This document shows, piece by piece, positions 1 to 64,000 of a stretch of DNA of 64,000 nt. The DNA is taken from contig JAFZKH010000002.1 of assembly GCA_017553685.1 (NCBI GenBank), positions 44,141 through 108,140 of the forward strand. The letters run 5' to 3'. A model generated the notes under the pieces. That model saw only the letters and a list, made by a program, of their open reading frames with translations, searched no databases and was not told where the DNA came from. The first letter of the stretch is position 1. Each line of letters opens with the position of its first letter. The translations under genes and the position numbers were made by a program. Source of the stretch: Bacilli bacterium (lineage in GTDB: Bacteria; Bacillota_I; Bacilli_A; RF39; UBA660).

Positions 1-1374
1 TTAGTTAAAGAATATGGATTTACTTTTGAACAAGCTGATGCAATAGTTAAATTACAATTATATAGATTAACTAATACTGATGTTGCTATATTAAAAGAAG
101 AACTAGAAAAATTAAAAGCATTTATAGAAGAATTAGAAGCACTTCTTTCTGATGAAAAGAAGTTAATGAAACAAATTAAGAAGGAATTAACTGAAGTTAA
201 GAAAGAATATGCTGTTGAAAGAAAAACCGAAATAGTAGATGAAATAACAGAAATTAAGATAGACCAAGATGCATTAATTGTTAAAGAAGATGTAATGGTT
301 GTAGTAACTAAAGAAGGTTATGTAAAGAGAACTTCTTTAAGAAGTTATTCTGCTTCTGAAGGCGAAGACCTTGCATTAAAAGAAAATGATTATGTAATTG
401 GTATGTATGAAATGAATACTAAAGATACATTACTTGTATTTACTGATCTTGGTAATTTCTTATCAATACCTGTTCATATGCTTCCAGATTTAAAATGGAA
501 AGAAATGGGTAAACATATTAGTAATGTTATTACTATTAAAGATGAAGAAAAAGTTATTACATCTATGCCAATATATGATTTTGAAAAGAAAGAATATATT
601 ACATTATTCTCTAAGAATGGTATGACTAAGAGAACTAACCTAATAGATTACAAAGTACTAAGTAGAAGACCAGTACAATGTATGAAATTAAAGGGTGATG
701 ATAAAGTTGTTAGTGTTATCAAGAAAAATGAAAACAATGTATTTGTATGTACATCTGATAACTATGGACTTATTTATCATTTAAATGAAATACCTGTAGT
801 AGGATTAAAAGCTTCTGGTGTTAAATCTATTAAACTAGGTAAAGATAAAGTAGTATCTGCAGAAATATATGATGATGCAGAATACATAACTCTGTTTACA
901 GACTCGTCCGCTAAGAGGATTAAACTAGAAGAACTTGAAGTAAGTGCTAGGGCAAGGAGAGGATCTCTTCTAATAAGATTAATTAAGACAAATCCTCAAA
1001 ATGTAATTAAAGCATTTATTACAGATACTAAAGATAAGTTTGGTGTTCTAAATATTAAAGAAATATTTGAACTTAAGAATAGTGAAATAAAACTTGCAGA
1101 TAGACATGCTGCTGCAGGAACTATTTCAAAACAAAGAATTCAAGATATATTTAGAATTGCTGAAATAGAAAAAGATACAAAATCTATTCCAAAAGAAATA
1201 GAAGAATTAGAAGAAGATACAATTGAAGAATTAGAATTATTTACTGAAGAAGAAGCACCTAAAGTTGAAGTAGTAAAACCTAAAAAAGAGGCTCCAAAGA
1301 AGGAAGTTTCACTTCAAGAAATAGATGATGAAATTTTAACAATTGACGATTTTCTTAACGACTTTAAGATTTAG
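1..1374 (+). CDS. DNA topoisomerase IV / gyrase subunit A, C-terminal portion (5' partial; C-terminal beta-pinwheel domain plus acidic/Lys-rich tail)
   Basis: Frame 1 is open from base 1 and joins the listed 166..1374 ORF. The repeated motif 'VVxTKEGYVKRTSL...' is typical of GyrA/ParC C-terminal-domain blades, and the tail is acidic and KE-rich. Confidence 0.7.
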   Translation, partial: LVKEYGFTFEQADAIVKLQLYRLTNTDVAILKEELEKLKAFIEELEALLSDEKKLMKQIKKELTEVKKEYAVERKTEIVDEITEIKIDQDALIVKEDVMVVVTKEGYVKRTSLRSYSASEGEDLALKENDYVIGMYEMNTKDTLLVFTDLGNFLSIPVHMLPDLKWKEMGKHISNVITIKDEEKVITSMPIYDFEKKEYITLFSKNGMTKRTNLIDYKVLSRRPVQCMKLKGDDKVVSVIKKNENNVFVCTSDNYGLIYHLNEIPVVGLKASGVKSIKLGKDKVVSAEIYDDAEYITLFTDSSAKRIKLEELEVSARARRGSLLIRLIKTNPQNVIKAFITDTKDKFGVLNIKEIFELKNSEIKLADRHAAAGTISKQRIQDIFRIAEIEKDTKSIPKEIEELEEDTIEELELFTEEEAPKVEVVKPKKEAPKKEVSLQEIDDEILTIDDFLNDFKI

Positions 1375-1435
1375 ACATCTTGAAAAAAAGTCAAAAATAT
1401 GCTATAATATTTTTTAGTAAAGGAGAAAAGAAAAT

Positions 1436-1993
1436 ATGTGGTGGATTATTGCAATCGTTGCAGTTGTAGTACTATTAGTACTATGGTTTATTGGAGTAGC
1501 AAATAAGCTAGTTAGAAAGAAAGCTGAAGTTGATAATGCTTTTGCAGATATCGATGTATATCTAACTAAGAGATTTGATTTAATTCCAAATTTAGTTAAC
1601 ACTATTAAGGGTTATACTAAACATGAAAAGGAAACTTTTGAAGCTGTTGTTGAAGCTAGAAACAAAGGTTTAGGAGCTCAAACTATTAATGAAAAGGTTG
1701 AAGCTGATGAACAAATGAGTTCTGCTTTAGGAAGATTATTAGCTATTTCAGAAAGTTATCCTGAATTAAAAGCTGATACAAGCTTTATTAAATTACAAGA
1801 ATCATTAAATGAAATTGAAACTGAATTAGTAGGAGCTAGAAGATACTTCAATGCTACTGTTAAAGCTTATAACATTCTAATTCATACAATTCCAAGTAAT
1901 ATTGTTGCTGGTATCTTAGGATATAAGGATATTAAATTGTATGAAGCTTCTGAAGAACAAAGAAAGAATGTTACTGTAGATTTTTCAGAATAA
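1436..1993 (+). CDS. LemA family protein
   Basis: N-terminal TM helix, then FADIDVYLTKRFDLIPNLV...EARNK, a typical LemA signature. It sits directly before a DUF2207 gene, the usual pairing. Confidence 0.8.
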   Translation: MWWIIAIVAVVVLLVLWFIGVANKLVRKKAEVDNAFADIDVYLTKRFDLIPNLVNTIKGYTKHEKETFEAVVEARNKGLGAQTINEKVEADEQMSSALGRLLAISESYPELKADTSFIKLQESLNEIETELVGARRYFNATVKAYNILIHTIPSNIVAGILGYKDIKLYEASEEQRKNVTVDFSE

Positions 1994-2009
1994 TAGAAAG
2001 GAAAATGAT

Positions 2010-3785
2010 ATGAAAAAGAAATTAATATTTGTTTTTATATCATTTTTTCTTTTGGTATTTCCATTTAGCGTAAATGCTACAACTGATGGTTTTACCATTA
2101 CAAAATATGATGTAAAAATAATAGTAAATGAAAATAATACCTTAGATGTTACAGAAACTATTACAGCAGTTTTTGATCAATATGGAAAACATGGTATTAA
2201 AAGAGCTTTACCTACACATTCTACTTATAGAAGAAAAGTTGATGGTAGAGAAGTAGATATTAAACAAAAAGTTAAATATAAAAATATATCTATTAATGAA
2301 GACTATACAACAGAAACTGGTGACGGATATAAAACATTAAAGATTGGTAAATCATATAAGACATTAGATATTAATCAACCATATACATATATCATTAAGT
2401 ATACTTATGATACTGGTGATGATATGATTGATGAGTATGATGATTTATACTTCAATCTTATTGGTACTGAATGGACTGCTAAAATAGAAGAAGCAACATT
2501 TACTATAGTTATGCCTAAAGAATTTGCGACTAGTAATGAAAAAGGTTCTTTAATAAACTTTTCTACTGGTTATTATGGAAATGCTTATAATAAAGGTGTT
2601 AATTATAAAGTAGATGGAAAAATGATTACTGGTTTTATAGAAGAAAAATATGATGGGGTAGCACTTAATGAAAGAGAAGGTTTAACTGTTAGAATTGAAC
2701 TTCCTAATGGTTACTTTGTTGGTGCTAGAAAACATTATGATTTAACTCCTGTAATATTAGTAGGAACTATTCTAATACTTATTCTTATGATGCTAGGTGG
2801 ACTTGCATTATTTGTGAAATTTGGTCTTAGAAAGAAGAAAACAATGGTTGTTAGATATACTGCTCCTGATGGAGTAGATCCAGCATTAGCAGGTTTCTTA
2901 TATAAAGGTATTCCTGAATCAAATGATATAGTTGCATTAATAACTTATTTAGCTACTAAAGGTTATCTAAAGATAATTGATGATAAGGGTAGTAAATTTA
3001 AATTACAATTCTTAAAACCATTAGATGAAAGTGAACCAAACTATATTAAAACTACATTTAAAGGATTATTTAAGAAAGCAGATGAAGATGGTATAGTAAC
3101 TAAGAAAGATTTAACAAATAAATTCTATACATCACTTAATACTGCATTATCACAACTAGGTAAAACATATATTATTTATGCTAAGAGTCATGATAGAGTT
3201 ATAGCTTATAATATATTTATGGCTATCATATCATTCTGTTTTATATTAATACCTGTATCTGATGCATTATCATATAAAGTACATACTGTTTATGCTCCTT
3301 TATATGCTATATTCTGGGTATTAATACCAACAAATATAATACTTCAATTAGTATTAAGTATATGTACTAGAAAAAGAACTGATGAAGCAGAAAAGCTATA
3401 TGCTGATGTAGCAGGATATAGAGAATTTATAGATAAAGTAGATGTTAATAAGATTAATACTTTAGTAGAAGAAGATCCTCAATTATTCTATAATGTTTTA
3501 CCATATGCATATGTATTTGGTTTAACTAATAAATGGATTAAGAAGTTTGAATCTATTAAATTAGAACCTCCAACTTGGTATGAAGGTAATATTTATGATA
3601 TTCATACTGGAGCATTTAGACTTCAAAGTTTAACTTCAGGATTAGATTCTATTACTGCATCTGCTAAAACAACAATGTCTAGTAGACCATACGAATCATC
3701 AGGTGGATCTGGTGGCTTCGGTGGAGGCGGAGGCGGTGGCTTCTCCGGTGGAGGAGGAGGCGGCGGCGGTGGCTCAAGCTGGTAA
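2010..3785 (+). CDS. DUF2207 domain membrane protein with Gly-rich C-terminal tail
   Basis: Signal peptide, two TM segments, and a C-terminal GGSGGFGGGGGG tail, as in DUF2207 proteins found next to lemA. Confidence 0.7.
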   Translation: MKKKLIFVFISFFLLVFPFSVNATTDGFTITKYDVKIIVNENNTLDVTETITAVFDQYGKHGIKRALPTHSTYRRKVDGREVDIKQKVKYKNISINEDYTTETGDGYKTLKIGKSYKTLDINQPYTYIIKYTYDTGDDMIDEYDDLYFNLIGTEWTAKIEEATFTIVMPKEFATSNEKGSLINFSTGYYGNAYNKGVNYKVDGKMITGFIEEKYDGVALNEREGLTVRIELPNGYFVGARKHYDLTPVILVGTILILILMMLGGLALFVKFGLRKKKTMVVRYTAPDGVDPALAGFLYKGIPESNDIVALITYLATKGYLKIIDDKGSKFKLQFLKPLDESEPNYIKTTFKGLFKKADEDGIVTKKDLTNKFYTSLNTALSQLGKTYIIYAKSHDRVIAYNIFMAIISFCFILIPVSDALSYKVHTVYAPLYAIFWVLIPTNIILQLVLSICTRKRTDEAEKLYADVAGYREFIDKVDVNKINTLVEEDPQLFYNVLPYAYVFGLTNKWIKKFESIKLEPPTWYEGNIYDIHTGAFRLQSLTSGLDSITASAKTTMSSRPYESSGGSGGFGGGGGGGFSGGGGGGGGGSSW

Positions 3786-4056
3786 TACCTCTAAATTAAT
3801 AAAAGAAATAGATAATACATATGAAGTAATTAGATTTAAAGAACTTAGTAAAGTTATTAAATCTAATAAAGAATATATGACTTTAATAGATAAATTAAAT
3901 AGTACTGATAACATTAACGATGTAATTGCTATCAGAAAAGAGTTATTTAAGTACGGTGATATTAAAGAATATATTGAATTAGAGAAACAAATAAGATTAT
4001 TCTCTATGAGGCTTAGTAAAGAATTATCTAGTATAGTAGAAAAGCATACTTGTTAA
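3769..4056 (+). CDS. YlbF/YmcA-like (UPF0342) small regulatory protein
   Basis: About 95 aa and helical. The xEIDNTYEVIRFKEL...KEYxELEK pattern resembles the Com_YlbF family. The listed ATG at 3703 lies inside the Gly-rich tail of the upstream gene. GTG at 3769 follows the GGAGGAGGAGG stretch, which could act as the SD. The start is uncertain. Confidence 0.4.
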   Translation: MAQAGNTSKLIKEIDNTYEVIRFKELSKVIKSNKEYMTLIDKLNSTDNINDVIAIRKELFKYGDIKEYIELEKQIRLFSMRLSKELSSIVEKHTC

Positions 4057-4095
4057 AGTATGCTTTTTTTACTATAATTATTTTAGGTGAATTAA

Positions 4096-4635
4096 ATGAG
4101 AGTTATTAGTGGATTATTAAAAGGAAGAAATATAGAAGGCTTTGATATAGAAGGAACTAGACCTACAATGGATAGAGTTAAAGAATCTATATTTTCAACT
4201 ATTCAGTTTAGTATTAGAGATTCTATAGTTTTAGATTTATTTTCTGGTTCTGGTAACCTTGGTATAGAAGCAATTAGTAATGGTGCTAGTAAATGTTATT
4301 TTGTAGATAATAATAGAGTAGCTATTAATACTATTAATAAAAATATTAAGACATTTAATATAGAAGAAAATTCTATAATTATTAAAGATGATTATATGAA
4401 TGCTCTTAACAATTTAAAGAATACTAAGTTTGATATAGTATTCTTAGATCCTCCATATAAAGATAATTATATTGATAAAGCAATTACTAAATTATTAGAA
4501 TATAATATGCTTAATCCTAAAGCATTAATTATATGTGAATATGATAGAGATATTAATCATGAATATGATTCTTTAGAAGAACTAAAAACTAAGAAATATG
4601 GAGATAAATTCGTAACAATTTTCAAAAAAATTTAA
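4096..4635 (+). CDS. rsmD: 16S rRNA (guanine966-N2)-methyltransferase RsmD
   Basis: LDLFSGSGNLGIEAISNGA and the DPPY motif of an N6-adenine/N2-guanine MTase; about 180 aa. Confidence 0.85.
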   Translation: MRVISGLLKGRNIEGFDIEGTRPTMDRVKESIFSTIQFSIRDSIVLDLFSGSGNLGIEAISNGASKCYFVDNNRVAINTINKNIKTFNIEENSIIIKDDYMNALNNLKNTKFDIVFLDPPYKDNYIDKAITKLLEYNMLNPKALIICEYDRDINHEYDSLEELKTKKYGDKFVTIFKKI

Positions 4636-4655
4636 TAGTGTTATAATCTAAATGT

Positions 4656-4730
4656 TGCCCCATAGCCAAGTGGTAAGGCTCCGGACTCTGACTCCGGCAC
4701 GCGTAAGTTCGAATCTTACTGGGGCAGCCA
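4656..4730 (+). tRNA. tRNA-Gln (anticodon CUG)
   Basis: Cloverleaf is complete: the acceptor stem TGCCCCA pairs with TGGGGCA, the D-arm is AGCCAAGTGGTAAGGC, the anticodon stem is CCGGA/TCCGG around loop CTCTGAC, the T-arm is GTAAG-TTCGAAT-CTTAC, and CCA is encoded. It closely matches bacterial tRNA-Gln. Confidence 0.85.
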
Positions 4731-4740
4731 TTTTTATGTG

Positions 4741-4769
4741 TTGATTTTAACATGCTAAAGTGTTATAAT
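4741..4769 (+). promoter_or_regulatory. sigma-A type promoter (TTGATT-N17-TGtTATAAT) upstream of the glycan locus
   Basis: -35 TTGATT, a 17-nt spacer, and an extended -10 TGTTATAAT. Confidence 0.5.
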
Positions 4770-4826
4770 GATTTTACGATATAAGAGAATAAAAAGTAAT
4801 AATTATATAGAAATAGGAGCTTTATT

Positions 4827-5495
4827 ATGGCAACAAATAAAAAAGAAAAAATAGATTATGTTGAAAAAAATAGAAAGAAATATTTTTATAGATTTGTTAA
4901 AAGATCATTTGATATTTTCTGTTCTATACTAGGAATGTTATTAGTACTACCAGTAGCATTAGTTACTAAGATTTGTTATTTATGTACTAAAGATACTAAA
5001 TCAATCTTTTATAAACAAAAAAGAATTGGTAAGTATGGAAAAATTATATATATTTATAAGTTTAGAAGTATGGTTTATAATGCTGATGAAGTATTAAAAG
5101 AATTATTAAAAGATCCAAAATATAAAAAAGAATGGGATAAGAATCAAAAGATTAATGATGATCCGAGAATTACTAAGATAGGTGGATTCCTTAGAAAGAC
5201 TTCTTTAGATGAATTACCACAATTCATTAATGTATTTATAGGAGATATGTCTTTAATAGGACCAAGACCTTTAGTAGAAGGAGAATTAGATGCTCATCAT
5301 GGAGATCATAAATTATATGAATCTGTTAGACCAGGTATATCTGGTTGGTGGGCTGCTAATGGAAGAAGTGCAACAGATTATGTTGAAAGACTAGAACTAG
5401 AAAACTATTATTGCAAAAATTGTAGTATCTGGTTAGATATTAAATGTATATTTAGAACAATAAAAGCAGTAATATTTAGAAGTGGAGCAAAATAG
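4827..5495 (+). CDS. Priming sugar-phosphate transferase (bacterial sugar transferase family, WbaP/CpsE C-terminal type)
   Basis: One TM helix, then KFRSM...DELPQF...GDMSLIGPRP, the PF02397 signature. Confidence 0.85.
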   Translation: MATNKKEKIDYVEKNRKKYFYRFVKRSFDIFCSILGMLLVLPVALVTKICYLCTKDTKSIFYKQKRIGKYGKIIYIYKFRSMVYNADEVLKELLKDPKYKKEWDKNQKINDDPRITKIGGFLRKTSLDELPQFINVFIGDMSLIGPRPLVEGELDAHHGDHKLYESVRPGISGWWAANGRSATDYVERLELENYYCKNCSIWLDIKCIFRTIKAVIFRSGAK

Positions 5496-5518
5496 ACTTA
5501 AATAGTCTATTTTTTTTT
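5493..5518 (+). terminator. Rho-independent terminator overlapping the stop codon
   Basis: TAGACTTAAATAGTCTA hairpin followed by T9. Confidence 0.5.
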
Positions 5519-5652
5519 ATATAAAAATATTGTGATATAAACAAATGTATGCTACGATTAAATTGTATTAATTATTCTAGCATGCGTTAATATGACAATT
5601 TGCGCGCGTACCGTTTATTTACTAAAGCTAGATAGTAAATTTGCATGACCGC

Positions 5653-5700
5653 GGGGAACACTTTCTATTAATAGATACGGGAGGTGTTTCCCGTTTTTTT
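5653..5700 (+). terminator. Intrinsic terminator/attenuator hairpin within a GC-rich leader
   Basis: GGGAACAC...GTGTTTCCC stem followed by TTTTTTTTGTTTTTT. Confidence 0.55.
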
Positions 5701-5778
5701 TGTTTTTTAGGAGGTGATTTTATACATAGGTTAGCAAATATAATTAATACAAATATTATTCATTTATAGGAGGTTTAT

Positions 5779-6717
5779 ATGGAAAATGAAATAATTATTT
5801 TTGAAAATCAAAATATTAAATTAGAAGTTAATATGAAGGATGAGACTGTGTGGTTATCTTTAGATCAAATGTCACAATTATTTGGAAGAGATAAGTCTGT
5901 TATTTCTAGGCATATTAAGAATGCATTAGACGAGGAACTTAATAAATCAGTTATTGCAAAATTTGCAACAACTGCAGGAGATGGTAAAACATATCAAGTT
6001 GAATATTATAACTTAGATATGATTATATCTGTTGGTTATAGGGTAAAATCTAAAGAAGGTATAGTATTTAGAAGATGGGCTACTAGTGTATTAAAAGACT
6101 ATATGCTTAAGGGATATGCTGCTAATGAACAAAGACTAAAGTATTTAGAGAAGACAGTTCAGTTAATTGATATAGCAGGAAGAATAGAAGAAGAGCTTCA
6201 TGGAACTGAGGCACAAGATATTATTAAAGTGATTAATAATTATTCTAATGCTTTAAATCTATTAGATGATTATGATCATAGATCATTATCTAAACCTAAA
6301 GGAACAGTATCAGATGATATGATTACATACGATAATTGTTTAAATGTAATAGGATTACTTAGATTTAATAATGATAGTGATATATTTGCATTAGAAAGAA
6401 ATAAGGGATTAAAGTCTATTATTGCTAATATTTATCAAACATTTGGTGGTAAAGATGTTTATCCGACAATTGAAGAAAAGGCTGCTAATTTCTTATATCT
6501 AATTATTAAGAATCATACATTTATAGATGGTAATAAAAGAATAGCTGCTACATTATTTATTTACTTTTTAGAGTATTATAATATTCTTTACAAGAATGAA
6601 AAAAGAGTATTAGATAATAATACTTTAGTAGCTTTAACTCTTTTAATAGCAGAGTCTAATCCTAAAGAAAAAAGTATATTAATTGATTTGGTAATGAACT
6701 TTTTAATAGACAAGTAA
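5779..6717 (+). CDS. RhuM-family N-terminal domain fused to a Fic/DOC (death-on-curing) domain
   Basis: The N-terminal half matches the RhuM virulence-protein family (VGYRVKSKEGIVFRRWATSVLKDY). The C-terminal half carries the Fic/Doc core (HTFIDGNKRIAATLFIYFL). Confidence 0.75.
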   Translation: MENEIIIFENQNIKLEVNMKDETVWLSLDQMSQLFGRDKSVISRHIKNALDEELNKSVIAKFATTAGDGKTYQVEYYNLDMIISVGYRVKSKEGIVFRRWATSVLKDYMLKGYAANEQRLKYLEKTVQLIDIAGRIEEELHGTEAQDIIKVINNYSNALNLLDDYDHRSLSKPKGTVSDDMITYDNCLNVIGLLRFNNDSDIFALERNKGLKSIIANIYQTFGGKDVYPTIEEKAANFLYLIIKNHTFIDGNKRIAATLFIYFLEYYNILYKNEKRVLDNNTLVALTLLIAESNPKEKSILIDLVMNFLIDK

Positions 6718-6746
6718 TTGTCTATTTTTCTTTTCTTTAGTATAAT
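6718..6746 (+). promoter_or_regulatory. Promoter TTGTCT-N17-TATAAT
   Basis: Consensus-like hexamers with 17-nt spacing upstream of galE. Confidence 0.45.
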
Positions 6747-6767
6747 TAAATTAGTATAGGAGGATAA

Positions 6768-7775
6768 ATGAAGAATATACTTGTAACTGGTGGAACTGGA
6801 TATATTGGTTCTCATACAGTAGTTGAATTATTAGAAAATGGAGATAATGTAATAATAGTAGATAATTTATCTAATAGTAAAATAGAGGTAATAGATGCTA
6901 TTAAGAAGATAACTGGTAAAGAAGTTAAATTTTATAATATTAATTATTTAGATAGAAAAGAATTAGAAAAAGTATTTGAGGAAAATGAAATAGATTCTGT
7001 TATTAATTTTGCAGGATATAAAGCAGTAGGAGAATCTACTAAGAAACCATTAGAATATTATGAAAATAATGTTTCTGGTGCAATAGTACTTTTAGAAACT
7101 ATGCAAAAGTATAATGTTAAAAAGTTTGTATTTAGTAGTAGTGCTACTATATATGGAGAACAATCTGTTCCAAAATATGTAGAAACTATGAATAGAGGTA
7201 TACCATCTAGTCCATATGGTATGACTAAAGTTATGATAGAACAAATCTTAGAAGATTTATATAAAGCAGATAATGAATGGAGTATATCTGTTCTTAGATA
7301 CTTTAATCCAGTAGGAGCTCATCCTAGTATGTTAATAGGAGAAGATCCAGAAGGAATACCAAATAATTTAATGCCATATATTCAAAGAGTAGCAGCAGGT
7401 AAATTACCAGAATTAACTATATTTGGTAATGATTATCCAACACCTGATGGTACTTGTTTAAGAGATTATTTACATGTAGTAGATTTAGCTAAAGGACATT
7501 TAAAAGCATTAGAAAATTTAAATAAAAAAGGATCTGGTATATATATTCATAATCTTGGAACAGGTAATCCAAAGAGTGTACTTGAAATGGTTAATACATT
7601 TAAAAGTGTTAATGGTATAGATGTACCATATAAGTTTGGCCCAAGAAGAGATGGAGATCTACCAGAATTCTATGCAGATCCATCTAAAGCAGAAAAAGAA
7701 CTAGGTTGGAAAGCAGAAAAGACTTTAGAAGATATGTGTAGAGATTCATGGAATTATCAAAAGAATAAAATGTAA
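6768..7775 (+). CDS. galE: UDP-glucose 4-epimerase
   Basis: GGTGYIGSH Rossmann motif, YxxxK, and YFNPVGAHPS...GEDP, typical of GalE. Confidence 0.9.
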   Translation: MKNILVTGGTGYIGSHTVVELLENGDNVIIVDNLSNSKIEVIDAIKKITGKEVKFYNINYLDRKELEKVFEENEIDSVINFAGYKAVGESTKKPLEYYENNVSGAIVLLETMQKYNVKKFVFSSSATIYGEQSVPKYVETMNRGIPSSPYGMTKVMIEQILEDLYKADNEWSISVLRYFNPVGAHPSMLIGEDPEGIPNNLMPYIQRVAAGKLPELTIFGNDYPTPDGTCLRDYLHVVDLAKGHLKALENLNKKGSGIYIHNLGTGNPKSVLEMVNTFKSVNGIDVPYKFGPRRDGDLPEFYADPSKAEKELGWKAEKTLEDMCRDSWNYQKNKM

Positions 7776-7803
7776 AAGATATGTCTTATGACATATCTTT
7801 TGT
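7776..7803 (+). terminator. Rho-independent terminator
   Basis: Perfect 10-bp stem AAGATATGTC/GACATATCTT with loop TTAT, followed by a T-rich run. Confidence 0.6.
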
Positions 7804-7855
7804 ATTTTACTTTTTATTATAAAAATACTATAATATTATAAAGAGGAATGAGTTA

Positions 7856-9919
7856 ATGAAAAAGAAATTTTCTGAAAATAAAAATAAAATTATTGATAGT
7901 ATTAAGAATTTTAGTTTTAAGAAATTATTACATCAGATATTACACTTTATTAAATATAATAGAGTTTTTTTATCGTATGTAATACTTTCTTTAATTAGTT
8001 GTAAATTACTAAGATTATTTACTATAGAAGATGGTATTAATATTAAAGCATTTTTATTTGATTTATCAATTATATTATTACTTGGTAGTTTAGGTTATTT
8101 CTTTAAACCTAAGAATCAATTTAAATATTGGTTACTATTATTAATACTATATACATTTATAAATACAGTAAATGGTATGTATTATTTATTCTTTACATCA
8201 TTTGCATCATTCTCATTATTAGAAACATTTGCACAAACATTTACTGTTAGTGATTCTGTAGTAGCTAAATTATCTTATAAGACATTTGTATATTTATTTA
8301 TTTTAATTATTTATATAGTTCATAGAGAAATACTTAGAAAGAAAAGATATTATTTCACTGTGGAAAAAGTAGAGAAAAGAAAGAAAATATTACCTGCTGT
8401 ATTAATAACAGGTGCTGCTATATTAGTTATTAGTGTTTGTATGCTTAATAAAACAGATTTATCTAGACTTAGAAAGCAATGGAACAGAGAATACATAGTT
8501 GAACGATATGGAGTACTTGTATATCAAGGAAATGATTTAGCACAAACTATTAAAACTAAATTAGATGCTACTTTTGGTAAAGATAAAGCAGCAGAAGAAT
8601 TTATTAATTATTATAATAACAATACTAATCCAAAGAGTAATAATGAATATACTAATAAACTTGAAGGTTATAATGTAATTATTATTCACTTAGAAAGTAT
8701 GATGCAGTTTTTAGTAGGTTTAGAAATAAATGGACAAGAAGTAACACCAAACTTAAATAAGTTAACAAGAGAATCAATGTATTTTGATAATTTCTATTCA
8801 CAAGTAAGTGTAGGTACTTCATCAGATGCAGAGTTTACTTTAAATACAAGTTTATTACCAGCTCAATCAGGTACAGTAGCAGTTTCTTACTATAATAGAA
8901 ACTATGTTTCTTTAGAAAAACTATTAAATGAAAAAGGATATTATACATTCTCTATGCATGGTAATAAAGCTAGTATGTGGAATAGAGCTAACTTACATGA
9001 TTCACTTGGTTATGAAAGATTCTATAGTCAAGATGATTATGAAATAGATGAAGTAATAGGACTTGGTTTATCTGATAAATCATTTTTTAGACAATCTGAA
9101 GTTAAACTAGGAGAAATCAAAGAAATGGTTGATTCATCAGATAAATATAATAACTATATGGGTACTATACTTATGCTTTCTAATCATACACCATTTGAAG
9201 ATCCATATTATCTTGAAGGAGAAGATACCTTTGATGTTAGATATCATACAGGACAATATGATGAAGAAGGTAATGAAATCATTTATGATTATTTATTAGA
9301 TGAAAATGTAAAAACTATTGGTAGATATATAAGAAGTGTTCACTATGCTGATGAAGCACTAGGAGAATTCATGGAATATGTTAATACCCATGATGAATTT
9401 AATAAGACAGTATTTGTTATGTATGGAGATCATGCAGCACAAATAGGTAAATCAGAGTTTGCAGCATATAATAACTTTGATCCAGAAACAGGAGAGTTCT
9501 TAGATAAAACTAGTGAAAACTATAATAACTATGATTATTATTCAAATGAAGTATTTAAGAAAGTTCCATTCTTAATATATACTAAAGATGGATCTATTAA
9601 ACCAAATACATATTCTTATCCTATGGGTATGATAGATGTATTCCCAACTATTGGAAATATGCTTGGTATTTATAATCAATATGCTTTAGGAAAAGATATC
9701 TTTGAAATAAAAGATGATAATACAGTAGTGTTCCCTAATGGAAACTTCTTAACAAAAGATGTATATTATTATGCAACATCAGATAATTATAAGATATTAG
9801 ATCCTGATGCACAATTAAGTTCTGATTATGTAGAAGAACATAAATTATACTCAGAAGGTATTATTAAAGAATCAAATGATTTAATACTTTATAACTTAAT
9901 AGAATATACAAAGGAATAA
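7856..9919 (+). CDS. LTA-synthase-family (LtaS-like) sulfatase / phosphoglycerol transferase, polytopic N-terminus plus extracellular catalytic domain
   Basis: Five N-terminal TM helices, then a sulfatase domain (NVIIIHLESM...TPNLNKL...FYSQVSVGTSSDAEF). Confidence 0.75.
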   Translation: MKKKFSENKNKIIDSIKNFSFKKLLHQILHFIKYNRVFLSYVILSLISCKLLRLFTIEDGINIKAFLFDLSIILLLGSLGYFFKPKNQFKYWLLLLILYTFINTVNGMYYLFFTSFASFSLLETFAQTFTVSDSVVAKLSYKTFVYLFILIIYIVHREILRKKRYYFTVEKVEKRKKILPAVLITGAAILVISVCMLNKTDLSRLRKQWNREYIVERYGVLVYQGNDLAQTIKTKLDATFGKDKAAEEFINYYNNNTNPKSNNEYTNKLEGYNVIIIHLESMMQFLVGLEINGQEVTPNLNKLTRESMYFDNFYSQVSVGTSSDAEFTLNTSLLPAQSGTVAVSYYNRNYVSLEKLLNEKGYYTFSMHGNKASMWNRANLHDSLGYERFYSQDDYEIDEVIGLGLSDKSFFRQSEVKLGEIKEMVDSSDKYNNYMGTILMLSNHTPFEDPYYLEGEDTFDVRYHTGQYDEEGNEIIYDYLLDENVKTIGRYIRSVHYADEALGEFMEYVNTHDEFNKTVFVMYGDHAAQIGKSEFAAYNNFDPETGEFLDKTSENYNNYDYYSNEVFKKVPFLIYTKDGSIKPNTYSYPMGMIDVFPTIGNMLGIYNQYALGKDIFEIKDDNTVVFPNGNFLTKDVYYYATSDNYKILDPDAQLSSDYVEEHKLYSEGIIKESNDLILYNLIEYTKE

Positions 9920-9941
9920 ATATAATTTATTCCTTTTTTTA
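9908..9941 (+). terminator. Rho-independent terminator
   Basis: AAGGAATAAAT-ATA-ATTTATTCCTT followed by T7. Confidence 0.6.
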
Positions 9942-9953
9942 TTCCCATATGTT

Positions 9954-9981
9954 TGACTTAAAAAGCCATATAATATATAAT
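9954..9981 (+). promoter_or_regulatory. Promoter TTGACT-N16-TATAAT
   Basis: Consensus-like hexamers, suggesting a new transcription unit begins here. Confidence 0.45.
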
Positions 9982-10018
9982 TATATATATACATAATATG
10001 TCAGGAGGATGGATTAAA

Positions 10019-10807
10019 ATGAAAAAAATTACAGTAATAATTGCTACTCATAAAGAGTATCAAATGCCAAAGGATAATTTGTATTTACCTGTTCAAGTAG
10101 GTGCTGAAGGAAAGAAAGATTTAGGTTACACAAGAGACAATACAGGAGATAATATATCTACAAAGAATCCTTTTTTTTGTGAACTAACTGGTTTATATTG
10201 GGCTTGGAAAAATTTAGATTATGATTATTTAGGACTTGCTCATTATAGAAGACATTTTGGTTTAAAGAAAAAGAAATATAAGAAAATAGAAGATACATTA
10301 GATCATGTATTAACTAGAAAAGAAGCAAAAGAATTATTAAAAGATTGTGATGTAATACTTCCAAAGAAAAGAAAGTATTATATTGAAAACTTATATCATC
10401 ATTATAAAAGTACTATGCATGTAGAAACTTTAGATGAAACAAGAAAGATTTTAGAAGAAAAATATCCAGAGTATTTACCTGAATTTGATAAACTTCATAA
10501 GAGAACTTCAATGCATGCATTTAATATGTTTATTATGAAGAAAGAAATATTAGATGGATATTGTACTTGGTTATTTGATAATTTATTTGAATTAGAGAAA
10601 AGAATAGATACTTCTAAGTATGATGCATTCCATGCTAGATTCTATGGAAGAATCTCAGAAAGACTTCTTGATGTATATTTAAATACAAATGGTATAAAAT
10701 ATAAAGAAATACCATTTATAGAAATAGAACATATAAATTGGATAAAGAAAGGATTTAGTTTCTTATTAGCTAAATTTTTTGGTAAGAAATATGGGAAAAG
10801 CTTCTAA
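10019..10807 (+). CDS. DUF4422-family glycosyltransferase
   Basis: IATHKEY...ELTGLYWAWKN...GLAHYRR motifs. The ATG at 10019 is preferred because the AGGAGG SD lies inside the listed 9998 start. Confidence 0.7.
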   Translation: MKKITVIIATHKEYQMPKDNLYLPVQVGAEGKKDLGYTRDNTGDNISTKNPFFCELTGLYWAWKNLDYDYLGLAHYRRHFGLKKKKYKKIEDTLDHVLTRKEAKELLKDCDVILPKKRKYYIENLYHHYKSTMHVETLDETRKILEEKYPEYLPEFDKLHKRTSMHAFNMFIMKKEILDGYCTWLFDNLFELEKRIDTSKYDAFHARFYGRISERLLDVYLNTNGIKYKEIPFIEIEHINWIKKGFSFLLAKFFGKKYGKSF

Positions 10808-11792
10808 AAAAAGCCCACTAATCTCCATAATAATACCTGTTTACAAAGTAGAAGAATTTTTAGATAGATGTGTTAAGAGTGTTACTAAACAAACATACAA
10901 ACATCTAGAAATAATACTCGTGGACGATGGATCTCCTGATAATTGTCCAAAGATGTGTGATGATTGGGCTAAGAAAGATAAAAGAATAAGAGTAATTCAC
11001 AAAAAGAATGGTGGATTATCTGATGCTAGAAATGCTGGTATTAGAGTAGCTAAAGGTGACTATATTGGTTTTATTGACTCAGATGACTGGATTGATAAAA
11101 AAATGTATGAAGTATTATATAAGAATATAGTTAAATATGATGCTGATATATCTTGTTGTGAATTATATAAGGGTTCTAGTAATCCTACTGAAAAAGAATT
11201 AAAAGAATACGATAATAAAGTTAAAACATATAATCAAGAAGAATATATGAAAATATTTTTTAAGATTGGAACTCAACAATGTGTGTATTATGCAGTTACT
11301 AAACTATATAGAAGAGAATTGTTAGAGGATAACTTATATCCTGTAGGATTAACTTCTGAGGATGTTGTTGGAACATGCAAAGTACTTTTTAAATGTAATA
11401 AAATAGTATCTGTTAATTATCCATATTACATTTACTATAAGAATGACAAGAGTATTACAGGTAGTAAGTTTTCAAATAATGACTTTCATTTATTAGAAAT
11501 ATGGGATAAAGTAGTAGATCTATGTAAAGATACTGAGTATGAGGATATGGCTACATTAAATAGAGAAAGAATAGATTATACTTTATTAATGAGAATGGCT
11601 GTTCAGTTATCTAATAAAGAAATAAATGAAAAATATGGTGATTATAAAAAAGAATTACTTGAAAGACTTAAAAAGAACAAGAAAAGATTATTAAAGTCAC
11701 CAATACCAACATCTAGAAAGATAACTCTTAGATTATTACTTTTAAATTATAGATTATTTGTTAGTACATGCAAATTATATTTAAAGAGGTAA
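10791..11792 (+). CDS. Family 2 glycosyltransferase
   Basis: ISIIIPVYKVEEFL...VDDGSPD...DSDDW, the GT2 DxD signature. Confidence 0.8.
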   Translation: MGKASKKSPLISIIIPVYKVEEFLDRCVKSVTKQTYKHLEIILVDDGSPDNCPKMCDDWAKKDKRIRVIHKKNGGLSDARNAGIRVAKGDYIGFIDSDDWIDKKMYEVLYKNIVKYDADISCCELYKGSSNPTEKELKEYDNKVKTYNQEEYMKIFFKIGTQQCVYYAVTKLYRRELLEDNLYPVGLTSEDVVGTCKVLFKCNKIVSVNYPYYIYYKNDKSITGSKFSNNDFHLLEIWDKVVDLCKDTEYEDMATLNRERIDYTLLMRMAVQLSNKEINEKYGDYKKELLERLKKNKKRLLKSPIPTSRKITLRLLLLNYRLFVSTCKLYLKR

Positions 11793-11796
11793 GCAT

Positions 11797-12984
11797 ATGA
11801 AGAATAAAAAGAATTTGATATGGATTATTTTATTTACTTTTATGCTAATGGTTTACTTTGAACCACAAATGTTTAAAGAAAATGCTTTTGATGGAGTAGA
11901 AACAGTAGATTTTGTATATAAAGTTCTAAAACTATTATCGTTTGGATTTGTATCTGTTCTATATCTAAAAGAAAATAAATTTAGAATATCTAATTTGTTA
12001 TTAGCAATTGGTGTTTTACAAGCAATTATGCTTTTATCAACAATTCTATATAAGGGTGATATATCTAGATTTGCTGGTCCTGCAATTACTACTGTAACAA
12101 TGTGTATGATTGCAGAACTATTAATAAAAAAGAAATTGTTATTTCAAGTTTTAGAAATAGTTAATTACTATTTCTTAATTTGCTTTATTTTGAATGTTAT
12201 ATCAATTTATCTAATTGATTATACTTTCTTTTGTTCATACACAAAAGTATATTTTTTAGGTATAGATAATAGATTTATATTTACATTTATTCCATGGATT
12301 TTATTTGAAGGGTTAGTTAGTTTATACAAAAAAGATACTATCGGAATAAGATGGAGAATAGTATTTTGTTTATGTGAATTAACATTAATATATACTTTCT
12401 CAGCAAGTGCAATGTTAGTATTATTTATATATGCACTTATGATGTTTAATTATAATTTTAAGATAAGACTTGATAAATTAATATTTGCAGGTTATCTAGG
12501 AGCTAATATAGCAATAGTAATATTTAAGATTCAAAAGATCTTTAAACCACTTATTGTTTTAATTGGAAAAGATATAACTTTTGCTGGTAGAACTTATTTA
12601 TGGGATGGAATAATAAAACAATTTCCAAAATATCCTTTAATCGGAAGAGGAATGCAATCTGTTAAATATGATAAAACATTTTTCTTTAATACATCTGGTG
12701 CATATCATTTAGAGTGTTGTAGAGTTATACATGCTCATAATTCACTTATGACTTTATTATATAGAGGTGGATTATTATCAGTATTTATTTATCTTGGAAT
12801 TATATATGCTTCACTAAAAAGTATATATGATAATTATTTAAACAAGTACGCAAAAATATTATTAGTATCATTATTAGCAATTCTAGCAACATCTATATTT
12901 GACACAATGGATTTTGCAGGATTATATTTTATAATTGCTTTAATAATTAATATAAGCCTTATAGAAGTAAAAAAAAACACATAA
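11797..12984 (+). CDS. Wzy-type polymerase / O-antigen-ligase-domain membrane protein
   Basis: About 10 TM helices and the HAHNSLMTLLYRGGLLS motif of the Wzy_C / O-antigen ligase domain. Confidence 0.7.
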   Translation: MKNKKNLIWIILFTFMLMVYFEPQMFKENAFDGVETVDFVYKVLKLLSFGFVSVLYLKENKFRISNLLLAIGVLQAIMLLSTILYKGDISRFAGPAITTVTMCMIAELLIKKKLLFQVLEIVNYYFLICFILNVISIYLIDYTFFCSYTKVYFLGIDNRFIFTFIPWILFEGLVSLYKKDTIGIRWRIVFCLCELTLIYTFSASAMLVLFIYALMMFNYNFKIRLDKLIFAGYLGANIAIVIFKIQKIFKPLIVLIGKDITFAGRTYLWDGIIKQFPKYPLIGRGMQSVKYDKTFFFNTSGAYHLECCRVIHAHNSLMTLLYRGGLLSVFIYLGIIYASLKSIYDNYLNKYAKILLVSLLAILATSIFDTMDFAGLYFIIALIINISLIEVKKNT

Positions 12985-13004
12985 TTAAATGGAGGTGAGA
13001 GAAA

Positions 13005-14189
13005 ATGATAAAAACATTAAAATATATCGTTAGAAGTATTGAAATTTACTTTAGATATTTTTTAAGTATTATTTTTAGAATTTTCCCTATTAATCCAAAA
13101 AAAATAGTTGTTTGTTCATACTTTGGAAATGATTATGGTGATGGAGCAAAATATATTATTGATGAATTATTAGATGATGATAAATATACAATAGTATGGG
13201 CATTAAAAAAGAATTTAATGAAAAATAATCATTTACCTAAGAATGTAAAACCTGTGAAGTATAATTCTTTAGCAATGCTTTTTGAATTATCTACTGCTAA
13301 AATCTGGATAGATAATGCAAGAAAAGTTATATTTCCATTAAAAAGGAAAAATCAGTTTTATTTTCAAATATGGCATGGGCCAATATCATTTAAAACAATT
13401 GAGTTAGATACACAGGAAACTTTAACAAAAATATATATTAAAAAATTATTAATTGACAATAAAAATATAGATTATATGGTATCAGGTTCTAAATGGACAA
13501 ATGAAAAATGTAGAAGTGCATTTGGATATACAGGTAAAATAATGGAATGTGGAAATCCAAGAAATGATATTTTATTTCAATCTGATTCATATAAAGAAAT
13601 TAATAAAAAAGTGCATTCTTTTTTTAACATTCCTGACAACAAGAAGATTATTCTATATGCCCCAACATTTAGAAATAGTAGAGAGATTGATATTTATCAA
13701 TGGGATTACAACTTGATTATGAACAATTTTTGTAAAAAGTTTAAAGAAGACTATGTTTTCTTAGTTAGACTTCATCCAAATATTGTTGATCAAGCTGAAA
13801 AAATGAATAATTATGGTGGAAACATTTTAAATGCAACCATTTATCCTGATATGCAAGAGTTATTAATTGCTTCTGATATATTAATCACTGATTATTCTTC
13901 TTCAATGTTTGATTTTGGAATGATTAATAAGAAATGCTTTTTATATGCTCCTGATGTTGATGATTATTTAAAAGAAAGACATTTTTATTTTGATATAAGA
14001 AAACTACCTTTTTCTTTATCTCAAAATATTGATGACTTTGTTAAGAATATTTCTTCATTTGATAGCAAAGATTATCAAAAAAAATTGGATACATTTTATA
14101 AGAAGATTGGAATCTTTGAAACAGGACATTCATCTGAAAGTATAGCAAATAGAATTAAGGAGATTTGTGATAAAAATGAAAAAAAATAA
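13005..14189 (+). CDS. CDP-glycerol glycerophosphotransferase (TagF/TagB family)
   Basis: ILYAPTFR...VRLHPN...ITDYSS, the Glyphos_transf (PF04464) signature. Confidence 0.85.
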   Translation: MIKTLKYIVRSIEIYFRYFLSIIFRIFPINPKKIVVCSYFGNDYGDGAKYIIDELLDDDKYTIVWALKKNLMKNNHLPKNVKPVKYNSLAMLFELSTAKIWIDNARKVIFPLKRKNQFYFQIWHGPISFKTIELDTQETLTKIYIKKLLIDNKNIDYMVSGSKWTNEKCRSAFGYTGKIMECGNPRNDILFQSDSYKEINKKVHSFFNIPDNKKIILYAPTFRNSREIDIYQWDYNLIMNNFCKKFKEDYVFLVRLHPNIVDQAEKMNNYGGNILNATIYPDMQELLIASDILITDYSSSMFDFGMINKKCFLYAPDVDDYLKERHFYFDIRKLPFSLSQNIDDFVKNISSFDSKDYQKKLDTFYKKIGIFETGHSSESIANRIKEICDKNEKK

Positions 14190-15405
14190 ATTATTACAAA
14201 ACACAATTTTTTTATACATTTTGACATTTAGTTCTTATTTTTTTAATTTTATATCTGTTCCATATTTAACTAGAGTATTAGGGCCATCTCTATTTGGTAA
14301 AGTTGGTTTAGCAATAGCTATTTCAACATATTTTAAATTATTATTTGATTTTGGCTTTATATTATCCGCTACAGAAGAGGTATCAAATAATCGTGAAGAT
14401 AAAAAAAGAATTTCAAAAATACTTACATCTGTTAATATTTTAAAAATATTATTAATAGTAGTAGGTTTAATAGTTTTTGTTTTAATGATAGTTTTCTTTC
14501 CATCATTAAGAAAGTATAAGTTATTATATTTCCTATATTTTGTATATGTAGCTATAGATTGCTTCCAACCAGATTTTGTATATCGTGGTATAGAAGAAAT
14601 GAAAATAATTACAATAAGAAATGTTTGTATAAAAGCATTTTTTACTGCATTAATATTCATTCTATTAAAAGATAAAAGTCAATATATGTTAATTCCTGTA
14701 TTTAATATATGTGGTTCATTCTTTTCTTTAATTGCAGTTTATATACATGTTATAAAAAAATTGAAAATCAATTTTATAAAAGTTACAAAAGAAGAGGTAA
14801 AAGAAAGATTTAATAGTAGTAAAATATTCTTTTTATCAAGAATAGCTACAACAATATATGGAGCTACTAATACATTTATTCTAGGTATTATATATCCTAC
14901 AGGTAATACACTTGGTTATTATACATCATCTGATAAAATACTTCAGGCAGGAAGATCAATGATGTCTCCAATATCAGATAGTGTATATCCATATATGGTT
15001 AAGAATAAAGATTTTAAATTAATTAAAAAAATATTGATTACATTAATGCCAATTATAACTGTATTTGGTGTTGTAGGATTTATATTTGCTAAGAAAATAT
15101 GTATTATAGCATTTGGTTCTGAATATGCTGGATCTGCTATTGTATTAAGATATATGATTCCACTTATTTGGATGACATTACCAAGTTATATTTTAGGTTT
15201 TCCAACAATGACTCCGTTAGGATTAAAGAAAGAAGCAAATAATTCAGTTATTATTGGATCAATATATCAAATTGTTGGTATAGGAATTCTATATTTATTA
15301 AGAGTATTAAATCTACATAGTATTTGTATTTTAACAATTACTACAGAACTACTAATACTATTATTAAGAATATTCTATATTGTAAAGAATAGAAATAAGA
15401 AATAG
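14176..15405 (+). CDS. Wzx-type oligosaccharide flippase (polysaccharide biosynthesis protein family)
   Basis: Twelve predicted TM helices, and an N-terminus (NTIFLYILTFSSYFFNFISVPYLTRVLG) typical of Wzx. An alternative GTG start lies at 14167. Confidence 0.75.
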   Translation: MKKNKLLQNTIFLYILTFSSYFFNFISVPYLTRVLGPSLFGKVGLAIAISTYFKLLFDFGFILSATEEVSNNREDKKRISKILTSVNILKILLIVVGLIVFVLMIVFFPSLRKYKLLYFLYFVYVAIDCFQPDFVYRGIEEMKIITIRNVCIKAFFTALIFILLKDKSQYMLIPVFNICGSFFSLIAVYIHVIKKLKINFIKVTKEEVKERFNSSKIFFLSRIATTIYGATNTFILGIIYPTGNTLGYYTSSDKILQAGRSMMSPISDSVYPYMVKNKDFKLIKKILITLMPIITVFGVVGFIFAKKICIIAFGSEYAGSAIVLRYMIPLIWMTLPSYILGFPTMTPLGLKKEANNSVIIGSIYQIVGIGILYLLRVLNLHSICILTITTELLILLLRIFYIVKNRNKK

Positions 15406-15419
15406 TGCAGGGAGGTTTT

Positions 15420-15824
15420 ATGAAGAAAATATTAACATATGGTACATTTGATTTATTGCATATAGGTCATATTGAAATATTGAGAAGAGCAAAAGAACTA
15501 GGAGATTATTTAGTTGTAGCTGTTTCTACAGATGAGTTTAATGCAATAAAAGGTAAAAAAGCATATTATAGTTATGAAGATAGAAAGAAAATTCTTGAAG
15601 CTATTAAATATGTTGATTTAGTTATTCCTGAGGAAAAATGGGAACAAAAAAGAGATGACGTTATTAAATATGGAATCGATACAGTAGTTATGGGTTCAGA
15701 TTGGGAAGGCAATGAAAACTTTGAATGTTTAAGAGATATTTGTAATGTTGTTTATTTACCACGTACTGAGGGTATTTCTACAACAATGATTAAGAATGAT
15801 TTAGGTGATAAAAAACTAAAATAA
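15420..15824 (+). CDS. tagD: Glycerol-3-phosphate cytidylyltransferase
   Basis: YGTFDLLHIGHIEILRRAKELGDYLVVAVSTDEFN is near-identical to the TagD/Gct family. Confidence 0.9.
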   Translation: MKKILTYGTFDLLHIGHIEILRRAKELGDYLVVAVSTDEFNAIKGKKAYYSYEDRKKILEAIKYVDLVIPEEKWEQKRDDVIKYGIDTVVMGSDWEGNENFECLRDICNVVYLPRTEGISTTMIKNDLGDKKLK

Positions 15825-15836
15825 AGGTATTAATAA

Positions 15837-16850
15837 ATGAAAAGTAAAGAAAGAATAGAATATTTGGATATTGCAAAAGGTATAGCAATTTTACTAATAA
15901 TTATGGGACATATGAGTCTTAAACATGTGAATTCAGTTGTATTTACATTTCATGTACCAATATTCTTTATTATTAGTGGATACTTTTTTACTAAAAAATA
16001 CAATTATAAAGAGTTATTGAGTAAATTATTTAAGACATTAATTGTTCCTTATTTGGTAACTTGCTTACTAATAATAATATTTATGTTTTGTAGAAAAATG
16101 ATATCGGGGGGGGTCAATAGTTTATTATTCTCCCAAATATATAATCAAATATTAGCTTCATTATATGGTAGTGGTCTTACAAGTTATTATTTCCACATAT
16201 GGCCTATAGGAGCCATTTGGTTTTTATTATCATTATTTTGGTCAAAAATAATATTCAATTTTTTAATAGATAAAAAATATAAATACATATATATAATTTT
16301 AATATTTATTCTTGGTATTATTAGTAAAAAAATAATTTGGTTACCATTTAGTATCCAACCAGGAATGACATGCTTATTATTTTTATATATTGGTTATTTA
16401 GCTAGAAGATTAGATTTATTTAGAATATTTAAGATATGGCATTTATTAGTATTCTTTCTTACAACAGTATTGGTTATATTAGTTAATTTCAAGCTGTATA
16501 GATGGGGATGTATGAGTTTAGTATCAAATAGTTTTACTAATATTCCACTTAATATATTAGGTGCTATATCAGGAAGTTTCTTTACAATAACTATTTCAAA
16601 ATATTTATCTAAATCAAAAATAATATTAAAAGTATTATCTTTCTTTGGAAAACATTCATTAATTGTATTATGTTTTCATTTATTAGAAATGAAAACTATT
16701 CCTTTTTTAGATTTAGCAGGATTAATTACAAGTAATTATTATTTAAAATATTCTATTTTATTTTTAATAAAAATTATATGGGCTTCGCTATGTATTCTTG
16801 TAGTAAAGAAAATACCTATATTTAGAAGATTATTTTCTTTAAAATCATAG
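15837..16850 (+). CDS. Membrane O-acyltransferase (acyltransferase 3 family)
   Basis: N-terminus IEYLDIAKGIAILLIIMGHM and 10 TM helices. Contains the G8 tract listed below. Confidence 0.8.
   Translation: MKSKERIEYLDIAKGIAILLIIMGHMSLKHVNSVVFTFHVPIFFIISGYFFTKKYNYKELLSKLFKTLIVPYLVTCLLIIIFMFCRKMISGGVNSLLFSQIYNQILASLYGSGLTSYYFHIWPIGAIWFLLSLFWSKIIFNFLIDKKYKYIYIILIFILGIISKKIIWLPFSIQPGMTCLLFLYIGYLARRLDLFRIFKIWHLLVFFLTTVLVILVNFKLYRWGCMSLVSNSFTNIPLNILGAISGSFFTITISKYLSKSKIILKVLSFFGKHSLIVLCFHLLEMKTIPFLDLAGLITSNYYLKYSILFLIKIIWASLCILVVKKIPIFRRLFSLKS
16106..16113 (+). repeat. Poly-G (G8) homopolymeric tract inside the acyltransferase CDS
   Basis: The sequence reads atatcGGGGGGGGtcaat directly. No other G or C run longer than 5 occurs elsewhere in the window. 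Confidence 0.9.
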
Positions 16851-16870
16851 TAAAAGGAATATATCATTGT

Positions 16871-16899
16871 TTGACTTGTAATATTGAAAAGTATATAAT
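16871..16899 (+). promoter_or_regulatory. Strong sigma-A promoter TTGACT-N17-TATAAT
   Basis: Perfect -10 and near-perfect -35 hexamers with 17-nt spacing. Confidence 0.6.
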
Positions 16900-16958
16900 T
16901 ATTATTGCGACTATTAATAATTATAAAAGTATAAATATAAATTTTAGAGGTGAATTTA

Positions 16959-18062
16959 ATGGAAAAAGATTCAAAAAAAATTAAAATTTTAACAATTACA
17001 CCAGGATTAAATGTGTGTGGTGGAATAGAAAGTTATGTAATGAATTATTATCAAAAAATACATAATGATATTCAAATGGATTTCATTACTCATGATATTT
17101 CTGATTACACATATAAAAATATGATTGAAAAGAATGGTGATAACGTGTATGTTTTCCCTAAGATAGGATTAAATATACTTAAATCTGAAAAGATAGTTGA
17201 TCAATTCTTTAGTGAACATCATGATTATGATATTGTTCATTGTCATATGGCTAATGCTGCATTTTTATATCTTAAGTATGCTAAGAAATATGGTATTAAA
17301 GTTAGAATAATACATAGTCATCAAAATAAGTATGCTGATAAATTATCACATGCTATTAGAAATGTTCCTCTTGTTAAAGTTGGAGTAGGATATGCAAATA
17401 CTTATTTTGCTTGTTCTAAACTAGCTGGTGATTTCTTATTCAAAAGAAAAAAATATTATTTAATCAATAATGCCATAGATGCAAAAAGATTTAAATATGA
17501 TCCTAATATGAGAAATAAAATGAGAAAAGAACTAGGTATTGAAGATGATTGTTTCTTAATAGGAAATGTGGGTAGATTAGTTCCACAAAAGAATCAAATA
17601 TTCTTAGTAGATGTTTTCTCATTAGTATGTGAAAAAATAAATTCTAAATTAATCTTAATTGGTGAAGGTGATTTAGAAAAAGAAATAAAAGAACATATTA
17701 AAGAATTAGGTATTAAAGATAAAGTTATTATGCATCCACCTGTTGATAATATTGAAGATTATTATCAAGCAATGGATATGTTTGTTCTTCCATCATTATA
17801 TGAAGGGCTAGGTATTGTTAATATTGAAGCACAAGCTTGTGGACTTAAGACAATAGTATCTGATAAAGTTCCGGATATTGCTAAAATATCTGATCTATTA
17901 TCATTTGTTAAGTTAAAAGCAAGTGAACAAGAATGGGCTAATGAAATACTTAAGAATGTTAAATATGATAGAAAAGAACAAAAAACTATATTAGCTGATA
18001 GTGGTTATGATATAGATAAAGAAAGTGAAAAATTATTAGATTTATATAAAAGTTTAGTATAA
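16959..18062 (+). CDS. Family 4 (GT-B, glycos_transf_1) glycosyltransferase
   Basis: EGLGIVNIEAQACG, the GT4 E-x7-E motif region. Confidence 0.8.
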   Translation: MEKDSKKIKILTITPGLNVCGGIESYVMNYYQKIHNDIQMDFITHDISDYTYKNMIEKNGDNVYVFPKIGLNILKSEKIVDQFFSEHHDYDIVHCHMANAAFLYLKYAKKYGIKVRIIHSHQNKYADKLSHAIRNVPLVKVGVGYANTYFACSKLAGDFLFKRKKYYLINNAIDAKRFKYDPNMRNKMRKELGIEDDCFLIGNVGRLVPQKNQIFLVDVFSLVCEKINSKLILIGEGDLEKEIKEHIKELGIKDKVIMHPPVDNIEDYYQAMDMFVLPSLYEGLGIVNIEAQACGLKTIVSDKVPDIAKISDLLSFVKLKASEQEWANEILKNVKYDRKEQKTILADSGYDIDKESEKLLDLYKSLV

Positions 18063-18077
18063 AAAAGAAGGTTTGTT

Positions 18078-19166
18078 ATGAAAAAAGTTTTAGTTGTTGG
18101 ATTTACTGAGAATCCTGGTGGAATAGAAAATGTTGTTATGAATTATTATAGAAACTTTGATAGAAAAGAAGTTCAATTAGACTTCTTATATTCAACAGAT
18201 TCTATAGCATTTGAAAAAGAAATTAATGATATGGGCGGTAAAACATATCATATATGTTCTAAACATTCAAATATGTTTAAGCATAAAAAAGAATTAAAAG
18301 AATTCTTTAAAGAACATGCAAATGAATATAGTTCTATTTGGGTAAACTTTTGTAATATAACAAACTTAGATTATTTTAAATTAGCTAAAAAATATGGAAT
18401 AAATAAGAGAATTATACATGCGCATAATTCTCAAAATATGGGTTCTAAATTAAAAGGAATACTTCATAAGATCAATAAACTATTTATTGCATCTTATGCT
18501 ACTGATTATTGGTCATGTTCTGATGATGCAAGTGATTGGTTCTATACTAAAAAAATAAGAGATAAAGTTTTAGTAGTTAAAAACTCTATTGATTTAGATA
18601 GATTTAAATATGATTCTAATACTGATAAAAAATACAGAAAAGAATTAAATACTGAAAATAAATTTGTTATAGGTAATGTTGGTAGATTACATTTTCAAAA
18701 AAATCAAATGTTTTTACTAGATGTATTTAATGAAATTAAAAAAGTTGAACCTAATGCAGAACTATTATTAGTTGGTGAAGGCGAAGATAGAGAAAAGATT
18801 ACTAATAAGATAAATGAACTAGGTCTTAATGATTCAGTTCAAATGCTTGGTGCTAGAGATGATGTGCCTGCATTAATGAGTTCAATGGATGTATTCTTAT
18901 TTCCGTCAGTATTTGAAGGATTAGGATTAGTTTTAGTTGAAGCAGAAGCAATAGGATTACCTATAGTAGCAGCTTCAGATGATATTCCACATGAAGTTAA
19001 AATGTCATCTAATTTTACATTTGTATCATTAAATGACTCATTAGATAAATGGAGAGATGAAGTATTAAAGTTTAAAAATACTAAGAAAGAAGATAATACT
19101 AAATCACTTCAAGAAAATGGATATGATATTAAATTAGAGGTTAAAAAAATACAAGAATTATTATAG
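18078..19166 (+). CDS. Family 4 (GT-B) glycosyltransferase
   Basis: FEGLGLVLVEAEAIGLP is a GT4 motif. It is a paralog of the upstream gene. Confidence 0.8.
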   Translation: MKKVLVVGFTENPGGIENVVMNYYRNFDRKEVQLDFLYSTDSIAFEKEINDMGGKTYHICSKHSNMFKHKKELKEFFKEHANEYSSIWVNFCNITNLDYFKLAKKYGINKRIIHAHNSQNMGSKLKGILHKINKLFIASYATDYWSCSDDASDWFYTKKIRDKVLVVKNSIDLDRFKYDSNTDKKYRKELNTENKFVIGNVGRLHFQKNQMFLLDVFNEIKKVEPNAELLLVGEGEDREKITNKINELGLNDSVQMLGARDDVPALMSSMDVFLFPSVFEGLGLVLVEAEAIGLPIVAASDDIPHEVKMSSNFTFVSLNDSLDKWRDEVLKFKNTKKEDNTKSLQENGYDIKLEVKKIQELL

Positions 19167-19174
19167 GAGGATAT

Positions 19175-20242
19175 ATGAGATATTTTGTTATAGAAGGAAC
19201 ACCTAATGGTGAATATAATGCTACTAATAAAGCAAGAGAAGACGTTGAAACAATTCTTACAAAAAATGGTGTAAAACCATTATATATATCATCTATAAAT
19301 GGTATTCAAACTAATAAGTTAATGAAATGGAAACAATTTTTTGCTTATAGAAAGAATACTAAGATATGGGATAAAGATTTGAGTAGTATGAATAAAGGGG
19401 ATATTGTGTTTATTCAATATCCATTAACAAATACTACTACTAATCTTGATAAAGTAATTAATAAATATAAAGAAAAAGGTGTTATATTTGTTGCTATAAT
19501 TCATGATATGGATTCTTTAAGATATAAACCTGAAGTACAAGGTAATATGCTTTGTAAAAGAGTTACTAAAGAAGATAAAGTTTATCTTAATGCAATGAAT
19601 TATGTAATTTGTCATAATTCATCAATGAAGAATGAATTAGTTAAATTAGGTAATAGTGAAGATAAACTTATTACGCTTGAATTATTTGATTATATTTTAG
19701 ATTTTGAACCAAAGAAGTTTAAAAGAACAAAGAATGATCCTGTAATTATAGCAGGAAATTTGTCACCTTTTAAAGCTAAATATTTAGCATCTTTAAAAGA
19801 TCTTGGCGTTAACTTTAATTTATTTGGAGTAGGTTATACTGATGAAATGGGTGGACCTACAATTAACTATAAAGGTAAGTTTAAACCAGATGAGTTATTA
19901 AACCATTTAGAGGGTGGTTTTGGCCTTGTTTGGGATGGTGAAACAATTGATACATGCAGGGGAGGATTTGGCGATTATTTAAGATATAATAACCCCCATA
20001 AAGTGTCATTATATCTAACTGCAGGAATACCTGTTATTGTATGGAAAGAATCAGCCTTAGCTAGTTTCATAACAAAGAATAAACTAGGTATTGTAGTATC
20101 AAGTTTAAATGAAATAAAAGAAAAAATAGAGAAGTTATCTGATAAAGAATATGATGAAATGTTAAAGAATATTTCTAAAGTATCTTCAAAAACTAAAAAT
20201 GGAGGATTCTTAACAGATGCTATTAATAAAGTAAAGGAGTAA
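19175..20242 (+). CDS. Putative beta-1,6-galactofuranosyltransferase (WbbI-like)
   Basis: The N-terminal pattern (...AREDVETIL...IIHDMDSLRY) resembles WbbI-family Galf transferases, and glf lies in the same operon. Confidence 0.5.
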   Translation: MRYFVIEGTPNGEYNATNKAREDVETILTKNGVKPLYISSINGIQTNKLMKWKQFFAYRKNTKIWDKDLSSMNKGDIVFIQYPLTNTTTNLDKVINKYKEKGVIFVAIIHDMDSLRYKPEVQGNMLCKRVTKEDKVYLNAMNYVICHNSSMKNELVKLGNSEDKLITLELFDYILDFEPKKFKRTKNDPVIIAGNLSPFKAKYLASLKDLGVNFNLFGVGYTDEMGGPTINYKGKFKPDELLNHLEGGFGLVWDGETIDTCRGGFGDYLRYNNPHKVSLYLTAGIPVIVWKESALASFITKNKLGIVVSSLNEIKEKIEKLSDKEYDEMLKNISKVSSKTKNGGFLTDAINKVKE

Positions 20243-20243
20243 G

Positions 20244-21584
20244 ATGATGATTTATTTACTTGCGATATTATTATTACTAATATTTGTTGGAAGTATATTT
20301 GCTAATAGAAAAGATATATCTGCACCAGCAGTTGTATTCTCATTTGGATTTGCATTTCAAGCTTTTTGGGCAGTTTTATATCATAAAGCATGGAGATTGG
20401 ATTTACATTTAAATACTTTCTTAGTTTTATTCTTAGGTGTATTAGAATTCTTCTTAGTAACTATGCTTGTTAAGTTTATTGCTAACAAGATTAAACCAAG
20501 AGAATATAAAACTAAACCATTTGTAATGCAAGAAGTTAAAACTAATAAAGTATTTGAATGGATATATTTAGGTGTATCAATATTAATTTCATTAGTATAT
20601 TTATACTACTTAGTTAGAGCAGTAAATGGTACATTTACTAGCATAAAATCTATTATGCAAGCTATATCAGATTATGATATATATTTAAAATTCTCAGATG
20701 AATTTGATAATGATATTCCATTTATTATTAAGAACTTAAATTTAGCAGTTATATATTCTGGATATTGGTTCTTATATGTAATAATTAATAATTACTTTTA
20801 CAATAAAAAGATTAGATTAGTACAAATATTAGTATTTGTTTCTGCTTTATGTGCAGCATTAATATCTGGATCTAGAACTCCAGTTATTATGATGGCAATA
20901 GCAGGTGTTTGTTATTATTTAATACTATTATTTAAAAAGAAAAGTTATAAGAACTTATTTACTAAAAAAATGTTTATATATATGCTTATTCTTGGAGTGG
21001 CTGCTATTGGACTTTTCTTTCCAACAGCTAAGCTTTTAGGAAGAAAAACTGATTCAAAACCACTTGATTATTTATCAATATATTGTGGTGCTGAAGTTAA
21101 AAATTTAGATACTTATCTTCAAGAAAGAAGATATTTATATAAATATGAAACTTATGGAAGTCAAACAATGTATAATGTTATACAATTTGCTTCTGAAAAA
21201 CTACATATAAAAGGTTTAAAAGCATATAGATTAGACCTTCCATTTAGAAAAGTAGATAATATTGATTTAGGTAATGTTTATACAACATTTTATGCATATA
21301 TTTATGACTTTGGTTATGTTGGATTATTTATATTTGTATTTATAATGGCAGCAATATGTGCATCATTATATGAATATATTATAAGAATAAGAAAACTAGA
21401 TAAACCAAAATTAAGTGTACTAGTTTATGGAGTATTCTTCGGTTGTTTAATACTATCATTCTTTAGTAATAAATTTTATGAAGAATTATTCTCACCAGTA
21501 TTTATTAAAAAGATAATTACTTGGATTGCATGTTCACTAGTTTTTTGTCATTTAGATCTAAAAAAGATCTTTAAAAGAAATTAA
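20244..21584 (+). CDS. Putative Wzy-like polysaccharide polymerase (EpsG-like polytopic membrane protein)
   Basis: About 11 TM helices with no soluble domains, located between glycosyltransferases and a flippase. Confidence 0.5.
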   Translation: MMIYLLAILLLLIFVGSIFANRKDISAPAVVFSFGFAFQAFWAVLYHKAWRLDLHLNTFLVLFLGVLEFFLVTMLVKFIANKIKPREYKTKPFVMQEVKTNKVFEWIYLGVSILISLVYLYYLVRAVNGTFTSIKSIMQAISDYDIYLKFSDEFDNDIPFIIKNLNLAVIYSGYWFLYVIINNYFYNKKIRLVQILVFVSALCAALISGSRTPVIMMAIAGVCYYLILLFKKKSYKNLFTKKMFIYMLILGVAAIGLFFPTAKLLGRKTDSKPLDYLSIYCGAEVKNLDTYLQERRYLYKYETYGSQTMYNVIQFASEKLHIKGLKAYRLDLPFRKVDNIDLGNVYTTFYAYIYDFGYVGLFIFVFIMAAICASLYEYIIRIRKLDKPKLSVLVYGVFFGCLILSFFSNKFYEELFSPVFIKKIITWIACSLVFCHLDLKKIFKRN

Positions 21585-21602
21585 ATCTATAAAGGAGTAG
21601 AA

Positions 21603-23057
21603 ATGAAGAAACCTAATGTAAAAAAGAATTACATTTACAATTTGATATATCAAGTAGTAGCAATTATTCTTCCAATAATTTCTACTCCTTATATATCTAA
21701 AGTACTAGGTGCTAAAAATATTGGTATATATGGTTATACTTTATCTATATCTGCTTATTTCGTATTGGCAGGTACACTTGGTATGACTTTATATGGTCAA
21801 AGAGAAATAGCTTATTTACAAAAAGATAAAGAAAAATATAGTAAGGTATTCTTTGAAGTATTTTTCTTAAAACTAATTGTAATGAGTTTATCAGCATTAG
21901 TATTTTTTATATTCTTTGTAAAGGGTAATAATCATTATAATTTATTTTATAAAATTCTTTTATTAGAATTACTTGCTAATGCACTGGATGTTAGTTGGTT
22001 CTTCCAAGGATTAGAAGAATTTAAGAAAACCGTTATTAGAAATTTAATAGTAAAAATAGTAAGTGTTGCTTGTATATTTATATTTGTTAAAGAAAAGACA
22101 GATTTACCAATATATTTCTTAATATATGTACTTTCTATATTAGTAGGAAACTTAACATTATGGATATCTGTCCCTAAATATGTTTGCAAAACTAAAGTTG
22201 AGTTTAAAAATATATTTAGACATTTACCACCAACATTTATTATGTTTATACCTCAAGTAGCTATTCAGGTATATACTGTACTAGATAGAACTATGATAGG
22301 TAGAATAATAGAAGATAAGACACAAGTTGGTTATTATACTCAAGGTGAGAATCTTATTAAATTATTATTAACTATTATTACATCTCTTGGAACAGTAATG
22401 CTTCCAAGAATAGCAAGTTCATTTGCAGAAAAGAATTATGATAAGATTAGAGATTATATTTATAAAGCATTTAATTTAGTATTTTTACTATCATTTCCAA
22501 TGATAGCAGGAATAGTATTAGTAGCAGATATATTTGTTCCAAAATTCTTTGGACCAGGTTATGATGGAGTTGCTATTATAATGAAAGTTATATCTCCAAT
22601 ATTATTATTTATTGGTATGAGTAATGTAATAGGTATGCAATATTTATTACCAACTAAAAGGCAAAAAGAATTTACTACATCAGTTATAGTAGGAGCTTGT
22701 GTTAACTTTGTTATTAATTTAATTCTTATTAGAAAATATGCAGCAGTAGGAGCAGCAATAGGAACTGTTATTGCTGAAGCAATGGTTACACTTGTTCAAA
22801 TGATATTTGTAAGAAAAGATTTAAAGATTATTCATATATTTAAAATTGGAATTCACTATGTACTTCCAACAGTTATAATGACTGTATGTTGTTTCTTACT
22901 TAAAAGACAAGTTGGAACATCTGCTAAAGCAATTGTATTAATTGCAGGCTTTGGTGTATTTGTTTATGGAATATGTTTATTATTCTTTAAGAATCAATTC
23001 GTAATGGATACATTAAATAGTTTAATTAATAGATTTAAAAAGATCATCAAAAAATAG
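21603..23057 (+). CDS. Wzx-type flippase (second copy)
   Basis: Fourteen TM helices and an N-terminus (IYQVVAIILPIISTPYISKVLG) typical of polysaccharide biosynthesis flippases. Confidence 0.75.
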   Translation: MKKPNVKKNYIYNLIYQVVAIILPIISTPYISKVLGAKNIGIYGYTLSISAYFVLAGTLGMTLYGQREIAYLQKDKEKYSKVFFEVFFLKLIVMSLSALVFFIFFVKGNNHYNLFYKILLLELLANALDVSWFFQGLEEFKKTVIRNLIVKIVSVACIFIFVKEKTDLPIYFLIYVLSILVGNLTLWISVPKYVCKTKVEFKNIFRHLPPTFIMFIPQVAIQVYTVLDRTMIGRIIEDKTQVGYYTQGENLIKLLLTIITSLGTVMLPRIASSFAEKNYDKIRDYIYKAFNLVFLLSFPMIAGIVLVADIFVPKFFGPGYDGVAIIMKVISPILLFIGMSNVIGMQYLLPTKRQKEFTTSVIVGACVNFVINLILIRKYAAVGAAIGTVIAEAMVTLVQMIFVRKDLKIIHIFKIGIHYVLPTVIMTVCCFLLKRQVGTSAKAIVLIAGFGVFVYGICLLFFKNQFVMDTLNSLINRFKKIIKK

Positions 23058-23068
23058 GAGGTAGTTTT

Positions 23069-24163
23069 ATGTATGATTATTTAATAGTAGGAGCTGGTTT
23101 ATTTGGTGCTACTTGTGCTAATTTACTTGCTAAAAAAGGTAAAAAGGTATTAGTAATTGATAGAAGAAATCATATTGCTGGTAATGTTTATACCGAAAAA
23201 GTTGAAGGTATTAATGTTCATAAATATGGAGCACATATTTTCCATACTGATTATAAAGATGTATGGGATTATGTTAATTCATTTGTAGAATTTAATAGAT
23301 ATACTAATTCACCAATTGCTAGAATTGGTAATGAAGTATATAACATGCCATTTAATATGAATACATTTTCTAAAATATGGGATGATGTATTTACTCCAGA
23401 AGATGCAATGAGACATATAAATGAAGAAAAGAAAGAAATAACTGGTGAACCAAAGAATCTTGAAGAACAAGCTATTTCTTTAGTAGGTAGATCTATTTAT
23501 GAAAAACTAATTAAAGGTTATACTGAAAAACAATGGAATAGAGATTGTAAAGATCTTCCTGCGTTTATTATTAAGAGATTACCTGTAAGACTTATCTATG
23601 ATAATAATTACTTTAATGATAGATATCAAGGTATTCCTATGGGAGGATATACTCTTTTAGTAGAAAAGATGTTAGAAGGCATAGAAGTAAGATTAAACAC
23701 AAACTTCTTTGATAATAAAGAAGAACTTATGTCTTTAGCAGATAAAGTTATTTATACAGGACCAATTGATGAATACTTTGATTATTCTCTTGGTAAACTT
23801 GAATATAGATCACTTAAATTTGATACTAAGATTTTAGATCAAGTTAATTATCAAGGAAATGCAGTAGTTAACTATACTGGTCATGAAGTTGAATATACAA
23901 GAGTAATTGAACATAAACACTTTGAATTTGATTCAACTAGTCCAAAGACAGTTGTAACATTCGAATATCCATCTGACTATGAAGAAGGAATGGAAAAATA
24001 TTATACAATTAATGATGATAAGAATAATGCATTAGCAGAACAATATAGAGAACTTGCATCAAAAGAAGAAAAGACAATCTTCGGTGGAAGACTTGCTGAA
24101 TACAAGTATTATGATATGGACGATGTAATAAAATCAGCATTTGATTGTGTAGAAAAACTTTAA
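23069..24163 (+). CDS. glf: UDP-galactopyranose mutase
   Basis: YDYLIVGAGLFGA FAD-binding motif; about 364 aa; the whole sequence is typical of Glf. Confidence 0.9.
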   Translation: MYDYLIVGAGLFGATCANLLAKKGKKVLVIDRRNHIAGNVYTEKVEGINVHKYGAHIFHTDYKDVWDYVNSFVEFNRYTNSPIARIGNEVYNMPFNMNTFSKIWDDVFTPEDAMRHINEEKKEITGEPKNLEEQAISLVGRSIYEKLIKGYTEKQWNRDCKDLPAFIIKRLPVRLIYDNNYFNDRYQGIPMGGYTLLVEKMLEGIEVRLNTNFFDNKEELMSLADKVIYTGPIDEYFDYSLGKLEYRSLKFDTKILDQVNYQGNAVVNYTGHEVEYTRVIEHKHFEFDSTSPKTVVTFEYPSDYEEGMEKYYTINDDKNNALAEQYRELASKEEKTIFGGRLAEYKYYDMDDVIKSAFDCVEKL

Positions 24164-24169
24164 TAATAA

Positions 24170-24197
24170 AAAGCCCTTAAGCCGGGCTTTTTTTTGT
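24170..24197 (+). terminator. Rho-independent terminator
   Basis: AGCCC-TTAAGCC-GGGCT followed by T8. Confidence 0.6.
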
Positions 24198-24251
24198 TTG
24201 CTATCTTTACATAGATTTGAATATATTATAAAATTTATATAGGTGAATCGT

Positions 24252-25331
24252 ATGGGTAAAGATATTAGTAGTAATAAAGAAAAAACAATTATTTATAGTT
24301 TTTATGCAATTAGATTTTTGTTTTTTGCTTTTATATTTATTCATCATACTGCAAAACTAGTTAGAATACCTATAATAGACCAATCTGGTTTGGCTGTATC
24401 AGGTTTTCTAATAATGAGTGGATTCTTATGTGGATATCTTTATATAAATAAATACAATAAAATAAAAATTAAAGAAATGTTTGAATTTACTTTTAAAAGA
24501 TTTAAAAAATTCTATCCACTACATGTATTAACTTTAATTTTATCAATAGGTTTATTTGGTTATTTTAATATATCAACAATGCCAGCATTGTTTGATTTTA
24601 TAAAAAAGTTTTTGACAAATCTATTTCTAGTACAAAGTTGGATACATAATATGGATTATTACTACTCATTTAATGGAGTTGTATGGTTTTTAAGCTCATA
24701 TTTATTTTTAACTTTTCTAACAATTCCAATATTAAGGTTAGTGACATATATTAATAAAAAGAAGCATTCAAATATATATTGTATTTTACTAATCATAGTA
24801 ATGTTTATTATGCATATGTTATGGTCGTATTTCATTGTAAAAAACAATCATGATCAAAGATATTGGCTTTATGTATTTCCACCTTCTAGAATATTTGAAT
24901 ATGTAATTGGAATTCTTCTTGGAAATCTAGTTGTAAAGTTGAATCATAATTATAAAAATGAAAAGTCTATATTTACTATACTTGAAGTTTTATCAATCAT
25001 TATAGTATGTGCTTTTTGCTTTTTAGTTTCTGATTCATCATTTTTAACAATTTGGTCTTCTAAATGGGTTATTCCATTAATATTCTTTATAGGAATTTTT
25101 GGATTTCAAAAAGGATATATTAGTAAGTTTATTAGTTTAAAACCATTTGTTACATTGGGATCAGCATCTATGGTTATGTTTATAATTCATCAAGTTGTTG
25201 TAACATATGTATTATTTATTAATAGAAATCCTGCACATAAAAGACTTATGGCACTATATATGTTTATAGTAACTATAATTATTAGTTTATTAATTGAACG
25301 TTTAAGAAATAATAAAAACCATCAAAATTGA
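24252..25331 (+). CDS. Membrane O-acyltransferase (acyltransferase 3 family), second copy
   Basis: FYAIRFLFFAFIFIHH plus polytopic topology. AGGTGA SD lies 6 nt before the ATG at 24252; the listed start at 24243 is GTG. Confidence 0.75.
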   Translation: MGKDISSNKEKTIIYSFYAIRFLFFAFIFIHHTAKLVRIPIIDQSGLAVSGFLIMSGFLCGYLYINKYNKIKIKEMFEFTFKRFKKFYPLHVLTLILSIGLFGYFNISTMPALFDFIKKFLTNLFLVQSWIHNMDYYYSFNGVVWFLSSYLFLTFLTIPILRLVTYINKKKHSNIYCILLIIVMFIMHMLWSYFIVKNNHDQRYWLYVFPPSRIFEYVIGILLGNLVVKLNHNYKNEKSIFTILEVLSIIIVCAFCFLVSDSSFLTIWSSKWVIPLIFFIGIFGFQKGYISKFISLKPFVTLGSASMVMFIIHQVVVTYVLFINRNPAHKRLMALYMFIVTIIISLLIERLRNNKNHQN

Positions 25332-25420
25332 TGGCTTTTTATTTTACACTTCTATACTTTGATAGGTTGAATGATATATCATTTTTTGATATAATCAAAT
25401 ATACAAAGGATAGGTGTTAT

Positions 25421-26482
25421 ATGAATAGATCAAGGAAGAGAAGAATCTCTAAGAAAAAAGTATTTTTATTAATCTTGATAATCATATTACTTGTTGGTGC
25501 TGGTGTTTGTTTATGGAAATTTGTTATAAATAAAGGTAGTGCTCCAAAAGGTAAGAAGATAACAGCTAAGTTAGAAGAAAAAGTAGATATAGTAGATATA
25601 GAATCTAAATCTAGACCATTTGCTATATCAATTAATAATACTCCTGTAGCAGTTAAAGTACAGGAAGGATTAAATAAAGCATTTTTAATTTATGAAATAC
25701 CTACTGAAGGAAGTACTGCTAGATTAATTGCAGTATTTAAAGATGTAGAAGATACTAAAGTAGGTACTATTCGTAGTGCTAGACATAATATGTTAGATTT
25801 CTCATATGAATCTGATGCAATATTTGTTGCTTTTGGATGGAGTCATTATGCTAAAGATGATATGAGTGGAAGTCATTTAATAGATTATGTACAAGGTATT
25901 GTAGGAGAAGGTGGTATGTGGAGAGATAATCCAGAAAACCTAGACTCTGAACATACTGTATATTTACAAACAGAAACAGTTAAAAATTATGCTAAAGATA
26001 GTAAAGGATACGCATTAGAAAGTGCTAGTGCTTCTGATACAATATTACTTAACTATAATGTAATAGATGTAGATTTAAGTGATAAAGAAGGTGCAATGGT
26101 TGCTAATCATGTATCAATTGATTATGGATCAGTAACTAATGATTTTAATTATGATGCTGATACTGGTATGTATACTAGAATAGTTAATGATAGAGTAGCA
26201 GTAGATCATAATACTAAAGAACCATTTACTACTAAAAATATAATAGTTCAAAAAATTAAATATAATAGAGCAGATGATGGTTATTATTGGAATTTACATA
26301 CAGTAGATTCTGGTGAAGGTTATTATATAACTAATGGATATGCTATTCCAATTAAATGGAGCAAATCTGATAGAAAAGCAAAAACTAAATTTACTAAATT
26401 AGATGGTGAAGAACTAGAAGTATCTGATGGAAGAACATATATTGAAGTACAAGTTGCTTCTAGAGATACAACAATAGAATAG
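25421..26482 (+). CDS. DUF3048 (YerB-like) membrane-anchored extracytoplasmic protein
   Basis: Signal anchor, then SRPFAISINN...EGSTARLIAVF, the pattern of DUF3048. Confidence 0.6.
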   Translation: MNRSRKRRISKKKVFLLILIIILLVGAGVCLWKFVINKGSAPKGKKITAKLEEKVDIVDIESKSRPFAISINNTPVAVKVQEGLNKAFLIYEIPTEGSTARLIAVFKDVEDTKVGTIRSARHNMLDFSYESDAIFVAFGWSHYAKDDMSGSHLIDYVQGIVGEGGMWRDNPENLDSEHTVYLQTETVKNYAKDSKGYALESASASDTILLNYNVIDVDLSDKEGAMVANHVSIDYGSVTNDFNYDADTGMYTRIVNDRVAVDHNTKEPFTTKNIIVQKIKYNRADDGYYWNLHTVDSGEGYYITNGYAIPIKWSKSDRKAKTKFTKLDGEELEVSDGRTYIEVQVASRDTTIE

Positions 26483-26491
26483 GAGTTTAAC

Positions 26492-28003
26492 ATGAAAAAG
26501 AAAGAGAATAAAAAACCAACCAAGGATAAGAATAAGAGAAGTAAAAAGGTTGTTAGTAGAATTATAAATATATTATCTATTATAGTATTAGGAGTATTCC
26601 TATACTATATGTATAAATCTGATTTATTTCCTATTAAATATTTTAGAATAGCTGCTATTACATTAATAGCATTAGAAATAATATATACATTACTTTGTAT
26701 TAATAAGAAAAGATCAGGTGTAATACTTAAAATATTTAATGTATTTGCAATACTGTTTATATTAGTAGAAGCCGCAGCTTTCTATTATGTATATAGAACA
26801 ATTACATTCCTAGATACAAATTTAGGTAAGAATTATGAATTTGATGAATATTATGTAATTGCTAATGTATCATCTGAAATAAAAGATATAAAAGAAGCTG
26901 ATGGTGGAGAAATATTCTATTATGTAGATACAGAACACTATAATGAATTAAAAGCTACACTTAAGAAGAAAACAACTGCTAAAATAGCTAAAACTGATAC
27001 ATTAGATGAATCATTAATGAAACTTAGTTATCCTGAAAATTTAGTTATATTAAATGCAGGTACATATCAATCTATAACTACTAATGATGAAACATATGCA
27101 TCATATTTAAAAATAGTAGATACTATTAAATTTAGAATTAAAAAAGAAAAAGCAAAGACTCCTGATATTGATATTACTAATACACCATTTACTATATTCC
27201 TTAGTGGTATAGATACTAGAGGTGGTTCTTTAGTTAAAAGAAGTTTATCAGATGTTAACATGGTAATAGTAGTTAATCCAAATACTAGAACTATATTACT
27301 TGTTAGTATTCCAAGAGATTCATATGTACAATTACATGGAACTACTGGTAGAAAAGATAAGTTAACACATGCTGGAAGTTTAGGTGGTGTAGAACTATCT
27401 AAAGCTACAGTAGAAGATATGTTAGATATTAAGACAGATTACTATGTTAGAGCAAACTTCCAAGCAGTTATGAACTTAGTTGATGCTGTTGGTGGAGTAA
27501 CAGTTTATGAAGATGCAACAGATAGAAGATTCTCATGTTGGACAGATAGAAGATGTTGGATTGAACCAGGAGAAAATAATCTTAATGGACAATGTGCTTT
27601 AGCATTTGCTAGAGAAAGATATGAATACTGGGATGGAGATATGCAAAGAAATAGAAACCAACAAAAAGTTTTAAAAGCTATTGTTGATAAAATGACTTCA
27701 TCTACAACATTAATTGTTAATTATAGTAGTATTTTAAAATCATTAGATGGAACATTTGAAACATCTATGTCAACAGAAGAAATAACTTCACTTGTTAAAT
27801 TCCAAATAAATGATATGAGAGGTTGGACATTTAAATCTCAAAACATAACTGGTGGAACTGGTAGAGAACAAACTTACTCTGGAGGATCTACACCATTATC
27901 AGTTGTATATCCTAGTCAAAAGACTATTAACGAAGCAAAAGATGCTATAGCAAAAGTTCTTGCTGGTGAGTCTCTTGATGAAGAAGAAACTACTGAAGAA
28001 TAA
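26492..28003 (+). CDS. LCP (LytR-CpsA-Psr) family glycopolymer-peptidoglycan ligase
   Basis: TM anchor plus the LCP core (RSLSDVNMVIVVNPNTRTILLVSIPRDSYV...GGV). Confidence 0.85.
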   Translation: MKKKENKKPTKDKNKRSKKVVSRIINILSIIVLGVFLYYMYKSDLFPIKYFRIAAITLIALEIIYTLLCINKKRSGVILKIFNVFAILFILVEAAAFYYVYRTITFLDTNLGKNYEFDEYYVIANVSSEIKDIKEADGGEIFYYVDTEHYNELKATLKKKTTAKIAKTDTLDESLMKLSYPENLVILNAGTYQSITTNDETYASYLKIVDTIKFRIKKEKAKTPDIDITNTPFTIFLSGIDTRGGSLVKRSLSDVNMVIVVNPNTRTILLVSIPRDSYVQLHGTTGRKDKLTHAGSLGGVELSKATVEDMLDIKTDYYVRANFQAVMNLVDAVGGVTVYEDATDRRFSCWTDRRCWIEPGENNLNGQCALAFARERYEYWDGDMQRNRNQQKVLKAIVDKMTSSTTLIVNYSSILKSLDGTFETSMSTEEITSLVKFQINDMRGWTFKSQNITGGTGREQTYSGGSTPLSVVYPSQKTINEAKDAIAKVLAGESLDEEETTEE

Positions 28004-28077
28004 TAAATAAAAAGTTTTACAATTTGTAAAACTTTTTTTATTTGTTTCATGATATAATGAAAGTAGGAGGTACTCTT

Positions 28078-29235
28078 ATGAAAAAGAAGAAAATATTAGA
28101 TATTATTGTAATGGTATTTTTAATATTAAATCCATTAATAGATTTATTTGGATGTTTTCAAGATAAGTATCTAAATATTCCTGTTTCAATTAATTATATT
28201 ATCAGAGGATTATTTTTCCTAGGAATATTTATCTACTTATTTACTAAGAAAGATAATAGAAAGATGTTAATAGTATTTTTAGTATATTTCTTACTAGCTA
28301 TATCATCGTATTTTATGAGAGGTTTAAATCTATATGAAGAGTTAGTAAATATATTAAAGATATTCTATTTACCTATAATGATGATATTCTTTGCTAAATA
28401 TAGAAATGAATATATAAATGATAGATTTATATTAGATACTTATTTCTTATATATAGTTACATTTATTATCATGTATATATTTAAAGTTAATAAAGATTAT
28501 TTAAATACTATTGGTGTTATATTAGTAGGTCTTCTTCCTATAACACTTAACTATGTTATAGAAAGTAAGAACTATATATTAAAAGTAGTATTTGGTTTAG
28601 CATTAGCTCTTAGTATTTATTTAATTAGTACTAAATTAATAGTACTTGGAGTATTCTTAGTAACACTATGTACTTTATTTGGTAAATATAAATATGAATT
28701 TATTTATAATGGTTTTAAAAAGAAATTAAAAGTATTATTAATATTCTTAGCATTTATTGGAGTATTTGCATTACTAGTTAGATTTTCACCATTCTATACT
28801 AATGTTAAAACTCAAATAATAGGACTAAATATTCATAGTTTTAAAGATGTATATAAACTAAGAACAATTGATAGATTTGTATTCTCTGGTGGTATTTCTA
28901 GAGTAGATAATGTTATGGGACCACTTTTAAAACATGGTTATAATAATATTATGTATGGTATTGGTAAAACAGGTATAGTTAAATATACAGGTATAGATAT
29001 ATTTGATATATTTGCTACTACTGGATTATTTGGTGGAGTAATATTTATTATTATGTTTAGTTTCATTCATAGAAGAACTGAACTTAAGAAAGTATATTAT
29101 TTCTCATATTTAGTATTTGTTATTACATCTATATTTATTGGATCAGTATTAATATATCCATCAATATCGTTAATAATGTCTACATTATATTTAGTTTCTT
29201 ATAATTCAAATGATTTTATTAAAAATAAGAAATAA
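28078..29235 (+). CDS. Polytopic membrane protein, possibly O-antigen-ligase-like
   Basis: About 10 TM helices. The AGGAGG SD precedes the ATG at 28078. Only weak Wzy_C-like features. Confidence 0.4.
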   Translation: MKKKKILDIIVMVFLILNPLIDLFGCFQDKYLNIPVSINYIIRGLFFLGIFIYLFTKKDNRKMLIVFLVYFLLAISSYFMRGLNLYEELVNILKIFYLPIMMIFFAKYRNEYINDRFILDTYFLYIVTFIIMYIFKVNKDYLNTIGVILVGLLPITLNYVIESKNYILKVVFGLALALSIYLISTKLIVLGVFLVTLCTLFGKYKYEFIYNGFKKKLKVLLIFLAFIGVFALLVRFSPFYTNVKTQIIGLNIHSFKDVYKLRTIDRFVFSGGISRVDNVMGPLLKHGYNNIMYGIGKTGIVKYTGIDIFDIFATTGLFGGVIFIIMFSFIHRRTELKKVYYFSYLVFVITSIFIGSVLIYPSISLIMSTLYLVSYNSNDFIKNKK

Positions 29236-29290
29236 AACACTTTATTTTATTAAATATATTTGTTAAAATGTTATATACAAGAAAAGAATC

Positions 29291-29325
29291 TAAACATGAC
29301 TTTTTGTCATGTTTAGTTTTGTCTT
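29291..29325 (+). terminator. Perfect 11-bp inverted repeat (CTAAACATGAC-TTTTT-GTCATGTTTAG) plus T-rich tail
   Basis: Seen directly in the sequence. It could act as a terminator or as an operator. Confidence 0.45.
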
Positions 29326-29347
29326 ACATAAAAATCAGGAGGGTATT

Positions 29348-30025
29348 ATGAGCGAGAGAATTTATGTATATGTAACAACTGAAAAAGATTATAAGAAAGT
29401 ATTTAATGAAGGTATATGTTTTTTAAATCAAGATTTTAGTATGGATAAGGACTTTGAATTAGTAAGTGAAGATGATTTACCATTATTCTTGCAAAGTATA
29501 AAATCAAGTGAAACAGCATATGTTATTAAAGTGCCTGAAGAATATATGCAAGTAATAGTAAAAGATAATTTAAGAATCTTTCCATATCCAATACTTTTTG
29601 AAAGACAAATGTTTGATCAAAAAAGAAGAATAGTAGATTTCTATCCAGTTTTAGTTCCTGCATTAATTTCATTTATGTATAGTGAAAAGATAGGTATTAT
29701 TTGTAATCCAAATTATAGTATTAATTTTAATCCTAATGGATTAAAATATACTAAAGGACAATTAGATAGTGTTAAATCTAAAGCACCAAGATATCTTAAA
29801 GATTATGAAAAGAGAAATAATGAAGATTCAGTTACTTTATATTGTATTGATAAAACAAATCAAACTTGGGGTATGTTAAAAAAAGTATATAATGTTGATG
29901 ATTCTATTAATCCTTTTCCTTTAACAGAATTACCTTCTGTAACATTTGAACCTTCAAAGGAAAAGAAAAAGGGATTAAATAATAATAAAAAAGGTAAAAA
30001 AAAGGAACAATTTTATGAAGAATAA
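29348..30025 (+). CDS. Hypothetical cytoplasmic protein with Lys-rich C-terminus
   Basis: ORF with a CAGGAGGG SD. No recognisable motifs. Confidence 0.5.
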   Translation: MSERIYVYVTTEKDYKKVFNEGICFLNQDFSMDKDFELVSEDDLPLFLQSIKSSETAYVIKVPEEYMQVIVKDNLRIFPYPILFERQMFDQKRRIVDFYPVLVPALISFMYSEKIGIICNPNYSINFNPNGLKYTKGQLDSVKSKAPRYLKDYEKRNNEDSVTLYCIDKTNQTWGMLKKVYNVDDSINPFPLTELPSVTFEPSKEKKKGLNNNKKGKKKEQFYEE

Positions 30026-30225
30026 AATTGTTTTTTTAGTGGAATTATTCTTTTTATAGTTAATAAAATACTAAAGGGGGTAATAATATAAAAAGAATAA
30101 TTAAATATATAATAATTGCTTTAATAATAGGTATTATAGTAGGATTTACTATTATTAATAATAATAAAAAAGAAGATGTAGTAGAAATAAAAGAAGAACC
30201 TATAATAATAGAGAATATTGAAAAA

Positions 30226-31170
30226 ATGGTTTATTTAATAGATAAGAAGAACTCTAATGTAGATGAATTATTAAAAGATAATATAACTATTAAATATGAA
30301 ACTGTTTATGTATGTGAAGAAGAGTCTACTATTGAAGAAGAAATTGTTGAAGAAGATATAGTAGAGGAAGAAATAAAAGAGGAACCAGTTATAGAAGAAC
30401 CTAAATGTAAAGGTATAGTAGATAATAAATATTATGATGATAATTATAAATTAAGAGAAGAATTTACTGTTAAAGATGGTAAAGTATATTATGGTAATAA
30501 TAAAGGACTTCATTTAGTAGATGGCATAAGATATTATTTTGATTTTAATGATGGGCATTTAGTTAGATCATCTATTAAGAGTGTAATAGACATATCTTCT
30601 TGGCAAGGTGATATTGATTTTGATAAGTTAAAAGAAAGTAATTTAGTAGATGCAGTAATAGTTAGAGTAGGCTATGGAACAACAAATTCTAAATGTGGTT
30701 TAGATAATAAGTTTGAAAGAAATATAAAAGAATTAAATAGAGTAGGTATTCCATATGGAATATATATCTATGGATATGCTAATAATGAATATAGTGCTAA
30801 CATAGAAGCTAACTTTGTATATGATATGATAAATAAGTATAATGTTAATCTTAGTTATCCAGTATTCTATGATGCAGAATTAAGAACATATAATGGCATT
30901 TCTTACACTAAAAGTATATATACTAAGGTAATTAGTGCATTTACTTCAAATCTTGAATCTAAGGGCATTAAAACGGGTGTATATGGCAATTTATATATGC
31001 TTACTAAAGGATCACTTAATGATCCCTTTATTAGAAGTAAAACTATATGGGTAGCTCAGTATTATAATAAGTGTCAATATGATGGAGATTATATTGGATG
31101 GCAATATTCCTCAAATGGTAATATACCTGGGATATCTGGAAGAGTAGATATAAATATTTTTAATTATTAA
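30226..31170 (+). CDS. GH25 family muramidase (lysozyme) with N-terminal acidic repeat region; the real start is probably upstream at about 30088
   Basis: DISSWQGDIDF...VIVRVGYG...WVAQY...WQYSSNG...GRVDINIF is the GH25 signature. The same frame stays open back to 30067 and encodes a TM anchor. Confidence 0.7.
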   Translation: MVYLIDKKNSNVDELLKDNITIKYETVYVCEEESTIEEEIVEEDIVEEEIKEEPVIEEPKCKGIVDNKYYDDNYKLREEFTVKDGKVYYGNNKGLHLVDGIRYYFDFNDGHLVRSSIKSVIDISSWQGDIDFDKLKESNLVDAVIVRVGYGTTNSKCGLDNKFERNIKELNRVGIPYGIYIYGYANNEYSANIEANFVYDMINKYNVNLSYPVFYDAELRTYNGISYTKSIYTKVISAFTSNLESKGIKTGVYGNLYMLTKGSLNDPFIRSKTIWVAQYYNKCQYDGDYIGWQYSSNGNIPGISGRVDINIFNY

Positions 31171-31248
31171 TGTAAAATTTTAAAAAACTTAACCCATTTA
31201 CTTAGATATATGATATTATAGTATATGTATGATAAAGGTGGTTGTAAG

Positions 31249-31956
31249 ATGAAAAAATTAGATAAAATTATTTTATTTTCTGTATTCTTTTTATTAGTAG
31301 CTATTATAGTATTAATGGTTGTTATGTTAGTTCAAAAAGGTAGAATTTATTTAGGTAGAAATATCGTATATGAAAATGTAGTAGAAGAGAAAAAACTTAT
31401 TAGTGAAAATATAGTATTTTTAGGAGACTCTATTACTGAATTCTATGACTTAGATAAATATTATGATGATTATTATCATGTACAAAGTGGTCATAGTGGA
31501 GATAAAACATATCAAATACTAGATAATATGTATGAAAGAGTATATAGATATAATCCATCAAAAGTATTTATTATGCTTGGTATTAATAACTTAGTATATG
31601 ATGGAGCATCAGCAGAAGAAGTAACTAATGATATTAAAGAAATATGTGAAAAAATAAAAGATAGAAATAAATATACAGAAATTTATATAGAATCTATTTC
31701 TCCATATTCTAATGTATGGAAAAATGAACATGATAATAATGCTAGATCTGCTGAAGAAGTTAATCCTAAAGTAGTAGAAGCTAATAAAATACTTAAAAAG
31801 TATGCTAAAGATAATAATTATACTTATATAGATATATATGATGAACTTGCTAATGAAGAAGGTATATTTGATTCTAAATATACTGATGATGGTCTACATC
31901 CTAATGATGAAGGATATAAACATATAACAGAAAAATTAACTAAATATATGAAATAA
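31249..31956 (+). CDS. SGNH/GDSL hydrolase (probable carbohydrate esterase)
   Basis: Signal anchor, a GDSITE block and the DDGLHPN catalytic DxxH motif. Confidence 0.8.
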   Translation: MKKLDKIILFSVFFLLVAIIVLMVVMLVQKGRIYLGRNIVYENVVEEKKLISENIVFLGDSITEFYDLDKYYDDYYHVQSGHSGDKTYQILDNMYERVYRYNPSKVFIMLGINNLVYDGASAEEVTNDIKEICEKIKDRNKYTEIYIESISPYSNVWKNEHDNNARSAEEVNPKVVEANKILKKYAKDNNYTYIDIYDELANEEGIFDSKYTDDGLHPNDEGYKHITEKLTKYMK

Positions 31957-31983
31957 GAGTTTTAATAAAACTCTTTTTTTGTT
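31957..31983 (+). terminator. Rho-independent terminator
   Basis: AGAGTTTTA-ATA-AAACTCT followed by T7. Confidence 0.6.
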
Positions 31984-32015
31984 ATAATTAATACATAAAG
32001 TAGTGGAGGATTAGT

Positions 32016-32507
32016 ATGCAAATATATGATTTTATAGATATAAAGCATCAAGTAATCGCTGGTATTAAAAATCCATATTTAAATATAGAGGGAATATGTA
32101 CTAAAAAAGATGTAGATTTTGTTGTAATAGAAGATGGGGAAGAAATAGAATTTGAAAGACCAAAATCTAAATATGAAAATGGATTTTATGTAAAAGCTAA
32201 ACTTAGAATGGATTCTAAATATATTAAAGTATATGTATTAGATGGTTCTAAAAGGTTATTAATATTCTCAGGTAAAATGAGTGTATTTAATAGAATGGAA
32301 CATAAAGTAGAATTACTTGTTACAAGTATTTATATCTTCTTAAAAGTATTTTTTCCTACTTTTGGTGAAGGTATTAAATATTTATGGAAAAAACATAGAT
32401 TATTAACTCCATTTAATCTATGGGGTAAATATATTAAAAAGTTTAATAAAATATTAAAAGAAAAATATAATATAGCTTTAAAAGAACATGAAGAAATATA
32501 TGATTAA
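32016..32507 (+). CDS. Hypothetical protein
   Basis: ORF with its own promoter-like TGtTATAAT. No recognisable motifs. Confidence 0.45.
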   Translation: MQIYDFIDIKHQVIAGIKNPYLNIEGICTKKDVDFVVIEDGEEIEFERPKSKYENGFYVKAKLRMDSKYIKVYVLDGSKRLLIFSGKMSVFNRMEHKVELLVTSIYIFLKVFFPTFGEGIKYLWKKHRLLTPFNLWGKYIKKFNKILKEKYNIALKEHEEIYD

Positions 32508-32517
32508 TGAGGTTAAT

Positions 32518-33615
32518 ATGAAAAAAAGATTATCTAATTTTGAACTTATGAGAATTATATCAATGTTCTTTATAGTATTATGGCATTTTCTATTATTTGG
32601 AAAAATGGAAGAAGGGACACTTGGTTTAACTCATAATGTAATTATTTTATTAAAAGCAATTACATTAGTACATGTTAATTCATTTGTTTTATTAACAGGT
32701 TATTTTAATTATGATAAGAAATTTAAGTTATCTAAAGTAATTAAAACAAATAACTCTATGTGGTTTTATAGTGTAGTTTGTTTACTTATTTTAATGTTTG
32801 GATTCTCAATTACATTTTCTAAGTTTTATACATTTAGAATGATGTTACCAATACCTAAATTTGATGAGTATTGGTTCTTAGTAGTATATATGCTTTTATA
32901 TTTAATAAGTCCATTATTAAATATGATTATTAGAGAATCAGATAAAACTAAACATAAAATGATTATTATAGGTTTATTAATAATTACTTTATTAACTTAT
33001 ATAACAGGTAATGAATTTTATAATATTAATGGTGGATATTCATTATTTATGTTTATTGTTTTATATTTTATAGGATCTTATTTACATAAGTATCCAATTG
33101 AAACTAAAAGAAGTAAATTAATTATATTTTCAGTTATAGGATTTATTTTATTAGCAGTTTTAAATGCTTTATTATATAGAGCAGGATTAATCTTACAAGA
33201 ATCATCAAAAGAATCAGTTAGATTCTATGCAGATGCAATAGTAAATGGTTTTACTGCTTATTCTAATCCATTTATATTACTTGGATCTATTATATATTTT
33301 ATATTCTTTAGTGCTTTAAAATTTAGTAGTAAAGTAGTTAATTTCTTTGGTAAATATGTACTTGGTACTTATTTAATAACACAAAATACTTTATTATATA
33401 CTAGAATTTATAAACCACTTGGATTTGCTATTGATTCATATAACTATAAACATATTTTAATAGCTATTGGATTATCTATTAGCTTTGTTATTATATGTTC
33501 TTTAATAGAAGCCCTAAGAGTATTTATATTTAAAGTAATATATGATTTAAAAGTATCAGGTAAAATTAGAAATAAGATTACTAAATTATTTAAAAAAGTT
33601 AATATTAACTGGTAA
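32518..33615 (+). CDS. Membrane O-acyltransferase (acyltransferase 3 family), third copy
   Basis: FELMRIISMFFIVLWHF plus polytopic topology. Confidence 0.75.
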   Translation: MKKRLSNFELMRIISMFFIVLWHFLLFGKMEEGTLGLTHNVIILLKAITLVHVNSFVLLTGYFNYDKKFKLSKVIKTNNSMWFYSVVCLLILMFGFSITFSKFYTFRMMLPIPKFDEYWFLVVYMLLYLISPLLNMIIRESDKTKHKMIIIGLLIITLLTYITGNEFYNINGGYSLFMFIVLYFIGSYLHKYPIETKRSKLIIFSVIGFILLAVLNALLYRAGLILQESSKESVRFYADAIVNGFTAYSNPFILLGSIIYFIFFSALKFSSKVVNFFGKYVLGTYLITQNTLLYTRIYKPLGFAIDSYNYKHILIAIGLSISFVIICSLIEALRVFIFKVIYDLKVSGKIRNKITKLFKKVNINW

Positions 33616-33618
33616 TAA

Positions 33619-33658
33619 AAAGAGTTATCTAATTAAACTAGATAACTCTTTTTTATTT
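33619..33658. terminator. Bidirectional terminator between convergent genes
   Basis: Perfect 12-bp stem AAGAGTTATCTA/TAGATAACTCTT flanked by A and T runs. The stop codon of the minus-strand gene lies inside the stem. Confidence 0.6.
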
Positions 33659-34716
33659 AATTCTTTATCATTAACTATCATAGAATATATATTAGTTGTT
33701 TTAAGTTCAAACTCTAAGTCTTTATTAAATTTAGTATATATAGGAATTTTAATATTCTTTTTAATACTATTTAAATGTTTTTGACCAATAGTATTAAATC
33801 CAAGTACTCTTATATATTTAATAGTTTTATCATTATCTTTTTTCTTAAATGAAAGAAGTATTGATATAAACATTCTTTTAAGTTTATTAACGGTATATCT
33901 TTTAGATTTAACTTTATCTATTAATTCCTCGATAGAATTTGATTCATTAATATATCTTTTAAGTCTATTTTCTATACCTTCATCAACTAAGTTATATTCT
34001 TCTAGATGATCATCTGATATTATTTTATATTTTAATAATTCAAAATATGATGGAGTATAGTAATTAACTATAGCGTTCTTAGGAACATATTTCTTTATAT
34101 CTATTTTATTAATATTATCTCTAATAGCATTAGCACTTATTATAGAACCCTCTATATCATCTGAATTATAATCATTAGTTCTTTTTATAGTTATTGGAAT
34201 AATTTTACTTTTAATCTTATTAATTTCTTTTATATAAGAAATACCTAATGTATCATTTGGTAATACATCATCTATACCATATGGTTTTAATGCTTTAAAT
34301 AATGCGTTTTTATAACTAGTACCATTTTTCATATGTTTTTTTACATCTTTAATGTAACTATCATTAGATTGTATTTTACATATTTCATTTAGTTTATCTA
34401 TATCATTTAACTCAGAGCCAAATACTAAATAATCACAATCTAAGTAATTTAATATATCTACTGCTTTAGCAAATGTATCTGCAGATTGTATTACAAATTT
34501 AGTAGGTATTTCTACTACTAAATCTACATTATTATCTAATGCTATTTTAGTTTTATCCCATTTATTAATAATGGAAATATCTCCTCTTTGAGTAAAACAA
34601 GAACTCATAGCTAAGATAATCATAGAATCCGGAAACATTTCTTTAATTTTATCTATATGATATTTATGTCCATTATGAAATGGATTATATTCACATATTA
34701 TTCCAACTTTAACCAT
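33625..34716 (-). CDS. tmcAL: tRNA(Met) cytidine acetate ligase TmcAL / YlbM-like nucleotidyltransferase
   Basis: EYNPFHNGHKYHI (HxGH nucleotidyltransferase motif). AAGGAG SD lies 7 nt before the ATG at 34716; the listed start at 34746 is GTG. Confidence 0.65.
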   Translation of the reverse strand: MVKVGIICEYNPFHNGHKYHIDKIKEMFPDSMIILAMSSCFTQRGDISIINKWDKTKIALDNNVDLVVEIPTKFVIQSADTFAKAVDILNYLDCDYLVFGSELNDIDKLNEICKIQSNDSYIKDVKKHMKNGTSYKNALFKALKPYGIDDVLPNDTLGISYIKEINKIKSKIIPITIKRTNDYNSDDIEGSIISANAIRDNINKIDIKKYVPKNAIVNYYTPSYFELLKYKIISDDHLEEYNLVDEGIENRLKRYINESNSIEELIDKVKSKRYTVNKLKRMFISILLSFKKKDNDKTIKYIRVLGFNTIGQKHLNSIKKNIKIPIYTKFNKDLEFELKTTNIYSMIVNDKELNKKELSSLIR

Positions 34717-34853
34717 AATATTTCTCCTTGGTAAGTATTTTATCACATGTAAAAATCAATGTAAATAGATGGGAAATTGTTCGTAAATAAAGTGAAAACC
34801 TTTAATTATTGACATATAAATGTTATAATTTATAGTGGAAAAGAAGTGAAAAA

Positions 34854-35882
34854 ATGCAAAGTATATATGGTATAACTAGAAAAAAATTAGAGTCATATTT
34901 TGAAGAAATGGGTGATAAAAAATATAGAGCAACCCAAGTTTTTGAATGGCTTTATAGAAATAAAGTTAAATCATTTGATGAAATGACTAATCTTAAAAAA
35001 GATTTAATTGAAAAATTAAAAGAAGACTTTTATTTTGATGATATAAAACTAGTTATAAAAGAGGAAGATGAATTAACTTCTAAATATTTATTTGAATTAA
35101 ATGATAAACATAGAATAGAAGCAGTTTTAATGAGACATGACTATGGTAATAGTATATGTATTTCGTCTCAAATTGGTTGTAATATGGGATGTGCTTTTTG
35201 TCAAAGTGGTAGACTTAAAAAAATAAGAGATTTAACTGTTTCTGAAATGTTTTTACAAATAGTAAAAGTAGAAGAAGATATTAAAGAAAGAATAAGCCAT
35301 GTTGTAGTTATGGGTATTGGTGAACCATTTGATAACTATGACAATGTTATAGATTTTGTAAGAATAATTAATGATCCATATTCACTTGCAATAGGGGTTA
35401 GACATATTACTGTTTCTACTTGTGGAATAGTTCCTAAAATATATAAATTAGCAGATGAAGAATTAGATATAAACCTTGCTATTTCTTTACATGCTCCTAA
35501 TAATGAATTAAGATCAAAGATAATGAAAATTAATAATGCTTATCCACTAGAAGAAGTAATGAAAGCAGTAAAAGATTATATAGATAAAACAAATAGAAGA
35601 GTTACATTTGAGTATATTATGCTTGATGGAGTTAATGATACTAAAGAATGTGCATTAGAGTTAGTTAAATTAGTTAAAGGATTAAATGCATATGTTAATT
35701 TAATTCCATATAATGAAACTGAAAATATTGAGTTTAAACGCTCAAAAACTTCACAAATTACTGAATTTTATGATATACTAAAGAAGAATAATGTAACATC
35801 AACAATAAGAAAAGAATTTGGATCTAATGTATCTGCAGCTTGTGGACAACTTAGAGCTAATAATATAGAAGGAGAGATTTAA
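34854..35882 (+). CDS. rlmN: 23S rRNA/tRNA (adenine-C2)-methyltransferase RlmN, radical SAM
   Basis: CNMGCAFCQSG radical-SAM cluster motif and overall RlmN architecture. Confidence 0.9.
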   Translation: MQSIYGITRKKLESYFEEMGDKKYRATQVFEWLYRNKVKSFDEMTNLKKDLIEKLKEDFYFDDIKLVIKEEDELTSKYLFELNDKHRIEAVLMRHDYGNSICISSQIGCNMGCAFCQSGRLKKIRDLTVSEMFLQIVKVEEDIKERISHVVVMGIGEPFDNYDNVIDFVRIINDPYSLAIGVRHITVSTCGIVPKIYKLADEELDINLAISLHAPNNELRSKIMKINNAYPLEEVMKAVKDYIDKTNRRVTFEYIMLDGVNDTKECALELVKLVKGLNAYVNLIPYNETENIEFKRSKTSQITEFYDILKKNNVTSTIRKEFGSNVSAACGQLRANNIEGEI

Positions 35883-36623
35883 ATGGAAAGTTATTTTTTA
35901 ACTGATACAGGAAAAGTTAGAGAACATAATGAAGATAGTGTTACTATATTAAAAAACAAAAAGAAAGAATATTTACTTGCTGTTGCAGATGGAATGGGTG
36001 GTCATAAGGCTGGAGAAGTTGCTTCGTCTATGGCTATTAACCATTTAACAGAAAGTTTTAATAAATTAGATTCTATGGGAGATAAAAAGACTTGCGTAGA
36101 ATGGATTAGAACTAACGTTAATGATATAAATGATGAAATATTTGAATATACTAAGAATCATCCTGAAAGTAAAGGAATGGGTTCTACTTTAGTTATGGCT
36201 ATTTATACTAAAGATTATTTATTATTTGCTAATATTGGTGATTCATCAGGATTTGTTATTAAAAAGGATGAACTATTTAAAATAACTAAAGATCATACTT
36301 TAGTTAATATGCTTGTTAATAATGGTGAACTTACTGAAAGCCAAGCACAAAATCATCCAAAGAAGAATATTTTAATGAGAGCACTTGGTGCTAATAATCC
36401 AATAGAAGTAGATATATTCTCAGTAGAAGAAGAAGTATCTGGAATAGTATTATCATCAGATGGATTAACTTCTATGCTTACAAAAACTCAAATAGAAAGA
36501 GTTCTTGCAAATAAAGAACTTAGTCTATCTGAAAAAGTAATTAGATTAATTAGAAAGAGTAATATAAGGGGCGGACTAGATAATATTTCAATCGCTTGTT
36601 TAATGATGGGAAGTGATAAATAG
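35883..36623 (+). CDS. prpC: PP2C-type Ser/Thr phosphatase (Stp/PrpC)
   Basis: TDTGKVREHNED...VADGMGGH, and it is coupled to the kinase gene through a TAGTG overlap. Confidence 0.85.
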   Translation: MESYFLTDTGKVREHNEDSVTILKNKKKEYLLAVADGMGGHKAGEVASSMAINHLTESFNKLDSMGDKKTCVEWIRTNVNDINDEIFEYTKNHPESKGMGSTLVMAIYTKDYLLFANIGDSSGFVIKKDELFKITKDHTLVNMLVNNGELTESQAQNHPKKNILMRALGANNPIEVDIFSVEEEVSGIVLSSDGLTSMLTKTQIERVLANKELSLSEKVIRLIRKSNIRGGLDNISIACLMMGSDK

Positions 36624-38410
36624 TGATAGCTAAGGGGCAAAAGATTAACGATAGATATGAAGTAAAAACTTTAATTGGTGAAGGTGGTATGGCCAATGTG
36701 TATCTTGGTTATGACACTATTTTAGAAAGAGATGTTGCAATTAAAGTACTTAGAGGAGACCTAGCAGATGATGAAAAATTTGTTAGAAGATTTAGAAGAG
36801 AAGCTCAAAGTGCATCTTTATTAAATCATCCTAATATAGTTCAAATATATGATGTAGGAGAAGATGAAGGTAACTTCTATATAGTAATGGAATATATTCC
36901 AGGACAAACTTTAAAACAAATTATTAAAAAAAGAAAAAGATTATCTATCTCCGAAACAATAGATATTATGTGTCAATTAACAGATGGACTTTCATCTGCA
37001 CATGATTCATATATCATTCATAGAGATATAAAACCTCAAAACATAATGATACTTGATGATGGTATGGTTAAAATAACAGACTTTGGTATAGCAATGGCTG
37101 TTAATGCATCTGATTTAACTCAAACTAATTCAGTTATGGGATCAGTTCATTATTTACCACCAGAACAAGCATCTGGTAAAGGTAGTACTATTAAAAGTGA
37201 TATTTATTCACTTGGTATTATGCTTTATGAAATGCTTGCAGGTACTATGCCATTTAGAGGAGAAACTGCTGTAGAAATAGCTATGAAACATTTAAAATCC
37301 CCAATGCCTAGTATTAGAAAAGTAAGAGATGATGTTCCACAAAGCTTAGAGAATATTATTCTAAAAGCAGCAGCTAAGAATCCAAAGAATAGATATAATA
37401 ATGTTCGTGAATTATATGAAGATCTTAAGACTTGTTTAGATGAAAGTAGAAAAGATGAAAAGAGAATTGTATTTAAATATCCTGAAAATGAATATGATAA
37501 CGAAAATACAGTTGTAACTAATAGTCTTAAAGATGAAATAAAGAATAAAGAAGAAGAAAAAGAAGAAAAGAAAAAGATTGAAGTAAAAGAAATTGAAGAA
37601 TCAATTGAGGATAAAAGAATGAGTAGATTTACTAAAATATTAATTATTGCTATTTCAGTATTAGTTTTAGCATTACTTTCAGTATTTATAATATTCCCTG
37701 CTATATTTAAGAGTCCTGAAATAGAAGTTCCAGATGTATCTGGATTATCTGTTAATGAAGCCAGAACTGTTTTAAAGAATGAAAAACTTAAGGTTGCTGG
37801 AACAATTAAAGATGATTATACTGATGATGTAGAAAAAGGAAAAGTAACTAGAACTAAACCTCAAAAGGGAGCAAAGGTTAAAAAAGGAGCTACTATTACT
37901 TTATATAGATCTTTAGGTAGTAATATGACTGAAATAGAAGATTATACTGGTAAAGAAGCTGATAAAATAGAAACTTTATTAGAAGACACTAAAGGTGCAG
38001 GATTAAATGTTATTATCGAAAAGAAAGAAGTAGATAAGAAAGCTGATTATTTAGATAAAGCAAATATTATAATTGGACAAGAACCAGCTGCAGGAGAAAA
38101 ACTTGTTACTGGAGATATTCTAAAATTATTTATTCCTGATATAGAAACTGAATATCCTGATTTTATGAAAGGATATACTATTGATCAAATTCAAAGTTTC
38201 TGTGATGATTATGATATTCATTTAACTGTTAAAGAAGTTGAAACTGAAGAAAGTACTCAAGGAACAATTCTTTCTCAAAGTAAATCTGCAACTTCTAATA
38301 TAGCTAAAGGCGATGAATTAACTGTTGAAGTTGCTAAAAAACCAGTTCAAATGGAACCTTTAGAGAATGAAGAAAGTAATAACAATGAACAGGATAATCA
38401 AGACAATTAG
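36623..38410 (+). CDS. prkC: Ser/Thr protein kinase PrkC with three PASTA domains
   Basis: Hanks kinase motifs (GEGGMANVY, HRDIKPQN, DFG), a TM helix and three PASTA repeats. Confidence 0.9.
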   Translation: MIAKGQKINDRYEVKTLIGEGGMANVYLGYDTILERDVAIKVLRGDLADDEKFVRRFRREAQSASLLNHPNIVQIYDVGEDEGNFYIVMEYIPGQTLKQIIKKRKRLSISETIDIMCQLTDGLSSAHDSYIIHRDIKPQNIMILDDGMVKITDFGIAMAVNASDLTQTNSVMGSVHYLPPEQASGKGSTIKSDIYSLGIMLYEMLAGTMPFRGETAVEIAMKHLKSPMPSIRKVRDDVPQSLENIILKAAAKNPKNRYNNVRELYEDLKTCLDESRKDEKRIVFKYPENEYDNENTVVTNSLKDEIKNKEEEKEEKKKIEVKEIEESIEDKRMSRFTKILIIAISVLVLALLSVFIIFPAIFKSPEIEVPDVSGLSVNEARTVLKNEKLKVAGTIKDDYTDDVEKGKVTRTKPQKGAKVKKGATITLYRSLGSNMTEIEDYTGKEADKIETLLEDTKGAGLNVIIEKKEVDKKADYLDKANIIIGQEPAAGEKLVTGDILKLFIPDIETEYPDFMKGYTIDQIQSFCDDYDIHLTVKEVETEESTQGTILSQSKSATSNIAKGDELTVEVAKKPVQMEPLENEESNNNEQDNQDN

Positions 38411-39209
38411 TAACGACTATACAGTCGAATTTGATAATAAAGAAAAAAGAGTCTGCAAAGCAAGGGGAGTATTTCGTAATAAAAATATTACCCCTTTAGC
38501 AGGTGATTATGTAAATGTTAATAGTGATAATATAATAGATGAAGTTCTAGATAGGAAAAATAGTTTAGATAGACCTCCTGTTGCTAATATTGATATAGCT
38601 ATAGTAGTTACATCTATTGTTAATCCAGACTTTTCATCTAAATTATTAGATAAATTATTAACAGTTATAGTATTTAATAAAATAGAACCAGTTATATGTT
38701 TTACTAAGTTAGATTTATCTGATTTAGATATTAAATCATGTAAAGATTACTATGAAAAATTAGGTTATAAAGTAGTTACTAATGAAGAATTAGATAAAAT
38801 TAAAGAAATAATAAAGGGTAAAACTGTTATATTAACAGGTCAATCAGGTGCTGGTAAATCAACACTACTTAATAGATTAGATCCTAGTTTAGATTTAAAA
38901 ACTGATGAAATATCTAAAGCATTAAATAGAGGAAAGCATACTACTAGATGTGTAGAATTCTTTAATGTATGTGATTCTTATATTGCAGATACTCCAGGTT
39001 TTTCTAAATTAGACTTTAATAATATGACTAAAGAAGATATTAAAAATAGTTTTATAGAATTTAATAACTATGAATGTAAGTATTCTGATTGTATGCATAT
39101 TAAAGAAGATGGATGCGTGGTAAAAGAAGCTGTTAATAATAATGAAATTATTAAATCTAGATATGAAAACTATGTTAGTTTTATAAATGAAAAGGAAAAT
39201 GAAAGATGA
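38385..39209 (+). CDS. rsgA: Ribosome small-subunit-dependent GTPase A
   Basis: OB-fold N-terminus, GQSGAGKSTLLN P-loop and a C-terminal Zn-finger region (CKYSDCMHIKEDGC). Confidence 0.85.
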   Translation: MNRIIKTISNDYTVEFDNKEKRVCKARGVFRNKNITPLAGDYVNVNSDNIIDEVLDRKNSLDRPPVANIDIAIVVTSIVNPDFSSKLLDKLLTVIVFNKIEPVICFTKLDLSDLDIKSCKDYYEKLGYKVVTNEELDKIKEIIKGKTVILTGQSGAGKSTLLNRLDPSLDLKTDEISKALNRGKHTTRCVEFFNVCDSYIADTPGFSKLDFNNMTKEDIKNSFIEFNNYECKYSDCMHIKEDGCVVKEAVNNNEIIKSRYENYVSFINEKENER

Positions 39210-39838
39210 AAATATCAGTATCAATTTTAAAAGAAAAAGATAATATAAAAGATGTAATAGAAAAAATAAATTTAACTGATGCAGATTATATTCATATAGA
39301 TGTACAAGATAATACTTATACATCCAATATTAGTTTTCCTGTGGAAACGTTAAATAATATTAGTGATTATAATAATAAAAAACTAGATATTCACTTAATG
39401 AGTAATAATCCTGAAGAGTTAATAGATGAATATTCTATATTAAACCCAGAATATATTACATTTCATTTAGAGGCTACTAATAATCCATATGGATGTATTC
39501 AAAAAATAAAATCTAAAGGTATTAAAGTAGGAATTGCTTTAAATCCTGAAACTGATATTAATAATTTAGTAGAATACTTACCATATATTGATTTAGTATT
39601 AGTTATGAGTGTTACTCCAGGTTTAGGTGGACAATCATTTTTAGATAATACTTCATATAAAATGGAAGAAATATCTAAATTAAAAGAAAGGTTTAGTAAT
39701 TATATAATATCTGCTGATGGCGGTATTAATGATAAAACAATAAATTTAATAAGGGATTATGTTGATATGGTTGTATCAGGTAGTTTTATTACTGATAGTA
39801 ATGATTATCAATATAGTATAGATTTATTAAAAGAATAG
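39206..39838 (+). CDS. rpe: Ribulose-phosphate 3-epimerase
   Basis: ISVSIL...IHIDVQD...MSVTPGLGGQSF motifs. Confidence 0.9.
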   Translation: MKISVSILKEKDNIKDVIEKINLTDADYIHIDVQDNTYTSNISFPVETLNNISDYNNKKLDIHLMSNNPEELIDEYSILNPEYITFHLEATNNPYGCIQKIKSKGIKVGIALNPETDINNLVEYLPYIDLVLVMSVTPGLGGQSFLDNTSYKMEEISKLKERFSNYIISADGGINDKTINLIRDYVDMVVSGSFITDSNDYQYSIDLLKE

Positions 39839-39848
39839 GAGATAGGGT

Positions 39849-41867
39849 ATGAAGAAAAGTGAAAACAAGTCTACAACTAAGACTAAAGCTAAAGCAGTTA
39901 AAGTAGAAAAAACTGAAGAAGTAAAAGAAGAAGTTGTAGAAAAAGTAAAAGTTGAAAAAGTTAAGACTAAAAAAGAATTCAAAATAACTAATAAACATAA
40001 AATAATTGCAGGATGCGTACTTGGTGCAGTTATTATTTTATGTTTATGTTTATTCTTATTTAGATCTAAAGTAGATACTATTACTAGAGTTAAAAAGATT
40101 GCTTCTGCTAAATATTATAGTGTTGAATGTTTAAACACTGAATGTGATTATATAGTAGCAGCTAAAGGCGATAAATTAGGTAAAATTAAAGTAGATATCT
40201 TTAATGCTAGTGGTAATAAAGTAGCTAAGTTTAAAGATAAATATTATAGTAAAAATACTTATCTATTAGATGTTAGTGATGTATCTAAAAACTATATTAT
40301 ATTTAAGAAAGTAGGTAAAACTACTAATAATGTAGAAGGATATACAATTGCTAATACTAAAGGTAAAGCTAAGTATTCTACTGGTAATAAGTTAACTAAG
40401 ATTAATAATAATTTAATCTCTGAAGTTGATACTAAAGATAACATGTATTATATACTTACTAGTAAAGGTAAAGTAATTTATGATGGAGTATCTAGTATAA
40501 ATGTATTTGCAAGTGGTAAAATTGTTGCTTTATCTATTAGAGGTAATAATATACTTATAAATGAAAATGGTGAAAATATTTTAAATGGTTATACTGTATC
40601 AAAAGATGTAGTAAATGCTAATGGAGAAACTCTTTATTTAGTTGTTTCTGATTCAAAAGGTAATGGATACTATTATTTTGATATTAATTCTAATAAGATT
40701 ATTGGGCAATCATTTAATGGATATACAGCATCTGAAAATGAAGGAGAATTAATTATAACTAGAAAAGATAATAATTCTACTTCAAAATATATTTTAAGTG
40801 CTAATGGTAAACAAGTTAAAATGGAAGATGAAACTGTAAGTGAAAGAGTATCAGACATTAAAGAAAAACTTGGTAGTGATTATGCATTATATGTTTCATC
40901 TGTTATTAAAGCAGATCAAAGATATGTATTTGTTAATAAAATAAAAGATTCATCATTTGGTATATATGATGTTAATAGTGGTAAATATACTAAACTATAT
41001 AATTATTCATCTGATTCAAAATCTACAACTATTTATGATTTAGAATCTAAAGGTGATACTGTTTATATGCAAGCAGAATGTTATCAAGGATATTGTGATA
41101 AAGATACACTATATGTATATGATTTAACTAATAATAAAGAATTATTTAAATCAGTAGGAGAAACTGGTGTACAAAAATATGCTGAGTATACTAATGGTTA
41201 TAAAGTAATTAGATATTCAAATAATGCTGAGAATGAAAAGTATCAAGGTAAATATGTTTTATTTGATAAGAAAAATAAAGAATTATTAGTGTCTCCTAAT
41301 ATTATTATTCCGGTTGGAGAAGATAATATTTTTGGAGAAGTAGTATCTTCTAAAGCATTAATTTTATATTCTACAAAAGATAAAAAAGCATTAAATAATG
41401 ATAATTATTTAGGAAGTAAGATTAATGTTAAGAGTAGTTATGTATATAAATTTTCTGATAAAGATAATACATATTTATATAGTAGTACTGGTAAAAAATT
41501 AGTATCTATTAAGACATCAGATGCTAAAATGATATATTCTGATGAGACTATAATTTATATTTTAAATGGAAAAGTAAATATAGTAGATCCTACTACTGGT
41601 AAAACTAAAAAATATAGATTAAAAGGTGAAGAAAGAATAAATGACTTATCAGGAGATACTATACCTCCATATAGAAATTCTTTATATGTTAATAATACTG
41701 CTAAAGACTATGTAAAAGTAGTTAATGTAAGAGGTAAAACTGTTAAGAAAATTAAAGGTGTAGAAATCAAAGAAGTTACTAAAAATGATAAGACAAATAA
41801 TGTAATTATTATTGTTAGAAAACTTGAAAAGAATAATAATACTTTTGGTTTATATATTGCTAAATAA
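39849..41867 (+). CDS. Type-II membrane-anchored surface protein with KE-rich N-terminus and beta-rich repeat ectodomain
   Basis: Charged N-terminus, one TM helix (IIAGCVLGAVIILCLCLFLF) and a repetitive beta-strand-rich extracellular region. No known catalytic motifs. Confidence 0.55.
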   Translation: MKKSENKSTTKTKAKAVKVEKTEEVKEEVVEKVKVEKVKTKKEFKITNKHKIIAGCVLGAVIILCLCLFLFRSKVDTITRVKKIASAKYYSVECLNTECDYIVAAKGDKLGKIKVDIFNASGNKVAKFKDKYYSKNTYLLDVSDVSKNYIIFKKVGKTTNNVEGYTIANTKGKAKYSTGNKLTKINNNLISEVDTKDNMYYILTSKGKVIYDGVSSINVFASGKIVALSIRGNNILINENGENILNGYTVSKDVVNANGETLYLVVSDSKGNGYYYFDINSNKIIGQSFNGYTASENEGELIITRKDNNSTSKYILSANGKQVKMEDETVSERVSDIKEKLGSDYALYVSSVIKADQRYVFVNKIKDSSFGIYDVNSGKYTKLYNYSSDSKSTTIYDLESKGDTVYMQAECYQGYCDKDTLYVYDLTNNKELFKSVGETGVQKYAEYTNGYKVIRYSNNAENEKYQGKYVLFDKKNKELLVSPNIIIPVGEDNIFGEVVSSKALILYSTKDKKALNNDNYLGSKINVKSSYVYKFSDKDNTYLYSSTGKKLVSIKTSDAKMIYSDETIIYILNGKVNIVDPTTGKTKKYRLKGEERINDLSGDTIPPYRNSLYVNNTAKDYVKVVNVRGKTVKKIKGVEIKEVTKNDKTNNVIIIVRKLEKNNNTFGLYIAK

Positions 41868-41884
41868 TTTTATTAAAAAATATA

Positions 41885-41912
41885 AAAAACTAGTATAAAA
41901 CTAGTTTTTTTT
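41885..41912 (+). terminator. Rho-independent terminator
   Basis: AACTAGT-ATAAA-ACTAGTT followed by T8. Confidence 0.5.
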
Positions 41913-41972
41913 ATGTTATAATTTTATTAGTATTGATAATAAAAATAGGGTATCAATTTGGAGGTATTTGTT

Positions 41973-44900
41973 ATGAAGAAGAAAAGAATAGGAAAAGTTA
42001 TAGCAGCATCGTTAATAGTAGTATTAGTAGCTGCTATTTTTGGCATTTTAAAGTTATCTAGTGTAGATAAATATAAAGGCTTAGTTACAATTAATAAAGC
42101 TAGTTTATCTAGTATATCTACTAAACTTAGTGCTAATATTAGTGATTTATCTGAAGATAACAATATTGAGGTAAAAGGATATGATGAGATAGATTATAAT
42201 ATTTCATACAAATTATCTGAAGTACCAGGAGAAAGAGATGTTATTATTAACGCTAAGATAAACGAAAATGATCAGTATGCTACTTTTAAAGAAGTAACTG
42301 GTACTGATATAACATCAGTTTTATCAGCAGATAGAAAAGAAATAACTATTACTCTTAAGAATCTTCCTTCTAATGAAGAAATTACTAGTAAAGTAACAAT
42401 GCTTATTGTAAATGCTCCAAAAGGATATACAGTAAGACCTTCAATTAGAATTAAAGAATCTACATCAGATGAATATACTACTGTAGCTGTTAGAGATGTA
42501 ACTGTTAATACATCAAGTGTACAAGGTACAGTAATTGATGAAGAAGGTAATAGAGTACCAAATATAATAATTGCCCTAAAGAAAAATAATCAAATTATCA
42601 AAGAGACTTATACAAATAGTGATGGTATATATACATTAAGTGATATTACTCCAGATACTTATTCAGTAGTAGTTAATGAAGAAAACTATGAAGATTTAGA
42701 ATTAAATAACTTATATATCAAAGATGGTAATCAACTTAATTTAATTGTTAAGAAAGTATTCCCATATAGAATTGAAACTAATAAATATATTACAAAAGTT
42801 GAATTAAATAACTTAGGATCTAAAAAAGATTATTTATATAACGATGTAAAACTTGCTAATATACCAGTTAGAAAAGTTAATAACTTACATGGTAAGATTT
42901 ATTATAAAATAACTGTTCAAAATACTGGAGAAAAAGCTGGTATTATTTCATCAGTTAAAGATGAATTACCAGAAGGATTAAGTTTTGATGAAAAATTAAA
43001 CTCTGGTTATGAACTTAAAAATGGAATTATTTATAATAGAAACCTAGAAGGTATAGAACTTAGTGCAGGAGAACAAATCTCTGATACATTAATTCTTACT
43101 ATTGAAAATACTGATGTTGCTAAAACATATATTAACAAAGTAAATGCAAGAGGAGAATTATATGAACATGTTATTTACTTACTAGATGGAAGAACATATA
43201 AAACATTAGATGTACTAGAAGGTGAAACAATTGATGAACCTACAGTAAGTGCACAAAACTTCTCTGGTTGGTATACAGATGAAACATTAACAAATAAATA
43301 TAAATTTGAATTACCTGTAGAAAAAGATTTAATTCTATATGGTGTAACTGCTAAGAAACATATTGTTAAATTTAATGATAAACATCCAGAAACATTAGTA
43401 GAAACTCCATATGATGAAAAAGAAGTTGACAATGGTGAACCAGTAACAAAACCTGCTACTGATCCTGAAAAAGAAGGATATGACTTCTGTGGATGGACTA
43501 AAGATGGTGTAGTATGGGATTTCCATACACCAGTAACAGAAGATTTAACATTAGTATCTAAATACTGTATTAAATCATATAAAGTTGAATTCTATGATAA
43601 GAGTGCTTCTAATGGAGCAGAATATGAAAAGATTGGAGACATCTCAAAAGAATATAAGAGTACTCTAAGTAATAGTGAAGCTCCTGATTTATCAAATGCT
43701 TGGATAGGACATAATTTCCTTAGATGGACAACTGATCAAGCAGGTGATACAGAATATAGCTTTAATACTCAAATTAAAGAAAATATTAAATTATATGCTC
43801 AATACTCATTACAAGATAGATCATTTATCTTTAATGATGAAAACAGAATAACAGAAAAATTTGTTAAATATGGTGAAACAGTTGAAGCTATCACTGATCA
43901 AGGTAAAGATGGACATTCATTTGTTCATTGGTCTTTAGAAGTAAATGGTCAAACACCATTTGACTTTAGTACTCCAATTTATCAAACAACAACAGTTTAT
44001 GCAGTATATCAAATTAATCAATATCATGTAATATTTAATGATACTGACCCATGGACAAATGTAACTGAACAATATGATGATCAAATAGTTAATCATGGTG
44101 GAAATGCTATTGAACCGGTAGAACCTCAAAAAGAAGGTCACACATTCTGTGGATGGAAATTAAATGGTAATGATTATAACTTTAGTACACAAGTAACTGA
44201 TAATATTACTTTAGATTCTTGTTATACAAAGAATAAAGTAAATGTTTACTTTATGAATGATACTGATATATGGGAAACAAAAGAAGTACCATATGCAGAT
44301 AAAGTAACAGCTCCATTAACTAGTCCAACTAAAGAACATAAGATATTCTCATATTGGTCAGAAGATGGAATAACACCATTTGATTATGATACTCAAATAA
44401 AAGAAGAAAAATATTTATATAGTGTATTTGAGGATATAACTCCTCCAATTATTGCTCATCAACCATTATATTGGACAAATGATAAAGTTCTAGTAACAAT
44501 TAGTCATGCAAGTCCTGTATTAACATTTAAATATAAAGTTGATGATGGTGCTTATGAAGATTATGCAGGAGCATTTGAATTATCAACTAATTCAACAATA
44601 GTTGCTAAATCATTATATGAAGATACTGAATCAGAAATTGTTTCACATGATGTAACAAATATCGATAAATTAAATCCAGAGATTGGTGATATAACATTTA
44701 CACCATCTCAAACAACAATTCTTATATCTGGAACAATGACTGATAATCAATCAGGTATTGCTCAAATAAGAGTTTATAGAGATAATACAACATCTGGAAC
44801 TATTAATGGTACAGTAATTGATGCTGATTTAAGAGATTATACAAAAACAAAAGATATGAATGTTGTTGTATCAGAATTAGAACCTGATACTGAATATACA

Positions 44901-47900
44901 TTTAGAATAGTAGTAACTGATGGAGCTGGTAATGAATCAGAACAAACAGTTACTGCATCAACATCTCCAGTTGAACCAATATGTCAAATTATTTCAGTTG
45001 ATGGTGTTGATTTAAATCCTGATGATTATATGCCATTCACATTATTAGAATATGCAATTGAAGATTCTCATTGTGATAATAAATGTACAATTCAAATGTT
45101 AAAAAGTACAAATGAATCTGTTGAAATTCTTAATACTCAAGATATTACATTAGATTTAAATGGTAAGACTGTAGCAGGTGTTCTTCCTGGATATACAGTT
45201 AATAACATGGGTGAATTTACATTAATAGATAATGGAACTTCAACTGGTGGATTAATTAATGGTAATGGTATAGCTGTTTACAATAACGAAAATGCTAAAT
45301 TTACTATGGGTGAGGGAAGTTCTGATCCTACTACTGATGGCCTTGGTAGAACAGTTTCTATCACTGCTCCATATGTATTTGGTGATTCATATGGTGTTTA
45401 TTCAGAACATGATGCTTTATTCTCATTCTTTGATGGTAAAGTTAGAGGTACAAATGCTATTCAAGGTGAAGTTAATGAAACAGAGTATTTATACAATGCA
45501 ACTTCATCTCAAGTGAATGATTATGAAGAAGTTATCTTAGCTATTCAAACTGAACCAGAAGCAAGAATTAATAAGAGTAAATATTATTCAAATATTAATG
45601 TTGCTACTGTAGATGCTAAAGGTGGTACTTCTGAAATTCAACAATCACAAGATTCGTTCTTAAGTGGATTTACACATGTAGATACTGATCCTATTATTAA
45701 TGTTGAACAAGTTAATCCAAATGGATTCCCATTTGTATATGATGCAGAAAACGATATATTAAAGTCTGGTAATCAATATTATGGTTCTATGGCATTCACT
45801 GAAACAATCATAGATTTAACTAATTATGCTGAAGATCAAGTGTTTGAAATAGAATATTATGTTAATCCTAATGTTGATGGTTCAAAAGGCAATTATAATA
45901 TTCAAGTATATCCAATAACTGATGATAATGTTATTTTATCATCTGCTGTATATACAATTTATAATAATGATAATTTAAGAGCATATAGATTAACAGCTGG
46001 TCGAAAATATAAAGTTTCAATTTCATATTTACAACCTGTTAGTCTTGTAAAGGCTGAATATACTGATAATGGATATGGTTTAGAAATTCTTCCATATTAT
46101 AATTCAATACCTGAATCAAGATTAGTTATTACAAGAGCTTCTCTTCACGTTGAAGAAAGAACTAAAACAGATGAAGAATTAATTGATGGAAATAATAAAG
46201 CAGTTGGATTCTATTATGATCCTACAACAGATACAATTAGATCAGATAGTCAATATGATAAGACCTCTGATTCTGCATATGCTTATGGTTATTATGAATT
46301 AGACTTAACTAATTATGAAGGCGAATATGAAATTAATTTAACAGCAAGTCTAGAAACATATGGTAATAGTTATGGATGTGCATATATTACAGAAGATAAC
46401 TATAATAACACAAAAGATTGTTATGCAAATTCTACTAATAAAATGCTTGTTAACTTCTATTCTTATTCTTCTTCATCATATGATACAGAACCTTATACAG
46501 GATATCCTTTAGGATACGATATAGTAGGTCCTTATACTGGTTATAGAACTCTTCAAGGTGGTAAGAAATATTATCTTAATTTAGTTTATTTAAAATATAA
46601 CTTAGAACGTAGACCTGAAAAAGAAGGCTTCATAGAAAATGATATAGCTGACCAATTTATAGTAAATAATATTAAGATTTATAAAACTGGTAATACGCAA
46701 GATATTGATATGGCTGCAGAAGTAAAAGGTACTGCTTTTGATTATGATAATCCATTTACATTTAATAATGTAGAATATTATGGACTACAACATTTTAATA
46801 ACAGTGATGTTAATGATTCATATATTAAAATAGACTTAACTGATGCTACAAGTGATAAGTTATTTGAGTTTGATAGATATGGTTCTACATATTATAACTA
46901 TTATTCAACTTATATAACTACAAATAATAGAGCTTTAACAGTTGATGAAGTTAAAACTAATAGAAGAGATTTAGCTCTAGTTAAAGACGATATATATGCA
47001 ACTGGTAATATATATCGTTATGATGATAATTCTTCATACTCTTATGGTGGAGGAACTAATAAGATTTATCTTGAAAAAGGAAATGTATATTATATTCACT
47101 TTAATGTAAGACTTGGTGCTTATGGTTATAGTTATCATAATGATGAGTATGATTGTAATTCAACAAGTGGATATTGTGGTGACATGATTAGTGGAATGAG
47201 ACTAAGAGACACAAGTAATACTATTCTAAATATGGGTAAATTACCAATAACTGTTGGTTCTGTTAATGTAGATAATTCTGAAGAAGAAAGTACTACAATT
47301 ACTCAATCTACAGGTGATGTAGTTAATCCAAACGGAATGATGACTGGTTCTTATGTCTGGGATTCCGATAGAAATATGTATGTATTAGCTCATCCTATTG
47401 AGTATTATCAAGCGGCAGGATGGACTGGTGAAATAGATTTAACAAATGAAACAGAGTCAAGTTTGTATCAATTCTTATATGAATATGATCCAACTGGTAA
47501 CTTATCTATATATGCATACTATACAGTTGATGAATTATATCCTATTAAATATACGAACTATGGTAGTGGTCCAGCATATCCAGAAGGATATAATTATATA
47601 AGTACAAATGGATATATAAATTTAGAGCCTGGACATAAATATTATTTATATGTAATGTCATATAGAAACTCGAGAAGTAATATTACGACAAATGCATTTA
47701 GGTTTGATAAAGTTGAGGGAGATAGAACAAAGGAATATACTAAGGGTGAAAAAGTAATCTCATTTAATGAAGATGTTGATGAAATTCAACTTCTTAAAAA
47801 TATTCAATTAAGTTCTACACTTGTATTTGATTATGATAAAGAAGTAGTATTAGACTTAAATGGATATAAGTTAACATCAAATTTAAATGGAGCTTTAATT

Positions 47901-50900
47901 AATAACTATGGTAAGTTAACAATTAAGGATAGTCATTATGAAAATCAAACTTCTGAAACTAAAACACATAGAGGTATTTTAGAAAGTACAGCAGGAAATA
48001 TTATTAAAAATAATATAGATGCTGAGTTGATAATAAAGAATGTTAGAATTAACATTGATACTAAAAGTAGATATGGTATCGAAAACTATGGTAATGTTAA
48101 ATTTGCAGATGGTTATGATTCTAAGATTTATGTTAATGCTCTTAGAGCATATGGTATTTATAATTATAGTAGTGGTAGAATTGATGATACTTCTGATTCA
48201 ATTGAAATTGTAATGAATTATCGTAATCAAGCTGAATTACCTTATAGTAGTTTATATAAGAGTTTATATGATAGTAATCAAATTAGTTATTATTCAAGTT
48301 ATATAAATACTGGTATTTATAATAGCGGTTATTATAATGCTTCTGGAATGAAAATCTCTGGTAAGCATGGTACTGGTTTTGATAATCAATCATCAGGTAC
48401 TGCTGTTATTAAGACTTCTAATATATCTGTAGATATTAATACATATGATAAGAGACTTCATGATGAGTATAGTGATTATAACTATAGATATGTTTATACA
48501 TCAAGATATGGTACTGATTATTATGCGACAATAACAGATTATTCTATAAAAAATGCTGGTACTATGACATTAATGAATGGTACAAATGTGGGAACTAGAA
48601 CATATAATACTGGTCAATTATTTGTTACTAATAGTTCTACACTTGACTATTTAGATAATGAGAATAAACTTGTTGCAAATAATTGGGCAGAAATGAGTAA
48701 TCTTTTAAATAAGAATTCAACTATTTTCTTTGATGTTTCATATGGTGTAACTAATCAAATAGATAACTATGGTGATTTACAACTTAGAAACTATTCTGCT
48801 ACTAGTTCAACTATTAATAATTATAGTGAACTTACAGGTGATTCCCTAAATCTAGGTACTATTAATAACGAAGGTAATATGAGATTTGTTAATGGTTCTT
48901 CAAAGTATGTTAATAATGCGGGAACAGCAAGAGCAGAAAACTTTAGTGTAATAGCTGATCCTGATGTTCATTCAGAAAATATAAAAAATAGTGGTATTTT
49001 AAATCTTACACAAAACTGTACTATTGGTGATTCAAGTAATCCTACTACATATGGAATACTAATGGTTCCAGCAGGAGGAGGAGCTCAATCTAACCCATAT
49101 AAACAAGTTGAATTAAATATGGGTATAGAAGGTACTACTAATAGTCCAAATATATATGTATATGGTAAGAATACAGGTATAGCAGGTAATTGTTATAGAA
49201 CTAAGAAAAATCCGGTTTATTCAATAACAGGTACTGGATCAAATGAACGTGTAAATGCTTCTGTTGGAGATTATTTCCAATATTTAAATGGCGATATCGA
49301 AGTATTAGATCAATCAAATTATGATCAAGATTTATGTGTATTTAATATGTATAATGGATATGTAACTTCAATAGATAATCCAAATACTCCTGTTAAAGCA
49401 GTAAGTATTCCAATTAATAATACATTAGATAATGAATATACATATTTTGGTGGAGGTTTAAGATTATTTGATAAAGATCAAGCTATTTCTACAAATTATA
49501 CTTCAAACGTTGTTAAGATAGGAAATACTGATTATATTTCTCTTCAAGATGCTGTTGATAGTATAACAACAGATACACCTACAACAATTGATATACTATG
49601 GTATACAGATGTGTCTAGTGTTGTAATTCCAGAAGGAAGAAATATAACACTTAACTTTACTCAAGATCATAATTCATTTGTATATGCTAGAGATGGTGGT
49701 ATTATCAATTATGGAAATTTAACAGTACAAGGTGCTGGTAAGTTAATAAATATTGGTAAATATGCATTTATCAACTATGGAACTATTACATTTGCTGGTG
49801 GTGATTATTTAGATAACTGGCAATATACTAGAATGGAACGTTCATTATTAAAGAACTATGGAACTGCAATTGTTAATGATGGTAGTATTTCTGGTCTAGA
49901 CTTAAATAACTTTGGTGAATTAACTATTAATAATGGTTCATTAAAAGGCACTATGGTTTATGGAACTGGAACTGATTCATTAACAACTATTAAGGGTGGA
50001 TACTTCTATGGTACATCTTCAGAAACTATTGATACATATCATGGATTTAAGACTGAAGTTAAGGAATATAAAACTAACCTTAGTTGGAGACATATGATTG
50101 AATTAAATCAAGGTGCAACAGCTGTCATTGATGGTTTAAATACTGAAACAGATACAAGATATACATATGTAAGACCTATTGCGCATCTTGATAATTCAAC
50201 ACTTATTTTTAAGAATAGTGTAATTAAAGAATTATCTAGTGAATATAATCCTATTAGATATATTTCTGCTGAATATAATTCTAATGTTATATTTGAAAGT
50301 GGTACTTATGAAAATATTTATATAGATGATAATGCATCTAAAGTTACTGTAACTGGTGGTAGCTTATCTGCTTATTCAAATGAGGATGTCAACTATAACC
50401 TAATGTTTTTACATGGTTCAACACCTAAAGCAGAAGTAACTGGCGGTGAATTGTATTCTAAGAAACGTGCTATTGGTTTATCTGATTTCACAAATGGTTA
50501 TGAAATTGTAATTGGTACAAAAGGTGACAAAGATGAAAATGATGAACTAATTGTATCTAAAACAAGTCCAAGTATAACTGGAGATATATATTCAGTTGCT
50601 AAATATGGTTCTGGTTCAGGTGTTGGTTATACAGGATTCTTTGATGGAATTTTAAAAGGTAGTACAGCAGCATCTGATATTAACTTTGATGAAATTGAAG
50701 ATGACTTTGAAATCATTGATGATACTGAAACATCTAAATTTACTAAGTATCTTGATCAAAAAGATCTAGTATATAACTCAACAACTGGAGTAACTTATAA
50801 ATCATTCCAAAAAGCATTTAGTGAAGCTACAAATGGTGATCAATTAGAGACTCTTAGAACTTATACAAATACTAAGACTACAGCAACAATTGTTATCCCA

Positions 50901-53900
50901 GAAACATCTAACTTTACATTACATATTAAACACGAAATAACTGTTAATAATGATACATTTATTGTAAATAATGGTACCGCAGAGTTTATTAGTTATCCTA
51001 CAACTGTAACTAATAATGTTTCTCATGAAGGTAGAATTAGTGTTAATGTAGCTAGTAAAGTGTTTGTTAATAATGGTACTTTAACATTAAAAGTTAACAT
51101 GGACGATTTAAAATCTGATGGAACAAATAGAGAAGTTATTTTAAATGAAGAAGGTGCAACATTAAATGTTGACCGTTCTAACATTACATCAGTTCAACGT
51201 GTAATTCTTAATAATGCTGGTACATTAAATATGAATGTAGGTGGTACTGAAAGTAATCATACTTCAACAATATTTACAATGGTATATGTTCCTGGTGATT
51301 CTTCATCAGTAGACTATGCTTTAGTAAATACTGGTACTGCAAATATTAATTACTTTACTTTAGATTCTCAATATATTAGACCAATTTTATTCAATTCAGG
51401 AAGAATGGTTGTTGATCATTCATTATTTAATCAAACTGGTTCAATAATTAATGTTGCTGCTACTCAAAGTGGATTAGAGTCTCCTGTATATAACTATAAT
51501 TACTTAGAAATTAAGAATAGTAATTTATATTATGTTCCTTCTAAAATTAATTATGATAGTATATATATGTATTTATATACCATTACAGGTTATTACTTTA
51601 GTAGTAGTCCAGAAAATACTTTAGGTAATAATGAAAATGCTACATTAATTCTAGATAATAACAGCATGGATACATCTGTTTTAGGTTTAGTTTACCAAGA
51701 TGGTTACATTAGATCTTATGGTTATCAAAATGATATTCATTATGCATTATTAAAAACTGTTCCTAACCAAGTTATAGTTAAGAATTCTGAATTACATAAT
51801 ATGGCTGGTGTTGTTCAAGCTAGAGGTTATGTAGATATCCAATTTATAGATAATACATTTAATATAAGAGATTTCTTTATTCAATCATTTAGTAAACGTG
51901 AATCATATAGAAATTATTATGATAATCGTGTATTAACAATTTATGCTCCACAACTAAAAGAAAGTGATGGTGCTAGTGAAAGTGTTGATATTAGATCTAA
52001 CGTTCTAATTGATGGTGGTACATATAATACTAATGCTTATATATATGTTGATAGAGATTATACAGCATTAACTAATGAAACATTAACGATAACTACACAA
52101 TCATACATGTTCCATATTTCACCATTAGAAATTAACTGTCCAACAGTTATAAGGGATGCTACAATTAATGTTTCTCCTTTAGCAAGTAAATCAAATCATC
52201 AATCTTATTACTCAGAATATGATGCAATATTTGAAGAATATATTAAAAAGATTGAAGGAAGACCTTCTTCATATCAAAATATGATTTACACAACAAGTAC
52301 ATGGAATTGGCTTGGTGCTGTTACAACATTCCAACCAGTAACAGTTATTAATTCTGAAATTAGTGTAACTGATGCTGATAGTGAAATGCCTGCTATTAAA
52401 GGTTATAGTGAAAATGCAATTATAACAATCGGAGAAAAAGATGGTAATTATAATGAAAGTTCTCCTAGATTATTCTCACAAAAGACTGGATATCCAGTAA
52501 GCTTCTATAGAAATCTTGGAGGTGTAAACTTCTATGATGGTGTTATTGAAACAGGAGCTAGTTATGGTATTCTTGTATATAATGAAATGGAAGATTTAGA
52601 TAAACATTTCTTAGATAAAGAAACTGATTATATTATTACTGGTACAAGTAAAAAGAGATATCTATCAAGAGAAAGCATTATTAAGAATGTTACTCAAGAT
52701 ATAGAATATAGTGATATTAATCAAGCATTTAATAGTGCTAATTCTGGTGATGAATTAGAAGTATTAGTTAATTATGTACCTACAGGTATTGAAACTTATA
52801 CAATTAATAGTAAAGAATTTACACTTGATCTAAAAGGTTTACTATTCACAGTTAATTTAGAGGTATCTAATGCAAGTGATATTTCAATTGTAGATACTAT
52901 TGGTGGTGGTAAAGTTTCAAGTGCTAAAGTTTATGACACATCAGAATTATCTATAAATAATAATTCTATTAATATTGATGGATACAATTCTTCGATAATT
53001 AATATTGCTCGTGAGAGTAAATGCACTATAAATATGCATGATAATTCAGTTTTAAATTTTGAAAATACTATTGTACCTAATGCACAAAATATAAACGCAA
53101 ATGTAAATACAGCTGCATTTATGTATGATGATTCTTCAATAAATATAACAGATAGTAAAATAGCTAGAGTAGAATTAAATGATAATTCAACATATGCATC
53201 AACTTGTACAACAGATGCTGATTTATATGTAGCTACATTTGATAATAATTCGACTGAAACAATAGAAATTTCTTGTGGTAGATATGGTGCTGGTACTAAT
53301 AACGGAAGTGTACATATTATAGGTGGTAAATACGGTGATTATAGTTCAATAGATAACTATGGTACAACAGTTTTTGATGGTGGTGGAACACACAGTATTT
53401 ATAACAGAGATGTTGGTATTGTAACAATAAATGATGGTACATTCTATAGAGTAAATAATGTTGGTCAAATGACTGTTAATGGTAGTAACATTACTGAATT
53501 ACGTGGTGGGGGAATATTAAATATTACAGGCGGTTATATTAAAGATATGATTAATGGTAGTACAACTACAATGACAGGTGGTACTATTGGAAAATATATT
53601 CATTCTGGAACATTTAATTTACTTGGTGGTAAACTTGGTATGCTTACTACTCAAACTGGTACTATTAATATTGGTGTTAAAGATGGCATTATAAATAGTG
53701 AAGAACCTGAAATTAATACTGAATATTACTATAGTGAAACACCATATACTGGATTAAGTATTCATGATGGAACTATACTTAACTTCTATGATGGATTTGT
53801 TATTGGAGCATCATCACCAGGAGCTATCACTGGTAAGATTAGTGATACTGAACCTGGTTATAAGATTGGTGTTGTAGATATAGGTGATGGTAAAGAAAAA

Positions 53901-54701
53901 GCTTACTTAACACCAATTACATATGATGATTCACTAGTAGCTATGGTTAATGGTATTAACTATAACTCATTACAACAAGCTGTTAATAAATCAGTTCAAA
54001 ACTGTACTTCTGGATCTACTTGTCCAAAAGTAACAATATTCTTAAATATTGAGTTAGATGCTGATTTAACAATTGCTAGTGGATATTCAGTAGATATTAA
54101 CTCTAATGGATTTAGTATTAGTACTAACGGATTTAATGTTGATCCTCATATTACTTTAGATGGAGCTGCTATAGAAGATGATACTCTTGGTGGTAATATC
54201 TTAAATAGTTTAAGAGGAATGCTTGGTTTTGATGAAACTGGTACTTCAGTATTAGTTTATGAAATGGCTGATGGTTCAGCATTAAGTTCAGAAAATCATT
54301 ATAGATTATATGAATATAATGGTAGTGACTATGACTTAGTTACTATGGAAAAAGGCGATGAAGTTGCTAGATATAATCCTGGTAAGGGAGTAACTAATAT
54401 GAAACCTATAAAAGGAAGATTATATTTAACAAACTTAGACCCTGGAAACTATAAAGTTTCTGATGATAATGGTAGTGAAGTAACATTTACTATTAATGAT
54501 GATGGAACTTTAAGTGGACATGTTAAAGAATATATTCCAAGTAATAATAAAATAGAATCAACTGGTGAAGCAAAATTACTAATTTCTATTCAAACTGGAA
54601 TAAGAAAAATTAACTATATGTTAATAGCAATTTCATTAATTGCAGTTTTATCTGTAATGTTTGTCTTAAAAAGAAAAAGTCAAAATAAAAATCTAGTTTA
54701 A
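41973..54701 (+). CDS. Giant (about 4,240 aa) cell-surface protein with signal peptide, CarboxypepD_reg/Cna-B-like domain, six or more Listeria-Bacteroides repeats, an Fn3-like domain, four tandem roughly 180-aa modules, a long parallel beta-helix region, and a C-terminal sorting-signal-like anchor
   Basis: Single uninterrupted ORF; the TGGAGG SD precedes the ATG at 41973. Domain motifs were read directly from the translation: GWYTDETL.../FCGWTKDG... repeats; repeated NYG/LDLNG beta-helix rungs; and a tail of IQTG, then a hydrophobic stretch, then KRKSQNK. Confidence 0.8.
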   Translation: MKKKRIGKVIAASLIVVLVAAIFGILKLSSVDKYKGLVTINKASLSSISTKLSANISDLSEDNNIEVKGYDEIDYNISYKLSEVPGERDVIINAKINENDQYATFKEVTGTDITSVLSADRKEITITLKNLPSNEEITSKVTMLIVNAPKGYTVRPSIRIKESTSDEYTTVAVRDVTVNTSSVQGTVIDEEGNRVPNIIIALKKNNQIIKETYTNSDGIYTLSDITPDTYSVVVNEENYEDLELNNLYIKDGNQLNLIVKKVFPYRIETNKYITKVELNNLGSKKDYLYNDVKLANIPVRKVNNLHGKIYYKITVQNTGEKAGIISSVKDELPEGLSFDEKLNSGYELKNGIIYNRNLEGIELSAGEQISDTLILTIENTDVAKTYINKVNARGELYEHVIYLLDGRTYKTLDVLEGETIDEPTVSAQNFSGWYTDETLTNKYKFELPVEKDLILYGVTAKKHIVKFNDKHPETLVETPYDEKEVDNGEPVTKPATDPEKEGYDFCGWTKDGVVWDFHTPVTEDLTLVSKYCIKSYKVEFYDKSASNGAEYEKIGDISKEYKSTLSNSEAPDLSNAWIGHNFLRWTTDQAGDTEYSFNTQIKENIKLYAQYSLQDRSFIFNDENRITEKFVKYGETVEAITDQGKDGHSFVHWSLEVNGQTPFDFSTPIYQTTTVYAVYQINQYHVIFNDTDPWTNVTEQYDDQIVNHGGNAIEPVEPQKEGHTFCGWKLNGNDYNFSTQVTDNITLDSCYTKNKVNVYFMNDTDIWETKEVPYADKVTAPLTSPTKEHKIFSYWSEDGITPFDYDTQIKEEKYLYSVFEDITPPIIAHQPLYWTNDKVLVTISHASPVLTFKYKVDDGAYEDYAGAFELSTNSTIVAKSLYEDTESEIVSHDVTNIDKLNPEIGDITFTPSQTTILISGTMTDNQSGIAQIRVYRDNTTSGTINGTVIDADLRDYTKTKDMNVVVSELEPDTEYTFRIVVTDGAGNESEQTVTASTSPVEPICQIISVDGVDLNPDDYMPFTLLEYAIEDSHCDNKCTIQMLKSTNESVEILNTQDITLDLNGKTVAGVLPGYTVNNMGEFTLIDNGTSTGGLINGNGIAVYNNENAKFTMGEGSSDPTTDGLGRTVSITAPYVFGDSYGVYSEHDALFSFFDGKVRGTNAIQGEVNETEYLYNATSSQVNDYEEVILAIQTEPEARINKSKYYSNINVATVDAKGGTSEIQQSQDSFLSGFTHVDTDPIINVEQVNPNGFPFVYDAENDILKSGNQYYGSMAFTETIIDLTNYAEDQVFEIEYYVNPNVDGSKGNYNIQVYPITDDNVILSSAVYTIYNNDNLRAYRLTAGRKYKVSISYLQPVSLVKAEYTDNGYGLEILPYYNSIPESRLVITRASLHVEERTKTDEELIDGNNKAVGFYYDPTTDTIRSDSQYDKTSDSAYAYGYYELDLTNYEGEYEINLTASLETYGNSYGCAYITEDNYNNTKDCYANSTNKMLVNFYSYSSSSYDTEPYTGYPLGYDIVGPYTGYRTLQGGKKYYLNLVYLKYNLERRPEKEGFIENDIADQFIVNNIKIYKTGNTQDIDMAAEVKGTAFDYDNPFTFNNVEYYGLQHFNNSDVNDSYIKIDLTDATSDKLFEFDRYGSTYYNYYSTYITTNNRALTVDEVKTNRRDLALVKDDIYATGNIYRYDDNSSYSYGGGTNKIYLEKGNVYYIHFNVRLGAYGYSYHNDEYDCNSTSGYCGDMISGMRLRDTSNTILNMGKLPITVGSVNVDNSEEESTTITQSTGDVVNPNGMMTGSYVWDSDRNMYVLAHPIEYYQAAGWTGEIDLTNETESSLYQFLYEYDPTGNLSIYAYYTVDELYPIKYTNYGSGPAYPEGYNYISTNGYINLEPGHKYYLYVMSYRNSRSNITTNAFRFDKVEGDRTKEYTKGEKVISFNEDVDEIQLLKNIQLSSTLVFDYDKEVVLDLNGYKLTSNLNGALINNYGKLTIKDSHYENQTSETKTHRGILESTAGNIIKNNIDAELIIKNVRINIDTKSRYGIENYGNVKFADGYDSKIYVNALRAYGIYNYSSGRIDDTSDSIEIVMNYRNQAELPYSSLYKSLYDSNQISYYSSYINTGIYNSGYYNASGMKISGKHGTGFDNQSSGTAVIKTSNISVDINTYDKRLHDEYSDYNYRYVYTSRYGTDYYATITDYSIKNAGTMTLMNGTNVGTRTYNTGQLFVTNSSTLDYLDNENKLVANNWAEMSNLLNKNSTIFFDVSYGVTNQIDNYGDLQLRNYSATSSTINNYSELTGDSLNLGTINNEGNMRFVNGSSKYVNNAGTARAENFSVIADPDVHSENIKNSGILNLTQNCTIGDSSNPTTYGILMVPAGGGAQSNPYKQVELNMGIEGTTNSPNIYVYGKNTGIAGNCYRTKKNPVYSITGTGSNERVNASVGDYFQYLNGDIEVLDQSNYDQDLCVFNMYNGYVTSIDNPNTPVKAVSIPINNTLDNEYTYFGGGLRLFDKDQAISTNYTSNVVKIGNTDYISLQDAVDSITTDTPTTIDILWYTDVSSVVIPEGRNITLNFTQDHNSFVYARDGGIINYGNLTVQGAGKLINIGKYAFINYGTITFAGGDYLDNWQYTRMERSLLKNYGTAIVNDGSISGLDLNNFGELTINNGSLKGTMVYGTGTDSLTTIKGGYFYGTSSETIDTYHGFKTEVKEYKTNLSWRHMIELNQGATAVIDGLNTETDTRYTYVRPIAHLDNSTLIFKNSVIKELSSEYNPIRYISAEYNSNVIFESGTYENIYIDDNASKVTVTGGSLSAYSNEDVNYNLMFLHGSTPKAEVTGGELYSKKRAIGLSDFTNGYEIVIGTKGDKDENDELIVSKTSPSITGDIYSVAKYGSGSGVGYTGFFDGILKGSTAASDINFDEIEDDFEIIDDTETSKFTKYLDQKDLVYNSTTGVTYKSFQKAFSEATNGDQLETLRTYTNTKTTATIVIPETSNFTLHIKHEITVNNDTFIVNNGTAEFISYPTTVTNNVSHEGRISVNVASKVFVNNGTLTLKVNMDDLKSDGTNREVILNEEGATLNVDRSNITSVQRVILNNAGTLNMNVGGTESNHTSTIFTMVYVPGDSSSVDYALVNTGTANINYFTLDSQYIRPILFNSGRMVVDHSLFNQTGSIINVAATQSGLESPVYNYNYLEIKNSNLYYVPSKINYDSIYMYLYTITGYYFSSSPENTLGNNENATLILDNNSMDTSVLGLVYQDGYIRSYGYQNDIHYALLKTVPNQVIVKNSELHNMAGVVQARGYVDIQFIDNTFNIRDFFIQSFSKRESYRNYYDNRVLTIYAPQLKESDGASESVDIRSNVLIDGGTYNTNAYIYVDRDYTALTNETLTITTQSYMFHISPLEINCPTVIRDATINVSPLASKSNHQSYYSEYDAIFEEYIKKIEGRPSSYQNMIYTTSTWNWLGAVTTFQPVTVINSEISVTDADSEMPAIKGYSENAIITIGEKDGNYNESSPRLFSQKTGYPVSFYRNLGGVNFYDGVIETGASYGILVYNEMEDLDKHFLDKETDYIITGTSKKRYLSRESIIKNVTQDIEYSDINQAFNSANSGDELEVLVNYVPTGIETYTINSKEFTLDLKGLLFTVNLEVSNASDISIVDTIGGGKVSSAKVYDTSELSINNNSINIDGYNSSIINIARESKCTINMHDNSVLNFENTIVPNAQNINANVNTAAFMYDDSSINITDSKIARVELNDNSTYASTCTTDADLYVATFDNNSTETIEISCGRYGAGTNNGSVHIIGGKYGDYSSIDNYGTTVFDGGGTHSIYNRDVGIVTINDGTFYRVNNVGQMTVNGSNITELRGGGILNITGGYIKDMINGSTTTMTGGTIGKYIHSGTFNLLGGKLGMLTTQTGTINIGVKDGIINSEEPEINTEYYYSETPYTGLSIHDGTILNFYDGFVIGASSPGAITGKISDTEPGYKIGVVDIGDGKEKAYLTPITYDDSLVAMVNGINYNSLQQAVNKSVQNCTSGSTCPKVTIFLNIELDADLTIASGYSVDINSNGFSISTNGFNVDPHITLDGAAIEDDTLGGNILNSLRGMLGFDETGTSVLVYEMADGSALSSENHYRLYEYNGSDYDLVTMEKGDEVARYNPGKGVTNMKPIKGRLYLTNLDPGNYKVSDDNGSEVTFTINDDGTLSGHVKEYIPSNNKIESTGEAKLLISIQTGIRKINYMLIAISLIAVLSVMFVLKRKSQNKNLV

Positions 54702-54758
54702 TAACTAGATTTTTATTTGCAAATAAAGTATAATAAAGTTTATAGGATGGTGATAATC

Positions 54759-56042
54759 ATGAGAAATCTTTTACCTGCAGATACTTATATAGTTGTTAAT
54801 AAAACTATTCTTAGTGATAATGATAGAAAGATTTTAACTATGCTTTATCAACCAATAATAGGTAGTATTAGTACAAACCTATATAATACTTTATGTTTAA
54901 ATTTAGATAAGAATGAATTTATGAGTGATGAATTTACTCATCATTCTTTAATGGTTAATAATAAAATTAATCTAGAAGATATATTAGAAGCTAGAGAAAA
55001 ATTAGAGGGTATAGGTCTTTTAAAGACGTTTGTAAAAGAAAAAGAAGATTCTAATTCATATGTATATGAGTTATTTTCTCCACTTAGTGCAAGTGAATTT
55101 TTCTCACATCCAATACTTAATATAGTTTTATATAATAATGTTGGTAAAAAGGAATATGAAAGATTAGTTTTATATTTTAAAGTACCTAGAATTAATCTTA
55201 GTGAATATGAAGATGTAACTAAGAGTTTTGATGATATATTCTCATCAGTACCATCATCTTCATTTATTAATAATTTAATAGATGTTAAAGAAGTATCTAA
55301 AAATAATTTAAAATTAAATTATAATTTTGATTTTGATTTACTTATTAGTTCATTTCCTAAGGAAACTATTAATGAAAAGACATTTAATAAAGAAAATAGA
55401 GAGTTAATAGAGTATTTATCATATATTTATAACTTAGATACATTAGAGCTAAAAGACCTTATTATTAGCTCTTTAAATGATAAATTAATGATAGATAAAG
55501 TACTTCTTAGAAAGAATGCTAGAAACTATTATCAATATCAAAATAATGGTAAATTGCCAACATTAATTTATCAAAATCAACCAGAATATTTAAGAAGTCC
55601 TGAAGGAAAAGATAGTAAGAGAGCTAAAATGGTTTATACATTTGAAACAACATCTCCTTATAACTTCTTAAAGAATAAATATAATGGTAGTAAACCAACA
55701 TCTAGAGATCTTAAATTAATCGAAGATCTAATGGTAGATGTAGGATTAAAACCAGGTGTAGTAAATGTATTAATTGACTATGCTTTAAGAGTTAATAATA
55801 ATAAACTTAATAAAGCTTTTATAGAAACTATTGCAGGTCAATGGAAGAGACTTAATATTGAAACTGCTGAAGGTGCAATGGAACAAGCATCTAAAGAAAG
55901 TAAAAGTAAAAAAGTAAAAGAAACTATCTATAAAAAGAAAGAAGTTAATTTACCTGAATGGTTTAATAGAGAAAATACTAAAGAAGAAATTAGTAAAGAT
56001 GAAGAGGATGAAGTAAAAAAATTATTAGAAGACTTTTCATAG
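54759..56042 (+). CDS. DnaB-like replication initiation / helicase-loading protein (Firmicutes DnaB/DnaD family)
   Basis: The N-terminal pattern LLPADTYIVVNKTILSDNDRKILTMLYQPIIGSISTNLYNTL is typical of Firmicutes DnaB. It lies immediately upstream of dnaI. A TTG at 54717 and an ATG at 54747 are alternative starts. Confidence 0.6.
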   Translation: MRNLLPADTYIVVNKTILSDNDRKILTMLYQPIIGSISTNLYNTLCLNLDKNEFMSDEFTHHSLMVNNKINLEDILEAREKLEGIGLLKTFVKEKEDSNSYVYELFSPLSASEFFSHPILNIVLYNNVGKKEYERLVLYFKVPRINLSEYEDVTKSFDDIFSSVPSSSFINNLIDVKEVSKNNLKLNYNFDFDLLISSFPKETINEKTFNKENRELIEYLSYIYNLDTLELKDLIISSLNDKLMIDKVLLRKNARNYYQYQNNGKLPTLIYQNQPEYLRSPEGKDSKRAKMVYTFETTSPYNFLKNKYNGSKPTSRDLKLIEDLMVDVGLKPGVVNVLIDYALRVNNNKLNKAFIETIAGQWKRLNIETAEGAMEQASKESKSKKVKETIYKKKEVNLPEWFNRENTKEEISKDEEDEVKKLLEDFS

Positions 56043-56051
56043 AGGTGTTAT

Positions 56052-56957
56052 ATGAAAGATATTAAAGATGCAAATATTAAAACTAAAAAGATTAATCTAG
56101 AAGCAGAATATCTAAAAGCTAAGAAAGATCCTAATTTTGTTAAGATTATTACTAGTTTAGATATAGATGATAAAGAACTTATGAAATATACTTCTAAATT
56201 AATGCAATGCGCTAATGAATTAGATAATAATGGTCATAAAGAAGATAAATCATATTCATATAATGAAGTTCCTGGTTTTATTCTTACACCATATGTAGTA
56301 GATGGTATACTTAATTTTAAATATGTTGCATGTAAAGAAAAAGAAGAAGAATTAGAGAATGCAGAATATTTAAAAAATGGATATAGATTTGAAGTTTCTA
56401 AAGATATTAGAAATGCTAAAATGAAAGATATATATACTGATGATAAGAATAGAGTACCACTTATTAAATATGTTACTAGTTTTATCAAAGATTATAAAGC
56501 AGGTAAAAAAGTTAAAGGTTTATATTTAAGTGGTAATTTTGGTACAGGTAAATCATATATTATATCTGCCATGCTTAATGAACTTGTTAAAGATGGTTAT
56601 AAAGTAGCTATGATTTATTATCCAGAATTTCTTAGAATTCTTAAATCATCATTTAAAACTGATTTTGATGAAGAATATGATTATGCTAGAAAAGTAGATT
56701 TATTACTACTTGATGATATAGGTGCAGAAAATATTACATCTTGGTCTAGAGATGAAATATTAGGACCTATTCTTCAATATAGAATGGATAATAATTTACC
56801 AACATTCTTTACATCTAATTTAAATCTAAATGAGTTAGAAACTCATTTATCAGAAAGTAAAAATGATGTAGATAAATTAAAAGCAAAAAGAATTATTGAA
56901 CGTATTAAATATTTAACAAATGAATTAACATTAATTAGTGAAAATAAAAGAAAATAA
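56052..56957 (+). CDS. dnaI: Primosomal helicase loader DnaI (AAA+ ATPase)
   Basis: Walker A GNFGTGKSYI, Walker B LLLLDDIG and a DnaC/DnaI-type C-terminus. Confidence 0.8.
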   Translation: MKDIKDANIKTKKINLEAEYLKAKKDPNFVKIITSLDIDDKELMKYTSKLMQCANELDNNGHKEDKSYSYNEVPGFILTPYVVDGILNFKYVACKEKEEELENAEYLKNGYRFEVSKDIRNAKMKDIYTDDKNRVPLIKYVTSFIKDYKAGKKVKGLYLSGNFGTGKSYIISAMLNELVKDGYKVAMIYYPEFLRILKSSFKTDFDEEYDYARKVDLLLLDDIGAENITSWSRDEILGPILQYRMDNNLPTFFTSNLNLNELETHLSESKNDVDKLKAKRIIERIKYLTNELTLISENKRK

Positions 56958-56975
56958 TTATTTTCAGGGTGGTTT

Positions 56976-58061
56976 ATGGAAAGAATACATGAGTTTATAA
57001 ATATTTTATTTAGTGATAATGTAGCTGGTAGTGTATATGATTTTTATAATGAAAACAGTGAATCTTTACGCCCTAAATGGAGAGATGAATACTTATTTTT
57101 AAAATATTATAGAGCAAATATTATTGATACTTATATTAGAGCACCTAAATCCACTAGAGATTTATTATTTAATAGTTTTAAAGATAATAATATAAATACT
57201 AGTTTGTTTAGTGGCGTAGTAGAAAATTTAAATTCATATATAGCTAAAGAGGGAGAAAGAATCTATCCTTGTGGTATAAGAGGATTATTTGATTATGCTA
57301 CTGATTCTTTATATGAAAAACTATGTAGAGATGATGAATCAATAATAGAAGCTATTATATCAGAATGTCATTTATTAACTATGGATGATGTTAAAGAGAG
57401 TAATCCTATAGTAACAGGTTATTATAAGTTTACTCCTGATGAAATAAAAACTTTAGAAAAGGCATCTTGTTTTCCAGCTATAGTTGATCAAGCTCATTTA
57501 TTATATGATGAAATGGGCCCTTCTAGAGAGTTATATTGTAATTATGAATTAATAGAAAATGATTTATTTAGAGAATATGCTTTCCATACTGATAATGATA
57601 ATGATGTATTTAATATAATTGATGCTAATGGAAGAATTATAAGATATTTCCAAGGAGATATTAGTTTTTATGATGGTTTTTTTTCAGATTTATTAATTCT
57701 TACTAAATTATATTTTATTTGGATATATCGCGAAAATGTTTTAGAAGAAGAACCTGATGATGAAGATGATACTTTTGATGAGTATGATGATGCTGAGAAA
57801 GAATCAATGATAGAAGATTTATTGAAAATTATTCAAGATATTCCAGAAAAAGAAAAAGCTGAAATTGTGTCTTATATGGATGGAGATCCTGAGTATGAAA
57901 GTATAAGCCCTAAAGCATATGAAAGAACAATGAAAAAAGCTATAGAATTTGCTTGGGATAAAGTACAAAAAGCATCTTGTCGATATTCAAGAAGAATGAT
58001 AGAAATGGCACAAGAAGATTATCAAAGAGTTGAAAAACTAATATATACATATAAGTTATAG
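56976..58061 (+). CDS. Hypothetical acidic protein, paralog 1, in the ytxB/ytxC position
   Basis: Soluble protein with an acidic patch (EEEPDDEDDTFDEYDD). It is a clear paralog of the next ORF. Confidence 0.55.
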   Translation: MERIHEFINILFSDNVAGSVYDFYNENSESLRPKWRDEYLFLKYYRANIIDTYIRAPKSTRDLLFNSFKDNNINTSLFSGVVENLNSYIAKEGERIYPCGIRGLFDYATDSLYEKLCRDDESIIEAIISECHLLTMDDVKESNPIVTGYYKFTPDEIKTLEKASCFPAIVDQAHLLYDEMGPSRELYCNYELIENDLFREYAFHTDNDNDVFNIIDANGRIIRYFQGDISFYDGFFSDLLILTKLYFIWIYRENVLEEEPDDEDDTFDEYDDAEKESMIEDLLKIIQDIPEKEKAEIVSYMDGDPEYESISPKAYERTMKKAIEFAWDKVQKASCRYSRRMIEMAQEDYQRVEKLIYTYKL

Positions 58062-58070
58062 AGGCCATAT

Positions 58071-59084
58071 ATGATAGATATTAATAAACTCATTAATTTA
58101 TTAAATAGAAGAGAATCAAATAAAAAAATTAGTAAACTATATAAAAAATATAGCAAAGATTTATTTAAAGAAGTTAGAAGTTTACCAAAATTTAGGGCAT
58201 ATATTAAGTCTGCAGTAATAGCAGATTTTAATGAATCACATGAAAGAGAAACAATAGATACTATGTTACGTAATTTAGAAAACACATCTATTTTCAGTGA
58301 TTATGTAGCAAATGTTATTTTTATGATGAATGCATCATGTTCAAAAGTTGGAGATAAAACAGGAAGAGTAACAAAAGATGAAATAAATGAATTATTTGAA
58401 TTTGAGGGTAGTTTAGATTTATTAGATTTAAATGATAGAGAAGATGAAATCCTTAATATAATTAAAGACATGAGTGGTTTTGTTACTTTTGATGAAATAA
58501 TAAGTGGTGACTATAAAAAAAGTAAGAATTTTAATGGTAATACTTTAACAGTTGGAGAAATTAGAAATCTTTTCTATGTTAAAATGATACCAGGTATAAC
58601 ACAATATATTCATAGAAAATATGATGATCAAGTAGATGGTGAAGTTCATTGCTTATTTCCTGATATAGAAGAATCATTAAAAAGATTTGCTTTTCATTCA
58701 AAAAGTTGTAGATCTTGTTTTTTAATAGTATTTGATGATGAAACTATAATCTCATATAATAATGGTGAATATAGATTCTTACCATATAAGTTTTCACATG
58801 TAATATATTTAACTAAGTTAGAAATATTAACATATTTAGCATATGGTGCTGATGATGATAATGAAGATATGGTTTTAAGAATGCTTGCAGATGATGGAGA
58901 ATATGCAAATACTAGTATTAGTGATATGGATGATGAATTGTTTGAGCAATTAACAAGATTCGCATATAACTATATTAGATCATTTTTAGATGAATTTACT
59001 TTTGAGTTTTCTGAAATTATGATTAAAGATGCTAAAGAAAAAATAGGTAAGTATAAAATATTATCATCTAAATATAAATTATAA
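58071..59084 (+). CDS. Hypothetical acidic protein, paralog 2 (possibly YtxC-like)
   Basis: It shares the blocks AFHxxxxxxxFxIxDxxxxIIxY and LTKLxxxxYxxxxxxDD(N)ED with the upstream ORF. Confidence 0.55.
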   Translation: MIDINKLINLLNRRESNKKISKLYKKYSKDLFKEVRSLPKFRAYIKSAVIADFNESHERETIDTMLRNLENTSIFSDYVANVIFMMNASCSKVGDKTGRVTKDEINELFEFEGSLDLLDLNDREDEILNIIKDMSGFVTFDEIISGDYKKSKNFNGNTLTVGEIRNLFYVKMIPGITQYIHRKYDDQVDGEVHCLFPDIEESLKRFAFHSKSCRSCFLIVFDDETIISYNNGEYRFLPYKFSHVIYLTKLEILTYLAYGADDDNEDMVLRMLADDGEYANTSISDMDDELFEQLTRFAYNYIRSFLDEFTFEFSEIMIKDAKEKIGKYKILSSKYKL

Positions 59085-59099
59085 ACTTATTTACAAATA

Positions 59100-59325
59100 T
59101 TAATAAAAGAGTTATAATTAACTTGTAAATCAATGAGGAAAGACATGATTTATATATTTGATTTATAGAGAGTTACCGGTTGGTGTAAGGTAATATGATA
59201 TATATAAGTTACTACTTTCTAAGAGGATTAATAAATCCCGGCATAGCCGTTATATTAATTAAGTAAACAAAGGATGGTACCGCCTAAATAGGCTCCTTAT
59301 ACCATCCTTTTTTTGTTTAAAAAGG
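59100..59325 (+). promoter_or_regulatory. T-box leader (Thr specifier) with terminator/antiterminator upstream of thrS
   Basis: An AGAGAG element, an ACC codon in the specifier region, the T-box core AAAGGATGGTACCGCC, and a terminator stem AAGGATGGTA/TACCATCCTT followed by T7. Confidence 0.7.
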
Positions 59326-59333
59326 AGGAAATT

Positions 59334-61094
59334 ATGATTAATATTAAAGAAGATGAAAGATTAAGTAGATTAAATCATTCATGTGCACATTTAATGGCAC
59401 AAGCAGTAAAACATTTATATCCAAATGCTAAATTCTGGGTAGGACCTGTTATTGAAGAAGGTTTCTATTATGATATTGATTTAGGAGATAAAGTTATTAC
59501 TGATGAAGATATTGAAGCTATTTCTAAGGAAATGAAAAAACTTGCTAAAGATGGAAAGAGAATTTATAGAGAAGAAATTTCTAAAGCAGAAGCTTTAGAA
59601 AAGTTTAAAGATGATCCATATAAAATAGATTTAATTGAAAGAATGGATGAAGATAATACAGTAATATCTTGTTATACTCAAGGAGACTTTACTGATTTAT
59701 GTAGAGGACCTCATGTTGACTCAGTTAAAGAGTTAAAAAACTTTAAATTACTTAAGTTTTCAGGTGCTTATTGGAAAGGTGATTCTAATAATAAAATGCT
59801 TCAAAGAATATATGGAGTATGTTTTGATAATGAAGAAGATTTAAATAATTATTTACAAGAATTAGAAGAAGCTAAAGAAAGAGACCATAGAAAAATAGGT
59901 AAAGAACTAGGCATTTATATGATGAGTGATCTAGTAGGAAGAGGACTTCCTATGTATTTACCAAATGGTTTCATTATGTGGAATGAACTTGAAAATTATA
60001 TTAGAAATAAAGAAATTAAAAGAGGATATAAACATGTTCAAACTCCACCTTTAGGTAATGTAAATCTTTATAAAACAAGTGGTCACCTAGAACACTATAA
60101 AGATGCTATGTTCCCAATAATGGAAGTAGAAGATGAAGAATATGTTTTAAGACCTATGAACTGTCCTCATCACATGGTTATATATGGAAATGATATACAT
60201 TCTTATAGAGATTTACCTTTAAGAATAGCAGAAATAGCTAGAGATTGTAGATATGAAGCTTCTGGTGCTTTAAAAGGTATAGAAAGAGTTAGATCTTTCT
60301 GCCAAAATGATTCACATATCTTCTGTACTTTAGAACAAGTAGAATCTGAATTTAAAGGTGTAGTAGATTTAATTCTTGAATGTTATAACGAATTAAATAT
60401 TAAGAATTATAGATTTGAATTATCTTTAAGAGATCCTGAAGATAAAGTTAAATATCATCCAGATGATGAAATGTGGAATAAAGCAGAAGATATGCTTAGA
60501 ACAGTATTAAATGATTTAGGTATAGAATATGTTGAAAAAATAGGTGAAGCTGCATTCTATGGACCTAAATTAGATGTTCAAGTTAAACCTGCAGTAGGTA
60601 ATGAAATAACATTATCAACTTGTCAATTAGACTTCTGTTTACCAGCTAAATTTGATTTATCTTATATAGATTCAGATGGTTCTAAGAAAACTCCAGTAGT
60701 TCTTCATAGAGCAGTATTTGGATCAATTGATAGATTTATTGCATACTATTTAGAAGAAACAAAAGGAATACTTCCTTTATGGCTTTCTCCAGTACAAGTA
60801 AATATAGTACCTGTTAATATGGAATATCATACTAACTATGCTAAACAAGTATATGAAGAATTAAAAACTAATGATATTAGATGTGAAATAGATCTTAGAG
60901 ATGAAAAGATGAATTATAAACTTAGAGAGTCTATTATTCATAAATATCCATTAACTTTAATACTAGGAGATAAAGAAAAAGATAATGAAAATATCTCTTA
61001 TAGAAGATATGGTTCTGATGAAACAATTACTGTTTCAAAAGAGGACTTTATTAAACTAGTTTTAAATGAAATTAAAAGCAAAAAAAGTATTTAA
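59334..61094 (+). CDS. thrS: Threonine--tRNA ligase lacking the N-terminal TGS domain
   Basis: HSCAHLMAQAV editing-domain zinc motif and class II aaRS motifs. The AAAGGAGG SD precedes the ATG at 59334. Confidence 0.9.
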   Translation: MINIKEDERLSRLNHSCAHLMAQAVKHLYPNAKFWVGPVIEEGFYYDIDLGDKVITDEDIEAISKEMKKLAKDGKRIYREEISKAEALEKFKDDPYKIDLIERMDEDNTVISCYTQGDFTDLCRGPHVDSVKELKNFKLLKFSGAYWKGDSNNKMLQRIYGVCFDNEEDLNNYLQELEEAKERDHRKIGKELGIYMMSDLVGRGLPMYLPNGFIMWNELENYIRNKEIKRGYKHVQTPPLGNVNLYKTSGHLEHYKDAMFPIMEVEDEEYVLRPMNCPHHMVIYGNDIHSYRDLPLRIAEIARDCRYEASGALKGIERVRSFCQNDSHIFCTLEQVESEFKGVVDLILECYNELNIKNYRFELSLRDPEDKVKYHPDDEMWNKAEDMLRTVLNDLGIEYVEKIGEAAFYGPKLDVQVKPAVGNEITLSTCQLDFCLPAKFDLSYIDSDGSKKTPVVLHRAVFGSIDRFIAYYLEETKGILPLWLSPVQVNIVPVNMEYHTNYAKQVYEELKTNDIRCEIDLRDEKMNYKLRESIIHKYPLTLILGDKEKDNENISYRRYGSDETITVSKEDFIKLVLNEIKSKKSI

Positions 61095-61112
61095 AATACT
61101 TTTTTTTTATGC
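61086..61112 (+). terminator. Rho-independent terminator
   Basis: AAAGTATTT-AAA-ATACTTT followed by T9. Confidence 0.55.
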
Positions 61113-61158
61113 TATAATTTTATTATAGTGTAATAGTATAGGAAGGTAGGGTATTTTA

Positions 61159-64000
61159 TGAAAAAAACAAAGAAAAATAAGTATATACCATTTAAGAAAA
61201 CTATAATACCAGTATTATCAATTTTAATGATAATTGTAGCTATATTAATAATTGTTTATACATTAGATTATATGAAATTTAAAAAGGATCATGTGGAATA
61301 TAAAAACGAATATATGATTCACGTTATGTACTTAATTATGGATAAAGATGAAGTACCAGAAAATATAACAATGGATCAAACATTTAGTTATGATCCTGAA
61401 ATAGGTATTCAAGGAATTTTAGGTACATCAAACTCTATGGTTCCACTTACTAAAAAGGGTGATTATTTATATGTAGATTTAGATACATTTACTAATCCAA
61501 ATTTATTAGTTAATGAAACTGATTACGTATTTACTAAATATAGTTTAGATGGTGAATTAATTGATGGTTGTGAATACGATAAAGAAACTAATACTATTAA
61601 AGTACCAATTTCATACTTTAAAGAAAATAAAATACATCCTATACAATTAGAAATTCAAACATTAATGACAGAAGAAGATTTCCAAAATATGGAAACTGTA
61701 GTTAATGTTAAAAAATTTATTACTACTAAAACTATTATTAAAAATAATGCTGTAGTACAAGAAACTAGTATTAAATTAACAGGTTTTGGTTCAAAGAAAC
61801 TTAATAAAGATAATGTACATATTTATATGAATAATATGGAAGAAGAACTAGATGATAATATGTATAAAATTGTTGGTAATGAAATAAGAATCTTATTTCC
61901 ACCAGCACAAATTAGTAAACTAGATATTAAAGTAGATTATTCATTAAAAGGTGTATTTGCTAGGGAATATGAAAGCAATCCTAATGAGTTTGTTGCTATT
62001 CAAGTAGATGGACCTATTAATTTACATTTAAATGATACAGGTAGTTTTTCATTATCTGGTCCAGAATCTGGATCTAAAGAGATTAAATACTGCGGTGTAT
62101 ATTCAAATGATAACTGTTTATCAGATAATTCATGGAGCCCATCAGCAGCTAGTTGGACTTATACATATTCTGCATATCCTTCAAGCTATTATAGATTTGA
62201 TTCATCTTCATGGGATGTATTATATAACTTTAGTGTATATCTTGATTCATTAGTTAGTAAAACAGCATCTGGTATAGCATCTACATCAGATATGCCATCT
62301 CGTATAGCATTCTATTGCTTAAACCATAGTTATGGTTCAGGTAATAATGGTGCTCAAACAATGTATATGTCTTATAAAGTAATTGGAGAAACAAGTCACT
62401 CTGTTACAATTCATTATTGGACTACAAATGCATATAGATCTCAAGATGCACAAGCATATTTAAGATTTGAATGGGAAAATGCAGAAGTTGGTTTAAAAGT
62501 TAGAAAAGTAGATGACTCTGGTAATAATATTCAAGGACTTAGTATAACTGCTGTTAATATGGCAAATGCATCAGATACACAAACTGCTATTACTGATGCA
62601 AGTGGTATAGCAACATTCTCAAATTTAACTGATGGTGCTAAATATAAGTTCTATGAAGATTGTAATTCATCTATTACTGTTGCAGGTCATTCTAATACAA
62701 CATTAGCTGCTCAAGGAATATCTTGTGTATATCCATCAACTAATCCATTAAATAATGGTGGTTCTGGTTATACTCCAACAGAAGATTATGCTACAATGAC
62801 TCCTATATCAATGGAAAATATTAAATATAGACACTGTGTAACTGTTCATAAAACAAAAGGAACAGATAATAGAAATGAATCTGGTGTACAATTTCAATTA
62901 AGTGTACCTGCTGGAGTATGTAGTTTATATAATTCAGCATATACATCAGGTGCAGTATCTACTAATTCAAATGGTATAGTAACATTTACTCATTTAGGAT
63001 ATTGTAGCGGTAATGCTACAGTTAGAGTAACAGATACAACTCATGCAGCATCTGTTATTGGAGATAATCCTAGAACAGTAAGTTTTGTTAGATCTCAAAT
63101 TAAGTCTAAAGTAAATGGATTTAATTATAGAGGTGTAACTTATAATGCTGGTGATGAAATACCTGCAATGACAAATAGTGATTTTATTACTAATGAATCT
63201 GCAGGAAGAGTAGAGGAAATATGTCCTACTACTAATCAAGTAGAAGTTAGAGATAAAGATTATGTAGTTATGTGGACTAAGAAAGATATGTCTATTAATA
63301 ATGGACAATCATTAAGTAATGTTACATTTAATGTAAATCTTGGTAATACTCCTGTTAGAGTATTAACTACTAAAGAAAATTATACTGATACAAATAACGT
63401 AACAAAATTATGTTATAAATATACAACTGAAACTGGTAATAATACTACAATAGATTTAAAATCTGATGGTAATGGTGAAGTATGTATCTTCAATTTACCA
63501 AAAGCAGGTGATAATTATACAGTTACTGAAAAATCAACTAATGTATATTCACATAATCCAATAACAGTAACATCATCTGAAAACTATACAAATACTAATT
63601 ATTCAAACTATGAATATATAGTTGATTGGAATAAGAAAGAATTAACTGGTATTTCTACTTCTAATTCTGGTGGTAACTTAGCAGGTGCTAAATTTACTGT
63701 TAAAGATTCAAGAGGTAATACAGTTAGAACTAAAGCTACTAAAGAAACTAGATATGATAATAGAACTCCTGGAGTATCTAGATCATGTTATGTAGTAGAT
63801 TTAATTAATGCGTCTAATAACACTAATTCGGAATTTATATCTGATAGTGATGGTTATGTATGTATTGTAGGTGTTAATAAATCTGAAAACTATACTATTA
63901 CAGAAACTGATCCTGCTACTTATTATGGATATGCTAATAGTAGATCTATAACAGAAGAATCTAAATTAACATTTAATACTACTAATCCTAATCCAAAAAT
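61159..64000 (+). CDS. Large surface protein with N-terminal signal anchor and repeated Cna-B/SpaA-like (prealbumin-fold) domains; 3' partial, runs off the window
   Basis: By direct translation the frame is open from the ATG at 61159 to the window end. The ORF track omits it because there is no in-window stop. It contains repeated GLKVRKVDDSGNNIQGL...TDASGIATFSNLTDGAKYKFYE-type domains. The AGGAAGGTAGGG SD precedes the start. Confidence 0.7.

Follow-up and report, generated by a model that had tools for sequence, protein, structure and literature searches.

Where does translation of the GH25 muramidase gene in this lineage begin, and is its product a cytoplasmic or a membrane-anchored enzyme? 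The window, by which we mean the whole stretch of 64,000 nucleotides of Bacilli bacterium DNA that was analysed, carries a GH25 frame on the plus strand (as are the parts of the gene and of its upstream region given below) which is bounded upstream by a TAA stop at 30064-66, is open from 30067 and reaches its first canonical initiation codon only at ATG 30226. The database coding sequence begins at that ATG (30226-31170, 314 aa). The 53 codons that precede it stay open and translate to NTKGGNNIKRIIKYIIIALIIGIIVGFTIINNNKKEDVVEIKEEPIIIENIEK, and a codon scan found no in-frame ATG, GTG or TTG within this extension, as the original prediction had said. That prediction proposed initiation at a rare AUA or AUU codon, and on re-reading the sequence all of its coordinates and sequences proved correct, including the stop, the open frame, the internal ATG and the Shine-Dalgarno (SD) sequence AAAGGGGG at 30073-80, which is separated by a 7-nt gap from ATA 30088. 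Taking the evidence set out below together, we think it highly likely that the gene is intact and that its coding sequence starts at ATA 30088 rather than at ATG 30226, a level of confidence that covers an upstream start at ATA 30088 or at most one codon from it. The revised coding sequence would then run from 30088 to 31170, as 360 codons plus TAA, and would specify a 360-aa product.

An upstream start presupposes that the extension is coding. The window has a GC content of approximately 25% and the extension one of 15%, so stop codons would be expected to be frequent there; in the window locus the GH25 frame has none, while the two alternative frames contain 15 and 6. When the sequence was shuffled at matched composition, it remained open over 46 codons in just 0.1% of cases (P = 0.001). 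The first 46 codons are likewise free of in-frame stops at every locus with a non-canonical start, against 3-15 per other frame, and the probability of a shuffled sequence remaining open was 0.001-0.004 across these loci. The extensions are 46-49 codons long and differ in length only by whole codons. At synonymous differences per site (pS) of 0.3-0.7 between lineages, the pooled pN/pS is 0.50 for the extension and 0.23 for the catalytic domain, with the value for this short extension being noisy and some pairs lying near 1. The extension is therefore under relaxed but real constraint, as expected of an anchor and linker. A survey of the window's 65 open frames with 90 codons or more showed no other plus-strand gene in which a start-less 5' extension exceeds 19 codons, an ORF cut by the window edge aside; the remaining long start-less extensions are antisense shadow frames.

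The homologues indicate where within the extension the start should lie. A protein search returned the window's own product (P0001, 314 aa, called from the internal ATG) and about 15 close relatives with 63-89% identity. Three of these, P0004, P0006 and P0007, begin MKKIIKY…, MKKLKY… or MIIKKIINF…, continue into a hydrophobic segment and carry L or K in place of the window's Met47; P0002, P0003, P0015 and P0005 have …IIKRIIKY… behind odd short extensions (MELFIIIVNIILKGVS…, MGCC…), and P0008, P0009, P0010, P0012 and P0014 are called from MVYLI, as is the window product. More distant homologues (41-50% identity) all have M-K-K/R plus a hydrophobic segment aligned with the window's I-K-R. The orthologues that show this arrangement at the aligned column, close and distant, include P0004, P0006, P0052, P0066, P0069, P0035 and P0057, and homologues down to approximately 45% identity use ATG or TTG there. 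The alignment with orthologous proteins that the original prediction had suggested thus gave a clear outcome, in that the orthologues do begin with the membrane segment and their ATG or TTG falls exactly in the column of the window's ATA.

We then recovered the relatives' DNA from genome and metagenome collections, extracted every start region and aligned the close clade. Directly before K-K/R, ATA stands in the window, L001/L031, L002, L003/L004, L005/L006, L008, L012, L013, L014, L015 and L030, ATT in L007, and ATG in L009, L010/L011 and L032, such that 12 of the 15 distinct close-clade loci, at 63-83% protein identity, have ATA or ATT. The more distant homologues have ATG or TTG at this position (TTG in L021, L022 and L024), with the exception of L036, which has ATT (856-858) and no canonical in-frame codon until codon 134. 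The codons seen at the start position within the family are only ATG, TTG, ATA and ATT, all four of which are known to initiate translation, and the column that aligns with the orthologous ATG or TTG is the only start position common to all loci. With the purifying selection on the extension, these observations lend strong support to the proposal of rare AUA or AUU initiation. The extension is coding, homologous to the N-termini of the orthologues and conserved under purifying selection.

A neighbour-joining tree (200 bootstraps) recovered the close clade, mostly ATA or ATT, in 200/200 replicates. Within it, L009 + L010 + L032, all ATG, were grouped in 199/200, L007 + L008, with ATT and ATA respectively, in 200/200, and L012 + L015 + L030, all ATA, in 178/200, and the deeper nodes are weak (47-55% bootstrap), so the number of switches between ATG and ATA is not fixed. 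Two histories fit the alignment, with either a single basal change from ATG to ATA followed by reversion or several independent losses of ATG, and under either of them the ATT of L007 and that of L036 would be further changes. The nearest relatives of L036 start with TTG (L022, L024) or ATG (L038), these four loci forming an outgroup clade with 200/200 support, and its ATT marks a second, independent switch to a non-canonical start within the gene family.

The ribosome binding site points to the same position. In its extended form, AAAGGGGGT (30073-30081), the SD makes nine contiguous pairs with the 3' end of 16S rRNA (-12.5 kcal/mol) and ranks third among 42 gene starts in the window, for which the median is -9.3 kcal/mol. 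Every related locus has an SD at the upstream start, of -8.6 to -13.6 kcal/mol and 6-11 bp in the relatives. The starts of the close clade lie 5-8 nt downstream of an AAGGGGG or AGGAGG SD, as do those of more distant homologues, and other genes in the window have 4-10 nt between SD and start. The SD of the ATG orthologues is as strong as that of the ATA loci, so it is an ancestral feature and did not arise specifically to offset the ATA. From this spacing and from the alignment with the orthologous ATG and TTG starts, ATA 30088-30090 is the candidate initiation codon, which would be read as fMet.

The extension is rich in ATA and ATT codons, and in most relatives an ATT immediately precedes the ATA (a tandem ATT ATA), so one might ask whether a different near-cognate codon is used, such as ATA 30097, ATT 30100 or, in the relatives, the ATT at position -1. 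We regard this as improbable. The window has AAT AAT between the SD and ATA 30088, making this ATA the only AUN codon from the SD to codon 4; the AUN codons that follow have SD spacings of 16-19 nt, beyond the 4-10 nt seen at other window genes, and a later start would drop the K-R charges that orient the anchor, whereas the column of the orthologous ATG or TTG is shared by all loci. In L012 and L015 there is also a TTG two codons upstream of the ATA, just 1-2 nt past the G-run. Because of such tandem ATT ATA codons or nearby TTG codons, the exact initiating codon in those relatives is uncertain by one or two codons. A further candidate, GTG 30039, was rejected: it belongs to the invariant AGTGGAAT DNA block discussed below, and only L001 and L031 have it in the muramidase frame. 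In the window its frame is a different one, and in most relatives a stop codon comes after it.

The most obvious competitor to ATA 30088 is the internal ATG at 30226-30228, which we read as an ordinary Met codon (Met47). Were translation to begin there, the product would be a 314-aa GH25 protein that is cytoplasmic or otherwise exported, and the upstream frame would be the remnant of a lost anchor. Gene callers chose this ATG for the window protein and five orthologues, and most of the ATA clade has kept it. However, the SD duplex before it amounts to only -2.9 kcal/mol in the window, and no relative has an SD there (-1.8 to -5.0 kcal/mol across all loci). Codon 47 is TTA, AAA, CTA or TTT in six lineages (L009, L010, L032, L012, L015 and L030), and L030, an ATA-start locus, lacks a canonical in-frame codon both upstream of its ATA and from there up to codon 122, a position that lies past the well-conserved VYLIDKKNSN…YETVY block. 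A remnant in DNA of 15% GC would also gain stops quickly, whereas the upstream frame is open, has whole-codon indels and shows a pN/pS of about 0.5 at considerable synonymous divergence. We consequently consider a start at ATG 30226 alone to be very improbable. The original prediction had raised the prospect of orthologues that start at the internal Met; the variable codon 47 and the consistent absence of an SD speak against it.

Both starts could, in principle, be used, with a minor anchored form made from ATA and a soluble cytoplasmic form from ATG47. Met47 is retained by all members of two ATA/ATT lineages, the initiation region has no significant RNA structure (z = 0.37), and AT-rich unstructured mRNA can permit initiation that is independent of an SD. 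Against this, ATG47 has no SD, the ATA-start loci L030, L012 and L015 do without Met47, which is hence not required, and there is no obvious substrate for a cytoplasmic muramidase. Dual use therefore seems unlikely to us, if slightly less so than the other alternatives considered here. The related idea of ATG47 as a co-evolved backup start had arisen from an earlier set of loci, in which this ATG was present in every ATA/ATT locus and absent from the ATG-start loci; it was discarded since the same three ATA-start loci have TTT or CTA at this codon, breaking the correlation.

A sequencing or assembly artefact, or an inactivating mutation confined to one strain, might also be invoked to explain the ATA. 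Apart from the rarity of ATA starts there is nothing to favour this. Sixteen close-clade loci show the ATA or ATT state; they come from more than 12 independent assemblies and from several host animals, and include MAGs from the rumen and duodenum of sheep that carry the label 'Bacilli bacterium'. An ENA contig with a single base difference from the window in 2,945 is identical to it throughout the SD-ATA region. The catalytic motifs are intact as well. The possibility of a start codon lost through error, which the original prediction had left standing beside that of rare initiation, is refuted by this recurrence and by the near-identical contig, and we attach a negligible probability to an error or pseudogene. 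Initiation at ATA 30088 is thus the reading that we carry forward.

Read from ATA 30088, the protein has a hydrophobic membrane segment at residues 4-22 (IIKYIIIALIIGIIVGFTI, 30097-30153), with K-R before it and NNNKKED after it, in which the Kyte-Doolittle 19-mer maximum of 2.68 is found. The maximum has the same position in all relatives, after K-R or K-K, and the segment aligns with the N-terminal membrane segments of the ATG- and TTG-start homologues. The signal anchor that had been suggested from the window sequence agrees with the basic residues and 19-residue hydrophobic segment common to the window protein and its relatives. Looking by eye for a signal-peptidase cleavage site in the sequence that follows, we saw no small-x-small motif. 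The GH25 catalytic domain occupies residues 167-349 (30586-31134) and matches Pfam PF01183 at 80.2 bits against a gathering cutoff of 27 (E = 3e-22), over profile positions 1-180 of 180. The motifs D-I-S-x-W-Q (D168, S170, W172, Q173) and F-Y-D-A-E (D262, A263, E264) are invariant in 15 homologues, and we take the Asp of D-x-S-x-x-Q and the D-x-E motif to be the GH25 catalytic acidic motifs. A search for cell-wall-binding repeats gave only a sub-threshold Choline_bind_3 match (E = 0.42), and we do not claim such a domain. As judged from these features, the product is a 360-aa signal-anchored GH25 muramidase that is predicted to be extracellular rather than cytoplasmic.

The genes around the muramidase fit an envelope function. 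Genes for a DUF3048 protein, an LCP-family protein, an O-antigen-ligase-like membrane protein and an unknown protein are followed by the GH25 gene, and other neighbours encode an SGNH/GDSL hydrolase, a second unknown protein, an acyltransferase-3 protein and a HIGH_NTase1 protein. This synteny is conserved in relatives, and no phage genes that would indicate a prophage lysis cassette were found near the muramidase. From its gene content, the locus is a chromosomal cell-envelope (polysaccharide) cluster.

Between the muramidase and the preceding gene there is a putative intrinsic terminator of the latter at 30006-30037, consisting of an AT-rich hairpin (30006-14 / 30024-32) and a T-run (30031-37); relatives have hairpins of differing sequence and a T-run at the same place, and a consensus terminator scan did not flag the feature since its stem has too few G-C pairs. 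It is followed by the conserved AGTGGAAT block (30038-30045), a candidate promoter or regulator site in which GGAAT is invariant in 15 aligned loci and which is not enriched elsewhere within the window, and by an A/T block resembling a -10 box at 30056-30070, which has invariant A/T columns in the alignment, reads TAAAAT here and TATAAT in most relatives, and may function as such. The order across 30038-30070 in L001-L032 is GGAAT within AGTGGAAT, 12-13 nt, G(A/T)(A/T/C)AAT and then the TATAAT-like block. These blocks are a poor fit to sigma-70 spacing, and a sigma-70 promoter scan upstream of the muramidase gave no signal above that of shuffles. Setting the GGAAT and TATAAT-like blocks by eye beside sigma-H, sigma-G and ECF consensus sequences yielded no assignment. 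With no more than 3-6 nt between the -10-like block and the SD, the 5' leader would be very short.

We also considered whether this start is particular to the muramidase. Nearly all other genes in the window have an ordinary SD and ATG, and no other gene with only a near-cognate start was found across the whole window in ORFs of at least 90 codons, gene-start contexts and strong SDs. The unbiased list of strong SDs contained one other gene-start-like site with a near-cognate codon alone, in the leader of fic, the rest lying inside coding regions. Its SD, AGGAGGTGA (5709-17; 11 bp, -17.7 kcal/mol), surpasses all others in the window and is located 7 nt before ATA 5722, which opens a 15-codon mini-ORF (IHRLANIINTNIIHL, in the 5709-5769 region) in the same frame as fic. 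The original prediction had noted a similar pattern at this site, and the very strong SD and the ATA at 7 nt agree with it; the mini-ORF is nevertheless closed by a TAG that overlaps the fic SD, and the fic gene starts in the normal way, from ATG 5779 behind a normal SD of its own. The mini-ORF may be an ATA-initiated leader peptide, or the sequence may act as a decoy SD. The muramidase is a gene-specific case, with the fic leader as a candidate second site.

Several other features of the window were observed during these scans. Just upstream of the fic leader, at 5580-5700, there is a GC-rich, strongly structured element of approximately 120 nt whose end is formed by a perfect terminator hairpin (GGGAACAC…GUGUUUCCCG) and a U-run. 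The only Rfam match at gathering thresholds was tRNA-Gln, and relaxing the thresholds brought up no credible match upstream of fic; this element may be an unclassified small RNA or attenuator. A run of GGTGGAGGCGGAGGC repeats at 3700-3790 supplies the 2010-3785 ORF with a glycine-rich tail at its 3' end, and these repeats yield several spurious strong-SD matches as well as an overlapping GTG ORF (3646-4056). A single ORF of approximately 4,240 codons spans 41973-54701, and another large ORF, with repeated domains, runs from 61159 off the end of the window; these are presumably giant surface or adhesin proteins.

The way in which databases treat this family deserves attention. Not one entry for an ATA-type orthologue starts at the candidate ATA. 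Six are truncated at Met47 (P0001, P0008, P0009, P0010, P0012 and P0014), four read through the SD, having been called from a spurious GTG or TTG (P0002, P0003, P0005 and P0015), P0007 starts at the poorly spaced TTG two codons upstream and P0011 starts part-way into the membrane segment. These odd N-termini are accounted for by callers that settled on Met47 or on a GTG or TTG located within the SD or before it. In L012 (2501-2509), L015 (1438-1446) and L002 (1887-1904), the TTG used by callers (giving MIIKK…, MGCC…) lies inside the G-run of the SD or 1-2 nt after it. Such spacing is too short for normal SD-directed initiation, and the database N-termini of these three are probably wrong by 2-5 residues. 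Callers that are limited to ATG, GTG and TTG would repeat this N-terminal error in AT-rich genomes, which would skew predictions of protein location.

Starts of this kind have precedents. In Staphylococcus aureus, infC, ccpN and citZ start with AUA and cvfC1 with AUU, all with extended SDs, as established by Ribo-Ret and reporters, and near-cognate starts there give about 10-30% of the AUG output (PMC13009471). Four non-canonical starts have been validated genome-wide in that species, and the AUA start of ccpN is conserved in B. subtilis (PMC13009471). The muramidase resembles these genes in having a near-cognate AUN codon, an extended SD at suitable spacing and conservation of the weak codon, and in coming from the Bacilli, and by analogy a reduced output would be expected of it too. 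Such starts are therefore already known, and the muramidase fits the S. aureus class in all features open to computational testing. It differs in being a membrane-anchored cell-wall hydrolase rather than a regulator, a metabolic enzyme or IF3, in its host, an uncultured ruminant-gut lineage of 25% GC in which the start is predicted from sequence, and in belonging to a family that has switched start repeatedly between ATG, TTG, ATA and ATT. E. coli uses AUA, AUU, AUC and CUG as starts with 1-2% of the efficiency of AUG (bioRxiv 10.1101/063800), and its infC and pcnB genes have AUU starts (cited in PMC13009471), which are weak and IF3-discriminated. An inefficient AUN start would, as for those two genes, limit translation of the muramidase. 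The weak codon of E. coli infC is part of an IF3 autoregulatory loop, and such a loop is not evident for the muramidase.

At the protein level, the closest parallels are S. pneumoniae LytC and Clostridium Lyc, which are secreted or anchored GH25 autolysins of Firmicutes. The window muramidase shares with them a GH25 catalytic domain that is, in its case, predicted to be exported to the wall. According to Pfam, choline-binding or cell-wall-binding repeats are present in the more distant homologues, and unlike LytC and Lyc the window protein has an uncleaved-looking N-terminal anchor, an acidic linker, a sub-threshold repeat match and an ATA start. SAR (signal-arrest-release) phage endolysins also possess an N-terminal transmembrane segment, which in those enzymes is weakly hydrophobic and Gly/Ala-rich. 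The segment of the muramidase is strongly hydrophobic and Ile-rich, and its gene is part of a conserved chromosomal cell-envelope cluster with phage genes absent nearby.

If initiation does occur at ATA 30088, the following sequence of events can be envisaged. The 9-bp extended SD would position the 30S subunit 7 nt before the ATA, where initiator fMet-tRNA (anticodon CAU) would read AUA despite the third-position mismatch. The resulting protein would begin fMet-KRIIKY and continue into the 19-residue hydrophobic segment, which would serve as an uncleaved N-in/C-out signal anchor and place the acidic linker and the GH25 domain outside the membrane, allowing peptidoglycan to be cut in the context of a cell-envelope polysaccharide locus. 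The near-cognate start would lower output, perhaps to around 10-30% of that of AUG by analogy with S. aureus or to 1-2% by analogy with E. coli, and this might be tolerable, or even a useful throttle on a potentially autolytic enzyme. Whether the weak start codon is adaptive rather than tolerated seems to us evenly balanced. The strong SD that is ancestral to the family probably made the change from ATG to ATA, a G-to-A transition in a genome of 25% GC, survivable.

A bolder proposal is that the AUA start is maintained as an IF3-sensed throttle which ties synthesis of the anchored autolysin to the translational state of the cell, and that this lineage may use AUA starts far more than model bacteria do. 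The two candidate AUA sites behind the strongest SDs of the window, those of the muramidase and the fic-leader mini-ORF, stand among about 45 initiation sites, compared with the four validated non-canonical starts of the entire S. aureus genome. We consider the proposal unlikely. If frequent AUA starts do prove true of the lineage, many of its proteins would be mis-annotated at their N-termini and a class of AUA-initiated leader peptides would have been missed.

For the family itself, the muramidase would add a conserved and comparatively well supported AUA start to what is a very short bacterial list, and would bring a new functional class, the autolysins, to it. With its strong ancestral SDs and its repeated changes of start codon, the family may also serve as a test case for whether strong ancestral SDs let start codons decay under AT mutational pressure.

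Follow-up and report, generated by a model that had tools for sequence, protein, structure and literature searches.

Sorting signals determine which proteins Gram-positive cells display, and they are used for surface-proteome prediction. In the LPXTG layout, a Thr-Gly pair located 17 to 45 residues from the C terminus is followed by a hydrophobic segment and a basic tail. Dedicated (class B or C) sortases usually adjoin the genes of their substrates. The published pentapeptide nearest to the one described below is NVQTG of Clostridioides difficile CbpA (CD3145) (PMC4155245, PMC4371152). NVQTG is not an established sortase motif, because SrtB, the only sortase of C. difficile, did not cleave it in vitro in two studies (PMC4155245, PMC4371152; see also PMC5569036). 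Adhesins that combine a thioester domain (TED) with SpaA domains are described as sortase anchored in other bacteria (PMC6194298). Further points of comparison are the giant InlB B-repeat surface proteins of Firmicutes, the chlamydial Pmp proteins, and the beta-helix adhesins, among them the autotransporter passengers Vag8, pertactin, UpaB, and Ag43 and the Gram-positive wall-anchored PfbA.

We analyzed a 64,000-nt stretch of DNA (the window), which contains a gene for a giant surface protein (Table 1). The best explanation of the whole, to which we give a probability of about 0.5, is that it encodes an exported fibril or adhesin of great length on the cell surface of an uncultured low-GC Bacilli lineage from the gut and that the C-terminal signal of this protein is processed by a sortase. 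The 12.7-kb single open reading frame of the earlier note proved correct: the frame is unbroken from 41958 to 54701, the true start is the ATG at 41973, preceded by GGAGG, and the identical product was called on seven independent metagenome contigs. The hairpin upstream of the gene is approximately a copy of the one at its 3' end, and a single copy is found at the junction in a relative that lacks the giant gene (L005). A consensus terminator scan did not flag the upstream hairpin because its stem has too few G-C pairs, and consensus scans for promoters and terminators gave no information in the AT-rich DNA of the window. NCBI names the orthologue MBR4351253.1 only "InlB B-repeat-containing protein."

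Table 1. Features of the giant gene and its surroundings (positions in the window)
Feature	Position	Strand	Evidence or remark
AT-rich hairpin and T-run, 3' of the upstream 672-aa gene	41887..41912	+	Read from sequence
Ribosome-binding site GGAGG	41960..41964	+	8 nt upstream of ATG
Giant surface-protein gene	41973..54701	+	4,242 aa plus TAA at 54699-54701
Putative N-terminal export signal, aa 1-31	41973..42065	+	Read by eye from translation
CarboxypepD_reg (prealbumin-like), PF13620, aa 182-257	42516..42743	+	Pfam above cut-off
DUF11, aa 299-394	42867..43154	+	Pfam 24.8 bits vs 24.6; weak TIGR01451 match
Six Listeria-Bacteroides (Flg_new / InlB B-repeat) repeats, ~aa 425-870	43245..44582	+	Pfam, self-BLAST
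Fn3-like domain, aa 906-994	44688..44954	+	Pfam score equal to cut-off
Short beta-helix-like segment, aa 1005-1224	44985..45644	+	BLAST, motif scan
Four tandem homologous modules, 170-180 aa each	45645..47717	+	Motifs, 12-sequence alignment
Predicted beta-helix region, ~2,145 aa, aa 1916-4060	47718..54152	+	
Conserved C-terminal beta domain, aa 4095-4197	54255..54563	+	Fold predicted with low confidence
Candidate C-terminal sorting/anchor signal (EAKLLI-SIQTG, IRKINY, TM helix, KRKSQNKNLV)	54564..54698	+	Sequence; common to unrelated proteins
Hairpin and T-run overlapping the stop codon of the giant gene	54690..54714	+	Read from sequence
SpaA/CnaB adhesin start, 1,788 aa, runs off the window	61158..64000	+	Full gene in L003 11825-17191

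The N terminus (MKKKRIGK, with its KKKR, then a hydrophobic core of 18 to 20 aa, then KLSS) was judged by eye to be a putative secretion signal. CarboxypepD_reg scored 42.6 bits when the whole protein was searched and 48.9 bits for the segment (cut-off, 32.3), and Flg_new (PF09479) matched six stretches with 134 bits (cut-off, 27; E = 2e-39); TIGR02543 added 34.1 bits, and the repeats detected by self-BLAST spanned aa 418 to 836. The secretion signal, the carboxypeptidase-regulatory domain, and the six or more Listeria-Bacteroides repeats reported in the earlier note were thus recovered, the first as a putative feature; the DUF11 domain was absent from its list. For the Fn3-like domain, fn3 (PF00041) reached 25.0 bits on the segment, at the cut-off of 25, and, when the whole protein was searched, 17.4 bits; several Ig-like families had similar scores, and Pur_ac_phosph_N had 26.5 bits. 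These profile matches show a predicted N-terminal stalk made of common Gram-positive surface modules, namely, the prealbumin-like domain, DUF11, six Flg_new repeats, and the candidate Fn3 domain. The six Flg_new repeats are a likeness to the InlB B-repeat giants of Firmicutes, from which the protein differs in that the repeats cover only about 10% of its length and the rest has no family assignment.

A segment of about 220 aa that lies ahead of the modules had been overlooked in the earlier reading. It contains ITLDLNG at aa 1060, and its residues 1040 to 1086 are 37% identical to aa 1938 to 1986 (BLAST; E = 4e-4), a likeness in sequence to the beginning of the main beta-helix. The four tandem modules that follow, proposed earlier at roughly 180 aa each, are delimited at aa 1225 to 1395, 1396 to 1575, 1576 to 1745, and 1746 to 1915. 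A motif scan located [IL]DLT[ND] at aa 1281, 1444, 1621, and 1822 and G-x-[KV]Y at aa 1343, 1529, 1703, and 1887, that is, each motif four times, and D-L and Y were invariant in a 12-sequence alignment. AlphaFold modelled module 4 as a beta-sandwich (pLDDT, 65 to 83); Foldseek returned short, weak matches for this model (E = 0.04 to 0.3; phiX174 G, HA1, CBM27, MAM, and GOLD), and a PDB profile search with the four modules produced nothing above noise (for instance, HA2 at E > 0.1). The modelling shows a predicted jelly-roll, carbohydrate-binding module (CBM)-like beta-sandwich fold for the four modules.

Beyond the modules lies a region with cap-like Y-x-S-L-Q-x-A motifs (aa 2521, 2942, and 3997) and internal duplications, which is hypervariable between relatives. 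In the models, rungs of three strands each stack as a right-handed solenoid that resembles solved structures of this fold, and the modelled part of this ~2,100-aa region is thereby shown as a predicted right-handed parallel beta-helix. The long pectate-lyase-like helix described in the earlier note stands for that part, within a region of about 2,145 aa. A model of aa 3640 to 4242 (three-row alignment) had a pLDDT of 51 and did not resolve the C-terminal domain; Foldseek found no significant match for it, yet beta-helices were enriched. Pfam assigned no family to aa 1000 to 4100 in a search of nine segments at E <= 5, and Beta_helix, NosD, Pectate_lyase_3, Pertactin, and Chlam_PMP did not match the giant protein; its homologue P0020 scored slightly under the cut-offs (Beta_helix, 24.2 versus 25.9; NosD, 23.0 versus 23.6). 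A PDB sequence search with the whole protein returned nothing useful.

The likeness to chlamydial Pmp or autotransporter architecture that the earlier note drew did not hold beyond the predicted beta-helical, passenger-like region. The repeated Pmp-defining motifs GGA(I/L/V) and FxxN occur once and seven times, respectively, in 2,146 aa, and there is no autotransporter domain; we rejected Pmp membership on these counts and on the lack of a PF02415 match. PF03797 did not match either, and the C terminus is a single transmembrane (TM) helix. Unlike the beta-helix autotransporter passengers, the giant protein has no beta-barrel translocator and belongs to an organism with a predicted Gram-positive-type envelope, as deduced from its genes for a PASTA kinase, LtaS, and a TagF-like enzyme. 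Its helix would also be 5 to 10 times longer than those of Vag8, pertactin, UpaB, Ag43, and PfbA, with caps and insertions breaking its continuity.

Between genomes that are 89 to 96% identical, the middle part of the protein is only 27 to 50% identical, and identity in the first 600 and the last 240 aa does not depart from the background. This is a clear case, at the level of sequence, of a conserved putative anchor and stalk carrying a hypervariable predicted beta-helix between near-identical genomes, and it suggests strong diversifying pressure on the surface of a commensal. The exposed and fast-evolving part formed by the beta-helix and the jelly-roll modules would bind targets, probably glycans, and evolve under such pressure. 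That the beta-helix part is instead a displayed enzyme (polysaccharide lyase, hydrolase, or depolymerase) and not a passive adhesin seems unlikely to us. This alternative bears only on function, whatever the mode of anchoring.

The domain that precedes the C-terminal signal (aa 4095 to 4197) is 94% identical to that of the orthologue and is possibly CnaB/SdrD-B-like; SdrD_B reached only E = 0.047, AlphaFold gave a pLDDT of about 30, and there was neither an HMM match nor a confident fold of CnaB/SpaA type. The signal itself has the layout that the earlier note described, with corrected numbering: SIQTG occupies aa 4205 to 4209 (nt 54585 to 54599), the hydrophobic stretch aa 4215 to 4232, and the basic tail the remaining residues. 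The pair T4208-G4209, with 33 residues after G, is thus placed as in LPXTG signals and is likewise followed by a helix and a Lys/Arg tail; the putative N-terminal export signal is a further likeness. The pentapeptide, S-I-Q-T-G, lacks the proline that sortase motifs of the form L/S/N/P-P-x-T-G have at the second position. The curated LPXTG model TIGR01167 (cut-off, 15.9 bits) scored 16.4 on the isolated 52-aa tail and 13.0 on the last 150 aa and was unreported for the whole protein; it aligned only from the T onwards (profile positions 4 to 33), and across tails of this type its scores lay around the cut-off (15.2 to 17.4 bits). TIGR03063 (cut-off, 18.15 bits) matched neither the tail of the giant protein nor any of six related tails at E <= 10, and among the curated C-terminal sorting models none but this borderline LPXTG model matched the tail.

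We then looked for the same tail on other proteins. The non-homologous SpaA/CnaB adhesin encoded 6.4 kb downstream ends in ...SASAELVVNIQTGKKVIKYGLIITGILGLIGLLIFIRKRVSK, a tail of the same type in which AELVVNIQTGKKVIKY (NIQTG motif) is followed by a TM segment and RKRVSK. Copies in relatives end in TIQTG or NIQTG and in one case in NVQTG (L083), and distant beta-helix homologues, which HMMER retrieved independently of the tail, end in MIQTG, TIQTG, TLQTG, or VFGTG with the same flanks. A degenerate DNA pattern of the motif had 74 matches in JGI metagenomes, 65 of which lay 30 to 60 codons before a stop and had a TM stretch and then a basic tail after them, none of these features being imposed by the pattern. 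T was found in 39/39 unique tails and G in 38/39, and the proline position was occupied by I in 36 and by V, L, or P in one each. The consensus is A-E-L-[IV]-[IV]-x-I-Q-T-G-x5-Y (more broadly, A-[EK]-L-h-h-x-I-Q-T-G), then the TM helix and the basic tail, and tail-type stretches that are candidate sortase substrates include AELIINIQTGKK and AELIINIQTGKKV. The carriers belong to two unrelated superfamilies, the beta-helix giants and the SpaA/CnaB/thioester adhesins, the latter including proteins with a TED and four SpaA domains (Pfam TED, 31.9 bits; SpaA, E = 1e-33 to 1e-38). A tail-profile search of 5.8 billion proteins (201 word-index candidates) returned two fragments, and a search with the C-terminal 330 aa returned only four close relatives, of which two look chimeric. 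The lineage with this tail is present in human-gut and rumen assemblies. The earlier note had set as a refuting condition that no other protein shares the xQTG ending, and this does not hold: the neighbor and the at least 65 metagenome tails indicate a shared sorting-type signal and not an accident; by its recurrent sequence and predicted layout, the A-E-L-h-h-x-I-Q-T-G tail is a lineage-wide sorting signal.

The tail departs from LPXTG signals in several respects. It has I (rarely V, L, or P) at the proline position, about eight extra conserved residues upstream (A-E-L-h-h) and a conserved x5-Y downstream, Lys/Arg after the G where canonical signals have Asp/Glu, and a hydrophobic AELIIxI stretch ahead of the motif, which sortase signals do not have. 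The basic residues and the preceding hydrophobic strand, being atypical of sortase signals, count in favor of a plain C-terminal membrane anchor, that is, an exported type I membrane protein held by its TM helix, with AELIIxIQTG-x5-Y as an uncleaved juxtamembrane motif of structural or oligomerization function. The borderline LPXTG score and the failure of SrtB to use CbpA NVQTG agree with such an anchor, which we regard as a serious rival, if less likely than not. It does not explain the invariant T-G, the fixed distance from the helix, the occurrence in two unrelated superfamilies, or the presence of the tail on TED/CnaB adhesins that are wall linked elsewhere (PMC6194298). Nor does it explain why the tail stands where homologues have proline-containing motifs: a homologue of the SpaA neighbor has G-P-R-T-G at the aligned position, within the same flanks, and in one beta-helix homologue the C terminus is a canonical NPSTG tail (Rumino_NPXTG, 29.6 bits). 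Conservation of the TM segment matches that of the rest of the anchor, which could favor membrane retention; between the window and L006, however, this conservation equals the genome background of 89 to 96%, so we rejected it as special evidence for retention.

A phmmer search with Staphylococcus aureus SrtA and SrtB, combined with a TLxTC scan, covered the window, about 17 kb of additional flanking sequence, and 87 loci with tail-bearing genes (861 kb in total) and found no sortase homologue. Of the earlier note's proposal of a dedicated sortase, the shared xQTG tail stands, and a cognate sortase was not found in this sequence around such genes. The same contig carries one canonical signal, SPKTGD followed by a TM segment and KKFK, which hints that a sortase exists. 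The lack of a sortase nearby fits the plain anchor and also a non-sortase C-terminal processing signal read by a lineage-specific enzyme, following the logic of exosortase/PEP-CTERM, rhombosortase/GlyGly-CTERM, and archaeosortase/PGF-CTERM. The tripartite layout is common to all these systems, the conserved motif of about 18 residues would suit one of them, and LPXTG is the only curated sorting model that even borders on a match. We nevertheless consider this very unlikely, as T-G is the sortase scissile pair, PxTG variants occupy the same place in homologues, and no candidate enzyme was seen at the loci. The only conserved neighbor is a 219-aa TM protein found after SpaA-type genes; it was rejected as a processing enzyme, since it lacks conserved Cys and His residues, matched no family, and does not occur beside the giant gene.

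We found no relevant literature on SIQTG, NIQTG, TIQTG, or IQTG tails. With class B signals (NPQTN, NPKTG) and CbpA they share N, S, or T, then an aliphatic residue or P, then Q-T-G; the L083 tail is exactly NVQTG, and CbpA is also a CnaB-type adhesin. The CbpA flanks differ (VGQNVQTGDQSN...; PMC4155245, Table 1), and the CbpA tail matches TIGR03063 (19.5 bits), which the IQTG tails do not. The tail might also be the recognition signal of a separate sorting pathway, served by a new sortase specificity class or by a non-sortase enzyme, a reading that we find doubtful; its logic could also explain why CbpA NVQTG is not cut by SrtB. Such a pathway would be the main display route for the large adhesins of the lineage, beside a conventional (S/P)PxTG sortase.

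Weighing these readings, we consider the tail most likely a proline-less sortase-type signal, an apparently undescribed variant. We propose that the protein is exported via Sec and held in the membrane by its C-terminal helix and basic tail, and that a common trans-acting enzyme recognizes the shared motif. Most likely, this enzyme would be a transpeptidase of the sortase family, cleaving the T-G bond and attaching the protein to peptidoglycan; on this view, the tail would be a form of the LPXTG/NPQTN-type cell wall sorting signal that lacks proline.

The IQTG signal escapes surface-proteome prediction, as the LPXTG model scores it no higher than about threshold, and the NCBI name of the orthologue refers only to the repeat. 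It sits on the largest adhesins of the lineage, thioester-domain proteins included, and thioester-domain proteins bind their targets covalently. If the signal is processed by a sortase, the known specificity of these enzymes would be widened to a proline-less motif with extended flanks, which would be relevant to sortase engineering and to the anchoring of C. difficile CbpA (NVQTG). If it is not, the tail would mark a new anchoring route.

An ORF scan of the window (GC content of ~25%) confirmed, with small corrections, the single ORF described in the earlier note. The giant gene has one open frame, starts at an ATG preceded 8 nt upstream by GGAGG, and ends at a TAA; 7 independent metagenome contigs, including one of 318.9 kb, gave the identical 4,242-aa product on gene calling. 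The gene lies in a conserved housekeeping neighborhood. The 672-aa protein directly 5' of it, Lys-rich at its N terminus and with a single TM helix, matched no Pfam family at E ≤ 0.05; a relative without the giant gene (locus L005) keeps it, yet at only 67% identity against a background of 87 to 91%. Two adjoining acidic proteins between dnaI and thrS, both ending in YKL and neither with a Pfam family, look like paralogs.

Coordinates of the features (window positions unless a locus or aa is given)
Feature	Position	Remarks
Pfam matches	~2010-13785	Bac_transf, epimerase, LtaS (7856-9919), DUF4422, GT2 glycosyltransferase, Wzy_C, TagF-like Glyphos_transf; precomputed Pfam
Fic/RhuM gene	5779-6717	within envelope polysaccharide cluster region
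672-aa protein	39849-41867	
5' neighbors of giant gene		RlmN, PP2C phosphatase, PASTA Ser/Thr kinase, RsgA, Rpe, 672-aa membrane protein
5' hairpin	41887-41912	
Open frame of giant gene	41958-54701 (+)	GGAGG 41960-41964; ATG 41973
3' hairpin	54690-54714	
3' neighbors of giant gene		DnaB/DnaD-like, DnaI, two genes without Pfam family, ThrRS
Acidic proteins	56976-58061; 58071-59084	361 and 337 aa
Neighboring adhesin	from 61158, leaving window at 64000	full gene L003 11825-17191
CarboxypepD_reg	aa 182-257	above cutoff (Pfam/NCBIfam)
DUF11	aa 299-394	at threshold (Pfam/NCBIfam)
Six Flg_new repeats	aa ~425-870	E 2e-39 (Pfam/NCBIfam)
Fn3-like	aa 906-994	at threshold (Pfam/NCBIfam)
219-aa protein	L003 17202-17861; L005 15988-16659; L006 21655-22323; L012 5902-6558	about 20 further loci
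W-repeat TM protein	L012 368-916	about 9 other loci

The giant protein ends in ...ESTGEAKLLISIQTGIRKINYMLIAISLIAVLSVMFVLKRKSQNKNLV, and other proteins with xQTG, a TM helix, and a basic tail, which the earlier note had left to be searched for, were found. The neighboring adhesin, a 1,788-aa SpaA/CnaB protein, has the same type of tail, ...SASAELVVNIQTGKKVIKYGLIITGILGLIGLLIFIRKRVSK (AELVVNIQTGKKVIKY followed by a TM helix and RKRVSK); its orthologs and paralogs end in TIQTG, NIQTG, and once IQTC, and a 37% identical homolog has AEFIIGPRTGTTVIKYG at the aligned position. Distant beta-helix homologs, found without use of the tail, end in AELIIMIQTGIEKVNY, AELIITIQTGIIKGRY, STLILTLQTGTIRY, and ATLILVFGTGILKAHY, and one beta-helix homolog has a canonical NPSTG tail. 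We then ran the back-translated pattern A-[EK]-L-h-h-x-I-Q-T-G-x5-Y over the JGI metagenome collection. Among 74 matches, 65 were located 30 to 60 codons before a stop and had a hydrophobic stretch plus a basic tail after them, neither of which was part of the search pattern. Nearly all were on contigs of 23 to 29% GC, several from assemblies labeled human gut. The carriers belong to two superfamilies, beta-helix giants and SpaA/CnaB adhesins, the latter including ~880-aa proteins that combine a thioester domain with four SpaA domains. Across 39 unique tails, the T is invariant, the G is found in 38/39, and the free positions of the pattern are biased too (N/S/T before IQTG; K/Q/I, x, V/R/K, I/V, and K/N/R after it). 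As a C-terminal sorting signal, the tail is real and lineage-wide; we put at about 0.85 the probability that it is, in one way or another, a shared signal for sorting or anchoring.

The IQTC variant occurs in a rumen MAG relative (L006), which has two tandem paralogs of the neighboring adhesin; the second (15466 to 21651) carries it in an otherwise identical tail, either as a sequencing error or as a natural test of the importance of the Gly. Another SpaA-type protein of the lineage (L083, 723 to 6887, minus strand) ends in AELVINVQTGKKVIKY, with exactly the NVQTG pentapeptide of Clostridioides difficile CbpA.

That unrelated exported proteins carry a signal fixed in both position and sequence points to a common factor that would read it on all of them. 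We propose that this factor would be a sortase-family enzyme and the tail a cell wall sorting signal without proline, based on its T-G pair and its tripartite layout and spacing (33 residues after the G in the giant protein), on the PxTG variants that homologs show in the corresponding place, and on the types of carriers. The T-G pair and layout are common to LPXTG signals, whereas the proline is not, and the thioester and SpaA architecture has been described as sortase anchored in Bacillus anthracis and other Gram-positive bacteria (PMC6194298). The curated LPXTG model TIGR01167 scored 15.2 to 17.4 bits on isolated tails (cutoff, 15.9) and 13.0 bits in context, with an alignment beginning only at the T, and a class-B sortase-signal model did not match the tails. 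Apart from this borderline LPXTG match, the tail is covered by none of the curated models tested here, and the literature searched does not mention it. We regard it as a novel variation on the sortase-type signal and give even odds to its processing by a sortase-family enzyme.

A 1,044-aa ORF on the same contig (L007, 1001 to 4135), ~4 to 7 kb upstream of window position 1, contains the canonical sorting signal VSPKTGDNILLIMLLFVLAGLALYAFLFKKFK (19.8 bits on TIGR01167), which suggests that the organism has a conventional sortase. The signal lies mid-ORF (residues ~203 to 236); after it come another TM helix and ~800 aa of repeats rich in Gly and Asn. A second sample (L009) shows the same ORF, which is either a two-gene fusion or a protein designed for splitting by sortase.

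Dedicated sortases usually adjoin their substrates, and a search of the window, of ~17 kb of additional flanking sequence, and of 861 kb of loci surrounding genes with such tails turned up no sortase homolog. To our knowledge, known sortase signals have no counterpart to the hydrophobic AELIIxI strand before the motif or to the basic residues after the G. The nearest published pentapeptide, the NVQTG of CbpA, was once proposed as a sortase motif but was not cleaved by the single sortase of C. difficile in two independent in vitro studies (PMC4155245, PMC4371152; summarized in PMC5569036); its flanks are unlike those of the tails here (PMC4155245, Table 1). These three points speak against a sortase, and so two rival readings keep some weight: the tail may be an uncleaved membrane anchor, which we regard as rather unlikely, or the signal of a non-sortase processing system, which seems improbable.

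The organism has Gram-positive envelope genes, encoding a PASTA kinase, LtaS, a TagF-like glycerophosphotransferase, and Wzy (Pfam). A large envelope polysaccharide and teichoic acid cluster spans ~4800 to 34000, and Pfam annotation covers only ~2010 to 13785. Directly 3' of SpaA-type tail-bearing genes, there is always a conserved 219-aa protein with an N-terminal TM helix and the ending KI(S/T)WSYD(Y/F)E; it lacks conserved Cys and His residues, belongs to no Pfam family, and does not accompany the giant gene. Often upstream of such genes is a 138- to 193-aa TM protein without a significant Pfam match, whose W-containing repeats (YYRTYT..W..WSKNG) we take to resemble ChW repeats.

The giant protein is a new representative of known kinds of surface protein. 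No Pfam/NCBIfam family matched aa 1000 to 4100 at E ≤ 5. Motif scans and a 12-sequence alignment bore out the four tandem modules of the earlier note, as homologous units of 170 to 180 aa between aa 1225 and 1915 sharing GF-YD, IDLTN, and G-x-x-YY; the 220-aa segment before them has an ITLDLNG region resembling the start of the later helix. AlphaFold, with orthologs in the alignment, modeled aa 1715 to 2330 at a pLDDT of 70.7, with module 4 as a beta-sandwich whose weak Foldseek neighbors are jelly-rolls (phiX174 G, HA1, CBM27, MAM, GOLD). The model of aa 3640 to 4242 was poor (pLDDT of 51), with short-strand beta structure to ~aa 3980, a last domain without resolved fold, a TM helix at aa 4212 to 4237, and no significant Foldseek match. 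Beyond the modeled part, we assign the rest of aa 1916 to 4060 to a putative beta-helix class from three indirect lines: internal duplications (aa 2550 to 3111 and 2842 to 3711), recurrent cap-like Y-x-S-L-Q-x-A motifs, and a homolog scoring near threshold for Beta_helix and NosD; one unbroken 2,200-aa helix is likewise putative. The suggested likeness to chlamydial Pmp did not hold, as Pmp motifs are absent.

Scanning species-representative genomes with the neighboring adhesin yielded two syntenic loci, both annotated "MAG: Bacilli bacterium": L006 (RGIG6846, sheep rumen) and L005 (RGIG5658, sheep duodenum), with housekeeping protein identities to the window of 89 to 96% and 87 to 91%, respectively. 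L006 has the giant gene, whose product NCBI lists as MBR4351253.1, "InlB B-repeat-containing protein." In L005, the 12.8-kb giant gene is absent and a 665-aa gene runs straight on to dnaB. Two similar AT-rich hairpins bracket the giant gene, the 3' one including its terminal codons, for NLV, and its stop, and the L005 junction (~3480 to 3510) has one copy. The arrangement resembles an indel at a terminator. Present in one relative and missing from another, the giant gene is a strain-variable accessory gene.

With aa 1915 to 3114 as the query, HMMER run in full over 1.84 billion representatives retrieved no more than 32 proteins at E ≤ 1e-3; P0009 (51.5% identity) and P0010 (44.5%) among them are full-length collinear homologs. 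In two other database proteins (P0003 and P0004), the C-terminal domain and tail of the giant protein are fused to something foreign, once an HTH regulator and once a GC-rich reading frame; these are probably assembly or gene-calling chimeras. Identity to P0009 is 79 to 96% over aa 1 to 600 and 81 to 98% over aa 4000 to 4242 but only 27 to 50% over aa 1300 to 3900 (window ~45870 to 53670), the N-terminal 600 and C-terminal 240 aa being at the genome background of 89 to 96%. The exposed part thus diversifies or is swapped much faster than the stalk and anchor, which would mean that the center of the protein is under diversifying selection or cassette exchange.

Follow-up and report, generated by a model that had tools for sequence, protein, structure and literature searches.

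What occupies the space between dnaI and thrS in this uncultured member of the Bacilli, and what kind of selection has acted on it? In B. subtilis, the gene order dnaB-dnaI-ytxB-ytxC-thrS has been stated (PMC8208703), which confirms the arrangement given for Bacillus in an earlier note on the DNA studied here. The window (the whole stretch analysed, 64,000 nucleotides in length) has two genes in the positional equivalent of the ytxB/ytxC slot. We refer to these as A (56976-58061, + strand, 361 aa) and B (58071-59084, + strand, 337 aa). Both open reading frames are present exactly where the earlier note had placed them, and both contain the peptide blocks that it quoted. The note also proposed that A and B are paralogs. 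A single BLASTP comparison bears this out: 260 residues align with 27% identity (E=3e-11). In an alignment of six sequences, homology between A and B is colinear over the full length, from the first methionine to the C-terminal helices ending YKL. Each protein scores approximately 335-344 bits against a profile of the family, and the window holds no third copy. As the note had described, neither protein has a transmembrane segment (maximum Kyte-Doolittle 19-mer scores are 1.09 for A and 0.95 for B) and both are acidic; A has a pI of 4.44 and a net charge of -34, and B has a pI of 5.05 and a net charge of -13. Conversely, the suggestion that both proteins terminate in acidic stretches was incorrect. 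The acidic runs are internal (residues 258-272 of A and 261-275 of B) and are followed by about 60-90 more residues of conserved helices, finishing ...TYKL and ...KYKL. Note that a long acidic insert, at about residues 254-311, is specific to A-type members of the family.

A and B are probably co-transcribed with dnaB and dnaI. The first conserved gene of the operon, dnaB (54717-56042, + strand), is part of the conserved left flank and encodes the Firmicute helicase-loading and DNA-remodelling protein. Its product matches Pfam DnaB_2 (1.3e-12) and, with a score below the cut-off, NCBIfam NF052657 (312 bits, 7e-93); amino acid identity in close relatives is 85-96%. Next is dnaI (56052-56957, + strand), encoding the helicase loader, which scores 258.5 bits against NF006505 (cut-off 228). 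Gene A starts 18 nt past the dnaI stop codon and gene B, preceded by an AGAGG ribosome-binding site, starts 9 nt past the stop codon of A. Co-transcription is suggested by the 18-nt spacing after dnaI and because no terminator-like site was found between dnaI and A/B. The strongest resemblance to a promoter in this region (59090-59118, + strand) lies between the B stop codon and the thrS leader. This is a sigma-70-like element, TTTACA-17-TATAAT, identified by consensus match only (11/12). Immediately downstream is a T-box leader with a terminator/antiterminator hairpin (59124-59320, + strand), which forms the right conserved flank. The leader matches Rfam RF00230 with 62.3 bits (E 2.5e-13). 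As this is far under the gathering score of 93, default annotation would overlook it. The two arms of the terminator hairpin (inverted repeat I4) occupy 59259-59279 and 59300-59320. Nucleotide identity of this flank to relatives is 87-90%, counted from 59070-59088 onward. For thrS itself (59334-61094, + strand) the true start is probably ATG 59334, with AGGAGG at 59323-59328, and not the mechanically listed TTG 59313, which falls within the terminator T-run. The resulting ThrS protein has approximately 586 aa, is 88-90% identical in relatives, and has no TGS domain at the N-terminus in a Pfam scan. The most likely arrangement is that A and B form the tail of the dnaB-dnaI transcription unit, with thrS as a separate regulatory unit.

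Relatives of A and B are scarce. A word-index search of 5.8 billion proteins recovered, for each paralog, only the query and two relatives. The source annotations read 'MAG: hypothetical protein IKZ96_00965 / IKZ96_00970 [Bacilli bacterium]'. An exhaustive HMMER profile search, covering 1.84 billion cluster representatives, identified 45 proteins, nearly all full length (317-395 aa). The family is confined to one uncultured clade. The final word-index search, run with the deep alignment, contributed a single addition (P0040), and comparison of family alignments with GTDB species representatives, in a locus scan, found nothing. Searches of Pfam, NCBIfam, PHROGs and PADLOC gave no reproducible match to a known family for A, B or their relatives. 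PDB sequence and profile searches with the family were empty, and a BFVD search with the predicted structure found nothing. Similarly, no phage- or plasmid-borne homologue was detected (tblastn; PHROGs, INPHARED, PLSDB, BFVD). With no tblastn matches, we rejected a phage or plasmid origin. The PADLOC-DB defence HMMs gave no consistent match: six families were each hit by one member, with a best E of 0.0011. Hence, as far as these comparisons reach, A and B represent a new and lineage-restricted family, without a detectable relative among known protein families, in the PDB or in BFVD.

A predicted structure is available for this family. AlphaFold2 gave a pLDDT of 80.8 with 6 sequences, and a pLDDT of 90.3 (pTM 0.81) with 37; the topology was the same. 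In the model, an N-terminal bundle of about eight helices leads into a central alpha/beta block (strands 178-235). Beyond the strands are a long helix, an acidic linker that is poorly ordered and found in A-type proteins only, and a C-terminal helical hairpin. The conserved positions are E156, H174, Y177, D178, T205, N209, I214, Y224, G227, D228, R230, K244, L245, M341 and Y359. Across 41 sequences, Y224 is invariant, G227 is 98% conserved, H174 and D178 at least 95%, and E156 and K244 at least 93%. These family-wide conserved positions are grouped in the central block and the C-terminal helix. Sequence variation extends along the entire protein, and no single recognition region concentrates it. 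The family median pI is 4.9, with some members near neutral. DNA-mimic and anti-restriction proteins were considered and rejected; the combination of family-wide strong negative charge and a mimic-like fold was not found. We also rejected sigma-70 family region 2 (the ECF sigma helical bundle), since Sigma70_r2/r4 HMM matches together with a significant fold match were not obtained.

Two alternatives bear directly on these data. First, A and B might be non-functional, decaying reading frames, or annotation noise in an AT-rich genome. The proteins are annotated nowhere, and the sources say only hypothetical protein. However, intact full-length reading frames occur in more than 40 clusters, motifs are conserved, dN/dS between same-type alleles is below 1, ribosome-binding sites and tight gene spacing are evident, and a pLDDT of 90 was reached from only 37 sequences. 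This explanation is almost certainly wrong. Second, the family could be an enzyme with a new fold that uses E156, H174, D178, D228, R230 and K244, for instance as a nucleic-acid or small-molecule hydrolase or transferase, with A and B as partly degenerate copies. Here, it is relevant that H174, D178, Y224, G227, E156 and K244 are highly conserved and all lie in the best-conserved central alpha/beta block. More generally, the conserved polar positions E156, H174, D178, T205, N209, D228, R230 and K244 could mark an enzyme site, which counts against a non-enzymatic reading. Even so, we consider catalysis distinctly improbable. There is no match to a catalytic family or fold, and the consensus polar residues are replaced in many members, including A (S230, D210) and B (E228, Y229). 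Furthermore, C188 and H204 are not conserved family-wide, and such extreme sequence turnover would be unusual for an enzyme.

Given their location, could A and B be versions of YtxC? The earlier note suggested that they may be YtxC-like. This was not borne out by the HMM check that it proposed: the Pfam YtxC model (PF08812, 'putative sporulation protein YtxC') gave no match to A, to B or to the 37 family members scanned, with the threshold as permissive as E<=10. The NCBIfam YtxC model was equally negative, at E<=1 for A and B and at E<=10 for the 37 members. YtxC was also absent from the slot proteins of approximately 40 other dnaI loci inspected. Logically, A and B might instead be duplicated YtxC homologues that have diverged beyond such limits. 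They share with B. subtilis ytxC their position with respect to dnaI and thrS, their products are soluble and of comparable size (about 300 aa), and function is unassigned in both cases. To our knowledge, no YtxC structure has been solved. Unlike YtxC, A and B belong to a hypervariable and dispensable family restricted to one uncultured clade, and sister lineages hold unrelated proteins in the slot. With the negative HMM searches, this makes extreme divergence from YtxC very improbable. We conclude that, on the available sequence comparisons, the likeness to YtxC is positional only. A DedA-type YtxB was also rejected, as A and B have no multiple transmembrane helices and no DedA (SNARE_assoc) Pfam match. 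Hence, the description of a duplicated, diverging, soluble and acidic pair in the ytxB/ytxC slot stands, and the YtxC identity does not. At this locus, synteny with Bacillus (the 'ytxC slot') is not a basis for transferring annotation.

We compared the slot between genomes using loci fetched, with DnaI as the anchor, from GTDB genomes and metagenomes. Contigs encoding homologues of the family were also looked up. The same-genus set consists of ten relatives in which DnaI is 86-98% identical. Four of these (L001, L002, L003 and L054; DnaI 96-98% identical) have an A-type and B-type pair. Identity to A is 57% for L001, 51% for L002, 41% for L003 and 42% for L054. Identity to B is 44% (L003) and 51% (L054) over the full length, and 60% (L001) and 63% (L002) over only the part held by the contig. 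Across these loci, the divergence of the A-type gene broadly tracks that of the B-type gene, being smallest in L001 and L002 and largest in L003 and L054. A further relative, L005, has a lone B-type gene, 40% identical to B, beside the deletion remnant of an A-type gene. Single genes from other clades, 27-30% identical to A or B, are present in L006, L051, L055 and L056, and L007 has a pair drawn from two further clades. The gap between paired genes is 8-10 nt in 6/6 cases. A neighbour-joining tree is star-like, with members of at least five deep clades occupying this single slot. The A-type remnant in L005 (10929-11040) retains 22 N-terminal codons and 16 C-terminal codons, the latter out of frame. 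Both ends are identical to P0010, an intact A-type protein of 388 aa found elsewhere in metagenomes. It follows that the A-type gene is dispensable.

The boundaries of the variable segment are sharp. Nucleotide homology to L006, L007, L051, L055 and L056, at 86-90%, ends at 56957-56965, coincident with the dnaI stop codon. It resumes at 59009-59088, within the last 75 nt of B or at its stop codon, with 83-90% identity. Between these points, blastn detected no nucleotide similarity to the same five loci over most or all of the interval. These blastn boundaries place the variable cassette at 56958-59087, with the dnaI stop codon on the left. On the right, it ends just before the thrS promoter and T-box, and it is the cassette, rather than the flanks, that varies among genomes.

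For dnaI, comparison of the window with L001-L003, L005, L006 and L054 gave dN values of 0.008-0.03, dS values of 0.23-0.31 and a dN/dS of about 0.06. Comparison with relatives more widely gave dN values of 0.015-0.09 and dS values of 0.23-0.57. For same-type alleles of the slot genes, dN was 0.26-0.53, dS was 0.64-0.90 and dN/dS was 0.38-0.82; note that NG86 estimates of dS are unreliable at this divergence in a genome of 25% GC, and that the benchmark genes dnaB, dnaI and thrS are unusually conserved. Amino-acid-changing divergence in the slot thus matches or exceeds the neutral divergence of its neighbours, and purifying selection persists. Drift in place cannot account for this pattern, and the alleles must be older than the genomes that now host them. 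They have therefore been exchanged by recombination or introgression. Hence, closely related gut and rumen bacteria have swapped the cassette, with almost no change in the essential genes on either side.

Taken jointly, we hold with high confidence that A and B are a diverged pair from a lineage-restricted family of soluble, mostly acidic proteins of about 320-390 aa, with a confidently predicted alpha/beta architecture, carried as a swapped cassette of one or two genes that is under purifying selection and has lost the A-type gene in one case. Whatever its function, the locus offers a clear natural case of cassette exchange between a pair of essential genes, and might be used as a strain marker for rumen and gut metagenomes.

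The same data make a conserved housekeeping role, coupled to replication or sporulation as hinted in the earlier note, hard to reconcile with the locus. Alleles differ by 50-75% between genomes with DnaI 96-98% identical, the A-type gene is gone in one relative, and distant family members are scattered over unrelated chromosomal positions. A looser version of the idea is that A and B are weakly constrained, lineage-specific accessory proteins, such as an adaptor or regulator of replication initiation in the position of YtxC. They would then evolve fast only because the residues that matter are few, and allele turnover would result from frequent recombination among co-resident rumen and gut strains, with no conflict involved. 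The position after dnaB-dnaI is compatible with this, as are a dN/dS that is below 1 and high (0.4-0.8), variation that runs evenly along the protein, the housekeeping neighbourhoods of distant members, and the lack of a defence or phage signature. Against this, nonsynonymous divergence is approximately equal to, or above, the synonymous divergence of the neighbours, and nucleotide similarity is wholly lost between genomes with flanks that are about 90% identical. Since this exceeds neutral drift in place, long-lived and deeply diverged alleles are required. Moreover, an adaptor specific for a partner should co-vary with DnaB and DnaI, yet these are 95-98% conserved, and the A-type gene has been deleted in L005. 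We regard the accessory protein explanation as the main rival to the reading favoured below, and as only slightly less probable.

How has the cassette moved? We looked for flanking repeats, att-like sites or an integrase around it and found only short AT-rich chance repeats. One idea is that the pair is a selfish or addiction module, similar to a toxin and antidote, or another element, carried within an essential operon and spreading through recombination. In its favour, the segment is exchanged like a cassette and is sharply bounded by essential genes, and the paired genes are 8-10 nt apart. In addition, homing-type nucleases occupy the same slot elsewhere. Nevertheless, equal-sized paralogs are unlike known toxin-antitoxin pairs, and single-gene states are common (L005, L006, L051, L055 and L056). 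There are no toxin, antitoxin or nuclease domains in A and B, and no flanking repeats or integrase. An addiction module is therefore highly unlikely.

In sister lineages, with DnaI 43-67% identical, other genes are found in the slot. A second slot family directly follows dnaI at 15 loci (L008, L010-L013, L015-L017, L027, L029, L030, L035, L036, L039 and L041). Complete members have about 500-890 aa. In most of the members scanned, a long N-terminal region without annotation is combined with an RNB exoribonuclease domain (RNase II/R-type) at the C-terminus; the RNB HMM signal has been lost in L008 and L017. Like A and B, they are encoded directly after dnaI, before thrS, and evolve much faster than DnaI and ThrS; they are 24-54% identical where DnaI is 70-76% identical. 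Unlike A and B, they are larger and have a recognisable nuclease domain, and the two families are unrelated by profile. Hence, we rejected the idea that A/B is a detached N-terminal module of the RNB proteins (hhalign probability 0.07%, E 0.69; no HMM match at E<=10). The slot behaves like a hotspot for accessory genes that evolve fast. More distant relatives in the A/B family are encoded elsewhere on the chromosome: after a trmB-like gene, beside a pgi-like gene, and after a gene for a secreted GDSL-like protein. Hence, the link to dnaI is genus-specific. Separately, the slot of L028 (10870-12465) encodes a 179-aa HNH endonuclease (a weak match) followed by a YhcG/DUF1016 PD-(D/E)xK nuclease. 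In L018, L019, L021, L023 and L025, dnaI is followed by two small open reading frames (approximately 97-107 aa and 165 aa) and a large one replaces thrS. A Pfam match identifies the large gene of L019 as dnaE (Pol III alpha); its counterparts in L018 and L021 fall in the same cluster.

What, then, might A and B do? We favour, with a probability of roughly 35%, the reading that they are non-enzymatic binding modules in genetic conflict, most plausibly strain-specific guards, decoys or excluders. The target step would be helicase loading, which is hijacked by phages and mobile elements. In this scenario, expression of A and B would accompany that of the loader proteins, frequency-dependent selection would keep the A and B alleles diverse, and the cassette would pass between strains through homologous recombination within the conserved flanks (dnaI and the thrS leader). 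The parallel divergence of A and B, and the 8-10 nt gap in all six pairs, suggest that the two proteins may act together, possibly as a heterodimer formed via the conserved C-terminal helical hairpin. The reading draws on the pattern of deep alleles, the operon coupling, the nuclease-rich slot in relatives, and a precedent involving phages and DnaI. Briefly, phages target DnaI: ORF104 of phage 77 binds the helicase loader (PMC4887207). The parallel is conceptual only, and is that small proteins are centred on the loader, making conflict at this step plausible. ORF104 is a small phage protein, whereas A and B are chromosomal, of about 340 aa, and without sequence or structural similarity to viral proteins.

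Some observations argue against conflict. A and B have no similarity to known defence or anti-defence proteins, and no phage or plasmid copies are evident. Distant members are in ordinary housekeeping contexts, away from dnaI, and variation is evenly spread over the protein. Strain-variable hotspots for accessory and defence genes, flanked by core genes, are a known general phenomenon. The slot resembles these in having non-homologous or deeply diverged content between near-identical core flanks, sharp breakpoints and variable gene number, with nuclease genes at the site only in distant relatives. It differs in its location, which is within an essential replication operon and not next to a tRNA gene or integrase, and in that one family supplies all alleles within the genus. 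It also lacks any known defence domain or mobile-element hallmark, and in the window it has no defence genes as neighbours. Variable cassettes between core flanks are thus already known, and the novelty here lies in the placement, within a replication-loader operon, and in the family of proteins encoded there. Should the conflict reading be true, this would be the first host-encoded hypervariable module that protects or polices helicase loading, a phage-attacked step, and would add a protein family and fold without known relatives. An extended version is that A and B define a new-fold class of guard or decoy, linked to the helicase loader, in which each strain-specific module of one or two proteins is co-expressed with DnaB/DnaI and recognises or blocks loader-hijacking proteins of phages and mobile elements. 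Maintained by balancing selection and allele swapping, this would be an unrecognised layer of immunity in genome-reduced gut Bacilli. We consider the extended version unlikely. Note that, because the hosts are uncultured, functional work needs surrogate systems.

Several features beside the cassette were also evident. An extra open reading frame, of 192-216 aa, lies between the T-box leader and thrS, overlapping the thrS start, in L005 (12335-12913), L006 (12180-12830) and L054 (8159-8746). The L005 and L006 products are 76% identical, and the L005 copy has no Pfam match. The gene is absent from the window, where positions 59298 and 59334 are nearly adjacent. The sole Rfam match at the gathering threshold in the whole window is a single tRNA gene (4656-4727, + strand). 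Giant open reading frames are present on both sides, so the dnaB-thrS block is sandwiched between two giant surface-protein genes. Directly upstream of dnaB, a gene at 41958-54701 (+ strand) encodes a surface protein of 4247 aa, with an N-terminal signal or anchor and a C-terminal transmembrane anchor. Its nucleotide identity is only about 65-70% to relatives in which dnaB-dnaI is approximately 90% identical, and so this is a second fast-evolving region. About 40 nt past thrS, an open reading frame of at least 954 aa with an N-terminal transmembrane anchor (61137-64000, + strand) runs off the end of the window; in relatives, the frame downstream of thrS ranges from 950 to more than 1900 aa.
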